From Minisyncoccota bacterium (lineage in GTDB: Bacteria > Patescibacteriota > Minisyncoccia > Minisyncoccales > UBA5738), in contig JBAYLX010000001.1 of assembly GCA_041663885.1 (NCBI GenBank), positions 1 through 47,475 of the forward strand: DNA of 47,475 nucleotides. Direction: 5' to 3'. Under the pieces are notes generated by a model. It worked only from the letters and a program-made list of their open reading frames with translations, ran no database searches and was not told the DNA's origin. Shown piece after piece: positions 1-47,475 of the stretch; position 1 is the stretch's first letter; each line of letters begins with the position of its first letter. A program made the position numbers and the translations under genes.

Positions 1-2
1 CC

Positions 3-3000
3 ATTCGTACGGTTTCCACCAATACCCAAACCGTGGTGGCTGACCAGGAATTGCGCGACCAGGTGGCGCGTCTCCTGCACCAGATGGACTCCGATCGTCC
101 CAATTACTCTGTGGGCCAAAGTGAATCTTTGCCCAGCAATTTAGTTGGAAAAACATTGAACATCAATTCGAACAATTTAACCATTGCTGATGATGGTACA
201 TTAACTTCCCAAGGCGCATTGAGCATCGCAGGTCTTGCCATGCTGCAAGGCGGCATCTTTCTGCCCAGCGCTGTTCCAGTGAGTGTTGCGAATTCCCTTT
301 ACAATGACAACGGCGATTTGAAATGGAACGGCAGCGCCGTGGGGCTGTCCAGCAGCATTGCCGGAACTGTCGGTTATCTGTCCAAGTTTGCTACCGCAAG
401 TACCATCGGTGATTCGATTCTCTTTGAATCCAGCGGCAAGATTGGTATTGGCACAACAAATCCATTGTCGAAATTCGATATCCGGGGCGGAATCAATGCC
501 GGTGCCAATGGCACAGAATTTGTTTTAACCGACGTAGGCATCATCAATGCCGGAACCTGGAACGGCACCGCTATCGATATCGCCCACGGCGGCACCGGAA
601 CCGTCACCGGTTCCATTACCGGTACTGGCGCGCTGGCCTTTAGTGCTGGCGGCAGCAACCAGAATGTGACTTTGACTCCTAGCGGCATAGGCTACACTCT
701 TTTGGGCGGCAATGTGGGCATTGGGACGACGAGTCCGAACACAAAATTGGAAATAAATGGAACATTCTTCAGCAATTCCAGCGATACGGCCGCGCCGGCA
801 ACCGGAGTGGCGGGCGGTGCCGGGGATAAATTTATTCTTTATCAAGGCACTGAGTCGTCTTATCCATACAGTCTCGGGGTAAATTCCAACATGTGGTTTT
901 CCGTTCCTTCAGATTCTTATTACAGTTGGTACATTAATGGTGCAGAGAAAATGAAACTTGATACCAACGGCAGTATTGCTGTTACTTCTTTGGCCTATGG
1001 TTTGCCGGAAACAAGTGGAGCAACGCAAACATATGCCAATATGCGTTTGCAGTCCATGGGCGGTAATGTTGTTTTGGATTTTGGCGATGCCGGTAGTGCA
1101 GGAGCTTGGCTGCAAACCACAAATAAAGCTAATTTAAATTTAAATTATCCATTATTGTTGAACCCGAACGGCGGCAACGTTGGAATTGGTACAAGCGCGC
1201 CGGGAGCAAAGTTAACATTGAATGGAGGTAATTTTCAACACATTGCCGCAGGTAATCCGACGCTTAAAGGAAGCGTAAGCGGAAAAGGTTATGGTATTTA
1301 CGTATCGGGCAAATATGTATTTATTGCTGCCGGTAATCTCGGTTTTAAAATTGTCGACGTTACCAATCCGGCCAGTCCGGTGACGATTTCTTCAAATTCA
1401 TTCGCCGCAGTTGCCGATATCTATGTCTCTGGCAAGTATGCTTACATCGCGGATGGCGCGTCCGGCCTTCGTATCGAAGATATTTCAAACCCGAAAAGTC
1501 CTAATTTGGTTGCAACTATCGCAACAACCGGCGCTAATGGTGTTTATGTCTCCGGCAAGTACGCCTACGTCGCGGATTTGACCGGCGGTTTGCGTGTTAT
1601 TGATGTTTCCGTCCCGGCCAGTCCGGTGCTTGCCGGTACCAATGCGCTCAGTAATGCCAATGGTGTCTACGTCTCCGGCAAGTACGCCTACGTCGCGGAT
1701 GGCGTGGCGGGTTTGCGGATTATTGAAGTCACAAATCCTGCCGCCATGGCAGTGGTGGGAACATATAATACTCCTGATTCTGCAAACCGTGTCTACGTCT
1801 CTGGCAAGTACGCCTACGTCGCGGACGGTTCGAGTTTGCAAATTATCGATGTTTCTGACCCCACCAGCCCGGTGCTTGCCGGTAGTTATTCTTCGGTAAT
1901 CGATTATTATACGGGTGTCTACGTCTCTGGCAAATACGCTTATGTTGCGTCGGGTTCTGATTACGATGATGGATCGGGTTTGCGCGTTATCGATGTTTCC
2001 GTTCCGGCCGCCACAACTCTTGCTGGAGCATACAATACCGTAAGTTATGGTGCTTCAGTTTATGTTTCCGGCAAGTACGCGTATTTGACGACAAGCGGCA
2101 GTACAAGAATAGTTGACATCAGTGGTATCGAAACTCCTTCGTTGTACGCGGGCAATATTCTGACCAATAACATAACAATTACGGAAAATGCCAATATTGC
2201 CAATGATTTATATGTGCGCGGAAGCGGTGATTTTGGCGGGCTGGCATTATTCCAAAATGGTTTCTTTTCAAGCGCCGATTCGTTTTTTTCCGGTAACGTT
2301 GGTATTGGCATAGCCTCTGCCGCGACCAAGCTGCAGGTTTTGGGCGATATTCGCACCGGTACCACCGGTGCCAATGGCTGCGTCCAGGGTTTTGGCGGTG
2401 CTTCAATTGCGGGTACTTGTTCCTCGGACAGCGGATTAAAAACCAACGTTAACTACTTGGGAAACATTCTTGATCGTTTTGTCCAAATTAAACCGGCTGC
2501 TTTCCGATGGAATGAAACCGCCCAAACGTTGTACAAAAATTCCGCCGATGTTACCAACTATGGTATTATCGCCCAAGATTTGGAACAGTTGTTTCCGGAA
2601 TTAGTCGCTACCGATTCCAATGGCTACAAAATGGTTAATTACAGCGCGCTAAATGTTTATGCTTTGGAGGCGATTAAAGAACAGCAAGCGGAGATTAATG
2701 ATTTGAAACTAACCTTGGGAATCGATGGTTCTGTTAATTCCACATCTACGGTTAATAATTTTAATACCGTTGCGGTGGAACAGGGCAGTATTGTGAAAAT
2801 TGTCAAAGATACTTTGGCGAGCTTGGGGATGATAGTGGAGAATGGGGCGGCGAGCGTGCGGGAGATGTTTGCGGAAAGAATGGTCGCGAAAAATGCAACG
2901 ATTGACTTGGTTACAAGCAAGAAAATTCAATTGATCGATGAGGTGACCGGAGAGGTTTATTGTACGAAGATTGTTGATGGCAAATGGTCAATAATTAAGG

Positions 3001-3140
3001 GTTTGTGCGAAGGTGCTGTAGGCCAAAATTCAGGAATTGCCGGGAATGGCAATTTGCCGAAGAGCGATTTGAATATCAATGTCAAAAGCGATAGTTTCGA
3101 AGTCGATAAAAACGGTACGAGTACCGAAACGGAAATATAA
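3..3140 (+). CDS. Large surface/adhesin-like protein. It has a Gly/Thr/Asn-rich N-terminal region, seven LVIVD-type repeats and a C-terminal peptidase S74 intramolecular-chaperone domain (tail-fibre/endosialidase type). The 5' end is probably cut by the window edge.
   Basis: The ORF track starts at GTG 33, but the frame stays open back to nt 3. Seven repeats of YVSGKYAYVAD...GLR[VI]IDVS.P.SP occur at a ~41-aa period. The C-terminal SSDSGLKTNVNYLG...FRWNE...YGIIAQDLEQLFPELV...MVNYSALNVYALEAIKEQQAEINDLK matches the S74 chaperone-domain signature. Confidence 0.75.
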   Translation: MRTVSTNTQTVVADQELRDQVARLLHQMDSDRPNYSVGQSESLPSNLVGKTLNINSNNLTIADDGTLTSQGALSIAGLAMLQGGIFLPSAVPVSVANSLYNDNGDLKWNGSAVGLSSSIAGTVGYLSKFATASTIGDSILFESSGKIGIGTTNPLSKFDIRGGINAGANGTEFVLTDVGIINAGTWNGTAIDIAHGGTGTVTGSITGTGALAFSAGGSNQNVTLTPSGIGYTLLGGNVGIGTTSPNTKLEINGTFFSNSSDTAAPATGVAGGAGDKFILYQGTESSYPYSLGVNSNMWFSVPSDSYYSWYINGAEKMKLDTNGSIAVTSLAYGLPETSGATQTYANMRLQSMGGNVVLDFGDAGSAGAWLQTTNKANLNLNYPLLLNPNGGNVGIGTSAPGAKLTLNGGNFQHIAAGNPTLKGSVSGKGYGIYVSGKYVFIAAGNLGFKIVDVTNPASPVTISSNSFAAVADIYVSGKYAYIADGASGLRIEDISNPKSPNLVATIATTGANGVYVSGKYAYVADLTGGLRVIDVSVPASPVLAGTNALSNANGVYVSGKYAYVADGVAGLRIIEVTNPAAMAVVGTYNTPDSANRVYVSGKYAYVADGSSLQIIDVSDPTSPVLAGSYSSVIDYYTGVYVSGKYAYVASGSDYDDGSGLRVIDVSVPAATTLAGAYNTVSYGASVYVSGKYAYLTTSGSTRIVDISGIETPSLYAGNILTNNITITENANIANDLYVRGSGDFGGLALFQNGFFSSADSFFSGNVGIGIASAATKLQVLGDIRTGTTGANGCVQGFGGASIAGTCSSDSGLKTNVNYLGNILDRFVQIKPAAFRWNETAQTLYKNSADVTNYGIIAQDLEQLFPELVATDSNGYKMVNYSALNVYALEAIKEQQAEINDLKLTLGIDGSVNSTSTVNNFNTVAVEQGSIVKIVKDTLASLGMIVENGAASVREMFAERMVAKNATIDLVTSKKIQLIDEVTGEVYCTKIVDGKWSIIKGLCEGAVGQNSGIAGNGNLPKSDLNINVKSDSFEVDKNGTSTETEI
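1290..2110 (+). repeat. In-frame tandem repeat of about 123 nt, seven units, encoding the LVIVD repeats of the surface protein
   Basis: Near-identical 30-mers ta[ct]gtctc[ct]ggcaagtacgcctacgtcgcg occur at ~1546, 1669 and 1792. Diverged copies occur at ~1300, 1423, 1918 and 2060. Confidence 0.8.
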
Positions 3141-3229
3141 ATTTGGCGGAAAGCGAGATTCGATTTTTACAGGCTTTACTTTTGGTTTTAGTTTGTTAAT
3201 ATTGTCTTATTAAAGAATAATAAAAATAC

Positions 3230-3421
3230 ATGGCAAAATATCAAGTTAATAAAGAGAAGTGTTTAGGGTGTTTTATTTGCACGGTGAACTGTCCGCAGGG
3301 CATGGCGCAGGATGATGACATGAAAGCCAAGGTGGTTGATTCCGACGCGGTCGGCGCCGCGGGCGGAGAAAGCGTTTGTCCGCACGGTGTGATCGAGAAT
3401 ATTGAGAAAAAGGAAGCTTAA
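3230..3421 (+). CDS. Small 4Fe-4S ferredoxin
   Basis: 63 aa. CLGCFICTVNCP is a CxxCxxCxxxCP cluster motif, and a distal CPHG is present. Confidence 0.7.
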   Translation: MAKYQVNKEKCLGCFICTVNCPQGMAQDDDMKAKVVDSDAVGAAGGESVCPHGVIENIEKKEA

Positions 3422-3433
3422 AGCTGATTCATG

Positions 3434-3460
3434 GCGCCCGGAAGGGCGCTTTTGTGTTTT
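3434..3460 (+). terminator. Rho-independent terminator after the ferredoxin gene
   Basis: GCGCCC-GGAA-GGGCGC stem-loop followed by TTTTGTGTTTT. Confidence 0.7.
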
Positions 3461-3588
3461 GACATTCGGGGAATATTCGCGTATTATTAAAATATCAAAG
3501 GCACGATGCGGTGCCGAGATATTTTTGACAGCGATGTCCCTGGTAAAACAGGCGTTTTTTGTTTTTGACTGCAATTAATATTAAAAAT

Positions 3589-4785
3589 ATGGTGATGATT
3601 CCATGGACAAAAAAAGTGCAGGATCGGATTGCGAAAGTGCCGGTGCGCGGCGGGCGGTCGAACAAGGAAATCAAGAGCGGGTTTGACGATTTGGTGTTTG
3701 TGCCGGCGCAGCTGGCCAAGCGGCCGGTGGATTATTTCAAGGAAGCGATCTCGACCAAAACGGTTCTGGGCAGAAATAGCAAGCGGCCGGTTGAAATCAA
3801 CGTGCCGATCTTGATCGCGGCAATGTCATTCGGCGCGCTTTCGAAAAACGCGAAAATCGCGTTGGCTAAAGGTTCGACTCTTGCGGGCACGGTTGCCAAT
3901 ACGGGCGAAGGCGGGATGTTGCCCGAAGAAAGGGAATTTGCGAAAAAATTGGTAATCCAATATAGCACCGGCCGATTTGGGATCGATGAAGAAATTTTGA
4001 AGAAGGCGGATATCATTGAAATCAAAATCGGCCAGGGCGCCAAAGGCGGCCAAGGCGGTTTGTTGCAAAAAGAAAAAGTGACGCCCGAAATCGCGGCGGT
4101 GCGGCGGGTGGAAATGGGAAGCGATGTACACTCGCCCGCTTACCATCCGGACATTAAAACCGTTGCCGATTTGAAAGATAAAGTTGATTGGTTGCGCGAG
4201 TTATCCGGAGGTGTTCCCATAGTCATTAAATTGGCGGCGGGAGATGTTGAAAGCGATGTTAAAATCGCGGTCCAAGCAAACCCGGATATTATTGCAATCG
4301 ATGGTTTAACCGGTGGCACGGGCGCGGCGCCGGAAGTGATGCTGGACGAGATGGGAATTCCAACTTTGCCGGCATTGGTTAAAGCGAGGCAGGTTCTGGA
4401 CAAACTCGGCGCCAAGCAGGAACTGTGGATCGCGGGCGGATTTTACACCGGCGGCGACGTGGCCAAGGCTTTGGCCTTGGGCGCGGACGCGGTTTTCATG
4501 GGTTCGGCAATGCTGGCGGCATTGGGTTGCGTGGGCTGTAACTTGTGCTATCTGGGCAAATGCCCCAAAGGCATTGCCACGCAAGACCCCCAACTGGCCA
4601 AAAATATGGATGTCGATGTTGCCGCGCAAAATGTGGCCAATTTCATCAAAAACTGCACCGAAGAAGTGAAAATGATGGCCGGGGCAACCGGGCATAGCAA
4701 TATCCACGATCTTAGCGCAAACGATTTGCGCGGTCTGACGTCGGAAGTTTCAAAAACCGCCGGCGTAAAAATCGCCGGGGAATAG
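3589..4785 (+). CDS. Glutamate synthase-related FMN-binding domain protein (GltB domain 2 family, stand-alone archaeal type)
   Basis: Motifs AAMSFGALS, NTGEGGM, IKIGQGAKGGQGG, AIDGLTGGTGAAP and GADAVFMGSA are present. ATG at 3589 is preferred over the TTG at 3559 used by the ORF track. Confidence 0.8.
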   Translation: MVMIPWTKKVQDRIAKVPVRGGRSNKEIKSGFDDLVFVPAQLAKRPVDYFKEAISTKTVLGRNSKRPVEINVPILIAAMSFGALSKNAKIALAKGSTLAGTVANTGEGGMLPEEREFAKKLVIQYSTGRFGIDEEILKKADIIEIKIGQGAKGGQGGLLQKEKVTPEIAAVRRVEMGSDVHSPAYHPDIKTVADLKDKVDWLRELSGGVPIVIKLAAGDVESDVKIAVQANPDIIAIDGLTGGTGAAPEVMLDEMGIPTLPALVKARQVLDKLGAKQELWIAGGFYTGGDVAKALALGADAVFMGSAMLAALGCVGCNLCYLGKCPKGIATQDPQLAKNMDVDVAAQNVANFIKNCTEEVKMMAGATGHSNIHDLSANDLRGLTSEVSKTAGVKIAGE

Positions 4786-4868
4786 AAGTAATAAAACAAA
4801 AAAATCTAAAAACAGCGTCGGTTATACGGCGCGGTTTTGTAAAATAAAAGAGAGAAACAAGTTTGTGC

Positions 4869-5327
4869 TCATCTCCCCCCTGCTCCTCTATTCGCTGGTT
4901 CTAGTTTTGTTTCGCGTTCCAGCCAAACTGTAGTGCAGACAGCAGCACCACAACAGGCGGCAATACTCATGAATATGGCGTTCTCATACGCTATACCCAC
5001 GAGCATGATAGCCATTCCTAGTACCATGCCTGTTTTGATTAGGGCTTTGTTTTGGAATGAATATTCCTCAAATAATGGGAAAACTGTTATCTTGAGGAAT
5101 ACGTATCCTGCGATCGTCACGAAGAAGACAATTCCGAGCGGAATATCTACAAAGGCTAATGCGATCGCGATCGCGATTATGTGAACCAAAGATTTGGCAT
5201 TCTTTTGGTTACCCGCTTTATTAAAGCGAGTGTAAGCCCAAGGGATCGCAAACTCACTTGCTGCGGCAGCCACGATCAAAATGGCAAATATTGCTCCTGC
5301 GAGGAGCCATAGGTTTTCTGTAATCAT
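4869..5327 (-). CDS. Hypothetical integral membrane protein (about 4 TM helices)
   Basis: 152-aa ORF with hydrophobic segments. No recognisable motif. Confidence 0.5.
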   Translation of the reverse strand: MITENLWLLAGAIFAILIVAAAASEFAIPWAYTRFNKAGNQKNAKSLVHIIAIAIALAFVDIPLGIVFFVTIAGYVFLKITVFPLFEEYSFQNKALIKTGMVLGMAIMLVGIAYENAIFMSIAACCGAAVCTTVWLERETKLEPANRGAGGR

Positions 5328-5513
5328 TCTCTATCACCTTTGGCAAGACCATAACATAAACTAAGAATAAGTCAATAGAGGATGGTAATGTGGTTGTGGA
5401 AGAGTCAGACTCTTCCAAACTCGGAAGAGTTAGACTCTTTCACGAGTTCCTGCGGGGATGTTGGTTTGTTTTGCTTTGTTATCCGGCGATTATTTGATAA
5501 AATAAAAGCATAT

Positions 5514-5891
5514 ATGATCGGGTTATTTTTTGAATGGTATTTTTTTGAGATTCCCGGGAAAATCAAGAAAATCTGGGGCAATTATCTTTGGTTTTTTGGC
5601 CGCTATTTTGCGATCGGCGATTTGGCGCGGGAATTTTTCGCGCCCTGGAAAGGGATGACGTTCGCGCGGGAAAAGCGCAATTTCGAGATCGGCGACGCGC
5701 TCGGGGCGTGGGGCGGCAATTTATTCTCGCGTTTGATCGGCGCGGTGATGCGGACTTTCTTTCTCGCCGCGGGCATCGCGGCCGAAGCGGCGGCGCTTGT
5801 TGCCGGAGTGGCCGCATTCATCATTTGGCCGCTTTTATTTTTACTGATCCCCTTTTCATTAATCCTGGGGATAATGCTGCTGGCCGTCTAA
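5514..5891 (+). CDS. Hypothetical membrane protein, apparently translationally coupled to the downstream Clp-like ATPase
   Basis: The ORF is open from 5382; an ATG at 5514 gives MIGLFFEWYFFEIPG... The C-terminus has hydrophobic helices. The stop at 5891 is 1 nt before the next start at 5893. Confidence 0.5.
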   Translation: MIGLFFEWYFFEIPGKIKKIWGNYLWFFGRYFAIGDLAREFFAPWKGMTFAREKRNFEIGDALGAWGGNLFSRLIGAVMRTFFLAAGIAAEAAALVAGVAAFIIWPLLFLLIPFSLILGIMLLAV

Positions 5892-5892
5892 C

Positions 5893-8526
5893 ATGGACAA
5901 TAATCAAAATTTGCCATCAACATTTGCGGCGGTCGAGCGCGCGCGCTTGGTGCCGCTCGGCTTTATGATCGTAGTTCGAAACGTCAGCGCGTTTTTGCTG
6001 GCCGGATCGCTTTTTATATTCGCGGTCTATCTGCTATTTGGATTGGTGCCGCGCGAATCCGTGGATGCGGTTTTAGGGTTGTTCAAATTGAAATTGCCGT
6101 TGCTTCCCGAAAAATTGCCAGGATTTGTTTTTGCCGCGGATTGTGTGGTGTTTCCGTTTTGGGCAGTTGCCAATCTGGCCATTGGTTTTACCCGCCAAAA
6201 ATTGATGCGTCCCGGAAAGACTTTGGAGGGCGGGATTTCCCGCGGCGATGATTTGCGCGAATACCTTGATTTTGAAGCGGCCGCGGTGGTGAAATCGGCA
6301 ATAAAAAGTTCGCATTTGCCGTTTTCCAAGATTTTGCTTTACCGGCTGTTGAAATCGAAACGGCTGTCGTTCGCGTTCGGGAGGCTGTGCATCGGCGAGC
6401 CTGAATTGGAAAAGCAATTGTTGGGCCAAATGAAAGAAAATTCCAAAAAATTTTCTCACGGAAACAAGTCAAACCTTGAAGATTCAAACCGCGTGATCCG
6501 CGAGCACATTCTTGAATGCGCCGCCCGGATTTCAATTAAGGCGGAAGAACAAAGAATAAATATTTTTACGTTGTTTTTGGCGTTGCTTGATGATGAACCG
6601 AAATTACAGGAATTGATGGATCGTTTACAGCTTTCAAAAGATGATGTTGAATCGGTGGTCCTGTGGCAAATGAGAATGGAAAGTTATCAAAAATACCGCG
6701 CCCGGTTTTGGGAAAAAGATAACTTGCGGCTCAAGCTTTCCGAAAGCCCCGTGTCAATGGCCGTGGGCGGTTATACCGTACTGCTTGATCAATATGCGCG
6801 CGATATCACCATGTCTAATCCTTTGCGTTCGGGCGGCGTGGTTTTGCACGGGCATGAGATTGAATTGCTCGAAGAAGCGTTAATGCAACAGAAAGGTAAC
6901 GGGGTGATACTGGTGGGAGAATCGGGATGCGGCCGCAAAAGCATAATCTATAATTTTTCCAATCGCATGACTTCCGAAAGCAGTCCGGCGCATTTAAGAA
7001 TGATGCGGATAATGGAGATAAATATGGCGTCGCTTATCGGCCGCAATCAAAGCGCGGCGGAATTGACCGCGGTTTTCGACGCGATTTTCCAAGAGGCGGT
7101 GCTGGCAAAGAATGTGATTATTGTCATTCCCGAGATCCATAATTACATCGGGACGCAATCCGGGAAACGCGATACCGCGTCAATTGATATTGGCGGTGTC
7201 ATCGGCGGTTATCTGGACATTCCCGGGTTTCGGATCATTGGTCTGGCCATATATGAAGGGTTCCATAAATGCGAATTACTGGCCGCGCAAATCATTAATA
7301 AATTCAGGAAAATCGAAGTCGCCGCGGTGGGGATTTCCGACACAATGAGAGTTCTTAAGGAGGAAGGTTTGCGCCGCGAACTGGCCACGGGCACTTTTAT
7401 TCCGATTGCCAGCCTTAATGAAATCGTGAAACTGTGCGATTATTTTCTTGGCGACGCGGTGTTTCCCCGCAAGGCGGTGAATTTGCTGGATGATCTGGTG
7501 GCCAATAGAATGAGCCGCGGCGGCAAGGGCAAAAAAAGCATAATGTCGGATGATGTTGACGCTTATTTCACGAATAAATATGAAGTTCCGGCCGGAGCCG
7601 CGGGCCAAAAAGAAAAAGAAGTTTTGATCAATCTGGAAGCGCGCATCCATGAAGGATTGATTGATCAAAAGGAAGCGGTGAGTGAACTTGCCAACGCGAT
7701 GAGGCGCAGCCGCGCGGAGATCAAGCGGCAAAAAAGGACGATCGGCAATTTCCTGTTTCTGGGTCCGACGGGAGTGGGAAAAACTGAAACCGCGAAACAG
7801 CTGGCAAAGGTATATTTTGGTTCGAGCAATAATATGATCCGGTTAAATATGTCTGAATACCAAACAATCGGATCAATCGATAAATTGATCGGCGGGGCAG
7901 ACAATGCCGGATTATTAACCACGGCAATGAGGGAAAAGCCCTTTTCATTGGTTTTGATCGATGAAATCGAAAAATCACACCCGGAACTGCTGAATATATT
8001 TTTAAATGTTTTTGACGAGGGAAGCCTGACGGATGGATTCGGGCGCATGGTTGATTTCCGGCATGCGATCATTATCGCCACATCCAATGCCGGCGCCGAA
8101 AGCATCCGCCAAGAGATTGCCGCCAAGGGCGATTTTGATCCAAATTTTAAGAGGACGTTCATTGATGGCCTTTTGCGCCGCAATGTTTTCAAGCCCGAAT
8201 TTATCAACCGTTTTGACGCGATCGTGCTTTACCGGCCGTTGGGAGTCGCGGAAATCGAGCAAGTGGCCGCGCTGATGCTTAAAGATATCGTGGAAGGATT
8301 GCGCGCCAAGCGGATTGAATTTGAAACAAGCCCGCAATTAGTGCAAGCACTGGCCAAAATCGGTTTTGATCCGGTGTTCGGCGCCCGCGCGATGCGCCGC
8401 GCCATTCAGGACAATGTGGAAAATCCGATTGCCACTGCCCTGCTTTCGAATTCAATCAAGTCTGGGAACAAATTTACCGTTGATCCGGACACCTGGTCGG
8501 TTGCGGTTTCTGCCCGCCCTGATTAG
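5893..8526 (+). CDS. Clp/Hsp100-family AAA+ ATPase (ClpB/ClpC-like) with an N-terminal transmembrane anchor, a degenerate D1 module and an intact D2 module
   Basis: The N-terminus has two hydrophobic helices. D1 reads GESGCGRKS in place of GxxGxGKT, and VIIVIPEIH in place of hhhhDE. D2 has GPTGVGKTETAKQLA, LVLIDEIEKSHPE, IIIATSNAG and the sensor GARAMRR. Confidence 0.8.
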   Translation: MDNNQNLPSTFAAVERARLVPLGFMIVVRNVSAFLLAGSLFIFAVYLLFGLVPRESVDAVLGLFKLKLPLLPEKLPGFVFAADCVVFPFWAVANLAIGFTRQKLMRPGKTLEGGISRGDDLREYLDFEAAAVVKSAIKSSHLPFSKILLYRLLKSKRLSFAFGRLCIGEPELEKQLLGQMKENSKKFSHGNKSNLEDSNRVIREHILECAARISIKAEEQRINIFTLFLALLDDEPKLQELMDRLQLSKDDVESVVLWQMRMESYQKYRARFWEKDNLRLKLSESPVSMAVGGYTVLLDQYARDITMSNPLRSGGVVLHGHEIELLEEALMQQKGNGVILVGESGCGRKSIIYNFSNRMTSESSPAHLRMMRIMEINMASLIGRNQSAAELTAVFDAIFQEAVLAKNVIIVIPEIHNYIGTQSGKRDTASIDIGGVIGGYLDIPGFRIIGLAIYEGFHKCELLAAQIINKFRKIEVAAVGISDTMRVLKEEGLRRELATGTFIPIASLNEIVKLCDYFLGDAVFPRKAVNLLDDLVANRMSRGGKGKKSIMSDDVDAYFTNKYEVPAGAAGQKEKEVLINLEARIHEGLIDQKEAVSELANAMRRSRAEIKRQKRTIGNFLFLGPTGVGKTETAKQLAKVYFGSSNNMIRLNMSEYQTIGSIDKLIGGADNAGLLTTAMREKPFSLVLIDEIEKSHPELLNIFLNVFDEGSLTDGFGRMVDFRHAIIIATSNAGAESIRQEIAAKGDFDPNFKRTFIDGLLRRNVFKPEFINRFDAIVLYRPLGVAEIEQVAALMLKDIVEGLRAKRIEFETSPQLVQALAKIGFDPVFGARAMRRAIQDNVENPIATALLSNSIKSGNKFTVDPDTWSVAVSARPD

Positions 8527-8628
8527 CGTTTAGCGATGGGATGTTTTTTGCAATTTAAAGCCGGATATTCCCGGCTTTTTAAATTTTCGCCGCAGTGCTA
8601 CAATGAAAAAAATGAATTTTACAAAAAA

Positions 8629-9603
8629 ATGGATATTATCAAAAAAATAACCGAAGCGAATTTGAGAGGCCGCGGCGGCGCGGGATTTCCGACCGGAAAA
8701 AAATGGCAGATGGTGAAAGACGCGCTTGGCGATAAGAAATTCGTAATTTGCAACGTATCCGAAGGCGAACCCGCGGTTTTTAAAGACGGGCATATTCTGG
8801 AGAATTGGCCGAATATTGTGATCGAAGGTATCGTTTTAGCGATGGAAGCCGTGGAATCTCAAAAGGGGTATTTATATTTGCGCAAGGATTATTTTGATAA
8901 ATATAAGGATACATTGAATAAAATTATTGGCGAGAAATCAATCGAAATCGTGCGCGAGTCCGGCGGTTATCTTGGCGGTGAAGAAACCGCGCTTTTGGAA
9001 TCCATCGAGGGAAAACGCTGTGAACCGCGAATCAAACCGCCATTTCCACCGCAAGCTGGTCTTTTTGGATGTCCTACCTTGATCAATAATTTGGAAACGC
9101 TATATTGCGCGGCTAAAATCGCCAAAGGCGAATTCAAAAACACGCGATTTTATTCAATTTTCGGCGCTGTCGCTTGTCCGGGAGTTTTTGAACGGGGCGA
9201 GAGCATTACAATTCGGGAAGTTTTGGAAAAAACCGGTAATTTGCCCCAGTTTAAGTTTTTCGCGCAAGTCGGCGGCGGCGCTAGTGGTACGATTTTGCTG
9301 GAAAACGAATTGGACGCACCACTAACCGGCGCGGGGTCAATCGTAGTTTATGATCTGGCAAAAACCGATTTGCGCAAACTTGGTTTGCAATGGGCGGACT
9401 TTTTCATCAACGAAAATTGCGGCAAATGCGTCCCCTGCCGCGAAGGCGTTTTCCGCCTGCGCGAAATTTTTTCTCAAGACGAGGTTGACATCGCCAAAGC
9501 AAAAGATATTCTAAACTTACTGGCCGCGGCCAGTTTCTGCCCCTTCGGCAAAGGCGTGGCGAATTCTTTTGGCGGGTTGATAAGCAAATTAATGGCCAAA
9601 TAA
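8629..9603 (+). CDS. NuoF/HydB-like NAD(P)H-binding flavoprotein subunit (FMN and 4Fe-4S)
   Basis: Motifs RGRGGAGFPTGKKW, CNVSEGEP, GGEETALLESIEG, PPFPP..GLFG.PTLINN.ETL, CGKCVPCREG and SFCPFG are present. ATG at 8629 is preferred over the start of the extended ORF at 8536. Confidence 0.85.
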   Translation: MDIIKKITEANLRGRGGAGFPTGKKWQMVKDALGDKKFVICNVSEGEPAVFKDGHILENWPNIVIEGIVLAMEAVESQKGYLYLRKDYFDKYKDTLNKIIGEKSIEIVRESGGYLGGEETALLESIEGKRCEPRIKPPFPPQAGLFGCPTLINNLETLYCAAKIAKGEFKNTRFYSIFGAVACPGVFERGESITIREVLEKTGNLPQFKFFAQVGGGASGTILLENELDAPLTGAGSIVVYDLAKTDLRKLGLQWADFFINENCGKCVPCREGVFRLREIFSQDEVDIAKAKDILNLLAAASFCPFGKGVANSFGGLISKLMAK

Positions 9604-9613
9604 TCATAATAAT

Positions 9614-11365
9614 ATGAAAATAACTATTGATGGCAGGGAAATTGAGGCAATCGAAGGGCAGTCGGTTTTGGAGGAGGCTAAGTGTGCGGGGATAGAAATT
9701 CCGGCGCTATGCTATCATCCGGATTTGTGCGTGAAGGCGAATTGCCGGTTGTGTTTGGTGGAGATCGAAGGGATCGCGGTTCCGCAAACCGCTTGTTCAA
9801 CGAAAGTTAAGGAAGGCATGAAGGTTGTCACCCAAAGCGATAATTTAAACGCGTTGCGGAAAACAAATTTGGAATTGATTTTGGGAGAACACCGCCGGAA
9901 TTGCCCGCAATGCATCTGGCAGGGGAAATGCGCTTTATTAAAATATTCCGCACAGTTTAAGGCTAATTTGGCGGCCAATGTTTTGCGCAAACCTGAACCG
10001 GACATTGTTAAATTCGGGCCGATAATTTTGGATCGGTCAAAGTGCATTGATTGCCGCAATTGCGTGGATATGTGCGCCCGCCAGACCGGTTCGCGCCGGG
10101 GTACGGACACGGATATGAAATCAGATGGATTTTTGGAAATTGAGGGTCGGGGCAAGGACATCAAAATCGCGCCGTCGTGCGACGCAAAGAAGGATTGTAT
10201 TTATTGCGGACAGTGTATTGTCCATTGTCCGGTGGGCGCAATTGACGCCCAAAGTCCGGTGGATGATCTTGATACGCTCTTGAAAGACAAAAAAGGCAAA
10301 ACTATCGTGGTTCAGTTTGCGCCATCCATTCGTTCAAGTATTGGCGAAATGTTTGGCATCGAATACGGCAAGAACATCACCGGCGAGCTGGTGGCGGGAA
10401 TGAGGAGGTTGGGGTTTGACAAGGTTTTCGACACCACCATGGCCGCGGATTTGACCACGGTTGAGGAAGCCAAGGAATTGGTTTGGCGCGTGACCGAGAA
10501 AAAACCCTTGCCGATGTTCACTTCTTGCTGTCCGGGATGGATGCGCTATTTGGAATTTTATCGGCCGGATATGATTCCCAATATTACCACGGTGAAATCG
10601 CCGCAAAATATGCTGGGTTCTTTAATTAAAACCTATTGGGCGGAGAAAAATAACGTTGATCCGAAAAATATCATTGTGGTTTCGGTGATGCCGTGCACGG
10701 CCAAAAAATATGATGTTTCCAAACCCGAAGAAAAGATCAACGGACTGGATCCGATCGATTATGTATTGACCACGCGCGAATTGGGGCGGTTGCTGCAAAA
10801 GAACCGGATAAACCTCAAATTATTGGCGCAGGAACCGGCCGATGACCCGTTCGGCATTTATACCGGTGCGGGCGTGATCTTTGGTGCGACCGGCGGTGTG
10901 ACCGAAGCGGCGACAAGAACCGCTTATTGGCTGATCACCGGCAAGAATCTGGAAAAAGTTGACTGCGAGAACGTGCGCGGAATCATCGGTTTGAAAAAAG
11001 CCGAGGTTGAAATCAACGGTATAAGGCTGAAAATTGGAATTGCCAATGGAATGGAAAATGCTAAAATCATCTTGGATGATTTGGCGAAAGATCCGAAAGC
11101 CTACGATTATATTGAAATTATGGCTTGCCCGGGCGGATGCATCGGCGGCGGCGGCCAGCCTTTGCCGGTGAACGACGACATTCGCAAAAAGCGCGCGGCA
11201 GGATTATATTCCGACGATTGTTCCAAAACCATTCGTTTCGCCCACGAAAGCCCGGCAGTGAAAGAAGTCTACGACGAGTATTTCAAAGGCGACGATCACA
11301 AAATCCACGCAATCCTGCATACTAGCTACACCCAAAAACCAAAAAGTGAAATTGAAAAATTATAA
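9614..11365 (+). CDS. hydA: [FeFe]-hydrogenase catalytic subunit (multidomain M3-type HydA)
   Basis: The N-terminus has a 2Fe-2S domain (CYHPDL..CRLC) and a NuoG-type HxxxCxxC..C cluster. Two 4Fe-4S motifs follow (CIDCRNCVDMC and CIYCGQCIVHCP). The H-cluster motifs are TSCCPGW, MPCTAKK and MACPGGCIGGGGQP. Confidence 0.92.
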   Translation: MKITIDGREIEAIEGQSVLEEAKCAGIEIPALCYHPDLCVKANCRLCLVEIEGIAVPQTACSTKVKEGMKVVTQSDNLNALRKTNLELILGEHRRNCPQCIWQGKCALLKYSAQFKANLAANVLRKPEPDIVKFGPIILDRSKCIDCRNCVDMCARQTGSRRGTDTDMKSDGFLEIEGRGKDIKIAPSCDAKKDCIYCGQCIVHCPVGAIDAQSPVDDLDTLLKDKKGKTIVVQFAPSIRSSIGEMFGIEYGKNITGELVAGMRRLGFDKVFDTTMAADLTTVEEAKELVWRVTEKKPLPMFTSCCPGWMRYLEFYRPDMIPNITTVKSPQNMLGSLIKTYWAEKNNVDPKNIIVVSVMPCTAKKYDVSKPEEKINGLDPIDYVLTTRELGRLLQKNRINLKLLAQEPADDPFGIYTGAGVIFGATGGVTEAATRTAYWLITGKNLEKVDCENVRGIIGLKKAEVEINGIRLKIGIANGMENAKIILDDLAKDPKAYDYIEIMACPGGCIGGGGQPLPVNDDIRKKRAAGLYSDDCSKTIRFAHESPAVKEVYDEYFKGDDHKIHAILHTSYTQKPKSEIEKL

Positions 11366-11393
11366 TAATCAATAAGTATCTAATAATAAAACA

Positions 11394-11900
11394 ATGAAAT
11401 ACAATATAAAGGCTTTGGCTTTAAGCCGAGAAACGGTTTTAGTTGCGGTGTTTGTCGGCATGGCGATGATTGCGCCACTAATTCATTCGCAACTCGTTAC
11501 CGGGACGATTGTGAATGCGGCGCTGTTTGGCGCGGTGGTGCTGGTTGGGTTTCGGGCGGCGTGCGCGGTGGCGGTGATTCCTAGTTTAATCGCGCTGGCG
11601 GTTGGGATTTTGCCGGTGTTGATGTTGCCGATGGTGCCGTTTATTGTGGCGGGAAATATTGCGTTGGCGGGAACTTTCGCGCTTTTGCGGAAAACTAATT
11701 TTGTAATAGCGATGGGTGTTGCCGCGATTGCAAAATTCGGATTTTTGGTTTTGAGCGCCAATGTGATTTTAATGGCGATTACGCATGGGAAAATGAGTGT
11801 GGCTTTGGCATCGATGATGGGATGGCCGCAATTGATCACGGCATTGTTGGGAGCTGCGCTGGCATATATGCTCTTTGAAAGAAATTTAGTGAGGAAATAG
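11394..11900 (+). CDS. Hypothetical polytopic membrane protein (possibly like an ECF-transporter S component)
   Basis: 168 aa, about 5 hydrophobic helices, and an HSQLVTGTIVNAALFG motif. The function is not recognisable with confidence. Confidence 0.5.
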   Translation: MKYNIKALALSRETVLVAVFVGMAMIAPLIHSQLVTGTIVNAALFGAVVLVGFRAACAVAVIPSLIALAVGILPVLMLPMVPFIVAGNIALAGTFALLRKTNFVIAMGVAAIAKFGFLVLSANVILMAITHGKMSVALASMMGWPQLITALLGAALAYMLFERNLVRK

Positions 11901-12028
11901 TATTAATTTCAAATGTCAAAACCCAAATGTCAAATCTAAATCTAAAATGTTGAATATTTAAAATCAATCTTTTTTAGATTTTAGATTAAGTTTTGAGATT
12001 CGGGATTTGAGATTTGAGATATTTTAAG

Positions 12029-12250
12029 ATGGAATTTAACGAAAAAACAACTTTAGAAGAAATTATGGAATTTTCCGGAGTCGAGGATGTTTTGGTGAAA
12101 TATGATGTTCCTTGCTTGGGATGTCCGATGGCAAAAATGGAGATGCAAAACCTGACCATCGGCCAGATTTGTTCGAATTACGGCATTGACCAGGCGGGAT
12201 TATTGGCGGATTTGAACGCCGCCGGGCTAAAGCGCGGCAAGGGAAAATAA
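12029..12250 (+). CDS. DUF1858-type small redox-disulfide domain protein (hybrid-cluster-protein-associated family)
   Basis: MEFNEKTTLEEIMEF..VEDVLVKYDVPCLGCPMAKMEMQ.LTIGQICSNYGID shows the family pattern with a CxxC. ATG at 12029 is preferred over TTG at 12014. Confidence 0.6.
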   Translation: MEFNEKTTLEEIMEFSGVEDVLVKYDVPCLGCPMAKMEMQNLTIGQICSNYGIDQAGLLADLNAAGLKRGKGK

Positions 12251-12327
12251 CGGGTTGCATGGTTTGCCGTTTGTGATAATATATTAATATTGTAAAAAAA
12301 ATATATATAAAAAAATAATAAAAAAGC

Positions 12328-13350
12328 ATGGTAAAAATCAAAATATCGAAAAATGTGCTGATACCGGTAGTTGGATTGATCTTGTTTGCGGCGATTGCGG
12401 CGGGTGCTTATTTTTTTATGCCCCAAAATTTGCGGCCGATGAAGACGATGAAAGCAGAAGCGGCGGCGCAAAAAGCGATCGAATATGTTAACACAAATAT
12501 GCTATCGCAAGGGGTGACGGCGAGCTACAAGGACGTCAAAAGCGAGAATGGTTTGTATACTTTCAAACTGTCGGTGCAGGGCCAGGATTATTCAGCTTAC
12601 GTGACCAAGGACGGCGCATTGTTCTTCGCCGAAGGGATTCCGCAAGCCATTGTTTTGGATAAAAAACTTGAGGAAGAAAAAGCCAAGGCGGAGATCGTCA
12701 AATCCGATAAACCCGACGTAAAGGTGTTTGTGATGAGCTATTGCCCTTATGGTTTGCAGGCGCAAAAAATGTATCTGCCCGTTTATGATCTATTGAAGGA
12801 CAAAGCGACGATGGGAATATATTTCGTGAACTACGCGATGCACGGACAAAAAGAGCTTGATGAAAACCTACGCCAGTATTGCATCCAGAAAGAACAGGGC
12901 GATAAAATGTCGGCCTATTTGAAATGTTTCACCGTCGCGGCCACGGCCGCCGATGGCACGGCCGAATTCGCCAAATGCTTGACTTCGACGCAAATCGACC
13001 AAACCAAGCTGGCTGCCTGCGCGGCCGCGACCGACAAGGAATTCAAGATTACCGCCGGTTTCAACGACAAAGCGACCTGGGTGAGCGGCCAATTCCCGAA
13101 ATTCGCGGTCAATGATGATTTGAACACCAAATACGGCGTGCAGGGTTCTCCCACGATCGTCATAAACGAGAAAGAAGCATCGGAATTATTGACCGCCCGT
13201 TCGCCGGAAGCTTTCAAGAAACTCATCTGCTCTTCATTCAATACCGAGCCGGAAGAGTGTAAAACGGTTTTGTCGAGCGACCAGCCGTCAACCGGGTTTG
13301 GCGCGGCCGCGGCAACTACGGATTCGGGCAGCGCTTCGTGCGGCAGCTAA
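12328..13350 (+). CDS. Membrane-anchored extracytoplasmic thioredoxin-fold (DsbA/Thioredoxin_4-like) protein, paralog 1
   Basis: The N-terminus has a TM helix. VFVMSYCPYGLQAQ sits at the active-site position, and the cis-Pro loop reads GVQGSPTIVIN. Several paired Cys are present. It is highly similar to 16988..18088. Confidence 0.65.
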   Translation: MVKIKISKNVLIPVVGLILFAAIAAGAYFFMPQNLRPMKTMKAEAAAQKAIEYVNTNMLSQGVTASYKDVKSENGLYTFKLSVQGQDYSAYVTKDGALFFAEGIPQAIVLDKKLEEEKAKAEIVKSDKPDVKVFVMSYCPYGLQAQKMYLPVYDLLKDKATMGIYFVNYAMHGQKELDENLRQYCIQKEQGDKMSAYLKCFTVAATAADGTAEFAKCLTSTQIDQTKLAACAAATDKEFKITAGFNDKATWVSGQFPKFAVNDDLNTKYGVQGSPTIVINEKEASELLTARSPEAFKKLICSSFNTEPEECKTVLSSDQPSTGFGAAAATTDSGSASCGS

Positions 13351-13370
13351 GCGGCTAATAAAAAACCATC

Positions 13371-13601
13371 ATGATAAAAATTTATTCCACGCCGTTCTGC
13401 CCGTATTGCTCGACTCTCAAAGATTATTTGAAGGATAAAAAAGTTAATTTCACGGAAGTCGATGTTTCGGAGGATGAAAAGGAGCGCAACGAAATGATCG
13501 AGCTTTCCGGCCAGATCGGGGTGCCGGTGGTGAATGTTGACGGAAAGATTATTGTCGGTTTCGATAAGGAGCAAATTGACGAAGTGTTAAAATTAAAATG
13601 A
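13371..13601 (+). CDS. Glutaredoxin-like protein (NrdH/YruB type)
   Basis: 76 aa. IKIYSTPFCPYCSTLKDYL contains a CPYC active site, and GVPVV.VDGK is the glutaredoxin-fold signature. Confidence 0.8.
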   Translation: MIKIYSTPFCPYCSTLKDYLKDKKVNFTEVDVSEDEKERNEMIELSGQIGVPVVNVDGKIIVGFDKEQIDEVLKLK

Positions 13602-13643
13602 AGATATTAAAACTGACGCATTGATTTGCGCCAGTTTTAATAA

Positions 13644-13784
13644 TAATTTCTAATTTCTAATTTTAAATTTCTATTAAATTTTCCAATTTCAAATTTTTAA
13701 GCGGAATTTTTGTTTGAAAATTGAAAATTGTTTCATTGAAAATTCAATGAAAATTAGAAATTGAAAATTGAAAATTATTTTTGT
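13644..13784. promoter_or_regulatory. AT-rich imperfect-palindromic intergenic element upstream of gap. Its right half contains a 65-nt block identical to the one upstream of acs.
   Basis: The left arm (tttctaatttctaattttaaatttc...) is an imperfect reverse complement of the right arm (...gaaaattagaaattgaaaattgaaaatt). The 65-nt block 13712-13776 is identical to 14875-14939. Inside it, TTCATTGAA-AA-TTCAATGAA lies at 13732-13751. Confidence 0.6.
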
Positions 13785-14807
13785 ATGGCAAAAATTGCAA
13801 TTAATGGTTTGGGCAGGATTGGCAGGCATGTTTTCAAGCTTATTTTGGATAAGCACCCGGAATTGGAGTTGGCGGCAATAAATGACCTCACTGATCCCAA
13901 GGCGGTGGCGCATCTTTTGAAATATGATTCGATTTATGGGCGGTGGGATAAAGAAATTGAAGTTTCGGAAAAAGAAATAGTGGTGCGCGGCAAGAAAAGC
14001 AATAATCGGATTGCGGTTTTTGCAGAAACCGACCCGGGGAGTTTGCCTTGGAAAAAGTTGGGCGTGGATGTTGTTTTGGAATGCACCGGGAGGTTCACTA
14101 AATACGATGACGCGGCCAAACATTTGATTGCGGGCGCGAAAAAAGTAATTATTTCGGCGCCGTCAAAGGATGGCGACAAGGTGCCGTCTTATTTGCTGGG
14201 TATCAATGCCGATCAATATGATTCGGCAAAAACCGATATTATGGATATGGCTTCCTGCACCACTAATTGTCTGGCGCCGGTGGCAAAGGTTTTAAATGAA
14301 AATTTTGGCATTGTAAAAGGGTTCATGACCACAGTGCATGCCTATACTAATGACCAAAAGATTTTGGACTTGCCGCACAGCGATTTGCGGCGAAGCCGCG
14401 CGGCGGGATTGAATATCATTCCCACCAGCACGGGCGCGGCCAAAGCCATTGGCAAAGTGATTCCCGAGCTGAAGGGAAAACTCGACGGCATTGCGTTGCG
14501 GGTTCCGGTTCCGACCGGATCGGTGGTTGATTTGATTTGCGAATTGGAACGGGAAGTATCGATTGCCGAAGTCAACAGCGCCTTGGAGCTGGCGACGAAG
14601 AAAAAACCGCTCAAAGGCATTCTGGCCTACGAAACCGCGCCGCTGGTATCATCCGATTATATCGGCAGCGGCTATTCGTCAATTGTCGACGCCGGCCTGA
14701 CTATGGCCAACGGCAATATGGTGAAAGTCGTCGCCTGGTATGACAATGAATGGGGCTATTCCACAAGATTGGCCGAATTCGCGGAATTTGTGGGCAACAA
14801 AATTTAA
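13785..14807 (+). CDS. gap: Type I glyceraldehyde-3-phosphate dehydrogenase
   Basis: Motifs MAKIAINGLGRIGR, the active site ASCTTNCLAP, and WYDNEWGYS are present. ATG at 13785 is preferred over TTG at 13761. Confidence 0.95.
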   Translation: MAKIAINGLGRIGRHVFKLILDKHPELELAAINDLTDPKAVAHLLKYDSIYGRWDKEIEVSEKEIVVRGKKSNNRIAVFAETDPGSLPWKKLGVDVVLECTGRFTKYDDAAKHLIAGAKKVIISAPSKDGDKVPSYLLGINADQYDSAKTDIMDMASCTTNCLAPVAKVLNENFGIVKGFMTTVHAYTNDQKILDLPHSDLRRSRAAGLNIIPTSTGAAKAIGKVIPELKGKLDGIALRVPVPTGSVVDLICELEREVSIAEVNSALELATKKKPLKGILAYETAPLVSSDYIGSGYSSIVDAGLTMANGNMVKVVAWYDNEWGYSTRLAEFAEFVGNKI

Positions 14808-14949
14808 CAATTTCTGATTTCTAATTCAAATTTCTATTAAATTTCTAAATCTCAAATTTTTAAACGGTTTTTTAGTTTGAAAATTGAAAATTGTTTCATT
14901 GAAAATTCAATGAAAATTAGAAATTGAAAATTGAAAATTGTTGATTTCA
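14808..14949. promoter_or_regulatory. Second copy of the AT-rich palindromic intergenic element, upstream of acs
   Basis: It has the same architecture as 13644-13784. The 65-nt identical block lies at 14875-14939, and the inverted repeat TTCATTGAA-AA-TTCAATGAA at 14895-14914. Confidence 0.6.
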
Positions 14950-16866
14950 ATGATAAAAAAAGGGGAACTTTATTATCCGGATGCGGCGGCAAAAAAGAGG
15001 GCGTGGCTGAAGTCAAAAAACGTTTACGCTTTGGCTGAGAAAAATCCGGTGAAGTTTTGGGAGAATGTGGCCAAGGAATTGCTTTGGCGGAAGAAATGGA
15101 CGAAAGCGTACACTGATACGCCGCCGCATATCAAGTGGTTTGCGGGCGCGAAATTGAATATCACGGAAAATTGTTTGGATCGGAATTTGGCGGCGCGCAA
15201 AAATAAAGTGGCGTTGATTTGGGAACCGGATGATTCAAGCCAGCCGGCGCGGATTATTACTTATTATGATCTTTACCGCCAGGTGAACAAATTTGCCAAC
15301 GGACTGAAAAAATTGGGCGTGAAAAAAGGCGACCGCGTGGGTATTTATTTGCCTATGATTCCGGAAGTGGTGGTGGCCATGCTTGCTTGCGCCCGCATCG
15401 GTGCGGTGCATTCGGTGGTTTTTTCGGCATTTTCGGCGCAAGCCTTGCAAGTGCGTTTGCAAGATGCGGGCGCCAAAATTTTGGTTACCTGCGATGGTTA
15501 TTTTCGCCGCGGCAAAATTATTGATCTTAAGAAGCAGGCCGATGAAGGTATTATTGAAACCGCAGTGCAAAAAGTGGTGGTGGTCAAACGCGCGGCCAAT
15601 CAAATTCCTTGGACGCAAGCTCGGGATTTTTGGTTTGATGAAGTTGCGGCAAAAGAGCCGGATGAATGCGCGTCGGCAGTGATGGATGCCGAAGACCCAA
15701 TGTTTATTTTGTACACCAGCGGTTCCACCGGAAAGCCCAAAGGCGCTCTGCATACTTGCGGCGGTTATATGGTGTCGGCTTACGCTTCCGACAAATGGAT
15801 ATTTGATTTGACCGATGATGATATTTTTTGGTCCACGGCTGATATTGGCTGGGTTACGGGTCATACTTATTCTTGCTATGGCCCGTTGTTAAACGGCGCG
15901 ACATTTATTATGTTCGAGGGTTTGGCTGATTATCCCAATCCGGATCGTTGGGCCAACGTGATCGACAAATACGGCGTGACCGTATTTTACACTGCGCCGA
16001 CCGCCATTCGAATGTTTATGAAAAATGGCATTGAGATTTTAAAGCCCTATACCATGAAAACATTGCAGGTACTGGGTTCGGTGGGCGAGCCGATTTCGGA
16101 AAAAGCTTGGTTTTGGTATTTTGAAAATGTGGGCAAAAAAAGATGTCCCATTTTGGACACTTGGTGGCAGACTGAAACTGGCGGCATTATTGCTACGTCT
16201 TTGCCAGGAATCGGGCCGTTTAAACCGGCGCATACCGGCTTGCCTTTGCCTGGTATCCGCGTTCGCGTGGTGGATGAAAACGGCAAGGTTTGCAAAGCCG
16301 GTCAGGAGGGCAGCGTGGTGCTGTTCCCGCCGTTTTGTCCCAGTTTGTTGCGCGGCGTGTGGGGCAATGAGCAAAAATTCATTGACACTTATTGGAGCCA
16401 ATATCAAAGCAAATACTATTTTTCCGGAGATTTGGGAATCCGCGATAAAAACGGCTTATTGCGCGTGGTGGGTCGGGCTGATGATATGATCAAAGTGGCG
16501 GGCCATCGTTTGACCACGGGCGAACTGGAAAGCGCGGCTTGTCATGCCGCGGGCGTGGCCGAATGCGCGGTTGTTGGCGTGGTGGACGAGATCAAAGGCG
16601 AAGTGCCGGTGGCGTTCGTGGTTCCGAAAACCGCGGATGTCGCGGGTTTGAAAGAAAAAGTGATTGCCGCGATCCGTGCCACGATCGGGCCGATTGCCAC
16701 GCCGCATGAGGTTTTCATCGTGACCGATCTGCCGAAAACCCGTTCCGGCAAGATCATGCGCCGCATTTTGCGCAAAGTCTTTACCAAAGAAGAACTGGGC
16801 GATTTGTCAACGCTTGCCAATCCCGAAAGCGTGGAAAGCATTAAAAACACTGTCAATCCCGTGTAG
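14950..16866 (+). CDS. acs: Acetyl-CoA synthetase (AMP-forming)
   Basis: Motifs YTSGSTGKPKG, WWQTETGG, and GRADDMIKVAGHRL..GELE are present, with the C-terminal PKTRSGKIMRR. Confidence 0.93.
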   Translation: MIKKGELYYPDAAAKKRAWLKSKNVYALAEKNPVKFWENVAKELLWRKKWTKAYTDTPPHIKWFAGAKLNITENCLDRNLAARKNKVALIWEPDDSSQPARIITYYDLYRQVNKFANGLKKLGVKKGDRVGIYLPMIPEVVVAMLACARIGAVHSVVFSAFSAQALQVRLQDAGAKILVTCDGYFRRGKIIDLKKQADEGIIETAVQKVVVVKRAANQIPWTQARDFWFDEVAAKEPDECASAVMDAEDPMFILYTSGSTGKPKGALHTCGGYMVSAYASDKWIFDLTDDDIFWSTADIGWVTGHTYSCYGPLLNGATFIMFEGLADYPNPDRWANVIDKYGVTVFYTAPTAIRMFMKNGIEILKPYTMKTLQVLGSVGEPISEKAWFWYFENVGKKRCPILDTWWQTETGGIIATSLPGIGPFKPAHTGLPLPGIRVRVVDENGKVCKAGQEGSVVLFPPFCPSLLRGVWGNEQKFIDTYWSQYQSKYYFSGDLGIRDKNGLLRVVGRADDMIKVAGHRLTTGELESAACHAAGVAECAVVGVVDEIKGEVPVAFVVPKTADVAGLKEKVIAAIRATIGPIATPHEVFIVTDLPKTRSGKIMRRILRKVFTKEELGDLSTLANPESVESIKNTVNPV

Positions 16867-16877
16867 TATTTGTATTT

Positions 16878-16930
16878 GGGGTCGTTCCCCTGCGAATCCG
16901 CCGCTCGCGGCGAAGCAGGGGTGCGACCCC
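16878..16930 (+). terminator. GC-rich compound hairpin downstream of acs (terminator-like, no clear U-tract)
   Basis: GGGGTCG..CCCCTGC..GCCGC-tc-GCGGC..GCAGGGG..CGACCCC form nested stems. Confidence 0.5.
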
Positions 16931-16987
16931 GGTAAACTGTATTTTGATTTGTAATTACAAAGCACAAACTTTTAAATCGATATAATC

Positions 16988-18088
16988 ATGGAATTTAACT
17001 ACCAAAATATTGTTATTTTAGCATTGAGCTTGGTTTTGTTTTTAATGCCGGTTGCCAAAGCCGGCGCTGCCGAACCAACGCTTGGAGAGCTTCAATCTCA
17101 GGTCAGCCAGTTAAAGAATGCAATCAATCAATTCGCGAATATCTTCCAGCGGCGGCTTGCGGCTTGCAACGCGCCAACCGGCTCAAATTTGACAATCGTA
17201 TCGGCCGAGAGCGCGGTTAAAAAAGCGGTTGATTATGTCAATAATAATATGCTGACTTCGGGTACTGTAGCGACCTTTAAGGACGTAAAAGATGAAAACG
17301 GCTTATATACTTTTAAATTGGCCGTTCTGGGAAAGGATTACCCGGCTTATGTGACCAAAAACGCCAAACTTTTTTTTGCCGATGGCATTCCGCAGGCGAT
17401 TGATTTGGATAAAATCGTGGAAAAAGCCGCTGCGGCCGATTCAACCGTGTTGAAATCCAACAAGCCTGATGTAAAAGTGTTTGTGATGAGCTATTGCCCT
17501 TATGGTTTGCAAGCGCAAAAAATGTATTTGCCCGTTTATGACCTGTTGAAAAACAAAACAACAATGGGAATATATTTCGTGAACTACGCGATGCATGGCA
17601 AAAAAGAGCTTGACGAAAATCTCCGCCAGTATTGCATTCAGAAAGAGCAGGGCGATAAAATGTCGGCCTACCTGAAATGCTTTACCGTTGCCGCTACGGC
17701 CGCGGACGGAACCGCTGAATTCGCCAAATGCCTGACCTCGGCGCAAATCGACCAGACCAAGCTCACTGCTTGCGTGGCCGCAACCGACAAGGAATTCAAG
17801 GTTACCGCCGGTTTCAATGACAAATCCACTTGGGTGAGCGGCCAATTCCCGAAATTCACGGTCAACGATGACCTGAATACGAAATACGGGGTGCAGGGTT
17901 CGCCCACGATCGTTATTAACGGCCAGGAGGTCAGCATCGGGCGCAGCCCAGAAGAATTTTTAAAGGCGGTTTGCGCCGCGTTTAACGTGTCGCCGGCGGA
18001 GTGCAACACCAAACTAAGCGCCGACCAGCCCTCAACCGGATTTGGCAGTGGCAACGCTGTATCCAACGCTTCCGGCAGTTGCAACTGA
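16988..18088 (+). CDS. Secreted thioredoxin-fold (DsbA/Thioredoxin_4-like) protein, paralog 2
   Basis: It has a signal-peptide-like N-terminus. The same VFVMSYCPYGLQAQ and GVQGSPTIVIN motifs are present. The region ~17458-17920 aligns with ~12700-13160 with mostly synonymous differences. Confidence 0.65.
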   Translation: MEFNYQNIVILALSLVLFLMPVAKAGAAEPTLGELQSQVSQLKNAINQFANIFQRRLAACNAPTGSNLTIVSAESAVKKAVDYVNNNMLTSGTVATFKDVKDENGLYTFKLAVLGKDYPAYVTKNAKLFFADGIPQAIDLDKIVEKAAAADSTVLKSNKPDVKVFVMSYCPYGLQAQKMYLPVYDLLKNKTTMGIYFVNYAMHGKKELDENLRQYCIQKEQGDKMSAYLKCFTVAATAADGTAEFAKCLTSAQIDQTKLTACVAATDKEFKVTAGFNDKSTWVSGQFPKFTVNDDLNTKYGVQGSPTIVINGQEVSIGRSPEEFLKAVCAAFNVSPAECNTKLSADQPSTGFGSGNAVSNASGSCN

Positions 18089-18111
18089 TTTGTATTTATA
18101 TTTGGGTATTT

Positions 18112-18149
18112 GAGGTCAGTCCTCGGTGTAATCGCCGAGGTCTGACCTC
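18112..18149 (+). terminator. GC-rich hairpin downstream of DsbA-like paralog 2
   Basis: GAGGTCAG-t-CCTCGG ... CCGAGG-t-CTGACCTC. Its flanks resemble those of the hairpin at 16878-16930. Confidence 0.5.
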
Positions 18150-18224
18150 GGCAAACTGTATTCTGAATTTCGCAATTTATCGCTTTTGCGTGGTTTTGTT
18201 TTAAAAATTTTAATATGGTAAAAT

Positions 18225-18467
18225 ATGTTTATGGAGATAATGGAATTCCGGCAAAGTTTGTTTTGGGATGTAAATCCCAAAAATATTGATCCCCAAAAGA
18301 ACGCCCAATATGTGATTGAGCGGATTTTGGATTTTGGCAATGACTTGGAAGTGAAATGGATGTGGGATTATTACGACAAAGCGTTGATAAAAAAAATTGT
18401 TGATAAATCGCGTTGTTTAATGCCCGAAACAAAAAATTTATGGCAATTGATGCTGGCAAGCAATTGA
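18225..18467 (+). CDS. Small hypothetical protein upstream of, and overlapping, the AbiEii-like gene (candidate antitoxin partner)
   Basis: 80 aa, SLFWDVNPKNIDPQKNAQYVIERILDFGN. It overlaps the downstream ATG (18440) by 28 nt. The assignment rests on position only. Confidence 0.4.
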   Translation: MFMEIMEFRQSLFWDVNPKNIDPQKNAQYVIERILDFGNDLEVKWMWDYYDKALIKKIVDKSRCLMPETKNLWQLMLASN

Positions 18468-19120
18468 ATCTTAATTTTGATATTTTGCCCAAAGAAACCA
18501 AAGTTGCTTTGGATTTTTTGAGGGGTCAATCTTGGCTAAAAAATGACGATTGGTATTTGGCGGGTGGGACGGCCTTGGCATTGCAGGCGGGGCATCGAAA
18601 ATCTTTTGATTTGGATTTCTTTAATAAAAAAGGAGTTTTTGATAATGTTGGGTTGATTGAAAATTTTTCGGACAATAATGATTGGGAAATGACCATAAAT
18701 AAAGAAAATACGATTTATGGTAAATTGTCTGGCGCAAAAGTAAGTTTTATCGCCTATCCGTTTTTTGTTCCGGACAAGGAATTCATAAAATACGGCACGA
18801 TAAACATATTGTCAGTGCGGGATGTGGCGGTAATGAAAATCATTGCCATTTCGCAAAGAGGCCGGAAGCGCGATTTTTTTGATTTATATTGGTGCGCGAA
18901 AAATATTGAGCCGTTAGAGGAAACGATAAAGCGATTAAAAAAACAATACCCATCAGTTGCGCACGATTATTACCATATTATGAAAAGTTTGGCGTATTTT
19001 GATGACGCGGAAAGCGATCCCGATTTGGAATTAAATTTTAAAACAAATTGGCTGGAAGTCAAAAAGTATTTCGCAAAAGAAGTACCGCAAATAATGAAAA
19101 AAATAATGGAGTTAAAATAA
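18440..19120 (+). CDS. Nucleotidyltransferase AbiEii/AbiGii toxin family protein (DUF1814)
   Basis: LAGGTALALQAGHRKSFDLDFF is the typical AbiEii nucleotidyltransferase motif, and the size (~226 aa) fits. ATG at 18440 is preferred over 18413. Confidence 0.7.
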   Translation: MAIDAGKQLNLNFDILPKETKVALDFLRGQSWLKNDDWYLAGGTALALQAGHRKSFDLDFFNKKGVFDNVGLIENFSDNNDWEMTINKENTIYGKLSGAKVSFIAYPFFVPDKEFIKYGTINILSVRDVAVMKIIAISQRGRKRDFFDLYWCAKNIEPLEETIKRLKKQYPSVAHDYYHIMKSLAYFDDAESDPDLELNFKTNWLEVKKYFAKEVPQIMKKIMELK

Positions 19121-19167
19121 AAAATTTGAGGTTTAAACAGCCATACTATTAAATCAAAAAATATTTT

Positions 19168-20148
19168 ATGGTTAAGGCGATAGTTTTAAAGCTTGCAAAA
19201 ATTAAATATGGTGGCAAGTCCATTGGCGATGATATTCGCGTGGAAATTGAGGCGATGGGACAGATCGCAACAATTGATAAAAAGATTAAAATTAACACCG
19301 GCGCGGAAATAAACCGCGAAGCGGCAAGGTTTTTAATTGATCAAAAATCGTTTAAGACTGGAGTTAAAATCACCGTGATTGAAAAAGATTTGTTGTTCAA
19401 TGATGTTGGTATTGTTGAGAAAAACATTAAAATTGATGTTGAGCAAGGCAAGCCGCAGGAATTTTCGTTTGAGATTCAAGTGAGAGAAAATCGGTCAGTG
19501 TTGCTGAATAAATTTTGGGGCAAAGCGGTGGCGGTTTTTGAAGTAATTTTGGCGGTAGAAGTTTTTGAAATGGCGCAATATGTGCCGGATAACGATGATA
19601 ACAAAGGTTGGCTTAATATAATACTTGAATCAGACAAAACATTTGTTTCGATTCCTGCATATACAAAAATAAAAACAGAAAAAATTGAGAAAAAAAGAGA
19701 ATATTTTATACCCTTGGAAGGCGCTTATCGTGGAAAATTAGCGACGGTAAAATTAACGGATGACGGTACTTCTCAATTTATTTCCGGAATTGTGCATAAG
19801 CCGATGGCGCATGCTCAATATTCGATTTCCCAAAAAATACTTTCTCTTGGTGATAAAAAGTATAAGGCGGCCGATCATCCTGATTCTCCATGGAAAAAAG
19901 GATTGTACGATATTGAAATTCCTGATTATCCCCATCAAGGCGGCGCAAGATACCAAAAAGATGCTCCGAGGGCTAAAACATGGTTTAGAGTTGGACATAG
20001 CGGGGCGAGATATTTGCATACGGGTATGCAATCGCTTGGATGCCTTACAGTTGTCGAAGTTTCTCGTTGGGCGGAAATTTATAACGCGCTAATAAAGGCG
20101 CGCAAAGGCGATTCTGCCAGTGTGGGCGTACTTGAAGTGATTGATTGA
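19168..20148 (+). CDS. Hypothetical protein whose C-terminal domain resembles L,D-transpeptidase-fold toxins (Tlde1/DUF2778 or YkuD-like)
   Basis: The C-terminus reads PWKKGLYDIEIPDYPH...TWFRVGHSGARYLHTGMQSLGCLTVV...WAEIYNALI...VGVLEV. This contains an H-x(5)-S-x-G-C catalytic-type motif. No signal peptide is present. Confidence 0.4.
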   Translation: MVKAIVLKLAKIKYGGKSIGDDIRVEIEAMGQIATIDKKIKINTGAEINREAARFLIDQKSFKTGVKITVIEKDLLFNDVGIVEKNIKIDVEQGKPQEFSFEIQVRENRSVLLNKFWGKAVAVFEVILAVEVFEMAQYVPDNDDNKGWLNIILESDKTFVSIPAYTKIKTEKIEKKREYFIPLEGAYRGKLATVKLTDDGTSQFISGIVHKPMAHAQYSISQKILSLGDKKYKAADHPDSPWKKGLYDIEIPDYPHQGGARYQKDAPRAKTWFRVGHSGARYLHTGMQSLGCLTVVEVSRWAEIYNALIKARKGDSASVGVLEVID

Positions 20149-20677
20149 TATGAAGTTGCTTAATTTCCGCATTTTAATTGCTGTGGGAGTTATTTTGGCG
20201 GTGATTGTGTTTTTGGTTGGATTTTTTGTTTGGCAAAAATATCCTTTTGGAGTTAAAAAATATAAAACTATTGAAATCGGCATGGCCGCGGCGGAAAAAG
20301 CAAATGATCATATAGTTTGGGCACCGCCGTATGACACTGTTCCCGAGTCGGATTTTTATGTGTATTCTTTAGGTGATGAAGCAATGTGCATCAGTTCGGA
20401 TTGCGGAATGGGGGCGTATTTTGTGGAGTGTCTGGGCGGATGGATTTCTGGCTATAAAGATATCGGCGAAGTGGCTGATTACGGTTTGCGTGAAGTGGGA
20501 GTTAATATCGACAAGCAAAAAATTATCACGATTGCCGATAAAGATGCAAAAATTGTTGGTATTTACCCTGGTGCCGGGATCAGAAATTTGCCCTATATTA
20601 TGAATAACCATCGCAATCTTGCTTCAAAAGAAACTTTTAATATTTGTTGGAACATGATGCCACAGCTATGGAAATGA
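20141..20677 (+). CDS. Hypothetical membrane-anchored protein (candidate immunity partner of the upstream gene)
   Basis: The start overlaps the upstream stop (20141 versus 20148). It has an N-terminal TM helix (ILIAVGVILAVIVFLVGFFVW). No known motif. Confidence 0.45.
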   Translation: MIDMKLLNFRILIAVGVILAVIVFLVGFFVWQKYPFGVKKYKTIEIGMAAAEKANDHIVWAPPYDTVPESDFYVYSLGDEAMCISSDCGMGAYFVECLGGWISGYKDIGEVADYGLREVGVNIDKQKIITIADKDAKIVGIYPGAGIRNLPYIMNNHRNLASKETFNICWNMMPQLWK

Positions 20678-20749
20678 TTTCGTAATTAAAATTTTTATGT
20701 TTGCTCCGAAAACAGAAAATGCAATTTTGATGTAGAAATTGGAAGAGAT

Positions 20750-21007
20750 ATGCTTATTGGTTATAAAACAAATGACATTGAAACCTACGCTTTGTGGAGC
20801 GGCGTTGCTGATCCGATCGGGCAGTTGATAAATGATGGCAAAAATGTAATTTTATTTGTAACCGCGAGAAGAGTGTCGCGCGAGCTCAATGAATTGGCAA
20901 AGAATGGTTTGGTAATTTTTGATATTCAAAAAATCAAAGAATTTATTTGTTGGACAAAGGAAATGGAATGCAAAAGGGGCTCCGCAAGCGGAATCCCTAA
21001 GCTATAG
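20750..21007 (+). CDS. Hypothetical protein
   Basis: 85-aa ORF followed by the hairpin TTGATCA-ttgc-TGATCAA at ~21011-21028. No motif recognised. Confidence 0.3.
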   Translation: MLIGYKTNDIETYALWSGVADPIGQLINDGKNVILFVTARRVSRELNELAKNGLVIFDIQKIKEFICWTKEMECKRGSASGIPKL

Positions 21008-21430
21008 ATTTATTGATCATTGCTGATCAATTTTATAATAGCAAATTAAATGATATTGTCAAAGCAAATGAAAATCAGCCCGCAGCCATTGCAAAATATG
21101 CGATAACCGAATAAAATTCAGTTAGTTCCATTTTGGAAAATGTTGCCGTGGAAAAGAAAAATAAATAATGATAAAAATCATTAAAAGTTTGATTGCAGAT
21201 TAAACAATAATGGAATTAAAATAAAAAAAGGGATTGTTGTGGTAAATGCTAAAAGAGTAAAGAAGTACATACCATCAATAATCCACCAACCGTCAATATC
21301 ATTGATTTTGACAATACTCCGCCAACAGTCAAGATACTGCCTATTAAAAACCATACCGTGGCTAGAATAAACGTAATTTAGGCACCTCCTTGGAATTGCT
21401 AACATCATAAATAATAAAATTGTCAATACT

Positions 21431-23836
21431 ATGGAAACAGAAAATCAAAAAAATATGGAAAATATAAATGATAAAAATGTAGTGTGGTTCAAGGAGGTGA
21501 CCAAGAAGGATGTGGAGCTGGTCGGGGGAAAAAACGGGTCGTTGGGCGAAATGTTTTCGCAGCTGGGGGAGAAGGGCGTGCCGATTCCGAATGGGTTTAT
21601 TACCACCAGCACCGCGTTTTGGCGCTATTTGAAGCACAATGGGATTGATAAAAAATTAGAAGGGATTTTTAAGGATTTGGATGTTTCTAATTTGGAGAAA
21701 CTGAAAAAAGCCAGCACGCTGGCGCGCAATTTGGTTTTGAAGGGAGAATTTCCCGCGGATTTTCGGAATCAGATATTGGAAGCATACAAAGAATTGTCGG
21801 CGTATTACAAAACGAAGAATGTGAATGTGGCGGTGCGGTCATCCGCGACCGCGGAGGATTTGGCCGGGGCGTCGTTTGCCGGCGCTCACGAAACCTATTT
21901 GAACATTGACACGCCTGCGGAATTGCTGGACGCGGTGAAAAAATGCATTTCGTCGCTTTATTTGGATCGGGCGATTGTTTATCGCGCCGAAAAGGGTTTT
22001 GATACCTTGAAGGTGGCGCTGTCCGTGGGTGTGATGAGGATGGTGCGCTCGGATCTGGCTTCGGCGGGTATTATGTTCACCTTGGACACGGAAACCGGAT
22101 TCCGTAACGTGGTGCTGGTCAATTCCATTTATGGCGCGGGCGAGATGATTGTGAAGGGTCATGTGGTGGCCGACCAGTTCTATGTTTTCAAACCTTCTCT
22201 GAAATCAGGCAAGCCCGCGATCATTTCCAAGACATTGGGCAATAAAGATATTAAATATATTTTTGACAAAAAAGTTGGACTGAAAGAAGTAAAGGTTTTG
22301 CCCAAAGACCAGGTGAAGTTTTCGTTGACTGATGCGGAAGTGGAACAATTAGCTAAGTGGGCGGTGATTATTGAAGACCATTATCAAGGCCCGCAAGATA
22401 TTGAATGGGCCAAAGATGGCAAGACCGGCGAATTGTTCATTGTTCAGGCGCGGCCGGAGACGATTTATGCCGGCAAGGAAACGAAAAATGTTTATGAGGA
22501 ATACGAAGTGAAAACCAATGCCAAGCCATTAGTTACGGGTATTGCCGTGGGGCACAAGATTGGCGAGGGAAAAATCCATATCATCCCGAATGTGAAGCAA
22601 ATCAGCCAATTCAAGAAGGGTGAAATTTTAGTTACAAATATGACTGATCCGGACTGGGTGCCGATCATGCGTATCGCGTCGGCGATCGTGACCAATGAAG
22701 GTACTAAAACTTGCCACGCGGCCATCGTTTCGCGCGAGTTGGGTACGCCTTGCATTGTGGGCACGCGGAACGCCACTAAGGTTTTGGGAAACGGCGTGAT
22801 GGCGACCGCGGATTGCACGCAGGGTTTGGAGGGACGGGTTTTTGCGGGAAAAATTCATTACGAAAAAAAGGAATACGATTTGGGTACGATTCCGGCTTTG
22901 CCGACCAAGATTATGCTAAACGTGGGCACGCCCGAGGGCGCATTCAAAGCCTCGTTTTTGCCCAACGATGGCGTGGGATTGGCGCGGGTGGAATTTATTT
23001 TTGCCGACAAAGTCAAAGTGCATCCGTTAGCGCTTATTAATTTCGCCAAGCTGAAAGACAAAAAGGTAAAAGCGCAAATTGAACAAATTACCGCCGGATA
23101 TAAAGATAAAAAAGAATTTTTCGTGGACAAATTGGTCGAAGGAATTGCGACGATTGCGGCCGCATTTTATCCCAAGCACGTCATTGTCCGTTTTTCGGAT
23201 TTTAAGACCAATGAATACAGCGCCCTGATTGGCGGTAAAGATTACGAACCGGTTGAGTCTAATCCGATGATCGGCTGGCGCGGCGCGTCGCGGTATTACG
23301 ATCCGCGGTTTGAGCCGGCGTTTGCGATGGAATGCCAGGCAATCAAAAAAGTCCGGGAAACCATGGGGCTGGATAATGTTTGGGTGATGATTCCGTTTTG
23401 CCGCACTGTGGAAGAAGGCAAAAAAGTGATCGCGGTAATGAAAGATAACGGTTTGGAATCAAATGTTAATGGGTTGAAAATAATGGTAATGTGCGAGATT
23501 CCGGCCAATGTGATCTTGGCCGACCAATTTTTGGAAATATTCGACGGCATGTCGATCGGTTCCAATGATTTGACGCAACTGGCATTGGGTTTGGACCGCG
23601 ACGCGGGCCAGTTGACGCATATTGCCAATGAAAATAACGAAGCGGTTAAGGTTTTAGTCAAACAGGCGATTGCGGCGTGCAAAGCGAAAGGAAAATACAT
23701 CGGTATTTGCGGCCAAGCGCCCAGCGATTACCCGGAATTCGCGGAATTTATTATGCAAGAGGGAATTGAAACCATGTCGCTCAATCCGGACAGCGTAATG
23801 AAAACCATTATCAAGCTTGGCGGCCTGCAAAAATGA
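21431..23836 (+). CDS. ppsA: Phosphoenolpyruvate synthase (pyruvate, water dikinase)
   Basis: Motifs VGGKNGSLGEM, VAVRSSATAEDL, the phospho-His loop GTKTCHAAIVSRELG.PCIVG, and a C-terminal PEP-utilising domain ending GICGQAPSD are present. Confidence 0.93.
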   Translation: METENQKNMENINDKNVVWFKEVTKKDVELVGGKNGSLGEMFSQLGEKGVPIPNGFITTSTAFWRYLKHNGIDKKLEGIFKDLDVSNLEKLKKASTLARNLVLKGEFPADFRNQILEAYKELSAYYKTKNVNVAVRSSATAEDLAGASFAGAHETYLNIDTPAELLDAVKKCISSLYLDRAIVYRAEKGFDTLKVALSVGVMRMVRSDLASAGIMFTLDTETGFRNVVLVNSIYGAGEMIVKGHVVADQFYVFKPSLKSGKPAIISKTLGNKDIKYIFDKKVGLKEVKVLPKDQVKFSLTDAEVEQLAKWAVIIEDHYQGPQDIEWAKDGKTGELFIVQARPETIYAGKETKNVYEEYEVKTNAKPLVTGIAVGHKIGEGKIHIIPNVKQISQFKKGEILVTNMTDPDWVPIMRIASAIVTNEGTKTCHAAIVSRELGTPCIVGTRNATKVLGNGVMATADCTQGLEGRVFAGKIHYEKKEYDLGTIPALPTKIMLNVGTPEGAFKASFLPNDGVGLARVEFIFADKVKVHPLALINFAKLKDKKVKAQIEQITAGYKDKKEFFVDKLVEGIATIAAAFYPKHVIVRFSDFKTNEYSALIGGKDYEPVESNPMIGWRGASRYYDPRFEPAFAMECQAIKKVRETMGLDNVWVMIPFCRTVEEGKKVIAVMKDNGLESNVNGLKIMVMCEIPANVILADQFLEIFDGMSIGSNDLTQLALGLDRDAGQLTHIANENNEAVKVLVKQAIAACKAKGKYIGICGQAPSDYPEFAEFIMQEGIETMSLNPDSVMKTIIKLGGLQK

Positions 23837-23893
23837 TTTATTTTGGATATCGTTTGAAAATTGAAAATTAGAAATTGAAAATTGTTTAAAATT

Positions 23894-24883
23894 ATGTTCG
23901 ACGTAATTACTTTTGGGAGCGCGGCGTGGGATGTGTTTATGGATTTGCCGCCAAAATTTGTTAAAAAAGACGCCAAGGCGATTGCAGGGCGGGCGTTTGC
24001 GTTGAATATGGGTTCAAAGATCGATATTCCGGGGATGAGGTTTGCGTTTGGTGGCGGCGGGGTCAACACCGCCACGACCTTCGCGCGGCAAGGTTTCAAG
24101 ACCGCGGTTTGCGGCATGACCGGCGATGATATTCCGGGGCGGGAAGTTGTCGAGCATTTGAAAAGGATCGGCATTGATACCGGACTGATGAGCCAAACCA
24201 AAGAGCGGGCGACCAATAATTCCGTGGTGTTGAATGCGCAAGGTGAAGACCGGGTGATTTTGGTTTATCGCGGCGCGTCGGAATTGCTGGAAAACAAAAA
24301 TATCCAATGGGAAAATTTAAATGCCAAATTATTTTATTTGGCGCCTCTTTCGGGAAAATTGTGCCGTTTAACCGAACAATTTACTGCATATGCCAAAAAA
24401 AACGGAATTACCGTTGCGGCCAATCTGGGTAATTCGCAATTGGCAATGGGGAGGGCATGCGTTAAAAGCTTGCTGTCGCGGATCGATATTTTGATTTTGA
24501 ATCTTGAAGAAGCTGCGGCAATGACCGGAACAAATTACGTCGACCAAGAAAAAATCATTAAAAGAGTCGTTAATATGCATCCGGGTATCAATGTGCTTAC
24601 CAAAGGCAAAGAGGGCGCGATGATTATTGCTGGTGGTAAAATTTATGAAGGTAAATTGAAGGCGTTTAAAGTGGCCGATGTCACTGGCGCGGGCGACGCG
24701 TTCGCTTCGGGCTTTATGTCGGGAATGTTGGCGTCGGAAAACGATATCGAATACTCGATGAAGCTGGCGCTGGTCAATGCCAAGCATTGCCTGAGCATAC
24801 GCGGGTCAGACAAGCTTCTGGCCAAAGAGGATAATTTTCTCGTGGGCCAGGAAAACATTAAAATAAAAATCAGTCCAGTTTAA
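23894..24883 (+). CDS. PfkB-family carbohydrate kinase (ribokinase / phosphofructokinase-like)
   Basis: GGGGVNTA and DVTGAGDAFASGF (the PfkB signature 2 anion hole) are present. ATG at 23894 is preferred over TTG at 23882. Confidence 0.8.
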   Translation: MFDVITFGSAAWDVFMDLPPKFVKKDAKAIAGRAFALNMGSKIDIPGMRFAFGGGGVNTATTFARQGFKTAVCGMTGDDIPGREVVEHLKRIGIDTGLMSQTKERATNNSVVLNAQGEDRVILVYRGASELLENKNIQWENLNAKLFYLAPLSGKLCRLTEQFTAYAKKNGITVAANLGNSQLAMGRACVKSLLSRIDILILNLEEAAAMTGTNYVDQEKIIKRVVNMHPGINVLTKGKEGAMIIAGGKIYEGKLKAFKVADVTGAGDAFASGFMSGMLASENDIEYSMKLALVNAKHCLSIRGSDKLLAKEDNFLVGQENIKIKISPV

Positions 24884-24887
24884 AAAA

Positions 24888-24919
24888 GGTCGCACCTTGC
24901 AAGCATGCAGGGTGCGACC
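24888..24919 (+). terminator. GC-rich hairpin downstream of the pfkB-family gene
   Basis: GGTCGCACCTTGC-aagcat-GCAGGGTGCGACC. It has one G-U wobble, only if read as + strand RNA. Confidence 0.55.
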
Positions 24920-24963
24920 TTGGAAAACTTCTGATATAATGATTACATATTAAATTTTTAACT

Positions 24964-26064
24964 ATGAAAATCACAATTAGCGCGATCAAGGCGGATTTGG
25001 GAGCGATCGGCGGGCATATCAAGCCGTCGCAGGCATTGCTGGACGCGGTGCAGAACCATATCAAAACAAAAAGCAAGAACATTTTGATCGATTGGCGCGT
25101 TTCGTTCACCGGGGACGATATTGCGATCCTGATGACGCACGAAATGGGTATTGGCAATGAAAAAGTGCACCGGCTTTGCTGGGATGCGTTTGTTGTTGGA
25201 ATGAAAGTTGCCAAAGAGCAGGGGCTTTACGGCGCGGGTCAGGATTTGCTCAAGCTCGATTTCAACGGCACTTGCAAGGGGCTTGGGCCGGCGGTGGCGG
25301 AAATGGAATTCGAGGAGCGCGAGGCCGAACCGTTCTTGTTCCTGGCGGCGGATAAAACCGATCCGGGCGCGTTCAACTTGCCGGCTTATTTGTCATTTTG
25401 CGATCCGATGCATAATTCCGGCTTGGTGATTTCATCCAAGATCCGCCAGGGATATATTTTCCGAATTATGGATTTGGCCTGCATTGAAGAAGAAAGGATG
25501 ATTGAGCTGAAAACTCCGGAGGAAATTTATGATGTCGCGGTTTTATTGCGCGATCAGGAACGGTTCGCGGTGGAAAGCATTTGGGCGCGGGCGAGTAATG
25601 ACCAGTCGGCAGTGGTCAGTACCACGCGGTTGCATAATATCGCGGGCAAATACGTGGGCAAAGATGACCCGGTAATGCTGGTGCGCACACAGAAGGAATT
25701 TCCGGGCGGCGGCGAAATTCTTTCGCCCTATTCTATCGGGCATTTGGTGGCCGGATTTATGCGCGGCTCGCACCACGGGCCGCTGATGCCGGTAAAATTC
25801 GGCACGGATGTGTCGTTTTTTGACGGACCGCCGATCGTCAGCGCCGCGGCATATAGCGTTCATAACGGCAAGCTGACCGAAGCGGTTGATTGTTTCGACC
25901 ATCCTTATTGGGATTTTATCCGCACGCAAATTTCGCAAAAGGCTCAGGATATCCGGCGGCAAGGTTTTTTTGGTCCCGCGATGCTGGGAATGGGCGAGCT
26001 CGAGTACATGGATGTGGCGCAAACCTTGAAAAATTTGGAAAAAAGGTTTAAAGTAGGCAAATAG
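24964..26064 (+). CDS. fbp: Bifunctional fructose-1,6-bisphosphate aldolase/phosphatase (class V, archaeal type)
   Basis: The N-terminus MKITISAIKADLGAIGGH and the ~366-aa length are typical of the FBP aldolase/phosphatase family. Confidence 0.85.
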   Translation: MKITISAIKADLGAIGGHIKPSQALLDAVQNHIKTKSKNILIDWRVSFTGDDIAILMTHEMGIGNEKVHRLCWDAFVVGMKVAKEQGLYGAGQDLLKLDFNGTCKGLGPAVAEMEFEEREAEPFLFLAADKTDPGAFNLPAYLSFCDPMHNSGLVISSKIRQGYIFRIMDLACIEEERMIELKTPEEIYDVAVLLRDQERFAVESIWARASNDQSAVVSTTRLHNIAGKYVGKDDPVMLVRTQKEFPGGGEILSPYSIGHLVAGFMRGSHHGPLMPVKFGTDVSFFDGPPIVSAAAYSVHNGKLTEAVDCFDHPYWDFIRTQISQKAQDIRRQGFFGPAMLGMGELEYMDVAQTLKNLEKRFKVGK

Positions 26065-26142
26065 GGCTTTTATTCAAAAAACGCGCTTTTACTGTGCCTA
26101 TCTTAGCGGACACGGTGTTAATCGTTGTTTCGGAAGGCCACA

Positions 26143-26568
26143 ATGAAAATTTACATTAAAATAATAATCGCGGCACTGGCGATTGGCATCGTTACGATTT
26201 CGTATTTCAATATTTTCGGCAAGCCGGTGAGCGTGGCGACCGATAAAAACGATTACAAAGTCGGCGATTCGTTGGAGGTGGTAATCAAGAACAATTTGGA
26301 CAAGCCGATATGTTTTTCGTCGTGTTACCCTTATTTGATGGAATTAAAAAAATCCGGCAATTGGGTGGCATATTCATATCCTGAATGTCTTCACGGTCAA
26401 GCGTTATCCTGTGTCCAGCCAGCCGCTGAAAAGAAATTCCAATTGACCCTGGATGAAGCGGAGATTGGTACGACTCGGATGAAAATACAGGTTTGCGTTG
26501 ATTGCCAGGGCCAGAATTTTCTGCCGGATTTCACTTTTTATTCGAATAATTTCGAAATTCAAAAATAA
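26143..26568 (+). CDS. Hypothetical membrane-anchored/secreted Cys-containing protein
   Basis: The N-terminus has a hydrophobic helix (IIIAALAIGIVTISYF). ATG at 26143 is preferred over TTG at 26125. Confidence 0.45.
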   Translation: MKIYIKIIIAALAIGIVTISYFNIFGKPVSVATDKNDYKVGDSLEVVIKNNLDKPICFSSCYPYLMELKKSGNWVAYSYPECLHGQALSCVQPAAEKKFQLTLDEAEIGTTRMKIQVCVDCQGQNFLPDFTFYSNNFEIQK

Positions 26569-26607
26569 TCATTTAAAACAGTTCATCTCTGCGAAGAACG
26601 AAAAAAT

Positions 26608-27279
26608 ATGCTTACGCTTAAATCAAAATTGAGGACGGAATTGGGGCGCGACACGCAAGAAATCCGGAAAAGCGGCTTCGTGCCGGCGGTATTATACGGG
26701 CCGGGAATCGGCAATTTGAATCTTGCCGTCGATGCCAAAGAATTCGTGAAGCTGTTCCGCCAGTCCGGCAAGAGTTCCCTGATATCATTGGCGATCGAGG
26801 GGCAAAAAAACACTTTTATGGTGTTGATCAATGATATTGATACCGATCCGGTGAGCGGCAATATTATCCATGCCGATCTTTATCAACCTGATTTGACCAA
26901 GGAAATCGAGGCTCAAGTGCCGATTATTTTCGAGGGCGAGTCGCTGGCGGTCAAGGATCTTGGCGGTACTTTGGTGAAAAATATTTCTGAAATTACCGTT
27001 AAAGCTTTACCAGCCGATTTGCCGCGCGAAATAAGGGTGGACATCTCCAAGTTAAAAACCTTTGAAGATGCGATTTTGGTCAAAGATTTGAATATTGGGG
27101 AAAAAGTGGAATTGTTGAAAAATCCGGATGAGATCGTGGCTTTGGCGGCTCCGGTGCAAAAAGTGGAGGAAGAGCTCGAGAAGCCGATCGAAGAGAAGGT
27201 TGAGGAAGTGGGCAAGGTGGAGAAAGAAAAGAAAGATGTGGTTACCGAAGAGGAAGCCGCGCCCAATTCAAAAAAATAA
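26608..27279 (+). CDS. rplY: 50S ribosomal protein L25 (Ctc form) with an acidic/lysine-rich tail
   Basis: R.ELGRDTQEIRKSGFVPAVLYG is the L25 N-terminal signature. A two-domain Ctc-type C-terminus follows. Confidence 0.85.
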   Translation: MLTLKSKLRTELGRDTQEIRKSGFVPAVLYGPGIGNLNLAVDAKEFVKLFRQSGKSSLISLAIEGQKNTFMVLINDIDTDPVSGNIIHADLYQPDLTKEIEAQVPIIFEGESLAVKDLGGTLVKNISEITVKALPADLPREIRVDISKLKTFEDAILVKDLNIGEKVELLKNPDEIVALAAPVQKVEEELEKPIEEKVEEVGKVEKEKKDVVTEEEAAPNSKK

Positions 27280-27298
27280 TATAATTTACGCGCAAAAA

Positions 27299-27331
27299 GA
27301 AACGCCTGCGGTTGCAAAACCACAGGCGTTT
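27299..27331 (+). terminator. Hairpin downstream of rplY
   Basis: AAACGCCTG(C)GG-ttgcaaaa-CC(A)CAGGCGTTT followed by GGGTT. It overlaps the ORF-track N-terminal extension of the next gene. Confidence 0.5.
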
Positions 27332-27390
27332 GGGTTATGATTAATAATGCAAGCGCAATGCTTTATTTAGGTTCCACTCAAAACATACCA

Positions 27391-28752
27391 ATGAAACCAA
27401 ACAACATTATAATTTCAATTTTACTGGCAACGCTGATCGTATCGGGGAAATATATGTTGGCGGTGGCAGAGACCGCGGGCAGCACCGAAACCGGCGAATG
27501 CACGACCAAGGAAAGCTGCCAGGCGCTTCTTGGCAAATACGAATCCTTATTGAAGCAATACGATACCGATATCAGCAAGACCGCGGGGGAAAAAAAGACC
27601 TTGCAGAACCAGATTGCCGCCTTGAAGAAAAAAACCGATTCGCTGTCCGTTCAGATCAAGCAAAGCAACGCGATGATCGGCGACCTGAAGTTGCAAATCA
27701 GCGACACCGAAGATTCGGTGGAAAACACGGAGAAAAAAATTGCCGATTCCCAGCGGCATTTGGCGACGATCGTGCGCGCGATCGACGAAGCTGACCAAAC
27801 TCCGTTGATTGAAGCTCTTTTGGTCGAGGAAAAGCTCTCGGATTTTTTCAATGATTTGGTTTATCTCGAGAACTTGAACGACAAATCCAACCAGATATTG
27901 CAGGATATAAAAAATTTGAAGCTGTCATTGGAAGATCAAAAAGTCGGGTTGGAAGGCGAAAAAGGCGATTTGGAAAAAACGACTCAAATGAAACTGCTGC
28001 AAAAGCAGGAGCATGAGCAAGCCCAGGCCGAATATAATAAAACGATAAAAGTTAAAGACGCGGAATTGGCGCAAACGACGAAGGCCAAGCAGCTTACCGC
28101 GGCGGTGATCCAAAAAATCAAGGAAAGGATGTTCGCGCTGGCCGGCATTGCCGATACTGACGCGCCGAATTTCGAGCAGGCCTATCAAATGGCCAAGCGT
28201 GCCGCCAATGTCACTGGCGTGCGCCCGGCGTTTTTGCTGGCGATATTGACGCAGGAATCGAATCTGGGGCAAAATGTGGGGCAATGCTATTTGACGAATA
28301 CAACCACGGGCGCGGGAGTTAAAATCAAAACCGGCGCGCCGCTGGGACGGGTGATGAAGCCGGGCGCGAATATCACCAATTTCATTTCCATTACCAGCGA
28401 ACTGGGCAAGGATTATAAAAAGACCGCGGTTTCCTGCCCGATGAGTTTTGGCTACGGCGGAGCGATGGGCCCGGGCCAATTCATTCCCTCGACCTGGGTT
28501 AGCTACCGCGAGCGGGTTAAGGCGATCGTGGGCCATCCGGCGAATCCTTGGAACATCGCGGACGCATTTATGGCCACGGCGCTCTACGTGGGCGATTATG
28601 GCGCCAAATTGCAGACTCGCGACGGCGAATGGAAAGCGGCAATGATCTATTTCGCCGGTACGGTTAATAAGAAATACAGCTTCTACGGCAACAGCGCCCT
28701 CAAGATCGCCGACGGCTACGCGGACGATATCGCCGCGATCGAGGGGAAGTAA
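27391..28752 (+). CDS. Secreted coiled-coil protein with a C-terminal lytic transglycosylase (SLT_2/MltB-like) domain
   Basis: It has a signal/TM N-terminus and a long heptad-rich region. The C-terminus reads LLAILTQESNLGQNVGQCY...GGAMGPGQFIPSTWVSY...NPWNIADAFMATALYV. Confidence 0.7.
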   Translation: MKPNNIIISILLATLIVSGKYMLAVAETAGSTETGECTTKESCQALLGKYESLLKQYDTDISKTAGEKKTLQNQIAALKKKTDSLSVQIKQSNAMIGDLKLQISDTEDSVENTEKKIADSQRHLATIVRAIDEADQTPLIEALLVEEKLSDFFNDLVYLENLNDKSNQILQDIKNLKLSLEDQKVGLEGEKGDLEKTTQMKLLQKQEHEQAQAEYNKTIKVKDAELAQTTKAKQLTAAVIQKIKERMFALAGIADTDAPNFEQAYQMAKRAANVTGVRPAFLLAILTQESNLGQNVGQCYLTNTTTGAGVKIKTGAPLGRVMKPGANITNFISITSELGKDYKKTAVSCPMSFGYGGAMGPGQFIPSTWVSYRERVKAIVGHPANPWNIADAFMATALYVGDYGAKLQTRDGEWKAAMIYFAGTVNKKYSFYGNSALKIADGYADDIAAIEGK

Positions 28753-28772
28753 TCAAGCAAAAATACAAAAAA

Positions 28773-28928
28773 GCGGATTTAAGAACCAGTCTCTGTATTT
28801 TGAGAGGCTGGTTCTTGAATCCGCGGTTAAAATCTGTAACTCCCTGAGGTCTTGCCTCAGGGTTACAGATTTCGAGGATTCCAAAGGGGTGCCCCCTTTG
28901 GTTGATTTGCAGGGTTAACGCCCTGCAA
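28773..28928 (+). other. Cluster of four consecutive strong hairpins (possible structured RNA or multi-terminator)
   Basis: Hairpin 1, 28773-28824, has a 21-bp stem with 2 G-U wobbles on + strand RNA. Hairpin 2, 28831-28871, has a 17-bp stem with a 2-nt bulge. Hairpin 3, 28881-28901, is CCAAAGGGG/CCCCTTTGG. Hairpin 4, 28907-28928, is TTGCAGGG/CCCTGCAA. Confidence 0.55.
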
Positions 28929-29099
28929 TGTCGAAATACATTCGGAAAATATAATTTTTACTAAGCGTTGGCGTTAATATTGCGTTTTTTTGCAAATATG
29001 CAAAAATAAATAAGTCGCAACAATGATAACGCTTTACAAAGGCGTTAAAACGCTTCTTTTTTTATCGAAACCCAAGTTTTCGGAGGTTTTGGGCAAAAA

Positions 29100-29170
29100 G
29101 GGGCGACGGTTCCAATTTGCTTAACCGTTTGGTAAGCGTTATCATTGGGCGACAACCGTCGTCCCTTTTT
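29100..29170 (+). promoter_or_regulatory. Long nested stem-loop ending in a T-tract, immediately upstream of the Bro-N gene
   Basis: GGGGCGACGGTT ... AACCGTCGTCCC form the outer stem, with inner stems CCAAT/ATTGG and GCTTA(A)CC/GGTAAGC. TTTTT follows at 29166-29170. Confidence 0.45.
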
Positions 29171-29218
29171 GGTATTTTTAACCATTTGCGTGGTTCTAAC
29201 CCACGCAATAAAAAAAAT

Positions 29219-30067
29219 ATGGAGGAAAACAATAAATTGATTGTTCTTTTCGATAATGAGCCGGTGCGCCGCGCGTGGAGCCAAAAAGATGAAAAATGGT
29301 ATTTTAGCGTTGTGGATATTGTTAAAGTTTTGGCTCAAAATGATCGCCCGCGAAAATATTGGGACGATCTTAAAAGAAAACTTAAACTGGAAGGAAGTGA
29401 GTTGTCCGATAAAATCGGACAACTGAAATTATTGTCCAGTGATGGAAAGAAGTATTTAACAGATGTGGCCGATGTTGAGGCGGTTTTGCGCATAATTCAG
29501 TCGATTCCCTCGCCAAAAGCCGAACCGTTTAAGCTGTGGCTGGCAAAGGTGGGTTATGAAAGAATGCAGGAAACTGTTGATCCGGAATTGGCAATGGCGC
29601 GGGCAAGAAAAAACTGGCAAATGCGCGGCCAGAGCGATAAATGGATACAACAGAGAATGTTGAGTATTGAGGTAAGGAACAAACTTACCGATTATTGGGC
29701 GGATAACGGCGTTGAAAAAGTGGATGAATATGCTAAATTGACGAACATTATACATAGTGAATGGAGCGGGCTAACAGTTAAGAACCATAAAGATTTGAAA
29801 GGATTGAAACAGCAAAATTTGCGCGACCATATGACCGATGCCGAACTGATTTTCACGGCCCTGGCCGAGCTGTCAACGCGCCAGATCGCCCAAAAAGACC
29901 AAGCGCAAGGTTATGGCGAAAACAAAACCGCGGCACACAAAGGCGGCAAAATTTCCGGCAACGCCCGTAAACAATTGGAAAAACAAACCGGCAAAAAAGT
30001 AGTTACCAAAGAAAATTTTTTAAATAATCGCGAGGAAACCAAAAAAATAGCAAATAATTCAAAATAA
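29219..30067 (+). CDS. Bro-N domain / DinD-like (DNA-damage-inducible protein D family) protein
   Basis: The Bro-N pattern FDNEPVRRAW..EKWYFSVVDIVKVL....RKYWDDLK...DGKKY.TDV..VEAVLRIIQSIPSPKAEPFKLWLAKVG is present. The C-terminus is DinD-like (LKQQNLRDHMTDAEL, AAHKGGKISGNARKQLEKQTG). ATG at 29219 is preferred over TTG at 29117. Confidence 0.65.
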   Translation: MEENNKLIVLFDNEPVRRAWSQKDEKWYFSVVDIVKVLAQNDRPRKYWDDLKRKLKLEGSELSDKIGQLKLLSSDGKKYLTDVADVEAVLRIIQSIPSPKAEPFKLWLAKVGYERMQETVDPELAMARARKNWQMRGQSDKWIQQRMLSIEVRNKLTDYWADNGVEKVDEYAKLTNIIHSEWSGLTVKNHKDLKGLKQQNLRDHMTDAELIFTALAELSTRQIAQKDQAQGYGENKTAAHKGGKISGNARKQLEKQTGKKVVTKENFLNNREETKKIANNSK

Positions 30068-30090
30068 AGCCAATCAATTTTATAAAAATT

Positions 30091-30120
30091 ATGTAAATTT
30101 AGCCATGGCTAAAAATACAT
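30091..30120. promoter_or_regulatory. Operator-like palindrome in the cas12a upstream region
   Basis: A perfect 16-bp palindrome TTTAGCCATGGCTAAA lies at 30098-30113. It sits inside the 30-bp quasi-palindrome ATGTAAATTTAGCC|GGCTAAAAATACAT, 20 nt upstream of the cas12a ATG. Confidence 0.4.
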
Positions 30121-30132
30121 AATTAAAAAAAT

Positions 30133-33100
30133 ATGGGAAACGAAAAAACATTCAAAAGTTTTGAAGATTTTACGAATTTGTACGAGGTGCAGAAAACTTT
30201 GCGGTTTGAATTGAAGCCAATCGGGAAAACTCAAGAGTTAATTGAGGCTAATAAAGTGTTGGAGAAGGATAAGCTTATTGATGATAATTATCATAAAATT
30301 AAGTATTATTTGGATTTATTGCATAAAAAATTTATAAAAGAGGCGCTTTCTGATATTAGTTTTGATTTGAAAGATTATTATAAAGCTTCTCAAGTCTTGG
30401 ATAAAAAAGATAAAAAAACAAGAGATACTTTGAGAATTGAAGAAAATAAATTGAGAGATATTTTGGCGGTCAAGTATGATCTGAAGGCAAACGAATGGAA
30501 GGAGAAATATAAGGCAAATTTTGATTTGAAAAAAGAAGGGATTGAGATTTTGTTTGAAAAAGACAACCTGAATATTTTGAAAGCAGAATTTCTCGTTAAA
30601 CCGACAAATGATTCAAGCGCGCCGGATATTGAATATTTGGAACCATTAACTGCGGAGAAAGTAAACCTTTTTGATAGTTTTAAGGGGTTCACCACTTATT
30701 TTTCAGGGTTTAATCAAACTCGCCGAAACTTTTACAGCAAAGACGACAGTACAACTGCGGTTGCGAATCGCGTCGTTAATGAAAATTTGCGGCGGTTTTG
30801 CGAAAATATAAAACTTTTTGAAGACAAGAAAAGTAATTACAGAGAAATTGTAATCACTGATGGTGAAAGACAAATTTTTGATATTAATTCATATAATCAA
30901 TGCCTTACACAAGATGGAATTGACCGATACAACGAAGTAATCGGGCGTAAAGCAAAGGATGAAAGTGTAAAAGGATTGAATCAAAAAGTAAATGAATACC
31001 GACAGCAGACTAAGATAAAATTACCTTTCTTCAAGGAATTATATGGCCAGATTATGGGTGGAAAAGAACTGGCATTTCAGGAAGTGGTCATAGAAAGCGA
31101 TGGCAAATTGTTTGATGTATTAGAAGAATTCATTAAATTGAATGACGCTAAAATCAACGAAAGCAAGGAATTGACGAATAGTTTTTTTGAGCATAATGAA
31201 GATTTTGATGTTGAAAAAATTTATTTGAAAAGATTGGCAATCAATTCCATCAAAAAAATATTCGGCAATAGCGCGCCAATATTTGAAAATGCCCTGCCCC
31301 ATAAAGAAACCGCGAGCCGCGAAGAGAAATATAAGTTAGAAGATTTCATTTCTATTGCGCAAATAAGAGATGTTTTGTTGGGTAAGGAACTGGATTTGCC
31401 GAAAAAAATGAAACAGCTTGGCATAATCAGCCAAACAATGGTAGCTGAAGAGCTGTTTAATGGTGCGGACAAAAAATTGATTGCAGAAAATAATTATCAA
31501 ACATTTCTTAATGCGTGGCGGGAGGAGTTTGCCGCTCGCCGTAGTGATTATGAAATCGCAAAGGATGCGGCATTGGAGGTTATTGGGTCTGATAAAACAT
31601 TTTCAAAAAAAGAAAATCAGATAATAAAGATAAAAGAATATTGTGATGCCGCACTGGCGCTTTATCAAATGATGAAGCATTTTGCGCTGGAAAAAGGAAG
31701 CAAACCGGTTGCCGATATTGAAAGCGACAATGATTTTTATAAAAAAATTGATCAATATTGTTTTAACTATCCAATAATCGCCTATTATAATGCTTTTCGT
31801 AATTTTGTAACGAAAAAAGATTATTTGGGACGATTGTTGTTTCCCGGGTTTAACGGCGAGCGGCAAGAGAAAGATTTGCGGTCAAAGCGAGTTCTTGATG
31901 GAGCAGAAAAAATCAAATTGAATTTTGATATTGCCCACGATCACGATTGGGGCGGGTTAGCCATTTTATTTAGGGAAAGAAGTAGTTATTTCATAGGAAT
32001 ACCTGTAAAAGGTAAAAAAGTTAAAATTAAAACAAATGTAGCGGATTATTCTGGTGATGGTTATGAAATGATGGAATATATTCAGCTTAAATTTAAAACA
32101 TTGGTTGGAAAAGGCTATGTTAGCAAATTTGGGGCAAAGTATAGCGAGCAACCAGATTTGGTTGCTATCAAAAATGCCAAAGAATTGATTGCTGAAAAAT
32201 ACTTAAATAAATATCCGTTACTCGGGAATGTATTACATCGTAATTATGATTCAAAGAAAGAATTTGGTAATGATATCGGGGAATTGTTAGATGATTCATA
32301 TGCCCTTAAGTTTCGTGCGGTGAATAAAGATTTTGTTAATAAGTTGAATGAAGGTGGGGATTTGTATTTGTTCTCTATTGAAAGTAAAGATTTTCGCGTT
32401 GGATCAACTGGTAATTCAAATTTGCAAACGCAGTATTTTAACTATTTATTTGATGGTAAAGGTGAAATCAAGCTTAATTCTGCGGTTGAATTATATATGC
32501 GACCTCGGAATATAAATTTGCCCGTTAAAAAAGATAAACAAAATAAAGAAGTTATCGACCATAAGCGTTACGCAGAGGATAAGTATTTTTTGCACATTTC
32601 GATCATTTTAAATTTTGGAAAAGAAAAAATCGGGAATAATGGGGGCGCGATTAAGTCATTTGGAAAAAAATTTAATACCACATCTAATCAATGGTTAATT
32701 AAAAATAAAGATGTAAATATTATTGGGATTGATCGCGGCGAAAAGAATTTAGCTTATTATTCAATAATCGGGCAAGACGGAAAAATGATAGATGGAGGCA
32801 GTTTTAATGAAATTGAGGTTAAGGATCGGAATGGGAATGTTATTCGAACAGTTGATTACGCTGATCTGTTAAGAAAAAAAGCGGGCAATCGCGATGAGGC
32901 GCGGAAAAATTGGAAAACAATAGAAAATATTAAAGAGTTAAAAAATGGTTATATTTCTCAAGTTGTGCGGAAAATATGCGATTTAATTCTTGAACATAAC
33001 GCAATCGTCGTGTTTGAAGATTTGAATGTTGGTTTTAAGAGGACGCGCAGCGCCCTTGATTTTCCCATTTATCAAAAACTTGAGTTGGCATTAGTGAAAA

Positions 33101-34011
33101 AATTAAATTACTTGGTCAACAAAAATGAAAAGTTGGATATGGCCGGCCACTATTTAAAAGCTTATCAGCTGGCGCCGCTTGTCGCCAATCCAAAAGATAT
33201 TGGCAAGCAAACCGGTGTTATCTATTACACTCCTGCCGGTTATACTTCAAAAACTTGTCCGTTGTGCGGGTTTAGAAAAAATAACAATGAATTTTACTTT
33301 GAAAGTATCGAAAAGGCAAAGAAAACTCTAAGCAAATTGGAATCAATTGGTTACGATGAAGTGAAAAAAAGATTTGCAGTTACTTATTGTTTTAGCGATT
33401 TTCAAAGTGATGAAGAAAAAACAAAAGCAAAGAAACAAAAACCCAATGAGCTATATGCAAACCAGGAACGAAAAGATAAATTTACAGTTTATTCCGATGT
33501 GTTGCGTTATCGTTGGCATAATTTAAAGACGGAACGGGCTATGCAGGTAGGCTGCGGAGAGGAGATTGTGGCCGATAGCAAAACGGCAAGGGGGTTGGTT
33601 AAAAAATACGATATTAACGAATGCCTAGTTGGATTATTCGACGGTAAAATTGACTATCGCGGTTCAGATATTTTAAATGAATTGGCCAAAAAAGAATTCG
33701 ACAAGGATTTTTATAAGAATTTATTGCATTATTTGAATTTAATTCTTGAAATTCGCAATTGTATTTCTGATACAAAAATTGATTATATACAATGTCCTGT
33801 ATGCGGGTTTCATTCTGATCATCCCGCCGAAAAATTACGATTAGTAACAAATGGTGATGCTAACGGCGCTTATAATATTGCGCGTAAAGGGTTGTTGATA
33901 TTGGAGAAAATTAGGCGATTTAAGGAAGATATTGAAAAAATAGAATGGAAAGATTTATCAGTGGGGATTGAAGAATGGGATAAATTTACTCAAAAAGATA
34001 GCAAAAAATAA
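30133..34011 (+). CDS. cas12a: Type V-A CRISPR effector Cas12a (Cpf1)
   Basis: 1292 aa. The N-terminus reads FTNLYEVQKTLRFELKPIGKT. RuvC-I is IIGIDRGEKNLAY (D867), RuvC-II is IVVFEDLNVGFK (E962) and RuvC-III is GDANGAYNIARKG (D1242). The Nuc region reads LILEIRNCIS. There is no HNH domain. The gene is followed by cas4-cas1-cas2 and an array with the Cas12a-type repeat. Confidence 0.96.
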   Translation: MGNEKTFKSFEDFTNLYEVQKTLRFELKPIGKTQELIEANKVLEKDKLIDDNYHKIKYYLDLLHKKFIKEALSDISFDLKDYYKASQVLDKKDKKTRDTLRIEENKLRDILAVKYDLKANEWKEKYKANFDLKKEGIEILFEKDNLNILKAEFLVKPTNDSSAPDIEYLEPLTAEKVNLFDSFKGFTTYFSGFNQTRRNFYSKDDSTTAVANRVVNENLRRFCENIKLFEDKKSNYREIVITDGERQIFDINSYNQCLTQDGIDRYNEVIGRKAKDESVKGLNQKVNEYRQQTKIKLPFFKELYGQIMGGKELAFQEVVIESDGKLFDVLEEFIKLNDAKINESKELTNSFFEHNEDFDVEKIYLKRLAINSIKKIFGNSAPIFENALPHKETASREEKYKLEDFISIAQIRDVLLGKELDLPKKMKQLGIISQTMVAEELFNGADKKLIAENNYQTFLNAWREEFAARRSDYEIAKDAALEVIGSDKTFSKKENQIIKIKEYCDAALALYQMMKHFALEKGSKPVADIESDNDFYKKIDQYCFNYPIIAYYNAFRNFVTKKDYLGRLLFPGFNGERQEKDLRSKRVLDGAEKIKLNFDIAHDHDWGGLAILFRERSSYFIGIPVKGKKVKIKTNVADYSGDGYEMMEYIQLKFKTLVGKGYVSKFGAKYSEQPDLVAIKNAKELIAEKYLNKYPLLGNVLHRNYDSKKEFGNDIGELLDDSYALKFRAVNKDFVNKLNEGGDLYLFSIESKDFRVGSTGNSNLQTQYFNYLFDGKGEIKLNSAVELYMRPRNINLPVKKDKQNKEVIDHKRYAEDKYFLHISIILNFGKEKIGNNGGAIKSFGKKFNTTSNQWLIKNKDVNIIGIDRGEKNLAYYSIIGQDGKMIDGGSFNEIEVKDRNGNVIRTVDYADLLRKKAGNRDEARKNWKTIENIKELKNGYISQVVRKICDLILEHNAIVVFEDLNVGFKRTRSALDFPIYQKLELALVKKLNYLVNKNEKLDMAGHYLKAYQLAPLVANPKDIGKQTGVIYYTPAGYTSKTCPLCGFRKNNNEFYFESIEKAKKTLSKLESIGYDEVKKRFAVTYCFSDFQSDEEKTKAKKQKPNELYANQERKDKFTVYSDVLRYRWHNLKTERAMQVGCGEEIVADSKTARGLVKKYDINECLVGLFDGKIDYRGSDILNELAKKEFDKDFYKNLLHYLNLILEIRNCISDTKIDYIQCPVCGFHSDHPAEKLRLVTNGDANGAYNIARKGLLILEKIRRFKEDIEKIEWKDLSVGIEEWDKFTQKDSKK

Positions 34012-34550
34012 TGGAGGATTTTATTCAGATTTCAAAGTTGAATGATTTTGTGTTTTGCCCTTATTCGGTTTATTTGCATTCGGTTTATGAGAGTTTCAAT
34101 CAGAAAACTTATCATCGCACGGCGCAGACGGTGGGGAAAATCGCGCACGAGCCGGTGGATACTAAAACCTATACGACTTCGGCGCATATTTTGCAGGGAA
34201 TGGAAGTCAGTTCCGAAACTTATGGTTTGATTGGCAAAATTGACACATTTGACACAAAAAGCGGGGCGCTGGTGGAGCGGAAATTCAAGATCAAAAAGAT
34301 ATTTGATGGCTATAAATACCAGCTTTATGCGCAAATGTATTGTTTGCGGGAAATGGGATACGAGGTGAAAAGCTTGGCAATTCAGTCGCTTTCGGACAAC
34401 AAGCGGTACAAAATCCAGATGCCGGACAGGGCGGAGCTGGACAAATTTGAAAAATTGGTCAATGATATGCAAAATTACAAAGCTGAGCCGGTTAAAGATA
34501 AAAACCCGATAAAATGCGGGCAGTGCATCTATAAGCCGCTTTGCCATTAG
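34011..34550 (+). CDS. cas4: CRISPR-associated exonuclease Cas4 (RecB-fold with a 4-Cys cluster)
   Basis: An N-terminal Cys (FVFCPYSVYL) and the C-terminal CGQCIYKPLC are present. The nuclease motifs are IGKIDTF, LVERKFK and YKYQLYAQMYCL. The ATG overlaps the cas12a stop (TAATG). Confidence 0.9.
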   Translation: MEDFIQISKLNDFVFCPYSVYLHSVYESFNQKTYHRTAQTVGKIAHEPVDTKTYTTSAHILQGMEVSSETYGLIGKIDTFDTKSGALVERKFKIKKIFDGYKYQLYAQMYCLREMGYEVKSLAIQSLSDNKRYKIQMPDRAELDKFEKLVNDMQNYKAEPVKDKNPIKCGQCIYKPLCH

Positions 34551-34553
34551 GAC

Positions 34554-35504
34554 ATGTTAAGTTTGCCCGATTTTAAAGAGAAGCAGATACTCTTTGTGAG
34601 CGCCAAAGATGCCGAAATCGACAAAATCAAATTCGTTAATGACAATATTTGTTTGTCAAAAAACGGAAAGATCGAGAATCGGATTTCGTGCCACAAGGTG
34701 TTTTCGCTGTTTTTGATGGGCGATTGTTCGCTCACCAGCGTTTTGGTGAGAAATTGCCAAGATTACGGCGTGTCGATTTTCCTTCTGAAAAACAATTTTT
34801 TGAATTATGCGCAAATCGTGTCGCAGGCCGATGGCAATTATTTGTTGCGGGAAAAACAATACGCAATGAGTGCGGCGCAGGATTTGGAGGCTGCCAAAAA
34901 GCTTGTCGGCAACAAGATTTTAAACCAAATCCGCTTATTGGAAAATTCAGATGAAAAAGAAGCGGCGCTGTCTTTGGAAAAAATAAAAGCCAAAATCGGC
35001 GCGGCGTCAAACGCGAAAGATCTGCTGGGATTGGAGGGCGCGGCGGGCAAATTCTTTTTCCAAAGTTATTTCAAGAATCTTGGGTGGAAGCGGCGGATGC
35101 CGCGCGCCAAAACCGACATTCCCAACTTTTTGATGGATATCGGCTACACGATGCTTTTTAACTTCACAGAAGCGACGCTGGGAATTTATGGTTTTGACGC
35201 CTACCGCGGGTTTTACCACAAGCTATTTTTCCAGCGCAAATCATTGGCGTGCGATTTGATGGAGCCGTTTAGGTGCATTATCGACAGGCAGATTGTGAAA
35301 TCGCACAATTTGGGGCAAATTACCGTCGCCGATTTCAAATTGCGCAAGGGTGCGTATTGCATGGGGTTTGAAGAACAAAAGAAATATGTGAATATCTTTG
35401 CGGAAGCGATAATGGAGCGCAAAGAAGATATTTTTTGCTATGTTCGCGATTATTACTATTGCGTGGTTAATGCCGCTAATTTTCCCGAATTTAAGCTGAA
35501 ATAA
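34554..35504 (+). CDS. cas1: CRISPR-associated endonuclease/integrase Cas1
   Basis: 316 aa. PNFLMDIGYTMLF, GFYHK....SLACDLMEPFRCIIDR (the Cas1 His/Asp metal site) is present. The gene lies between cas4 and cas2. Confidence 0.92.
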   Translation: MLSLPDFKEKQILFVSAKDAEIDKIKFVNDNICLSKNGKIENRISCHKVFSLFLMGDCSLTSVLVRNCQDYGVSIFLLKNNFLNYAQIVSQADGNYLLREKQYAMSAAQDLEAAKKLVGNKILNQIRLLENSDEKEAALSLEKIKAKIGAASNAKDLLGLEGAAGKFFFQSYFKNLGWKRRMPRAKTDIPNFLMDIGYTMLFNFTEATLGIYGFDAYRGFYHKLFFQRKSLACDLMEPFRCIIDRQIVKSHNLGQITVADFKLRKGAYCMGFEEQKKYVNIFAEAIMERKEDIFCYVRDYYYCVVNAANFPEFKLK

Positions 35505-35505
35505 T

Positions 35506-35784
35506 ATGTTTATCGTTGCATACGATTTTGAGGATACAAGGCGGCGGAGTAAATTTTCCAAATTTTTGAAAAAATTCGGTCGGAGGTTGCAATATTCGGT
35601 TTTTGAGATAAAAAATAGCCAGCGGGTTTTGGAGAATATCGCCAAAGAGATTGATATGAAATATAAGCCGTATTTTACTAAAAACGACAGTATTGTTATA
35701 ATCTATGTATGCGAGGCGTGCAAAACGAAGGTGAAAAGATACGGATACGCCGCAAATGAAGAAAAGCCGGTTGTGTTCTTCTAA
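35506..35784 (+). CDS. cas2: CRISPR-associated endoribonuclease Cas2
   Basis: 92 aa. MFIVAYDF.D..RRSKFSKFLKKFGRRLQYSVFE shows the Cas2 ferredoxin-fold pattern. There is a 1-nt gap after cas1. Confidence 0.9.
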   Translation: MFIVAYDFEDTRRRSKFSKFLKKFGRRLQYSVFEIKNSQRVLENIAKEIDMKYKPYFTKNDSIVIIYVCEACKTKVKRYGYAANEEKPVVFF

Positions 35785-35962
35785 AATTGAATAGATACAA
35801 AACAAAAAGTAGCAAATTGGTGGAAATTGCAGTGTATCTATTAGAAATTTGAGGTTTTAAACCTTAGTCTTTATGGATTTCATCGCTCTAATTAGCTTAA
35901 AGTCGTTATTCGTAATTTTATCGATAATCGCATCTTTCAAGCTAATTAGAGCTAATCCAGCT
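35785..35962 (+). promoter_or_regulatory. CRISPR leader (AT-rich) with repeat-derived motifs
   Basis: It lies between the cas2 stop and the first repeat. An inverted degenerate repeat copy lies at ~35803-35846. A 14-bp perfect inverted repeat, GCTCTAATTAGCTT (35885-35898) / AAGCTAATTAGAGC (35939-35952), ends 10 nt before repeat 1. Confidence 0.7.
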
Positions 35963-38178
35963 CTCTAATAGGCATATTCAATTTCTACTTTTGTAGATTT
36001 CATTCCAAGATATATAATTACCCGCTCTAATAGGCATATTCAATTTCTACTTTTGTAGATTAGCAACGATGACGACACCGAAGTCGCTCTAATAGGCATA
36101 TTCAATTTCTACTTTTGTAGATAAGGCCGCCCATCGTTGCGCGATAGGCCTCTAATAGGCATATTCAATTTCTACTTTTGTAGATAGGACGCGCAGATAC
36201 CTTGTACCGCGTCTCTAATAGGCATATTCAATTTCTACTTTTGTAGATATTTACAAATTTATCCTCAATTTCGACTCTAATAGGCATATTCAATTTCTAC
36301 TTTTGTAGATAATGCGGATGTTTTTCGAGGTGTATCTCTAATAGGCATATTCAATTTCTACTTTTGTAGATTCGTACGCGATATGACATTTGCAACATAC
36401 TCTAATAGGCATATTCAATTTCTACTTTTGTAGATTTTCGGGCTTTTTAGTTAGTCTGCCGACTCTAATAGGCATATTCAATTTCTACTTTTGTAGATAA
36501 AATGATCTCCTTTCCTGGTATTTGGCTCTAATAGGCATATTCAATTTCTACTTTTGTAGATAATCCTATCTTGCGCCCAACTTCCAACCTCTAATAGGCA
36601 TATTCAATTTCTACTTTTGTAGATATTCGCCGTCATCGACGGCGGTGCCCCTCTAATAGGCATATTCAATTTCTACTTTTGTAGATTGGCGATAATTCGC
36701 AAACGTGGAAACTCTAATAGGCATATTCAATTTCTACTTTTGTAGATTTGGACAGTCTTTGCGGATTTGATGGACTCTAATAGGCATATTCAATTTCTAC
36801 TTTTGTAGATATTTTGGCTATCGCGTCATTGCGATGCTCTAATAGGCATATTCAATTTCTACTTTTGTAGATTCGCATAACTAAATCCGTATTTGCTGAC
36901 TCTAATAGGCATATTCAATTTCTACTTTTGTAGATCGTGGTCTGATAATACGCGGGCAATCTCTAATAGGCATATTCAATTTCTACTTTTGTAGATTACC
37001 ACTTGGGACAAAACCCCTTGTGCCTCTAATAGGCATATTCAATTTCTACTTTTGTAGATTGAAGGCAAACACCCATTTTGTATTTCTCTAATAGGCATAT
37101 TCAATTTCTACTTTTGTAGATCCGCGCCTTGCAACGCCTTTGTGCCCCTCTAATAGGCATATTCAATTTCTACTTTTGTAGATTTGGTTGGTCATTGTTT
37201 TGTAATTAACTCTAATAGGCATATTCAATTTCTACTTTTGTAGATTAAAACTATGGCAATAAAAGAAAAAGACTCTAATAGGCATATTCAATTTCTACTT
37301 TTGTAGATAAAAAAATGAAAAATATTTCAAAAAACTCTAATAGGCATATTCAATTTCTACTTTTGTAGATTTGGTCATATCTCATTTTTAAATTATCTCT
37401 AATAGGCATATTCAATTTCTACTTTTGTAGATATTGAGCTTGAGATAGGTTAGATGTCTCTAATAGGCATATTCAATTTCTACTTTTGTAGATTCGACTT
37501 TTTGGACTCCTACGAAACGCTCTAATAGGCATATTCAATTTCTACTTTTGTAGATGAGTACCCCTGTTGCACCTTGCCTCTTGCTCTAATAGGCATATTC
37601 AATTTCTACTTTTGTAGATAAATTTTCCTCCCCCATTTTGTTATCTCTAATAGGCATATTCAATTTCTACTTTTGTAGATTGATAACCTAAAATCTTCCT
37701 CCCTGGCTCTAATAGGCATATTCAATTTCTACTTTTGTAGATAAGTGCTATCCGCGGGTTAAATCAAGCTCTAATAGGCATATTCAATTTCTACTTTTGT
37801 AGATCCAAGACTCCATTGCTTTGTGGAGTCTCTAATAGGCATATTCAATTTCTACTTTTGTAGATAGGTAGGACAGTTTATTGTGCTGTCACTCTAATAG
37901 GCATATTCAATTTCTACTTTTGTAGATGGGATGGTGCTTTTTGCATAAAACACGCTCTAATAGGCATATTCAATTTCTACTTTTGTAGATTTAAAGTGTT
38001 TGTGCTTGCCGCGGTGACTCTAATAGGCATATTCAATTTCTACTTTTGTAGATGTTGACGCGCATACCACATTTCGGACCTCTAATAGGCATATTCAATT
38101 TCTACTTTTGTAGATAATTTAGGTTTGTGCAAATTCAAACGCCTCTAATAGGCATATTCAATTTCTACTTTTGTAGAT
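35963..38178 (+). CRISPR. Type V-A CRISPR array: 36 identical 36-nt repeats and 35 spacers of 25-28 nt
   Basis: The repeat is CTCTAATAGGCATATTCAATTTCTACTTTTGTAGAT. Every unit was walked: 35963, 36025, 36087, 36150, 36213 ... 38143. Spacer lengths are 25 (x6), 26 (x15), 27 (x12) and 28 (x2). The total reconciles exactly to 2216 nt. Confidence 0.98.
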
Positions 38179-38230
38179 ATAGCAAAATTGTTTATGTGGT
38201 TTTTTGATTTGTGCGTTAAATGTTATATTT

Positions 38231-38266
38231 AAATCGTATTTGAATACGATTTAAATACGATTTTTT
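38231..38266 (+). terminator. Hairpin(s) with a T-tract downstream of the array (candidate array terminator and/or operator of the AbrB-like gene)
   Basis: AAATCGTATT (38231-38240) can pair with AATACGATTT (38243-38252). It can alternatively pair with the second copy AAATACGATT (38253-38262), which is followed by TTTTT. Confidence 0.45.
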
Positions 38267-38282
38267 CGATAAATGAAAAATT

Positions 38283-38456
38283 ATGGATAAAAAAATTTCC
38301 GAGAAAAATATTCGCAAATTAACGCGCGCGGGAAAAGTTTCCTTGACGTTTAGCATTCCGCGCGAATTGGTGTTGGATTTGGGCTGGAAAGACGGCCAAA
38401 AAGTGGTGGTGAAAAAACGCGGCAAAGGCATTTTGGTGGAAGATTGGAAAGATTGA
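38283..38456 (+). CDS. AbrB/MazE/SpoVT-family small DNA-binding protein (57 aa; below the ORF-track cutoff)
   Basis: Hand translation gives MDKKISEKNIRKLTRAGKVSLTFSIPRELVLDLGWKDGQKVVVKKRGKGILVEDWKD*. The pattern (v)SltfsIPrel...LgwkdGqkV.v is typical of the SpoVT-AbrB swapped-hairpin domain. Confidence 0.6.
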   Translation: MDKKISEKNIRKLTRAGKVSLTFSIPRELVLDLGWKDGQKVVVKKRGKGILVEDWKD

Positions 38457-38564
38457 ATTGTTAAGAAAATATCCAAATCATAGGTATCGCGATATCCCCC
38501 ATGGGGAAAATAAAAAAATATGTTCGTATTTTAATTAAAAACAAAAAAGTTAAAAAATAATTTT

Positions 38565-39521
38565 ATGGAGGGGCGGGATAAAAACAATCAGATTATTATT
38601 TATAATACCGCGGGGGGCGAGACCAAGATTGAGGTGCGGATGAAAGACGAGACCGTTTGGCTTTCGCAGAAGCAAATGGCCGAGCTTTTTGATTGTTCCG
38701 TGGATAATGTTGGTTTGCATTTGAAAAATATTTATTTAGAGGGAGAATTGGCGGAAATTTCAACTACCGAGGAATCCTCGGTAGTTCAAATTGAAGGAGG
38801 AAGGCGGGTAAGCAGGCCAACTATGCTTTATAATCTTGACGCGATAATTTCCGTGGGCTATCGCATAAATTCTTTGCGCGGCACGCAATTTCGCATTTGG
38901 GCGACGCAAAAACTAAAAGAGTATATTATCAAGGGTTTTGTTATGGACGACGAGCGTTTGGCAGAAGGAAGAGTGAAGAAAACTTATTTTGAGGAATGGG
39001 AGGAGAGAATCAGGCGGATTCGGACTTCGGAGACCAATTTTTATCAGAAGGTCAGGGATGTTTTCGCCACCAGCGCCGATTACGATCCCAAAACGGATTA
39101 TGCCAAACTATTTTATGCCAGTGTGCAAAACAAATTCCATTTTGCCATTACGGGGCTTACCGCGGCCGAAATTGTTTCCGCGCGCGTTGACAGTCAAAAA
39201 GAAAATATGGGGCTCACGAATTGGAAAGGCGAGATTATCACCCGCGATCAGGCGCAAATTGCCAAAAATTACTTGGAAGAACTGGAATTGAAAAGATTAA
39301 ACCTATTGGTGGAACAATTTTTGTCTTTTGCCGAATTGCAAAGCGTGGAACAAAGAGTGATGTATATGAAAGATTGGGTTAAAAAATTAGATGATTTCTT
39401 AATTTTGAACGAAAAAGAAATTTTACAAAATTCCGGTAATATTTCGCATTTGGAAATGGAGCGAGTAGTAAGAGACGAGTTGGAAAAATATAATCGGAAA
39501 AAATTAAAAGATAAGAATTAA
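38565..39521 (+). CDS. RhuM-family protein (virulence/Fic-associated family, often found in mobile or defence islands)
   Basis: IIIYNTAGGETKIEVRMKDETVWLSQKQMAELFDCSVDNVGLHLKNIYLEGEL...YNLDAIISVGYRINSLRGTQFRIWATQKLKEYIIKGFVMDDERL closely matches the RhuM family consensus. Confidence 0.8.
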   Translation: MEGRDKNNQIIIYNTAGGETKIEVRMKDETVWLSQKQMAELFDCSVDNVGLHLKNIYLEGELAEISTTEESSVVQIEGGRRVSRPTMLYNLDAIISVGYRINSLRGTQFRIWATQKLKEYIIKGFVMDDERLAEGRVKKTYFEEWEERIRRIRTSETNFYQKVRDVFATSADYDPKTDYAKLFYASVQNKFHFAITGLTAAEIVSARVDSQKENMGLTNWKGEIITRDQAQIAKNYLEELELKRLNLLVEQFLSFAELQSVEQRVMYMKDWVKKLDDFLILNEKEILQNSGNISHLEMERVVRDELEKYNRKKLKDKN

Positions 39522-39527
39522 TAGGAA

Positions 39528-39553
39528 TACCGCGACGCCTTGGGCGCGCGGTA
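39528..39553. terminator. Hairpin between convergent genes (RhuM-like + / SGNH -)
   Basis: TACCGCG-acgccttgggcg-CGCGGTA. Confidence 0.45.
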
Positions 39554-39555
39554 GT

Positions 39556-40515
39556 TTATTGGGCGGGGTTTTGGGTAGTGACAGTGGAGGGTTGGGTTTG
39601 GACGGGGAGTGATAAATTTAGGTCTTGTTTTAGTTTTTCGAGGATTTTTTCTACCAGGAGGGTGCCGCCGAAGTAGCTTAGGTGGGTGCCGTCGGGGTTG
39701 CGGGTGGCGCGCATAATGCCGTTTTTGTCGGGCATAAACGGCTGGTAGGCGGTTTGGCCATCGGACATTAGTTCGGTGCTGGAAATGAATTTTGCCTGCG
39801 AGTTGTTTTTTACGGCGGCTTCCTGCAATTTCGACAGACGCTTTATCTTTGCGTCATAGGCTCCAACGCGCATGGCCGGTAGGCCAATCCAATACACGAT
39901 CGAACCGCGGTCGGTGAATTCTTTGATAAACAATTCGGCGCGGCTTTGATAGCGGCGATCCCATTCGTTAGTGCCGAAATTGATCACTTGTTTTTTTTGA
40001 TTTTCCACAACCTCAAACGATTGTGCGTCGTTGGTGCCCATCATTATGATAGCGACATTGGGTTTGAATTCGGCGATGGTTTTTTTGGCGGCTTGGTGCC
40101 AGTCGTAGAAATCGGGTCGCGACAGGCCGCTGGAAACTTTGCCTTGGCGCAAAACGGTGACATCGGAGAAACCGACCAACTCTTTTTCGGCGATGTCGCC
40201 AAAACCGCCCGCGACCGCCACGAACGAATCGCCGACCAATAAAATCCGGTAGGGTTTTTCCGGGGGCGTAAATTTAGCCGCGATCGGCGGCTCGGGCGCA
40301 GTATCGGCCGCGGATGGCGTTTGCGCCGGTTCGACCGCGTTGTTCTTTTGGAGAGATGCCGACCAGCGCGCCAGCTGCGCGCCGGCAGACTGGAACAGGT
40401 TGGCCGGGTCGGTGCCGTAGGGCGGCAGCCAGCGCAACAATTTTCCGGAATACAGAATCGGCAAGATAATGGCCAGCCCGGCGGTAAAAATGATTATTTT
40501 AGCGATGGAATTCAT
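39556..40515 (-). CDS. SGNH/GDSL-family hydrolase/acyltransferase with an N-terminal anchor (PatB/AlgX-like partner of the upstream MBOAT)
   Basis: It has an N-terminal TM helix. Block I is ILLVGDSFV, block III is IIMMGTNDA, and block V is DGTHLS. Confidence 0.75.
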   Translation of the reverse strand: MNSIAKIIIFTAGLAIILPILYSGKLLRWLPPYGTDPANLFQSAGAQLARWSASLQKNNAVEPAQTPSAADTAPEPPIAAKFTPPEKPYRILLVGDSFVAVAGGFGDIAEKELVGFSDVTVLRQGKVSSGLSRPDFYDWHQAAKKTIAEFKPNVAIIMMGTNDAQSFEVVENQKKQVINFGTNEWDRRYQSRAELFIKEFTDRGSIVYWIGLPAMRVGAYDAKIKRLSKLQEAAVKNNSQAKFISSTELMSDGQTAYQPFMPDKNGIMRATRNPDGTHLSYFGGTLLVEKILEKLKQDLNLSLPVQTQPSTVTTQNPAQ

Positions 40516-40539
40516 ATTTTTGGTTGAAGGTGGTTAGCG

Positions 40540-40648
40540 GGAATTTACATTTTGTTTTTTTATGATTGCGCGTAATTTTCTGCTGAAAATTCGCTTTCGC
40601 TTGGCCGTCGCCGGCGCGAGCATCATAAAAAAACAAAATGCAAATTCC
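40540..40648 (-). other. Long inverted repeat (27-bp arms) between the MBOAT and SGNH genes
   Basis: GGAATTTACATTTTGTTTTTTTATGAT (40540-40566) pairs with ATCATAAAAAAACAAAATGCAAATTCC (40622-40648). The single mismatch is A-C on the + strand and therefore a G-U wobble in - strand RNA. Confidence 0.6.
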
Positions 40649-40667
40649 TATTTTACCGGAATGGGTT

Positions 40668-42086
40668 TTAAAAAGAAAAATAGATAAAGGGCGGGATGGT
40701 TTGCGGGGCGAAATAATAGATGGCGCAAACTAGAATAATCCAGATTAACGGCCATAAAATATTCGGCAGGTGCTTTTGGATTTTCACCATATTTTGGAAC
40801 AATTTTCTTTCATAAATTATAAAAATCGCGATCAGCAAAATCGGCAGCAAAATGGCGGAATCGGTTGTATTCGGCGAATCAAATTTCAGCAACGCGGCCG
40901 CAAACGCGCTTGCGCGTTCCAGGTTTTCCGCGCGGAACAATATCCAACCCAATCCAACGAAAGAAAACGTTAAAAACCATCCCAAAATATTATTAATGAT
41001 TTTTGGATTGTATCTTTCGATAATAACATTGAGTTTGAATTGTTGCCAAAGCCTTTGTGCGCACAAACCGATGCCGTGCCACAAACCCCATAAGAGGTAA
41101 TGGCCGGCGGCGCCATGCCACAGGCCCGACAGCGCGAAAACAAAAATGGTATTAAGATAGCTCCGCACCGTGCCTTTGCGGTTGCCGCCCAGGGGAATGT
41201 AAATATAATCGCGCATCCAGGAATAAAAACTGATATGCCAACGGCGCCAGAATTCGGCAATCGATTTGGCACGGTATGGATATTCAAAATTAGGGGCCAG
41301 TTGGAATCCCATAAACATCGCCGCGGCGATGGCGATATCGCTGTATCCGGAAAAATCGCAATAAATTTGGAAGGTGTATCCCAGCGCGGCGAGCCACGCG
41401 GTTGCCGCGCTGATTTGTTCCGGCACGCTGAAATTATTGTCGGTCAAATTCTGGGCCAGCCAGCTGGAAACGATGATTTTTTTGAATAAACCTAAAAAAA
41501 GCATCGTCGCCGCAATATTGATCTCGCGGGGCTGTTTTGGGCCGCCATTTTTTAATTGGGGCAGGAATTCGTCGGCACGCACGATCGGTCCGGCCAACAT
41601 ATAAGGGAAAAAGGACGCGTACGCGAAAAAATCGACCACTGATGATTCCGCGGCGTATTTTTGTTTGCGGACGTCGATCAAGTAAGAAACCATTCGGAAT
41701 GAGTAGAATGAGATTCCGATGGGAAACGCGATTTCCCAAAAAGGCAAAGACGCAGTCAGTCTGATCGAGGATAAAAAAGTTTGCGCGGAAATCCGAAAAA
41801 AATCGTAATACTTGAACAATAATAAAATGCCTAAATTTCCGAAAATTCCCAACAAAAACGCACCTTTGCCGATGAAGTTATCGTTTCTAACGGTTCGCGC
41901 CAGTAAAAAAGTGGCGAGCGCGGCCATGGCGATCAATCCGGCGAAGCGGGAGTCGATCAGCCAATAATAGTAGCCGCTGGCCGCGATCAAAAAAAGTTTG
42001 CGGATAATCGGCCAAGGTTTTAAAAACCAATAAGCCGCGACAACCGCGGCCAGGAAAATGAAAAATTCAAATGTTCCAAAAATCAT
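40668..42086 (-). CDS. MBOAT-family membrane-bound O-acyltransferase (AlgI/DltB/PatA-like)
   Basis: 472 aa, polytopic. FWRRWHISFYSWMRDYIYIPLGGNRKG and the conserved His in LSGLWHGA are present. Confidence 0.88.
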   Translation of the reverse strand: MIFGTFEFFIFLAAVVAAYWFLKPWPIIRKLFLIAASGYYYWLIDSRFAGLIAMAALATFLLARTVRNDNFIGKGAFLLGIFGNLGILLLFKYYDFFRISAQTFLSSIRLTASLPFWEIAFPIGISFYSFRMVSYLIDVRKQKYAAESSVVDFFAYASFFPYMLAGPIVRADEFLPQLKNGGPKQPREINIAATMLFLGLFKKIIVSSWLAQNLTDNNFSVPEQISAATAWLAALGYTFQIYCDFSGYSDIAIAAAMFMGFQLAPNFEYPYRAKSIAEFWRRWHISFYSWMRDYIYIPLGGNRKGTVRSYLNTIFVFALSGLWHGAAGHYLLWGLWHGIGLCAQRLWQQFKLNVIIERYNPKIINNILGWFLTFSFVGLGWILFRAENLERASAFAAALLKFDSPNTTDSAILLPILLIAIFIIYERKLFQNMVKIQKHLPNILWPLIWIILVCAIYYFAPQTIPPFIYFSF

Positions 42087-42090
42087 CTAT

Positions 42091-43140
42091 TTATTCTTTT
42101 TCCAGCTCCTGTCCTAATGTTTTGGAGATTTCTTCAAGATTGCCGTTAAAGATGCTTTCGATGTCGTGCCAGTTTTTTTTGATGCGGTGGTCGGTCACCC
42201 GGTCTTGGGGAATGTTGTAGGTGCGGATTTTTTCGCAACGTTCGCCGCTTCCGATCTGTTCCTTGCGCGCGCCTCCGAAAGCCGCTTCATCGTCCAATCT
42301 TTTTTTCTCCTGAAGCCGGTATTCAAGCAAAGCCATGGCATTCTCGCGATTTTGCAGCTGGTTGCGTTCGGTTTGCGAGAAAACCGCCAAACCGGTCGGG
42401 ATATGGGTAATGCGCACTGCGGATTCGCGTTTATTTACGAATTGCCCGCCGGGCCCGGATGAGCGGCAGAATTCCACCCGAATTTCGTCGGGGCGGATGG
42501 TAAATTCGCTTTTTTTGGGCTTGGGCAAAACCGCGACCGTGGCGGTTGAGGTATGTATCCGCCCGTTTTTTTCGGTTTCAGGGATTCTCTGGATGCGGTG
42601 GACTCCGCCTTCGTATTTCATTGCTTCCCAAGCACCCTTGCCTTTTAATTCAAAAATAATCTCTTTGTAACCGCCAATCTCAGTCTGGTTGGAGTCCAGC
42701 ACTTTTTGTTTCCAGCCATTGGTTTGGCCGTAGCGCGTGTACATTCGATATAAATCGGCGGCGAACAAGGCGGCTTCTTCGCCGCCAGTGCCGCCGCGGA
42801 TTTCAACCACGATTGCGTCCGGTCCGGCCGGCTTGCTTTCGGATTTGACGATATCCTGCAAGCCGTGTTCCAGCGCCTCTTTTTGTGTTTTTAGCTGATC
42901 GTTTTCGGTTTCGGCCAGTGATGTCAATTCGGGATCTTCTTCCGACATCGTGATCAGCCGATTTTCTTCGATTTTATTGCCTATTTCCCGGATTTGGGTT
43001 TCAATTTCAATTAATTTTTCAAGATAGGATTTTCTTTTGTTGAGAATTTCGAATTTCTCCCAGTCGGAAATCAACTCAGGGTCGCTGAGTTGATTGAGCA
43101 ATTTGTCGTATTCTTCCTGATGGGACAGAGCTTGAGCCAT
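42091..43140 (-). CDS. prfA: Peptide chain release factor 1
   Basis: The GGQ motif (SSGPGGQFVNKRESAVRITHIPTG) and the RF1-type PxT tripeptide (RIPETEKNGRIHTSTATVAV) are present. Confidence 0.9.
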   Translation of the reverse strand: MAQALSHQEEYDKLLNQLSDPELISDWEKFEILNKRKSYLEKLIEIETQIREIGNKIEENRLITMSEEDPELTSLAETENDQLKTQKEALEHGLQDIVKSESKPAGPDAIVVEIRGGTGGEEAALFAADLYRMYTRYGQTNGWKQKVLDSNQTEIGGYKEIIFELKGKGAWEAMKYEGGVHRIQRIPETEKNGRIHTSTATVAVLPKPKKSEFTIRPDEIRVEFCRSSGPGGQFVNKRESAVRITHIPTGLAVFSQTERNQLQNRENAMALLEYRLQEKKRLDDEAAFGGARKEQIGSGERCEKIRTYNIPQDRVTDHRIKKNWHDIESIFNGNLEEISKTLGQELEKE

Positions 43141-43158
43141 TTTTGCCTCCTTCGTTTT

Positions 43159-43386
43159 TTACTTGGATTTTTTTGCGAAAGTCTCTTTCTTGGCGGCTTT
43201 CTTGAGGAATTTATCAACGCGGCCCATTGCGTTCACCAAGCGGGCTTTGCCGGTGTAGAACGGATGGCAGGCGGAGCAAGTCTCGGTTTCCGTGTATTCC
43301 CGCGTGGATCCGATCGTGTATGCTTTACCGCAAGAGCATTTTACTTGCGCTTGGGGAAAATATTTCGGGTGGATATCGTTTTTCAT
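43159..43386 (-). CDS. rpmE: 50S ribosomal protein L31 (Zn-ribbon type A)
   Basis: MKNDIHPKY....VKCSCG......ST......E.CSACHPFYTGK. Confidence 0.92.
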   Translation of the reverse strand: MKNDIHPKYFPQAQVKCSCGKAYTIGSTREYTETETCSACHPFYTGKARLVNAMGRVDKFLKKAAKKETFAKKSK

Positions 43387-43551
43387 AGGTTATTTTTGAC
43401 AACATGCAAAGTATATCTCAAAAAAAACAAATTGGCAAGAGCGGAGAGTTTGGTGGAAGCTTGAAAAATCGAATAGGATATGGTATGCTATTAAATCATG
43501 AATAAACAAAGGCTGTTGAACACACAGCTGATGGTCTAAAATTAAGAAACA

Positions 43552-44271
43552 ATGAATATCAATCTTTCAGCAGAGGAAATGACGAAAGCCGGGTTGCAAT
43601 TCGGCCATAAGAAATCAAGAGTCCATCCAAAGATGAAGCCTTTTATTTTTGGAGTGAGAAATACCATTTTTATCATCGACCTGGAAAAGGTGAAAGACCG
43701 ATTCCAGAACGCTTTGGACTATATTCAGGGTATGGTGGCGGAAGGAAAGACGATTGTAATCGTCGGGACGAAGACCCAATTCAAGAAAAACATAAAGACG
43801 ATTGCCGCCGAAGTCGGAATGCCATATGTCAGCGAACGCTGGCTGGGCGGTACGTTCACCAACTTCAAAATCATAAAAAAGAGAATCGACTATTTCAAGG
43901 AATTGGAACGCAAAACGCAGGCGGGTGAATTTGAGAAATACACCAAAAAAGAGCAGGCCAACATCAATAAAGAGATCAAAGTTCTGGAAAAGAAACTGGG
44001 CGGTATCAAAATGATGGATAAAATGCCGGAAGCGATTTTTGTGGTGGATATGAAAAAAGACAAACTCGCGGTTAAGGAGGCGCGCGAGAACGGCGTGAAA
44101 GTGGTTGGGATCGCGGATGTAAATATCGATCCGGATCTGGCTGACTTTTCAATAATTGCCAATGACGATTCGGTGCCGTCCGTGGTGTATATCCTGGGCA
44201 AAATAAAGGAGGCGATCTTGGCCGGAAAACAAGCGATACCTGAAGCCAAACCCGCAGTAGAAACCAAATAA
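43552..44271 (+). CDS. rpsB: 30S ribosomal protein S2
   Basis: AGLQFGHKKSRVHPKM, IFIIDLEK and YVSERWLGGTFTNF are present. Confidence 0.93.
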   Translation: MNINLSAEEMTKAGLQFGHKKSRVHPKMKPFIFGVRNTIFIIDLEKVKDRFQNALDYIQGMVAEGKTIVIVGTKTQFKKNIKTIAAEVGMPYVSERWLGGTFTNFKIIKKRIDYFKELERKTQAGEFEKYTKKEQANINKEIKVLEKKLGGIKMMDKMPEAIFVVDMKKDKLAVKEARENGVKVVGIADVNIDPDLADFSIIANDDSVPSVVYILGKIKEAILAGKQAIPEAKPAVETK

Positions 44272-44401
44272 ATTTCCAATTTCCAATTATCAATTTCCAA
44301 TAAATGTTTCAAATTTCAATGTTTCAAATAAAATACAAATTTGTATTCGGTTTGATTTATTGAAAATTGGAGTTTGAAAATTGAAAATTATTTAGTAATT
44401 T
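44272..44401. promoter_or_regulatory. AT-rich imperfect-palindromic intergenic element between rpsB and tsf
   Basis: The left arm is tttccaatttccaatt...tttcaaatttcaatgtttcaaat. The centre is the perfect palindrome ATACAAATTTGTAT. The right arm is ...attgaaaattggagtttgaaaattgaaaatt, which shares gtttgaaaattgaaaatt with the gap/acs elements. Confidence 0.5.
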
Positions 44402-44845
44402 ATGGCTAATATTGATCTGATAAAACAACTTCGCGATGAGACCGGAATTTCGATCGGTGAATGCAAAAAAGCGCTTGACGAGGCGGGAACCATTGAAAAG
44501 GCCAAGGAAGTTTTGAAAAAGTGGGGCAAGGACTTGGCGTCAAAAAAAAGCGATCGGACAACCGGGCAGGGAAAAGTTGAGGCATATATCCATGCCAATG
44601 GCAAGATCGGAGTCATGGTTGAGTTGCGGTGCGAGACTGATTTTGTGGCGAATTCAGCGGATTTTAACGGCTTGGCGCACGAACTTTGTCTCCAGGTGGC
44701 GGCAATGGGTGACGATATGGAAACTCTTCTGACAGCTCCATGGATAAAAAATCCGTCAAAAACGGTCAAGGACCTAGTTGAAGAAACCATTGCCAAGGTC
44801 GGCGAAAATATCATCGTTAAGAAAGCCGTTCGCCTCCAGATTTAA
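44402..44845 (+). CDS. tsf: Elongation factor Ts, unusually short form (147 aa)
   Basis: The N-terminal UBA-like region reads LIKQLRDETGISIGECKKALDEAG.IEKAKEVLKKWG. The core reads GKVEAYIHANGKIGVMVELRCETDFVANS. The protein ends soon after the first core subdomain. Confidence 0.85.
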   Translation: MANIDLIKQLRDETGISIGECKKALDEAGTIEKAKEVLKKWGKDLASKKSDRTTGQGKVEAYIHANGKIGVMVELRCETDFVANSADFNGLAHELCLQVAAMGDDMETLLTAPWIKNPSKTVKDLVEETIAKVGENIIVKKAVRLQI

Positions 44846-44896
44846 GTTTGGGCGCGCTTTTTTGTTGGAACAATTTTTTAACAATTGGATATAATT

Positions 44897-45535
44897 ATGG
44901 TCGAGGCTATTGTTGCGGTTATTTTCGTTGGCAGTATCGCCGGCATGGTTATGATCGGTATGCGGCGTATGCCGACGGCCAAACAGGCATCCGAGCGTTC
45001 GGCGGATTTTAAATTGGCAAATATTATACCCGGCCTGAAGGTTTGGGTTGAAGCCAGGATCAAAAAAACGCCTTATTTCAAGGATTTTTCCTGGATTGAT
45101 TTTTTACAGAAGCACCTTTTGAAGGCTAAGCTTTTGATTTTAAAGGCGGAAAATAAGGTTAATGAGTACATTGTTCGTTTGCGCCAGCGCGCCGAAGCAC
45201 AAAGTGCCCAAAAGGAGGCGCGACTGGATAATTATTGGCACGATTTAAAAACCATCGTTAAAACGACGCAGAAATCGGTTTTATCCAAAAAAAATACAAA
45301 TAATAAAATTCAGGAAGCGGTTAAAGGGGAAAAGATAAAAGCCGATCATTCGATAACTCTTGAGAAACCAACGATTGTCGAAAACGATATCGACGTTAAA
45401 AAATCCGCGTCAGAGCCGATGATTGGCCGGGTGGTGATGCCTGAAGATGTGCTCGAAAAACCCGTTGCCCACCAAAAGAAAAAACGTTCTGCGAATTCCA
45501 AAAAAAGAAAATTACGCGATCCGTTCAGCTGGTAG
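44897..45535 (+). CDS. Hypothetical membrane-anchored, Lys-rich protein
   Basis: It has an N-terminal TM helix (VEAIVAVIFVGSIAGMVMIG) and a basic C-terminus. ATG at 44897 is preferred over TTG at 44885. Confidence 0.45.
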   Translation: MVEAIVAVIFVGSIAGMVMIGMRRMPTAKQASERSADFKLANIIPGLKVWVEARIKKTPYFKDFSWIDFLQKHLLKAKLLILKAENKVNEYIVRLRQRAEAQSAQKEARLDNYWHDLKTIVKTTQKSVLSKKNTNNKIQEAVKGEKIKADHSITLEKPTIVENDIDVKKSASEPMIGRVVMPEDVLEKPVAHQKKKRSANSKKRKLRDPFSW

Positions 45536-45637
45536 CGTTCCGCTCCCGAAGTTGCTTGCCGTTAGGAACATGGCACAAGGGAACGCGGGGCAAAAGGGAC
45601 TGCTGCCAAAAGGCCGGTTCAATATTGGCAGCGGGGC

Positions 45638-45709
45638 GCCGGGATAGCTCAGTGGTAGAGCAACTGTTTTGTAAACAGTAGGTCGTGGGTTCGAATCCCT
45701 CTCTCGGCT
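45638..45709 (+). tRNA. tRNA-Thr (anticodon TGT), CCA not encoded
   Basis: Hand-folded cloverleaf. The acceptor is GCCGGGA/TCTCGGC with one G-U. The D arm is GCTC-AGTGGTA-GAGC. The anticodon arm is ACTGT-TTTGTAA-ACAGT. The variable loop is AGGTC. The T arm is GTGGG-TTCGAAT-CCCTC with one U-U mismatch. The discriminator is T. Confidence 0.85.
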
Positions 45710-45731
45710 CATTTTGTACAGCACGATAAGG

Positions 45732-45752
45732 TCGCCTAAGCGGCGATTTTTT
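45732..45752 (+). terminator. Rho-independent terminator after the tRNA
   Basis: TCGCC-taagc-GGCGA followed by TTTTTT. Confidence 0.6.
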
Positions 45753-45766
45753 GATAAAGTAACATA

Positions 45767-46615
45767 ATGAAGATTAAAGAAATTCAAGTTAAATCGGTTT
45801 TGACCAAGTCGGGGTTGCCCGATGCGGAGTGGGCGGTGAATCCTTATGCCGGGTGCGCTTTCGGGTGCAAATATTGTTACGCGGCGTTCATTGGCCGATG
45901 GAAACATCCCAAAGAAGAGTGGGGCGGGTTTGTTGATGTGAAAATCAACGCACCGGAGATTTTGAAGGTTGAGTTGGAAAAATTGGGCAAAAAGTTTCAA
46001 AGCAAGAATTTTGGTTCCATATTCTTCGCGTCCGTGACCGATCCCTATCAGGGAGTTGAAAGCAAATATGAAATTACTCGGCAATGTTTGCGGGTTTTGG
46101 CGGATTTCGGTTATGAAGGTGAGGTATCGATTTTGACCAAGTCCCCGCTGGTTTGCCGCGATATCGATATTTTCAAGCGATTAAAAAACACAAGCATTGG
46201 CTTGACGATAACTTCCCTGGATGACGAAGTTTCGCGTTTCCTGGAAGGCAATGCGCCGCCGGTATCGGCGCGGATAGAAGCGCTCAAGAAATTGCATCTG
46301 GCCGGAATCCGTACTTACGCGTTCGTGGGGCCGCTTCTGCCATATTTCACTGCTCGCGCCGATAAGCTCGAAAATATTTTCGCGGAATTGAAAAACAGCG
46401 GCGTTGCCGGAGTCTATATCGAACATATCAATTTATCATCCAAAATCCGTGCCCGGCTGTTCGAATATTTATCCAAAACGCCTGATCTTATTTCGTATTT
46501 TGAAAAATCCCGGACCGATGAATACCGGCAAAGCCTGGAAAACATCATTTATCCGCTGGCCGAAAAATACGGCCTTAAAATCATCACGGGAAAAGTCTTG
46601 CGCCACGGTGCATGA
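45767..46615 (+). CDS. Radical SAM protein (SplB / DNA-repair-photolyase-like, COG1533 type)
   Basis: NPYAGCAFGCKYCYA is a CxxxCxxC radical SAM cluster motif in the context typical of this family. Confidence 0.75.
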   Translation: MKIKEIQVKSVLTKSGLPDAEWAVNPYAGCAFGCKYCYAAFIGRWKHPKEEWGGFVDVKINAPEILKVELEKLGKKFQSKNFGSIFFASVTDPYQGVESKYEITRQCLRVLADFGYEGEVSILTKSPLVCRDIDIFKRLKNTSIGLTITSLDDEVSRFLEGNAPPVSARIEALKKLHLAGIRTYAFVGPLLPYFTARADKLENIFAELKNSGVAGVYIEHINLSSKIRARLFEYLSKTPDLISYFEKSRTDEYRQSLENIIYPLAEKYGLKIITGKVLRHGA

Positions 46616-46821
46616 TTATGTATTTCTTGCGATCGCAAAATTTACATAAATTTATGGTTGACTAATTTCAGTAGTTTTTTCCTTTTTAAGGCCCTTAAGA
46701 AATCAGAACATCTTGCAAGTGGTTAAAATGGAAACCGCAAAATGATTATTGAATTACTTTCGCGCAAACAAAAAACCCATTCAAATGGGATTGTTTTTTA
46801 AAAAAGAAAAAAGGAGAGGGG

Positions 46822-47346
46822 TTAAGATCGAGAATAGATCTCAAACTTCCCGAGAGCGATATATGTTTGCATCAAAAATATTAGGAAAAATGATACAAAA
46901 CCATATAAATTAACTAAGAAAATGTCTACTCCCAAGAAATTGCCCTCTCCAGGTCCACTAATGCAGACCCAAAAGACGAAAAGCACTGTACCCCAGAGAA
47001 AATCTGCCAACCCAGTTGCCTTTTTGGGCATTTGGGGAGGCTTTTCCTGAAGGACACCCTTCAGAATTAAGATGCGCTCTGCGGAGGTTAAAACTATTGA
47101 GAGTGTCATTAAAAGAGTCATTCCCATTATAATAGTGAGAATCACTCCCCCTATTATGGCGAAGTCTCCCGGAATTTCCGTATTTTTTGGAAAAATAAAT
47201 TGACCCGTTAACTCACCGCTAGTTATGAGAGATACTGAGTCTTGCAAAAAAGCGAGTTCCAAGATACTTGCGATAATAGAGCCGATACACAAAGCCGCAA
47301 CTTGATAAAGAGGCAGCTTATTAAAATCCTTTTCAGACATTGGCAT
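46822..47346 (-). CDS. Hypothetical integral membrane protein
   Basis: 174-aa ORF with about 5 hydrophobic helices. No motif recognised. Confidence 0.45.
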   Translation of the reverse strand: MPMSEKDFNKLPLYQVAALCIGSIIASILELAFLQDSVSLITSGELTGQFIFPKNTEIPGDFAIIGGVILTIIMGMTLLMTLSIVLTSAERILILKGVLQEKPPQMPKKATGLADFLWGTVLFVFWVCISGPGEGNFLGVDIFLVNLYGFVSFFLIFLMQTYIALGKFEIYSRS

Positions 47347-47475
47347 ACTTTAGCCTCCTTTCGATATTATAGCACTAAATTTATTATAAGTCAAGGTTGT
47401 GCGATGAATTGGTTTGGGGTAAAATAAATTATATTGTTGGAATTACAATGAATAGTTTGGATTTGGAAAAAATTA

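Follow-up and report, generated by a model that had tools for sequence, protein, structure and literature searches.

The stretch of DNA analysed here (the window, 47,475 nt) comes from a CPR (Paceibacterota) bacterium and very probably carries a complete, genuine CRISPR-Cas system of type V-A for adaptive immunity; this Cas12a system of a tiny-genome bacterium is apparently active. The locus contains four genes, all on the + strand: cas12a (cpf1; 30133..34011), coding for an effector of 1292 aa, cas4 (34011..34550; 179 aa), cas1 (34554..35504; 316 aa), and cas2 (35506..35784; 92 aa). They are followed on the same strand by a 178-nt leader with 69.7% A+T (35785..35962), lying between cas2 and repeat 1, and by a CRISPR array (35963..38178). 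The gene layout agrees with that of an initial annotation made from the sequence. The effector stop codon overlaps the cas4 start codon, since TAATG is found at 34009–34013, and the ORF coordinates leave 3 nt between cas4 and cas1 and 1 nt between cas1 and cas2. All sequence statements of the initial annotation were borne out: this overlap, both gaps, the leader length, the 36 identical repeats, and the repeat handle. A scan for sigma-70-like promoters gave no excess over shuffled sequences, and no promoter was assigned.

The system is of a well known kind: GenBank has the exact 1292-aa sequence, from a Candidatus Paceibacterota MAG, under the name Cas12a (MFA6375797.1). This NCBI label, i.e., Minisyncoccota, is in line with the CPR-like host that had been predicted. 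The additional argument that the locus would stand out even without knowledge of Cas12a has no bearing on its novelty, the kind being known since 2015 and the protein being annotated in GenBank. Pfam annotation of 30 other ORFs revealed housekeeping genes. The absence of Cas9, Cas3, Cas10, and Cascade-type genes was confirmed by a PADLOC scan of 32 non-cas ORFs (ORFs of at least 110 aa), in which no other effector type was found among the 25 matches listed and none of these genes among the strong ones. Upstream of cas12a lies a gene for a Bro-N domain protein (29117..30067, + strand; Pfam Bro-N, 7.8e-09), and a 90% identical protein occupies the same position in a sister strain. Nucleotide homology between both strains begins at about position 29000 and stops at the array, with unrelated flanks on either side; this comparison indicates that the Bro-N gene travels together with the cas module.

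The identity of the effector was established by profile and structure comparisons. The profile search proposed in the initial annotation matched the protein to the equivalog model TIGR04330 (cas_Cpf1) with 610.7 bits (cutoff 300; E = 5.8e-183), about twice the cutoff, and the best PADLOC Cas12a model gave 1.2e-274. Pfam domains REC1 (2.9e-41), RuvC_1, and NUC (aa 1054–1224, 2e-10) were detected, and comparison with PDB sequences gave matches from ReChb (2e-130) down to AsCas12a (about 1e-85), all of them Cas12a. The RuvC triad, for which Fn D917, E1006, and D1255 are the reference residues (PMC11127173), is formed by D867 (IGIDRGE), E962 (VVFEDLN), and D1242 (GDANGAY), each invariant in 119/119 aligned homologs; the same applies to W927 of the bridge-helix motif (W927-KTIENIKELKNGYISQVV) and to the Nuc arginine R1208, counterpart of Fn R1218. 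The effector thus has a single split RuvC nuclease with an intact triad. A structure model (AlphaFold) covering aa 520–1292 was generated (pLDDT 83.2, pTM 0.80), the REC lobe being judged from sequence (Pfam REC1). In the structural comparison that had also been proposed, the best 50 Foldseek matches of this model in the PDB were all Cas12a (E 1e-44 to 1e-36, TMq 0.60–0.70). The effector falls in a divergent environmental clade: the sister-strain protein is 87% identical, every other relative is at most 55% identical, and Bacteroidota-type canonical homologs are 30–32% identical.

Among the adaptation genes, cas4 and cas1 were assigned to the V-A subtype and cas2 to its family, with profiles above cutoff and catalytic motifs present. 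Cas4 matched TIGR04328 (cas4_PREFRAN; 219 bits, cutoff 70; 4e-65) and contains Cys 16, 169, 172, and 178 together with D78, E89, and K91. Cas1 matched TIGR04329 (cas1_PREFRAN; 328 bits, cutoff 300; 5e-98), its residues E161, H222, D234, and E237 being invariant among clade Cas1 proteins. Cas2 matched TIGR01573 (55 bits, cutoff 24.5; 6.4e-15), and its N-terminus MFIVAYD includes D7, a residue whose equivalent is required for full-site integration in Francisella novicida (PMC13034035).

The array consists of 36 repeats of 36 nt (CTCTAATAGGCATATTCAATTTCTACTTTTGTAGAT), identical in 36/36 copies and with a terminal repeat that is not degenerate, and of 35 unique spacers of 25–28 nt (26 nt in 15, 27 nt in 12, 25 nt in six, and 28 nt in two). 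On the + strand, which is the cas strand, the repeat ends in AATTTCTACTTTTGTAGAT. Its predicted fold, .....................(((((....)))))., consists of a TCTAC/GTAGA stem with a TTTT loop, confirming the 3' handle described before; by energy alone (−4.8 kcal/mol) the hairpin is not significant (z = −1.6), and the Cas12a-type handle recurs in 66/66 related arrays fetched. Four cas family profiles above curated cutoffs, the Cas12a fold, and a handle on the cas strand thus sustain the assignment to a single-effector class 2 system of type V-A. The repeat contains TCTA at positions 2 and 22 and TAGA at position 32, which correspond to the palindromic ends that Cas1 uses in F. novicida (PMC13034035). 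No repeat complement of at least 13 nt occurs in the window outside the array, in agreement with the statement that no tracrRNA is needed. No spacer matched the window itself.

Comparison with the sister strain gave indications of activity. Both strains have identical repeats, their cas operon DNA is 86% identical, and their leaders share 147/179 positions (82%), and yet none of the 17 sister spacers occurs among the 35 of the window. This complete turnover shows that spacer acquisition happens in nature. The newest sister spacer matched a contig of the same sample at 26/27 positions, with the lone mismatch PAM-distal and TTTC at the 5' flank, and that contig encodes a terminase large subunit (phrog_38, 1e-94). 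The spacer search suggested for deriving the PAM was therefore productive for the sister strain, whereas no targets were found for those of the window's own spacers that were tested. The latter result would fit a locus that is in decay or silent and has ceased to give immunity. We consider this very unlikely, since every ORF is intact with conserved catalytic residues, 36/36 repeats are identical, spacer turnover is complete in comparison with a strain whose operon is so similar, and the sister spacer matches a phage almost perfectly next to a PAM. The earlier description of the system as functional and adaptation-competent is hence well supported, if indirectly, by the intact catalytic residues, the full spacer difference, and the phage protospacer with TTTC.

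A PI domain with conserved Lys residues and GWxxxK is a trait of the studied Cas12a enzymes and not a family criterion. In the window effector the PI domain is shortened and a ~25-aa insert precedes KIKLNF; GWxxxK is absent, with DHDWGGL in its place, and so is MLPKV, with FKTLVGKGY in its place. No match to the Pfam Cpf1_PI-like family (PF22222) was obtained for the effector, and aa 541–760 barely matched solved Cas12a structures; this region is still predicted as a folded domain in the AlphaFold model. TTTC was found 5' of one independent natural protospacer, that of the sister strain with its 87% identical effector and identical repeat, and this single natural target suggests that the clade still reads TTTC.

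Some of these features would also fit a relative of the RNA-triggered Cas12a2, Cas12a3, or Cas12a4, which would sense phage transcripts and bring about abortive infection by collateral nuclease activity or tRNA cleavage instead of cutting target DNA. Those clades too have Cas12a-type repeats, cas4-cas1-cas2, and a zinc ribbon (PMC12851939; PMC9811890), and the window effector combines an atypical PI region with all four cysteines of the zinc ribbon (CxxC...CxxC) intact. The sole known protospacer is oriented such that the crRNA would pair with mRNA as well, and a TTTC PAM cannot tell a DNA from an RNA mode, because on the target strand it reads as a flanking GAAA. By definition, however, Cas12a2 has a large domain where the bridge helix would be and a zinc finger instead of Nuc (PMC9811890), while the window effector has the canonical bridge helix around W927, the Pfam NUC domain, and Nuc R1208, and passed the curated Cas12a equivalog model at twice its cutoff. 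Moreover, the PDB sequence search at E ≤ 10 returned Cas12a chains and one Cas12e (0.013) and no Cas12a2 or Cas12a3, provided that the 2026 copy includes them. A Cas12a2/3/4 identity was rejected on the basis of the bridge helix, Nuc, and these PDB matches, and an RNA-triggered effector is extremely improbable.

A DNA-cutting Cas12a being the preferred reading, its crRNA processing deserves separate consideration. The WED-domain RNase site of Fn Cas12a comprises H843, K852, and K869 (residue roles in PMC11127173). According to the alignment the canonical residues are not conserved in the window effector: the segment bearing Fn H843 is deleted, and D809 aligns with Fn K869. H810, K811, and R812 come right after D809, and K798 and K799 are close by. 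A non-canonical RNase segment, the zinc ribbon, and PI remodelling are traits common to the nearest clade. Since the RNase pocket is rebuilt and the PI domain shortened, this enzyme probably differs from Fn, Lb, and As Cas12a in its residues for processing catalysis and in its contacts to the PAM. Self-processing of pre-crRNA, which the initial annotation had taken from what is known of the family, is a trait of the studied Cas12a members and does not delimit the family. The enzyme might thus cut DNA without maturing its crRNAs through the canonical WED site, this task falling to other residues (e.g., H810, K811, R812, K798, K799) or to a host RNase, and a hairpin found in the leader (see below) may join in this biogenesis. 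We regard this as rather unlikely. The deleted His segment and the Asp where the general-base Lys should align argue for it, as do 40/119 homologs with [D/N/E]HKRY, in which His replaces the canonical K-D, and a crude pattern test, in which the canonical His motif appeared in 0/32 loci with the hairpin vs 6/21 without. SuCas12a2 relies on Lys784 and Arg785 of its predicted processing site according to the main text of the paper, the mutants being listed as K784A and K785A in Methods (PMC9811890); the wider family therefore has no single processing chemistry. On the other hand, H810 varies even in the nearest clade (QN and RH variants), and neither the handle nor the AAUU preceding it departs from the canonical form, suggesting an unchanged mode of binding to the same RNA. 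The correlation between hairpin and motif is also confounded by shared ancestry, and a later covariance-model match (L050) may break it.

This hairpin is a conserved element of ~77 nt in the leader (35881..35957, + strand), recognised by covariance model R1 with 65.5 bits (E = 5e-12). From the outside inwards, a variable stem is followed by conserved AAAG/CTTT pairs, which have TCG...TTTG[CT]AT as their internal loop, and by an inner hairpin that is again variable. The model matched at least 51 CPR-type V-A loci, each at a single site, and gave no further match in 773 kb; it ends 2–6 nt upstream of repeat 1 in 44/45 loci. Covariation was strong, with 0.44 in the unfitted alignment (0.16 in shuffles), and in the fitted alignment 25/25 pairs had changes on both sides. 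Rfam gave no match in the leader at the gathering threshold and, at E ≤ 10, a single chance miRNA match (13 bits, gathering score 211). No published description of a V-A leader hairpin was found. Pairing of the leader with repeat 1, as in types II-A and VI-B, was rejected, since both arms lie within the leader and the element stops before repeat 1. The hairpin is self-contained and part of the V-A system. It could have a role in the biogenesis of crRNA, in transcription of the array, or in the leader-polarised integration of spacers; we would guess that it forms a structured 5' leader on the pre-crRNA, and it may instead work at the DNA level, in such integration or in promoter function. Integration in F. 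novicida in vitro needs at most 3 nt of leader. Taking these observations together, we tentatively propose that CPR-type V-A systems, the window's included, may differ from textbook Cas12a in having a rebuilt crRNA-processing pocket, a compact and differently wired PAM-reading domain, and arrays that need a previously undescribed structured leader element.

The system would operate as follows. The overlapping and abutting ORFs suggest a single operon for the expression of cas12a, cas4, cas1, and cas2; the handle orientation and conserved leader suggest that transcription of the array starts at the leader side and runs on the cas strand. The pre-crRNA would be cut upstream of the AAUUUCUACUUUUGUAGAU handle and each crRNA would therefore consist of the 5' handle followed by a 25–28-nt guide. 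By homology, Cas12a-crRNA would bind dsDNA adjoining a 5' T-rich PAM (TTTC, seen once, in the sister strain) and form an R-loop, and both strands would be cut by the single RuvC site (D867, E962, D1242) with the assistance of Nuc R1208. As in the homologous F. novicida system, Cas4-Cas1-Cas2 would take up fragments flanked by a PAM, and the repeat next to the leader would be the site of their insertion.

The main finding is of small weight, one more Cas12a locus that is already annotated in GenBank. In this clade, nature provides a Cas12a whose PI domain is smaller and non-canonical and whose RNase pocket is different, and Cas12a engineering targets both regions (PAM range, multiplex processing); no functional data on the clade were found in the accessible literature. 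The leader hairpin is a clean testable element that could shed light on the expression of V-A arrays, or on the way their polarity is kept, in organisms with minimal genomes.

The window shares the order cas12a-cas4-cas1-cas2-leader-array with F. novicida, Lachnospiraceae ND2006, Acidaminococcus BV3L6, and Moraxella bovoculi. Characterised systems likewise have a 36-nt repeat ending in AAUUUCUAC-loop-GUAGAU and no tracrRNA; the RuvC triad, bridge helix, Nuc Arg, and overall fold are also common, and the single natural protospacer, that of the sister strain, has TTTC at the PAM position. The sequences are distant, the orthologs with solved structures matching the effector at E 7e-102 to 2e-84. 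The window effector differs from them in lacking the RNase His segment, with Asp aligned to Fn K869, and in its ~25-aa insert and shortened PI domain without GWxxxK or a PF22222 match; its zinc-ribbon positions are CxxC...CxxC, whereas canonical enzymes have D-T...S-A. Unlike that of characterised V-A arrays, the terminal repeat is not degenerate. The best solved match is ReChb, a resurrected ancestral Cas12a (PDB 8qwd, 8qwe, 8qwf; sequence 2e-130, fold 1e-43, TMq 0.70), which nevertheless keeps the canonical H...K...K RNase segment. Cas12a2, Cas12a3, and Cas12a4 resemble the window in Cas12a-type repeats, adaptation genes, and zinc ribbon (PMC12851939; PMC9811890), but the window effector keeps bridge helix and Nuc, and a sequence match to the solved structures of these relatives was not detectable. 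Cas12a systems of CPR have been recognised since 2015 (PMC6509639), and CPR/DPANN loci such as those of Candidatus Wolfebacteria GCA_016219675.1 and Peregrinibacteria GW2011_GWA2_33_10 show the same operon layout and handle; the leader hairpin is common to at least 51 such loci, Peregrinibacteria locus L036 included. The leader-repeat hairpins of types II-A (Cas9) and VI-B (Cas13b) are likewise conserved leader-encoded structures beside the first repeat, where they pair the leader with repeat 1 and control its processing; extraneous crRNA in type V-A would come from the far array end and not from the leader end (PMC13187072). The V-A hairpin differs from both in being self-contained, in ending about 10 nt before repeat 1 (2–6 nt by model R1), and in having a conserved internal-loop sequence of its own.

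The type V-A locus comprises four ORFs on the + strand followed by a CRISPR array: the effector gene cas12a (30133-34011; 1292 aa), cas4 (34011-34550; 179 aa), cas1 (34554-35504; 316 aa), and cas2 (35506-35784; 92 aa). The ORF check agreed with the coordinates of the initial annotation, and the coupling it described was confirmed: the stop codon of the effector gene and the start codon of cas4 share the TAATG at 34009-34013, and gaps of 3 nt and 1 nt separate cas4 from cas1 and cas1 from cas2. A leader of 178 nt (A+T 69.7%) lies between cas2 and the array (35963-38178), which contains 36 identical copies of CTCTAATAGGCATATTCAATTTCTACTTTTGTAGAT and 35 unique spacers of 25-28 nt; the AT-rich leader and the identity of the repeats, both claimed previously, were verified in the sequence. 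Folding of the repeat recovered the proposed 3' handle, in which the terminal 15 nt are predicted to pair TCTAC with GTAGA in a 5-bp stem closed by a TTTT loop. Its fold energy (z = -1.6) is below significance by energy alone, and the identical handle was found in 66/66 related arrays fetched. The reported absence of other effector types also held, since no Cas9, Cas3, Cas10, or Cascade models were among the strong PADLOC matches of the 32 other substantial ORFs of the window. No complement of the repeat of at least 13 nt occurs in the window outside the array, and therefore no tracrRNA-like anti-repeat was found; none of the spacers targets the window itself. The last repeat (in the region 38143-38210) is identical to all others, as it is in the sister strain (contig L001), a relative with the same repeat sequence, and the trailer ATAGCAAAATTGTTTATGTGG, with a T-run behind it, comes next. 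In other V-A arrays, the terminal repeat has been reported to carry disruptive mutations; since it is intact here, an "extraneous" crRNA could form from the trailer side.

The four proteins exceeded the curated cutoffs of subtype-specific models: the effector scored 610.7 bits with cas_Cpf1 (cutoff 300), Cas4 219 bits with cas4_PREFRAN (cutoff 70), Cas1 328 bits with cas1_PREFRAN (cutoff 300), and Cas2 55 bits with cas2 (cutoff 24.5). The effector contains the Pfam domains REC1, RuvC_1, and NUC, and matched PADLOC Cas12a models with values down to 1e-274. Sequence searches against solved structures returned exclusively Cas12a at E <= 0.001: the resurrected ancestor ReChb (2e-130), the Moraxella bovoculi (Mb), Francisella novicida (Fn), and Lachnospiraceae (Lb) enzymes (about 1e-100), and that of Acidaminococcus (As; about 1e-85). 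The structure of aa 520-1292 was predicted from an alignment with 72 homologs (pLDDT 83.2, pTM 0.80), and the best 50 PDB fold matches to this model were all Cas12a (E 1e-44 to 1e-36, TMq 0.60-0.70). With reference residues for Cas12a taken from PMC11127173, an alignment of 119 homologs showed no variation at D867, E962, or D1242 of RuvC, at R1208, the arginine of Nuc, or at W927, the tryptophan of the bridge helix. Motif residues were also present in Cas4 (Cys 16, 169, 172, and 178; D78, E89, K91), Cas1 (E161, H222, D234, E237), and Cas2 (D7), and TCTA/TAGA, the palindrome recognised by F. novicida Cas1 (PMC13034035), occurs at both repeat ends. Profiles, fold, catalytic residues, and handle thus upheld the assignment to class 2, type V-A.

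The effector itself is already public, on the 47,475-bp contig that is the window, as MFA6375797.1 ([quoted passage not shown]), and Cas4, Cas1, and Cas2 of the window are likewise annotated at NCBI. Paceibacterota is the earlier name of the phylum Minisyncoccota, which is part of the CPR/Patescibacteria, and CPR Cas12a systems have been known since 2015 (PMC6509639). The NCBI effector model has 1270 aa and starts at an internal TTG at residue 23, leaving out window positions 30133-30198 and with them the N-terminal FTNLY...KTLRFEL motif, which aligns with other Cas12a proteins. The ATG start at 30133 is used by JGI, ENA, and the sister strain and matches the family alignment. Since the shorter model loses this conserved motif, the 1292-aa gene model is the better one. 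The type V-A kind is therefore known and this locus already annotated, the protein itself being uncharacterised; interest rests on the atypical RNase and PAM-interacting (PI) regions of its clade and on a conserved leader hairpin, not on the existence of the system.

The sister strain, present on four contigs from different samples, is 87% identical to the window in the effector, 86% in cas operon DNA, and 82% in the leader, yet the two spacer sets, 17 in the sister strain and 35 in the window, have no member in common. Its leader-proximal spacer matched 26/27 positions of a 4-kb contig (L006, 279-305) from the same source sample as one of the sister-strain arrays. This contig is free of repeats and has a gene for the large subunit of a terminase (phrog_38, 1e-94), and it is therefore a phage. 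On the crRNA-sense strand TTTC flanks the site on its 5' side, and the single mismatch lies at the end distal to the PAM. The protospacer was found again in relatives from two further samples, retrieved via the terminase (L007 4088-4114; L008 2226-2252); being the same site in all three samples, it counts as one independent PAM instance. It sits in a small gene near the terminase, which in L007 (3882-4160) is annotated DUF5659, and sugar epimerase and hexapeptide-repeat (Pfam Hexapep) genes adjoin the terminase gene in the phage fragment assembled from the three samples. A relative of the target phage (73% identical, terminase search) showed no spacer matches. The search for a PAM through spacer targets, proposed in the initial annotation, thus yielded a single phage site for the sister strain and no target for the window's own spacers: the whole array gave chance-level matches only against GenBank phages, IMG/VR contained no exact match to 22-24-mers taken from spacers 1-4 of the window or from spacer 1 of the sister strain, and window spacer 2 was not found in a metagenome collection that likewise did not return the window's own contig. 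Comparison of the 987 spacers of 66 arrays with all fetched DNA revealed no new targets.

Adaptation catalytic motifs in Cas4, Cas1, and Cas2, turnover of spacers, and the phage protospacer with TTTC of the sister strain are three good lines of indirect evidence that the locus is apparently active in immunity and adaptation, in support of the functional, adaptation-competent system initially proposed. An RNA-triggered effector related to Cas12a2/3/4 was also considered, since these have the identical repeat type and adaptation genes and retain the zinc ribbon, and the TTTC flank and protospacer orientation are compatible with DNA- and RNA-triggered modes alike. However, in Cas12a2 a large domain replaces the bridge helix and a zinc finger replaces Nuc (PMC9811890), whereas bridge helix and Nuc are both present in the window effector, which matched no Cas12a2/Cas12a3 chain in the PDB sequence search even at E <= 10. 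Membership of that group was rejected on these grounds, and we regard this reading as extremely improbable. Overall, the locus very probably mediates standard V-A immunity. The analysis showed the gene content, the conservation of catalytic residues, the fold, the handle, the turnover of spacers, and one PAM-flanked phage target; we infer the transcription and processing steps, the chemistry of cleavage, and the breadth of the PAM. The cas genes would be expressed as an operon and the array transcribed from the leader side, giving crRNAs with a 5' handle beginning AAUUUCUACUUUUGUAGAU; the single RuvC site would cleave dsDNA, a T-rich PAM being required, and Cas4-Cas1-Cas2 would acquire new spacers at the leader end.

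The cas genes, cas12a included, have 31-36% G+C, while the window as a whole averages about 44%. The sister strain is homologous from about 29000, where a Bro-N gene lies (protein 90% identical), to the array end, with both flanks unrelated; the DNA of this module (window about 29000-38178, L001 6400-14430) is about 85% identical. Since homology is confined to this stretch, Bro-N, cas, and array behave as one module in different chromosomal contexts, and the unrelated flanks and the low G+C of cas12a suggest that Bro-N, cas, leader, and array are a mobile or horizontally acquired island. Directly downstream of the array are a 57-aa ORF (MDKKISEKNIRKLTRAGKVSLTFSIPRELVLDLGW...; 38283-38456, + strand) that has no Pfam match and by eye looks AbrB/MazE-like, and a RhuM-family gene (38565-39521, + strand; Pfam 9e-99) matching PDC-S05, one of the candidate defence families of PADLOC (3e-129). 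G+C is low in a second stretch as well (36-40% at 18-22 kb); there, positions 18413-20677 (+ strand) contain a toxin gene of the AbiEii nucleotidyltransferase type (Pfam 2.7e-15) besides two ORFs that match no Pfam family, and may be a further defence or toxin-antitoxin islet. The PADLOC candidates PDC-S13 (1.7e-121), DolB (5e-32), and PDC-M37B (3e-28) matched one non-cas ORF each; a likely source is an ATPase with a housekeeping role, for example the ClpB-like one encoded at 5893-8526. Other window genes (FeFe-hydrogenase, GAPDH, acetyl-CoA synthetase, PPDK, class V FBPase, ClpB, ribosomal proteins L25 and S2) fit a fermentative CPR chromosome. Tandems of a TTGAAAA heptamer (about 9 copies; 13644-13776 and 14877-14940) occupy the two intergenic regions that directly precede the genes for GAPDH and acetyl-CoA synthetase, and the 11-mer TAGAAATTGAA occurs at 13755, 14918, and 23869. 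A 1035-aa protein (33-3140, + strand) combines six LVIVD repeats with a Peptidase_S74 domain. This domain, which serves endosialidase tail spikes as an intramolecular chaperone, is usually found in phage tail fibres.

A 14-bp inverted repeat lies in the window leader, its arm differences from the sister strain are compensatory, and both versions fold much better than their shuffles (z = -4.6 in the window and -5.0 in the sister strain; 0/200 shuffles each). The same hairpin plan was observed in more distant clade members; RNAalifold predicted no pairs in a 6-leader MAFFT alignment because the hairpin arms are out of register in it. Scanning a genome collection with clade Cas1 seeds yielded 69 V-A loci, mostly from CPR or DPANN MAGs, and a three-part hairpin was predicted in 33/35 distinct leaders carrying AAGTCG and ATCTTT blocks. 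Its outer stem (11-15 bp) and its inner hairpin are variable; the AAAG/CTTT pairs and the internal loop that they enclose, TCG...TTTG[CT]AT, are conserved. In a structure-unaware MAFFT alignment of 33 sequences, 82.9% of cells were paired versus 66.0% in shuffles, 20/25 pairs changed on both sides, and the covariation score was 0.44 versus 0.16 in shuffles (0/500 reached 0.44) and 0.07-0.15 in slid registers. A covariance model of the hairpin of about 77 nt (R1), built from this unfitted alignment, matched the window at 35881-35957 (+ strand) and gave exactly one site per matched locus, each directly before repeat 1; the matched loci, of the CPR V-A type, number at least 51 (the window, and also L001 and L011-L059, e.g., L019 7306-7382 and L036 7334-7408). 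No other site was found on either strand of 773 kb, save weaker minus-strand echoes at the same sites, and R1 recovered the hairpin in loci lacking exact anchor words, including Peregrinibacteria GW2011_GWA2_33_10. The fitted alignment of 51 sequences, which is biased towards the structure, gave both-side changes in 25/25 pairs and a covariation of 0.51 versus 0.16. The model ends 2-6 nt from repeat 1 in 44/45 loci. G.U and A.C counts (44 versus 35) singled out no folding strand. An intrinsic terminator was considered and rejected, no T-run following the hairpin and the terminator scan being silent there; sigma-70 and terminator scans placed no site in the leader, and their hits did not exceed those in shuffles. 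Nothing comparable was found in Rfam, nor any description in a limited check of the literature, so that an earlier description is possible. Shmakov et al. located repeat-like units upstream of cas12a, which is not this hairpin, and no standalone unit within 8 mismatches of the repeat was found upstream of the window's cas12a. Leader hairpins of Cas9 and Cas13 systems differ in pairing with repeat 1, and F. novicida V-A integration in vitro requires a leader of 3 nt or less (PMC13034035).

The effector departs from textbook Cas12a in three regions. Ahead of RuvC-I, the Fn and Lb enzymes have the segment ...THPAN.PI.NKN...YDLIKD(K/R)R(F/Y)..., which carries H843, K852, and K869 (Fn numbering), whereas the RNase segment of the window effector, RPRNINLPVKKDKQNKEVIDHKRY, is about 16-19 aa shorter, its His-bearing piece is missing, and Fn K869 aligns with D809, followed by H810. 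The canonical K-D pair is present in 46/119 homologs and a His in [D/N/E]HKRY in 40/119; within the effector's nearest clade the segment is variable (QN, QH, RH). The canonical His motif was found in 0/32 hairpin loci versus 6/21 others, in a crude pattern test confounded by relatedness. Since the canonical residues are absent, self-processing of pre-crRNA by this effector is plausible yet unsupported by those residues, and crRNA processing is the least certain step of the mechanism; maturation by a non-canonical route is a possible, rather unlikely alternative. The PI domain is much shorter than the canonical one, and Pfam Cpf1_PI-like (PF22222) was not detected in it. Canonical GWDxNKE is replaced by DHDWGGL and LPGANKMLPKVFFS by LKFKTLVGKGY, a conserved Lys and GWxxxK being PAM-interacting features (PMC7757703); an insert of roughly 25 aa, with low model confidence, precedes KIKLNF, and aa 541-760 scarcely match solved Cas12a. 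Finally, the zinc ribbon is complete in the window effector (C1042, C1045, C1221, and C1224; CxxC...CxxC), whereas canonical Cas12a has D-T...S-A at these positions. The RNase, PI, and zinc-ribbon features are all common to 12/119 homologs, which form the effector's own clade.
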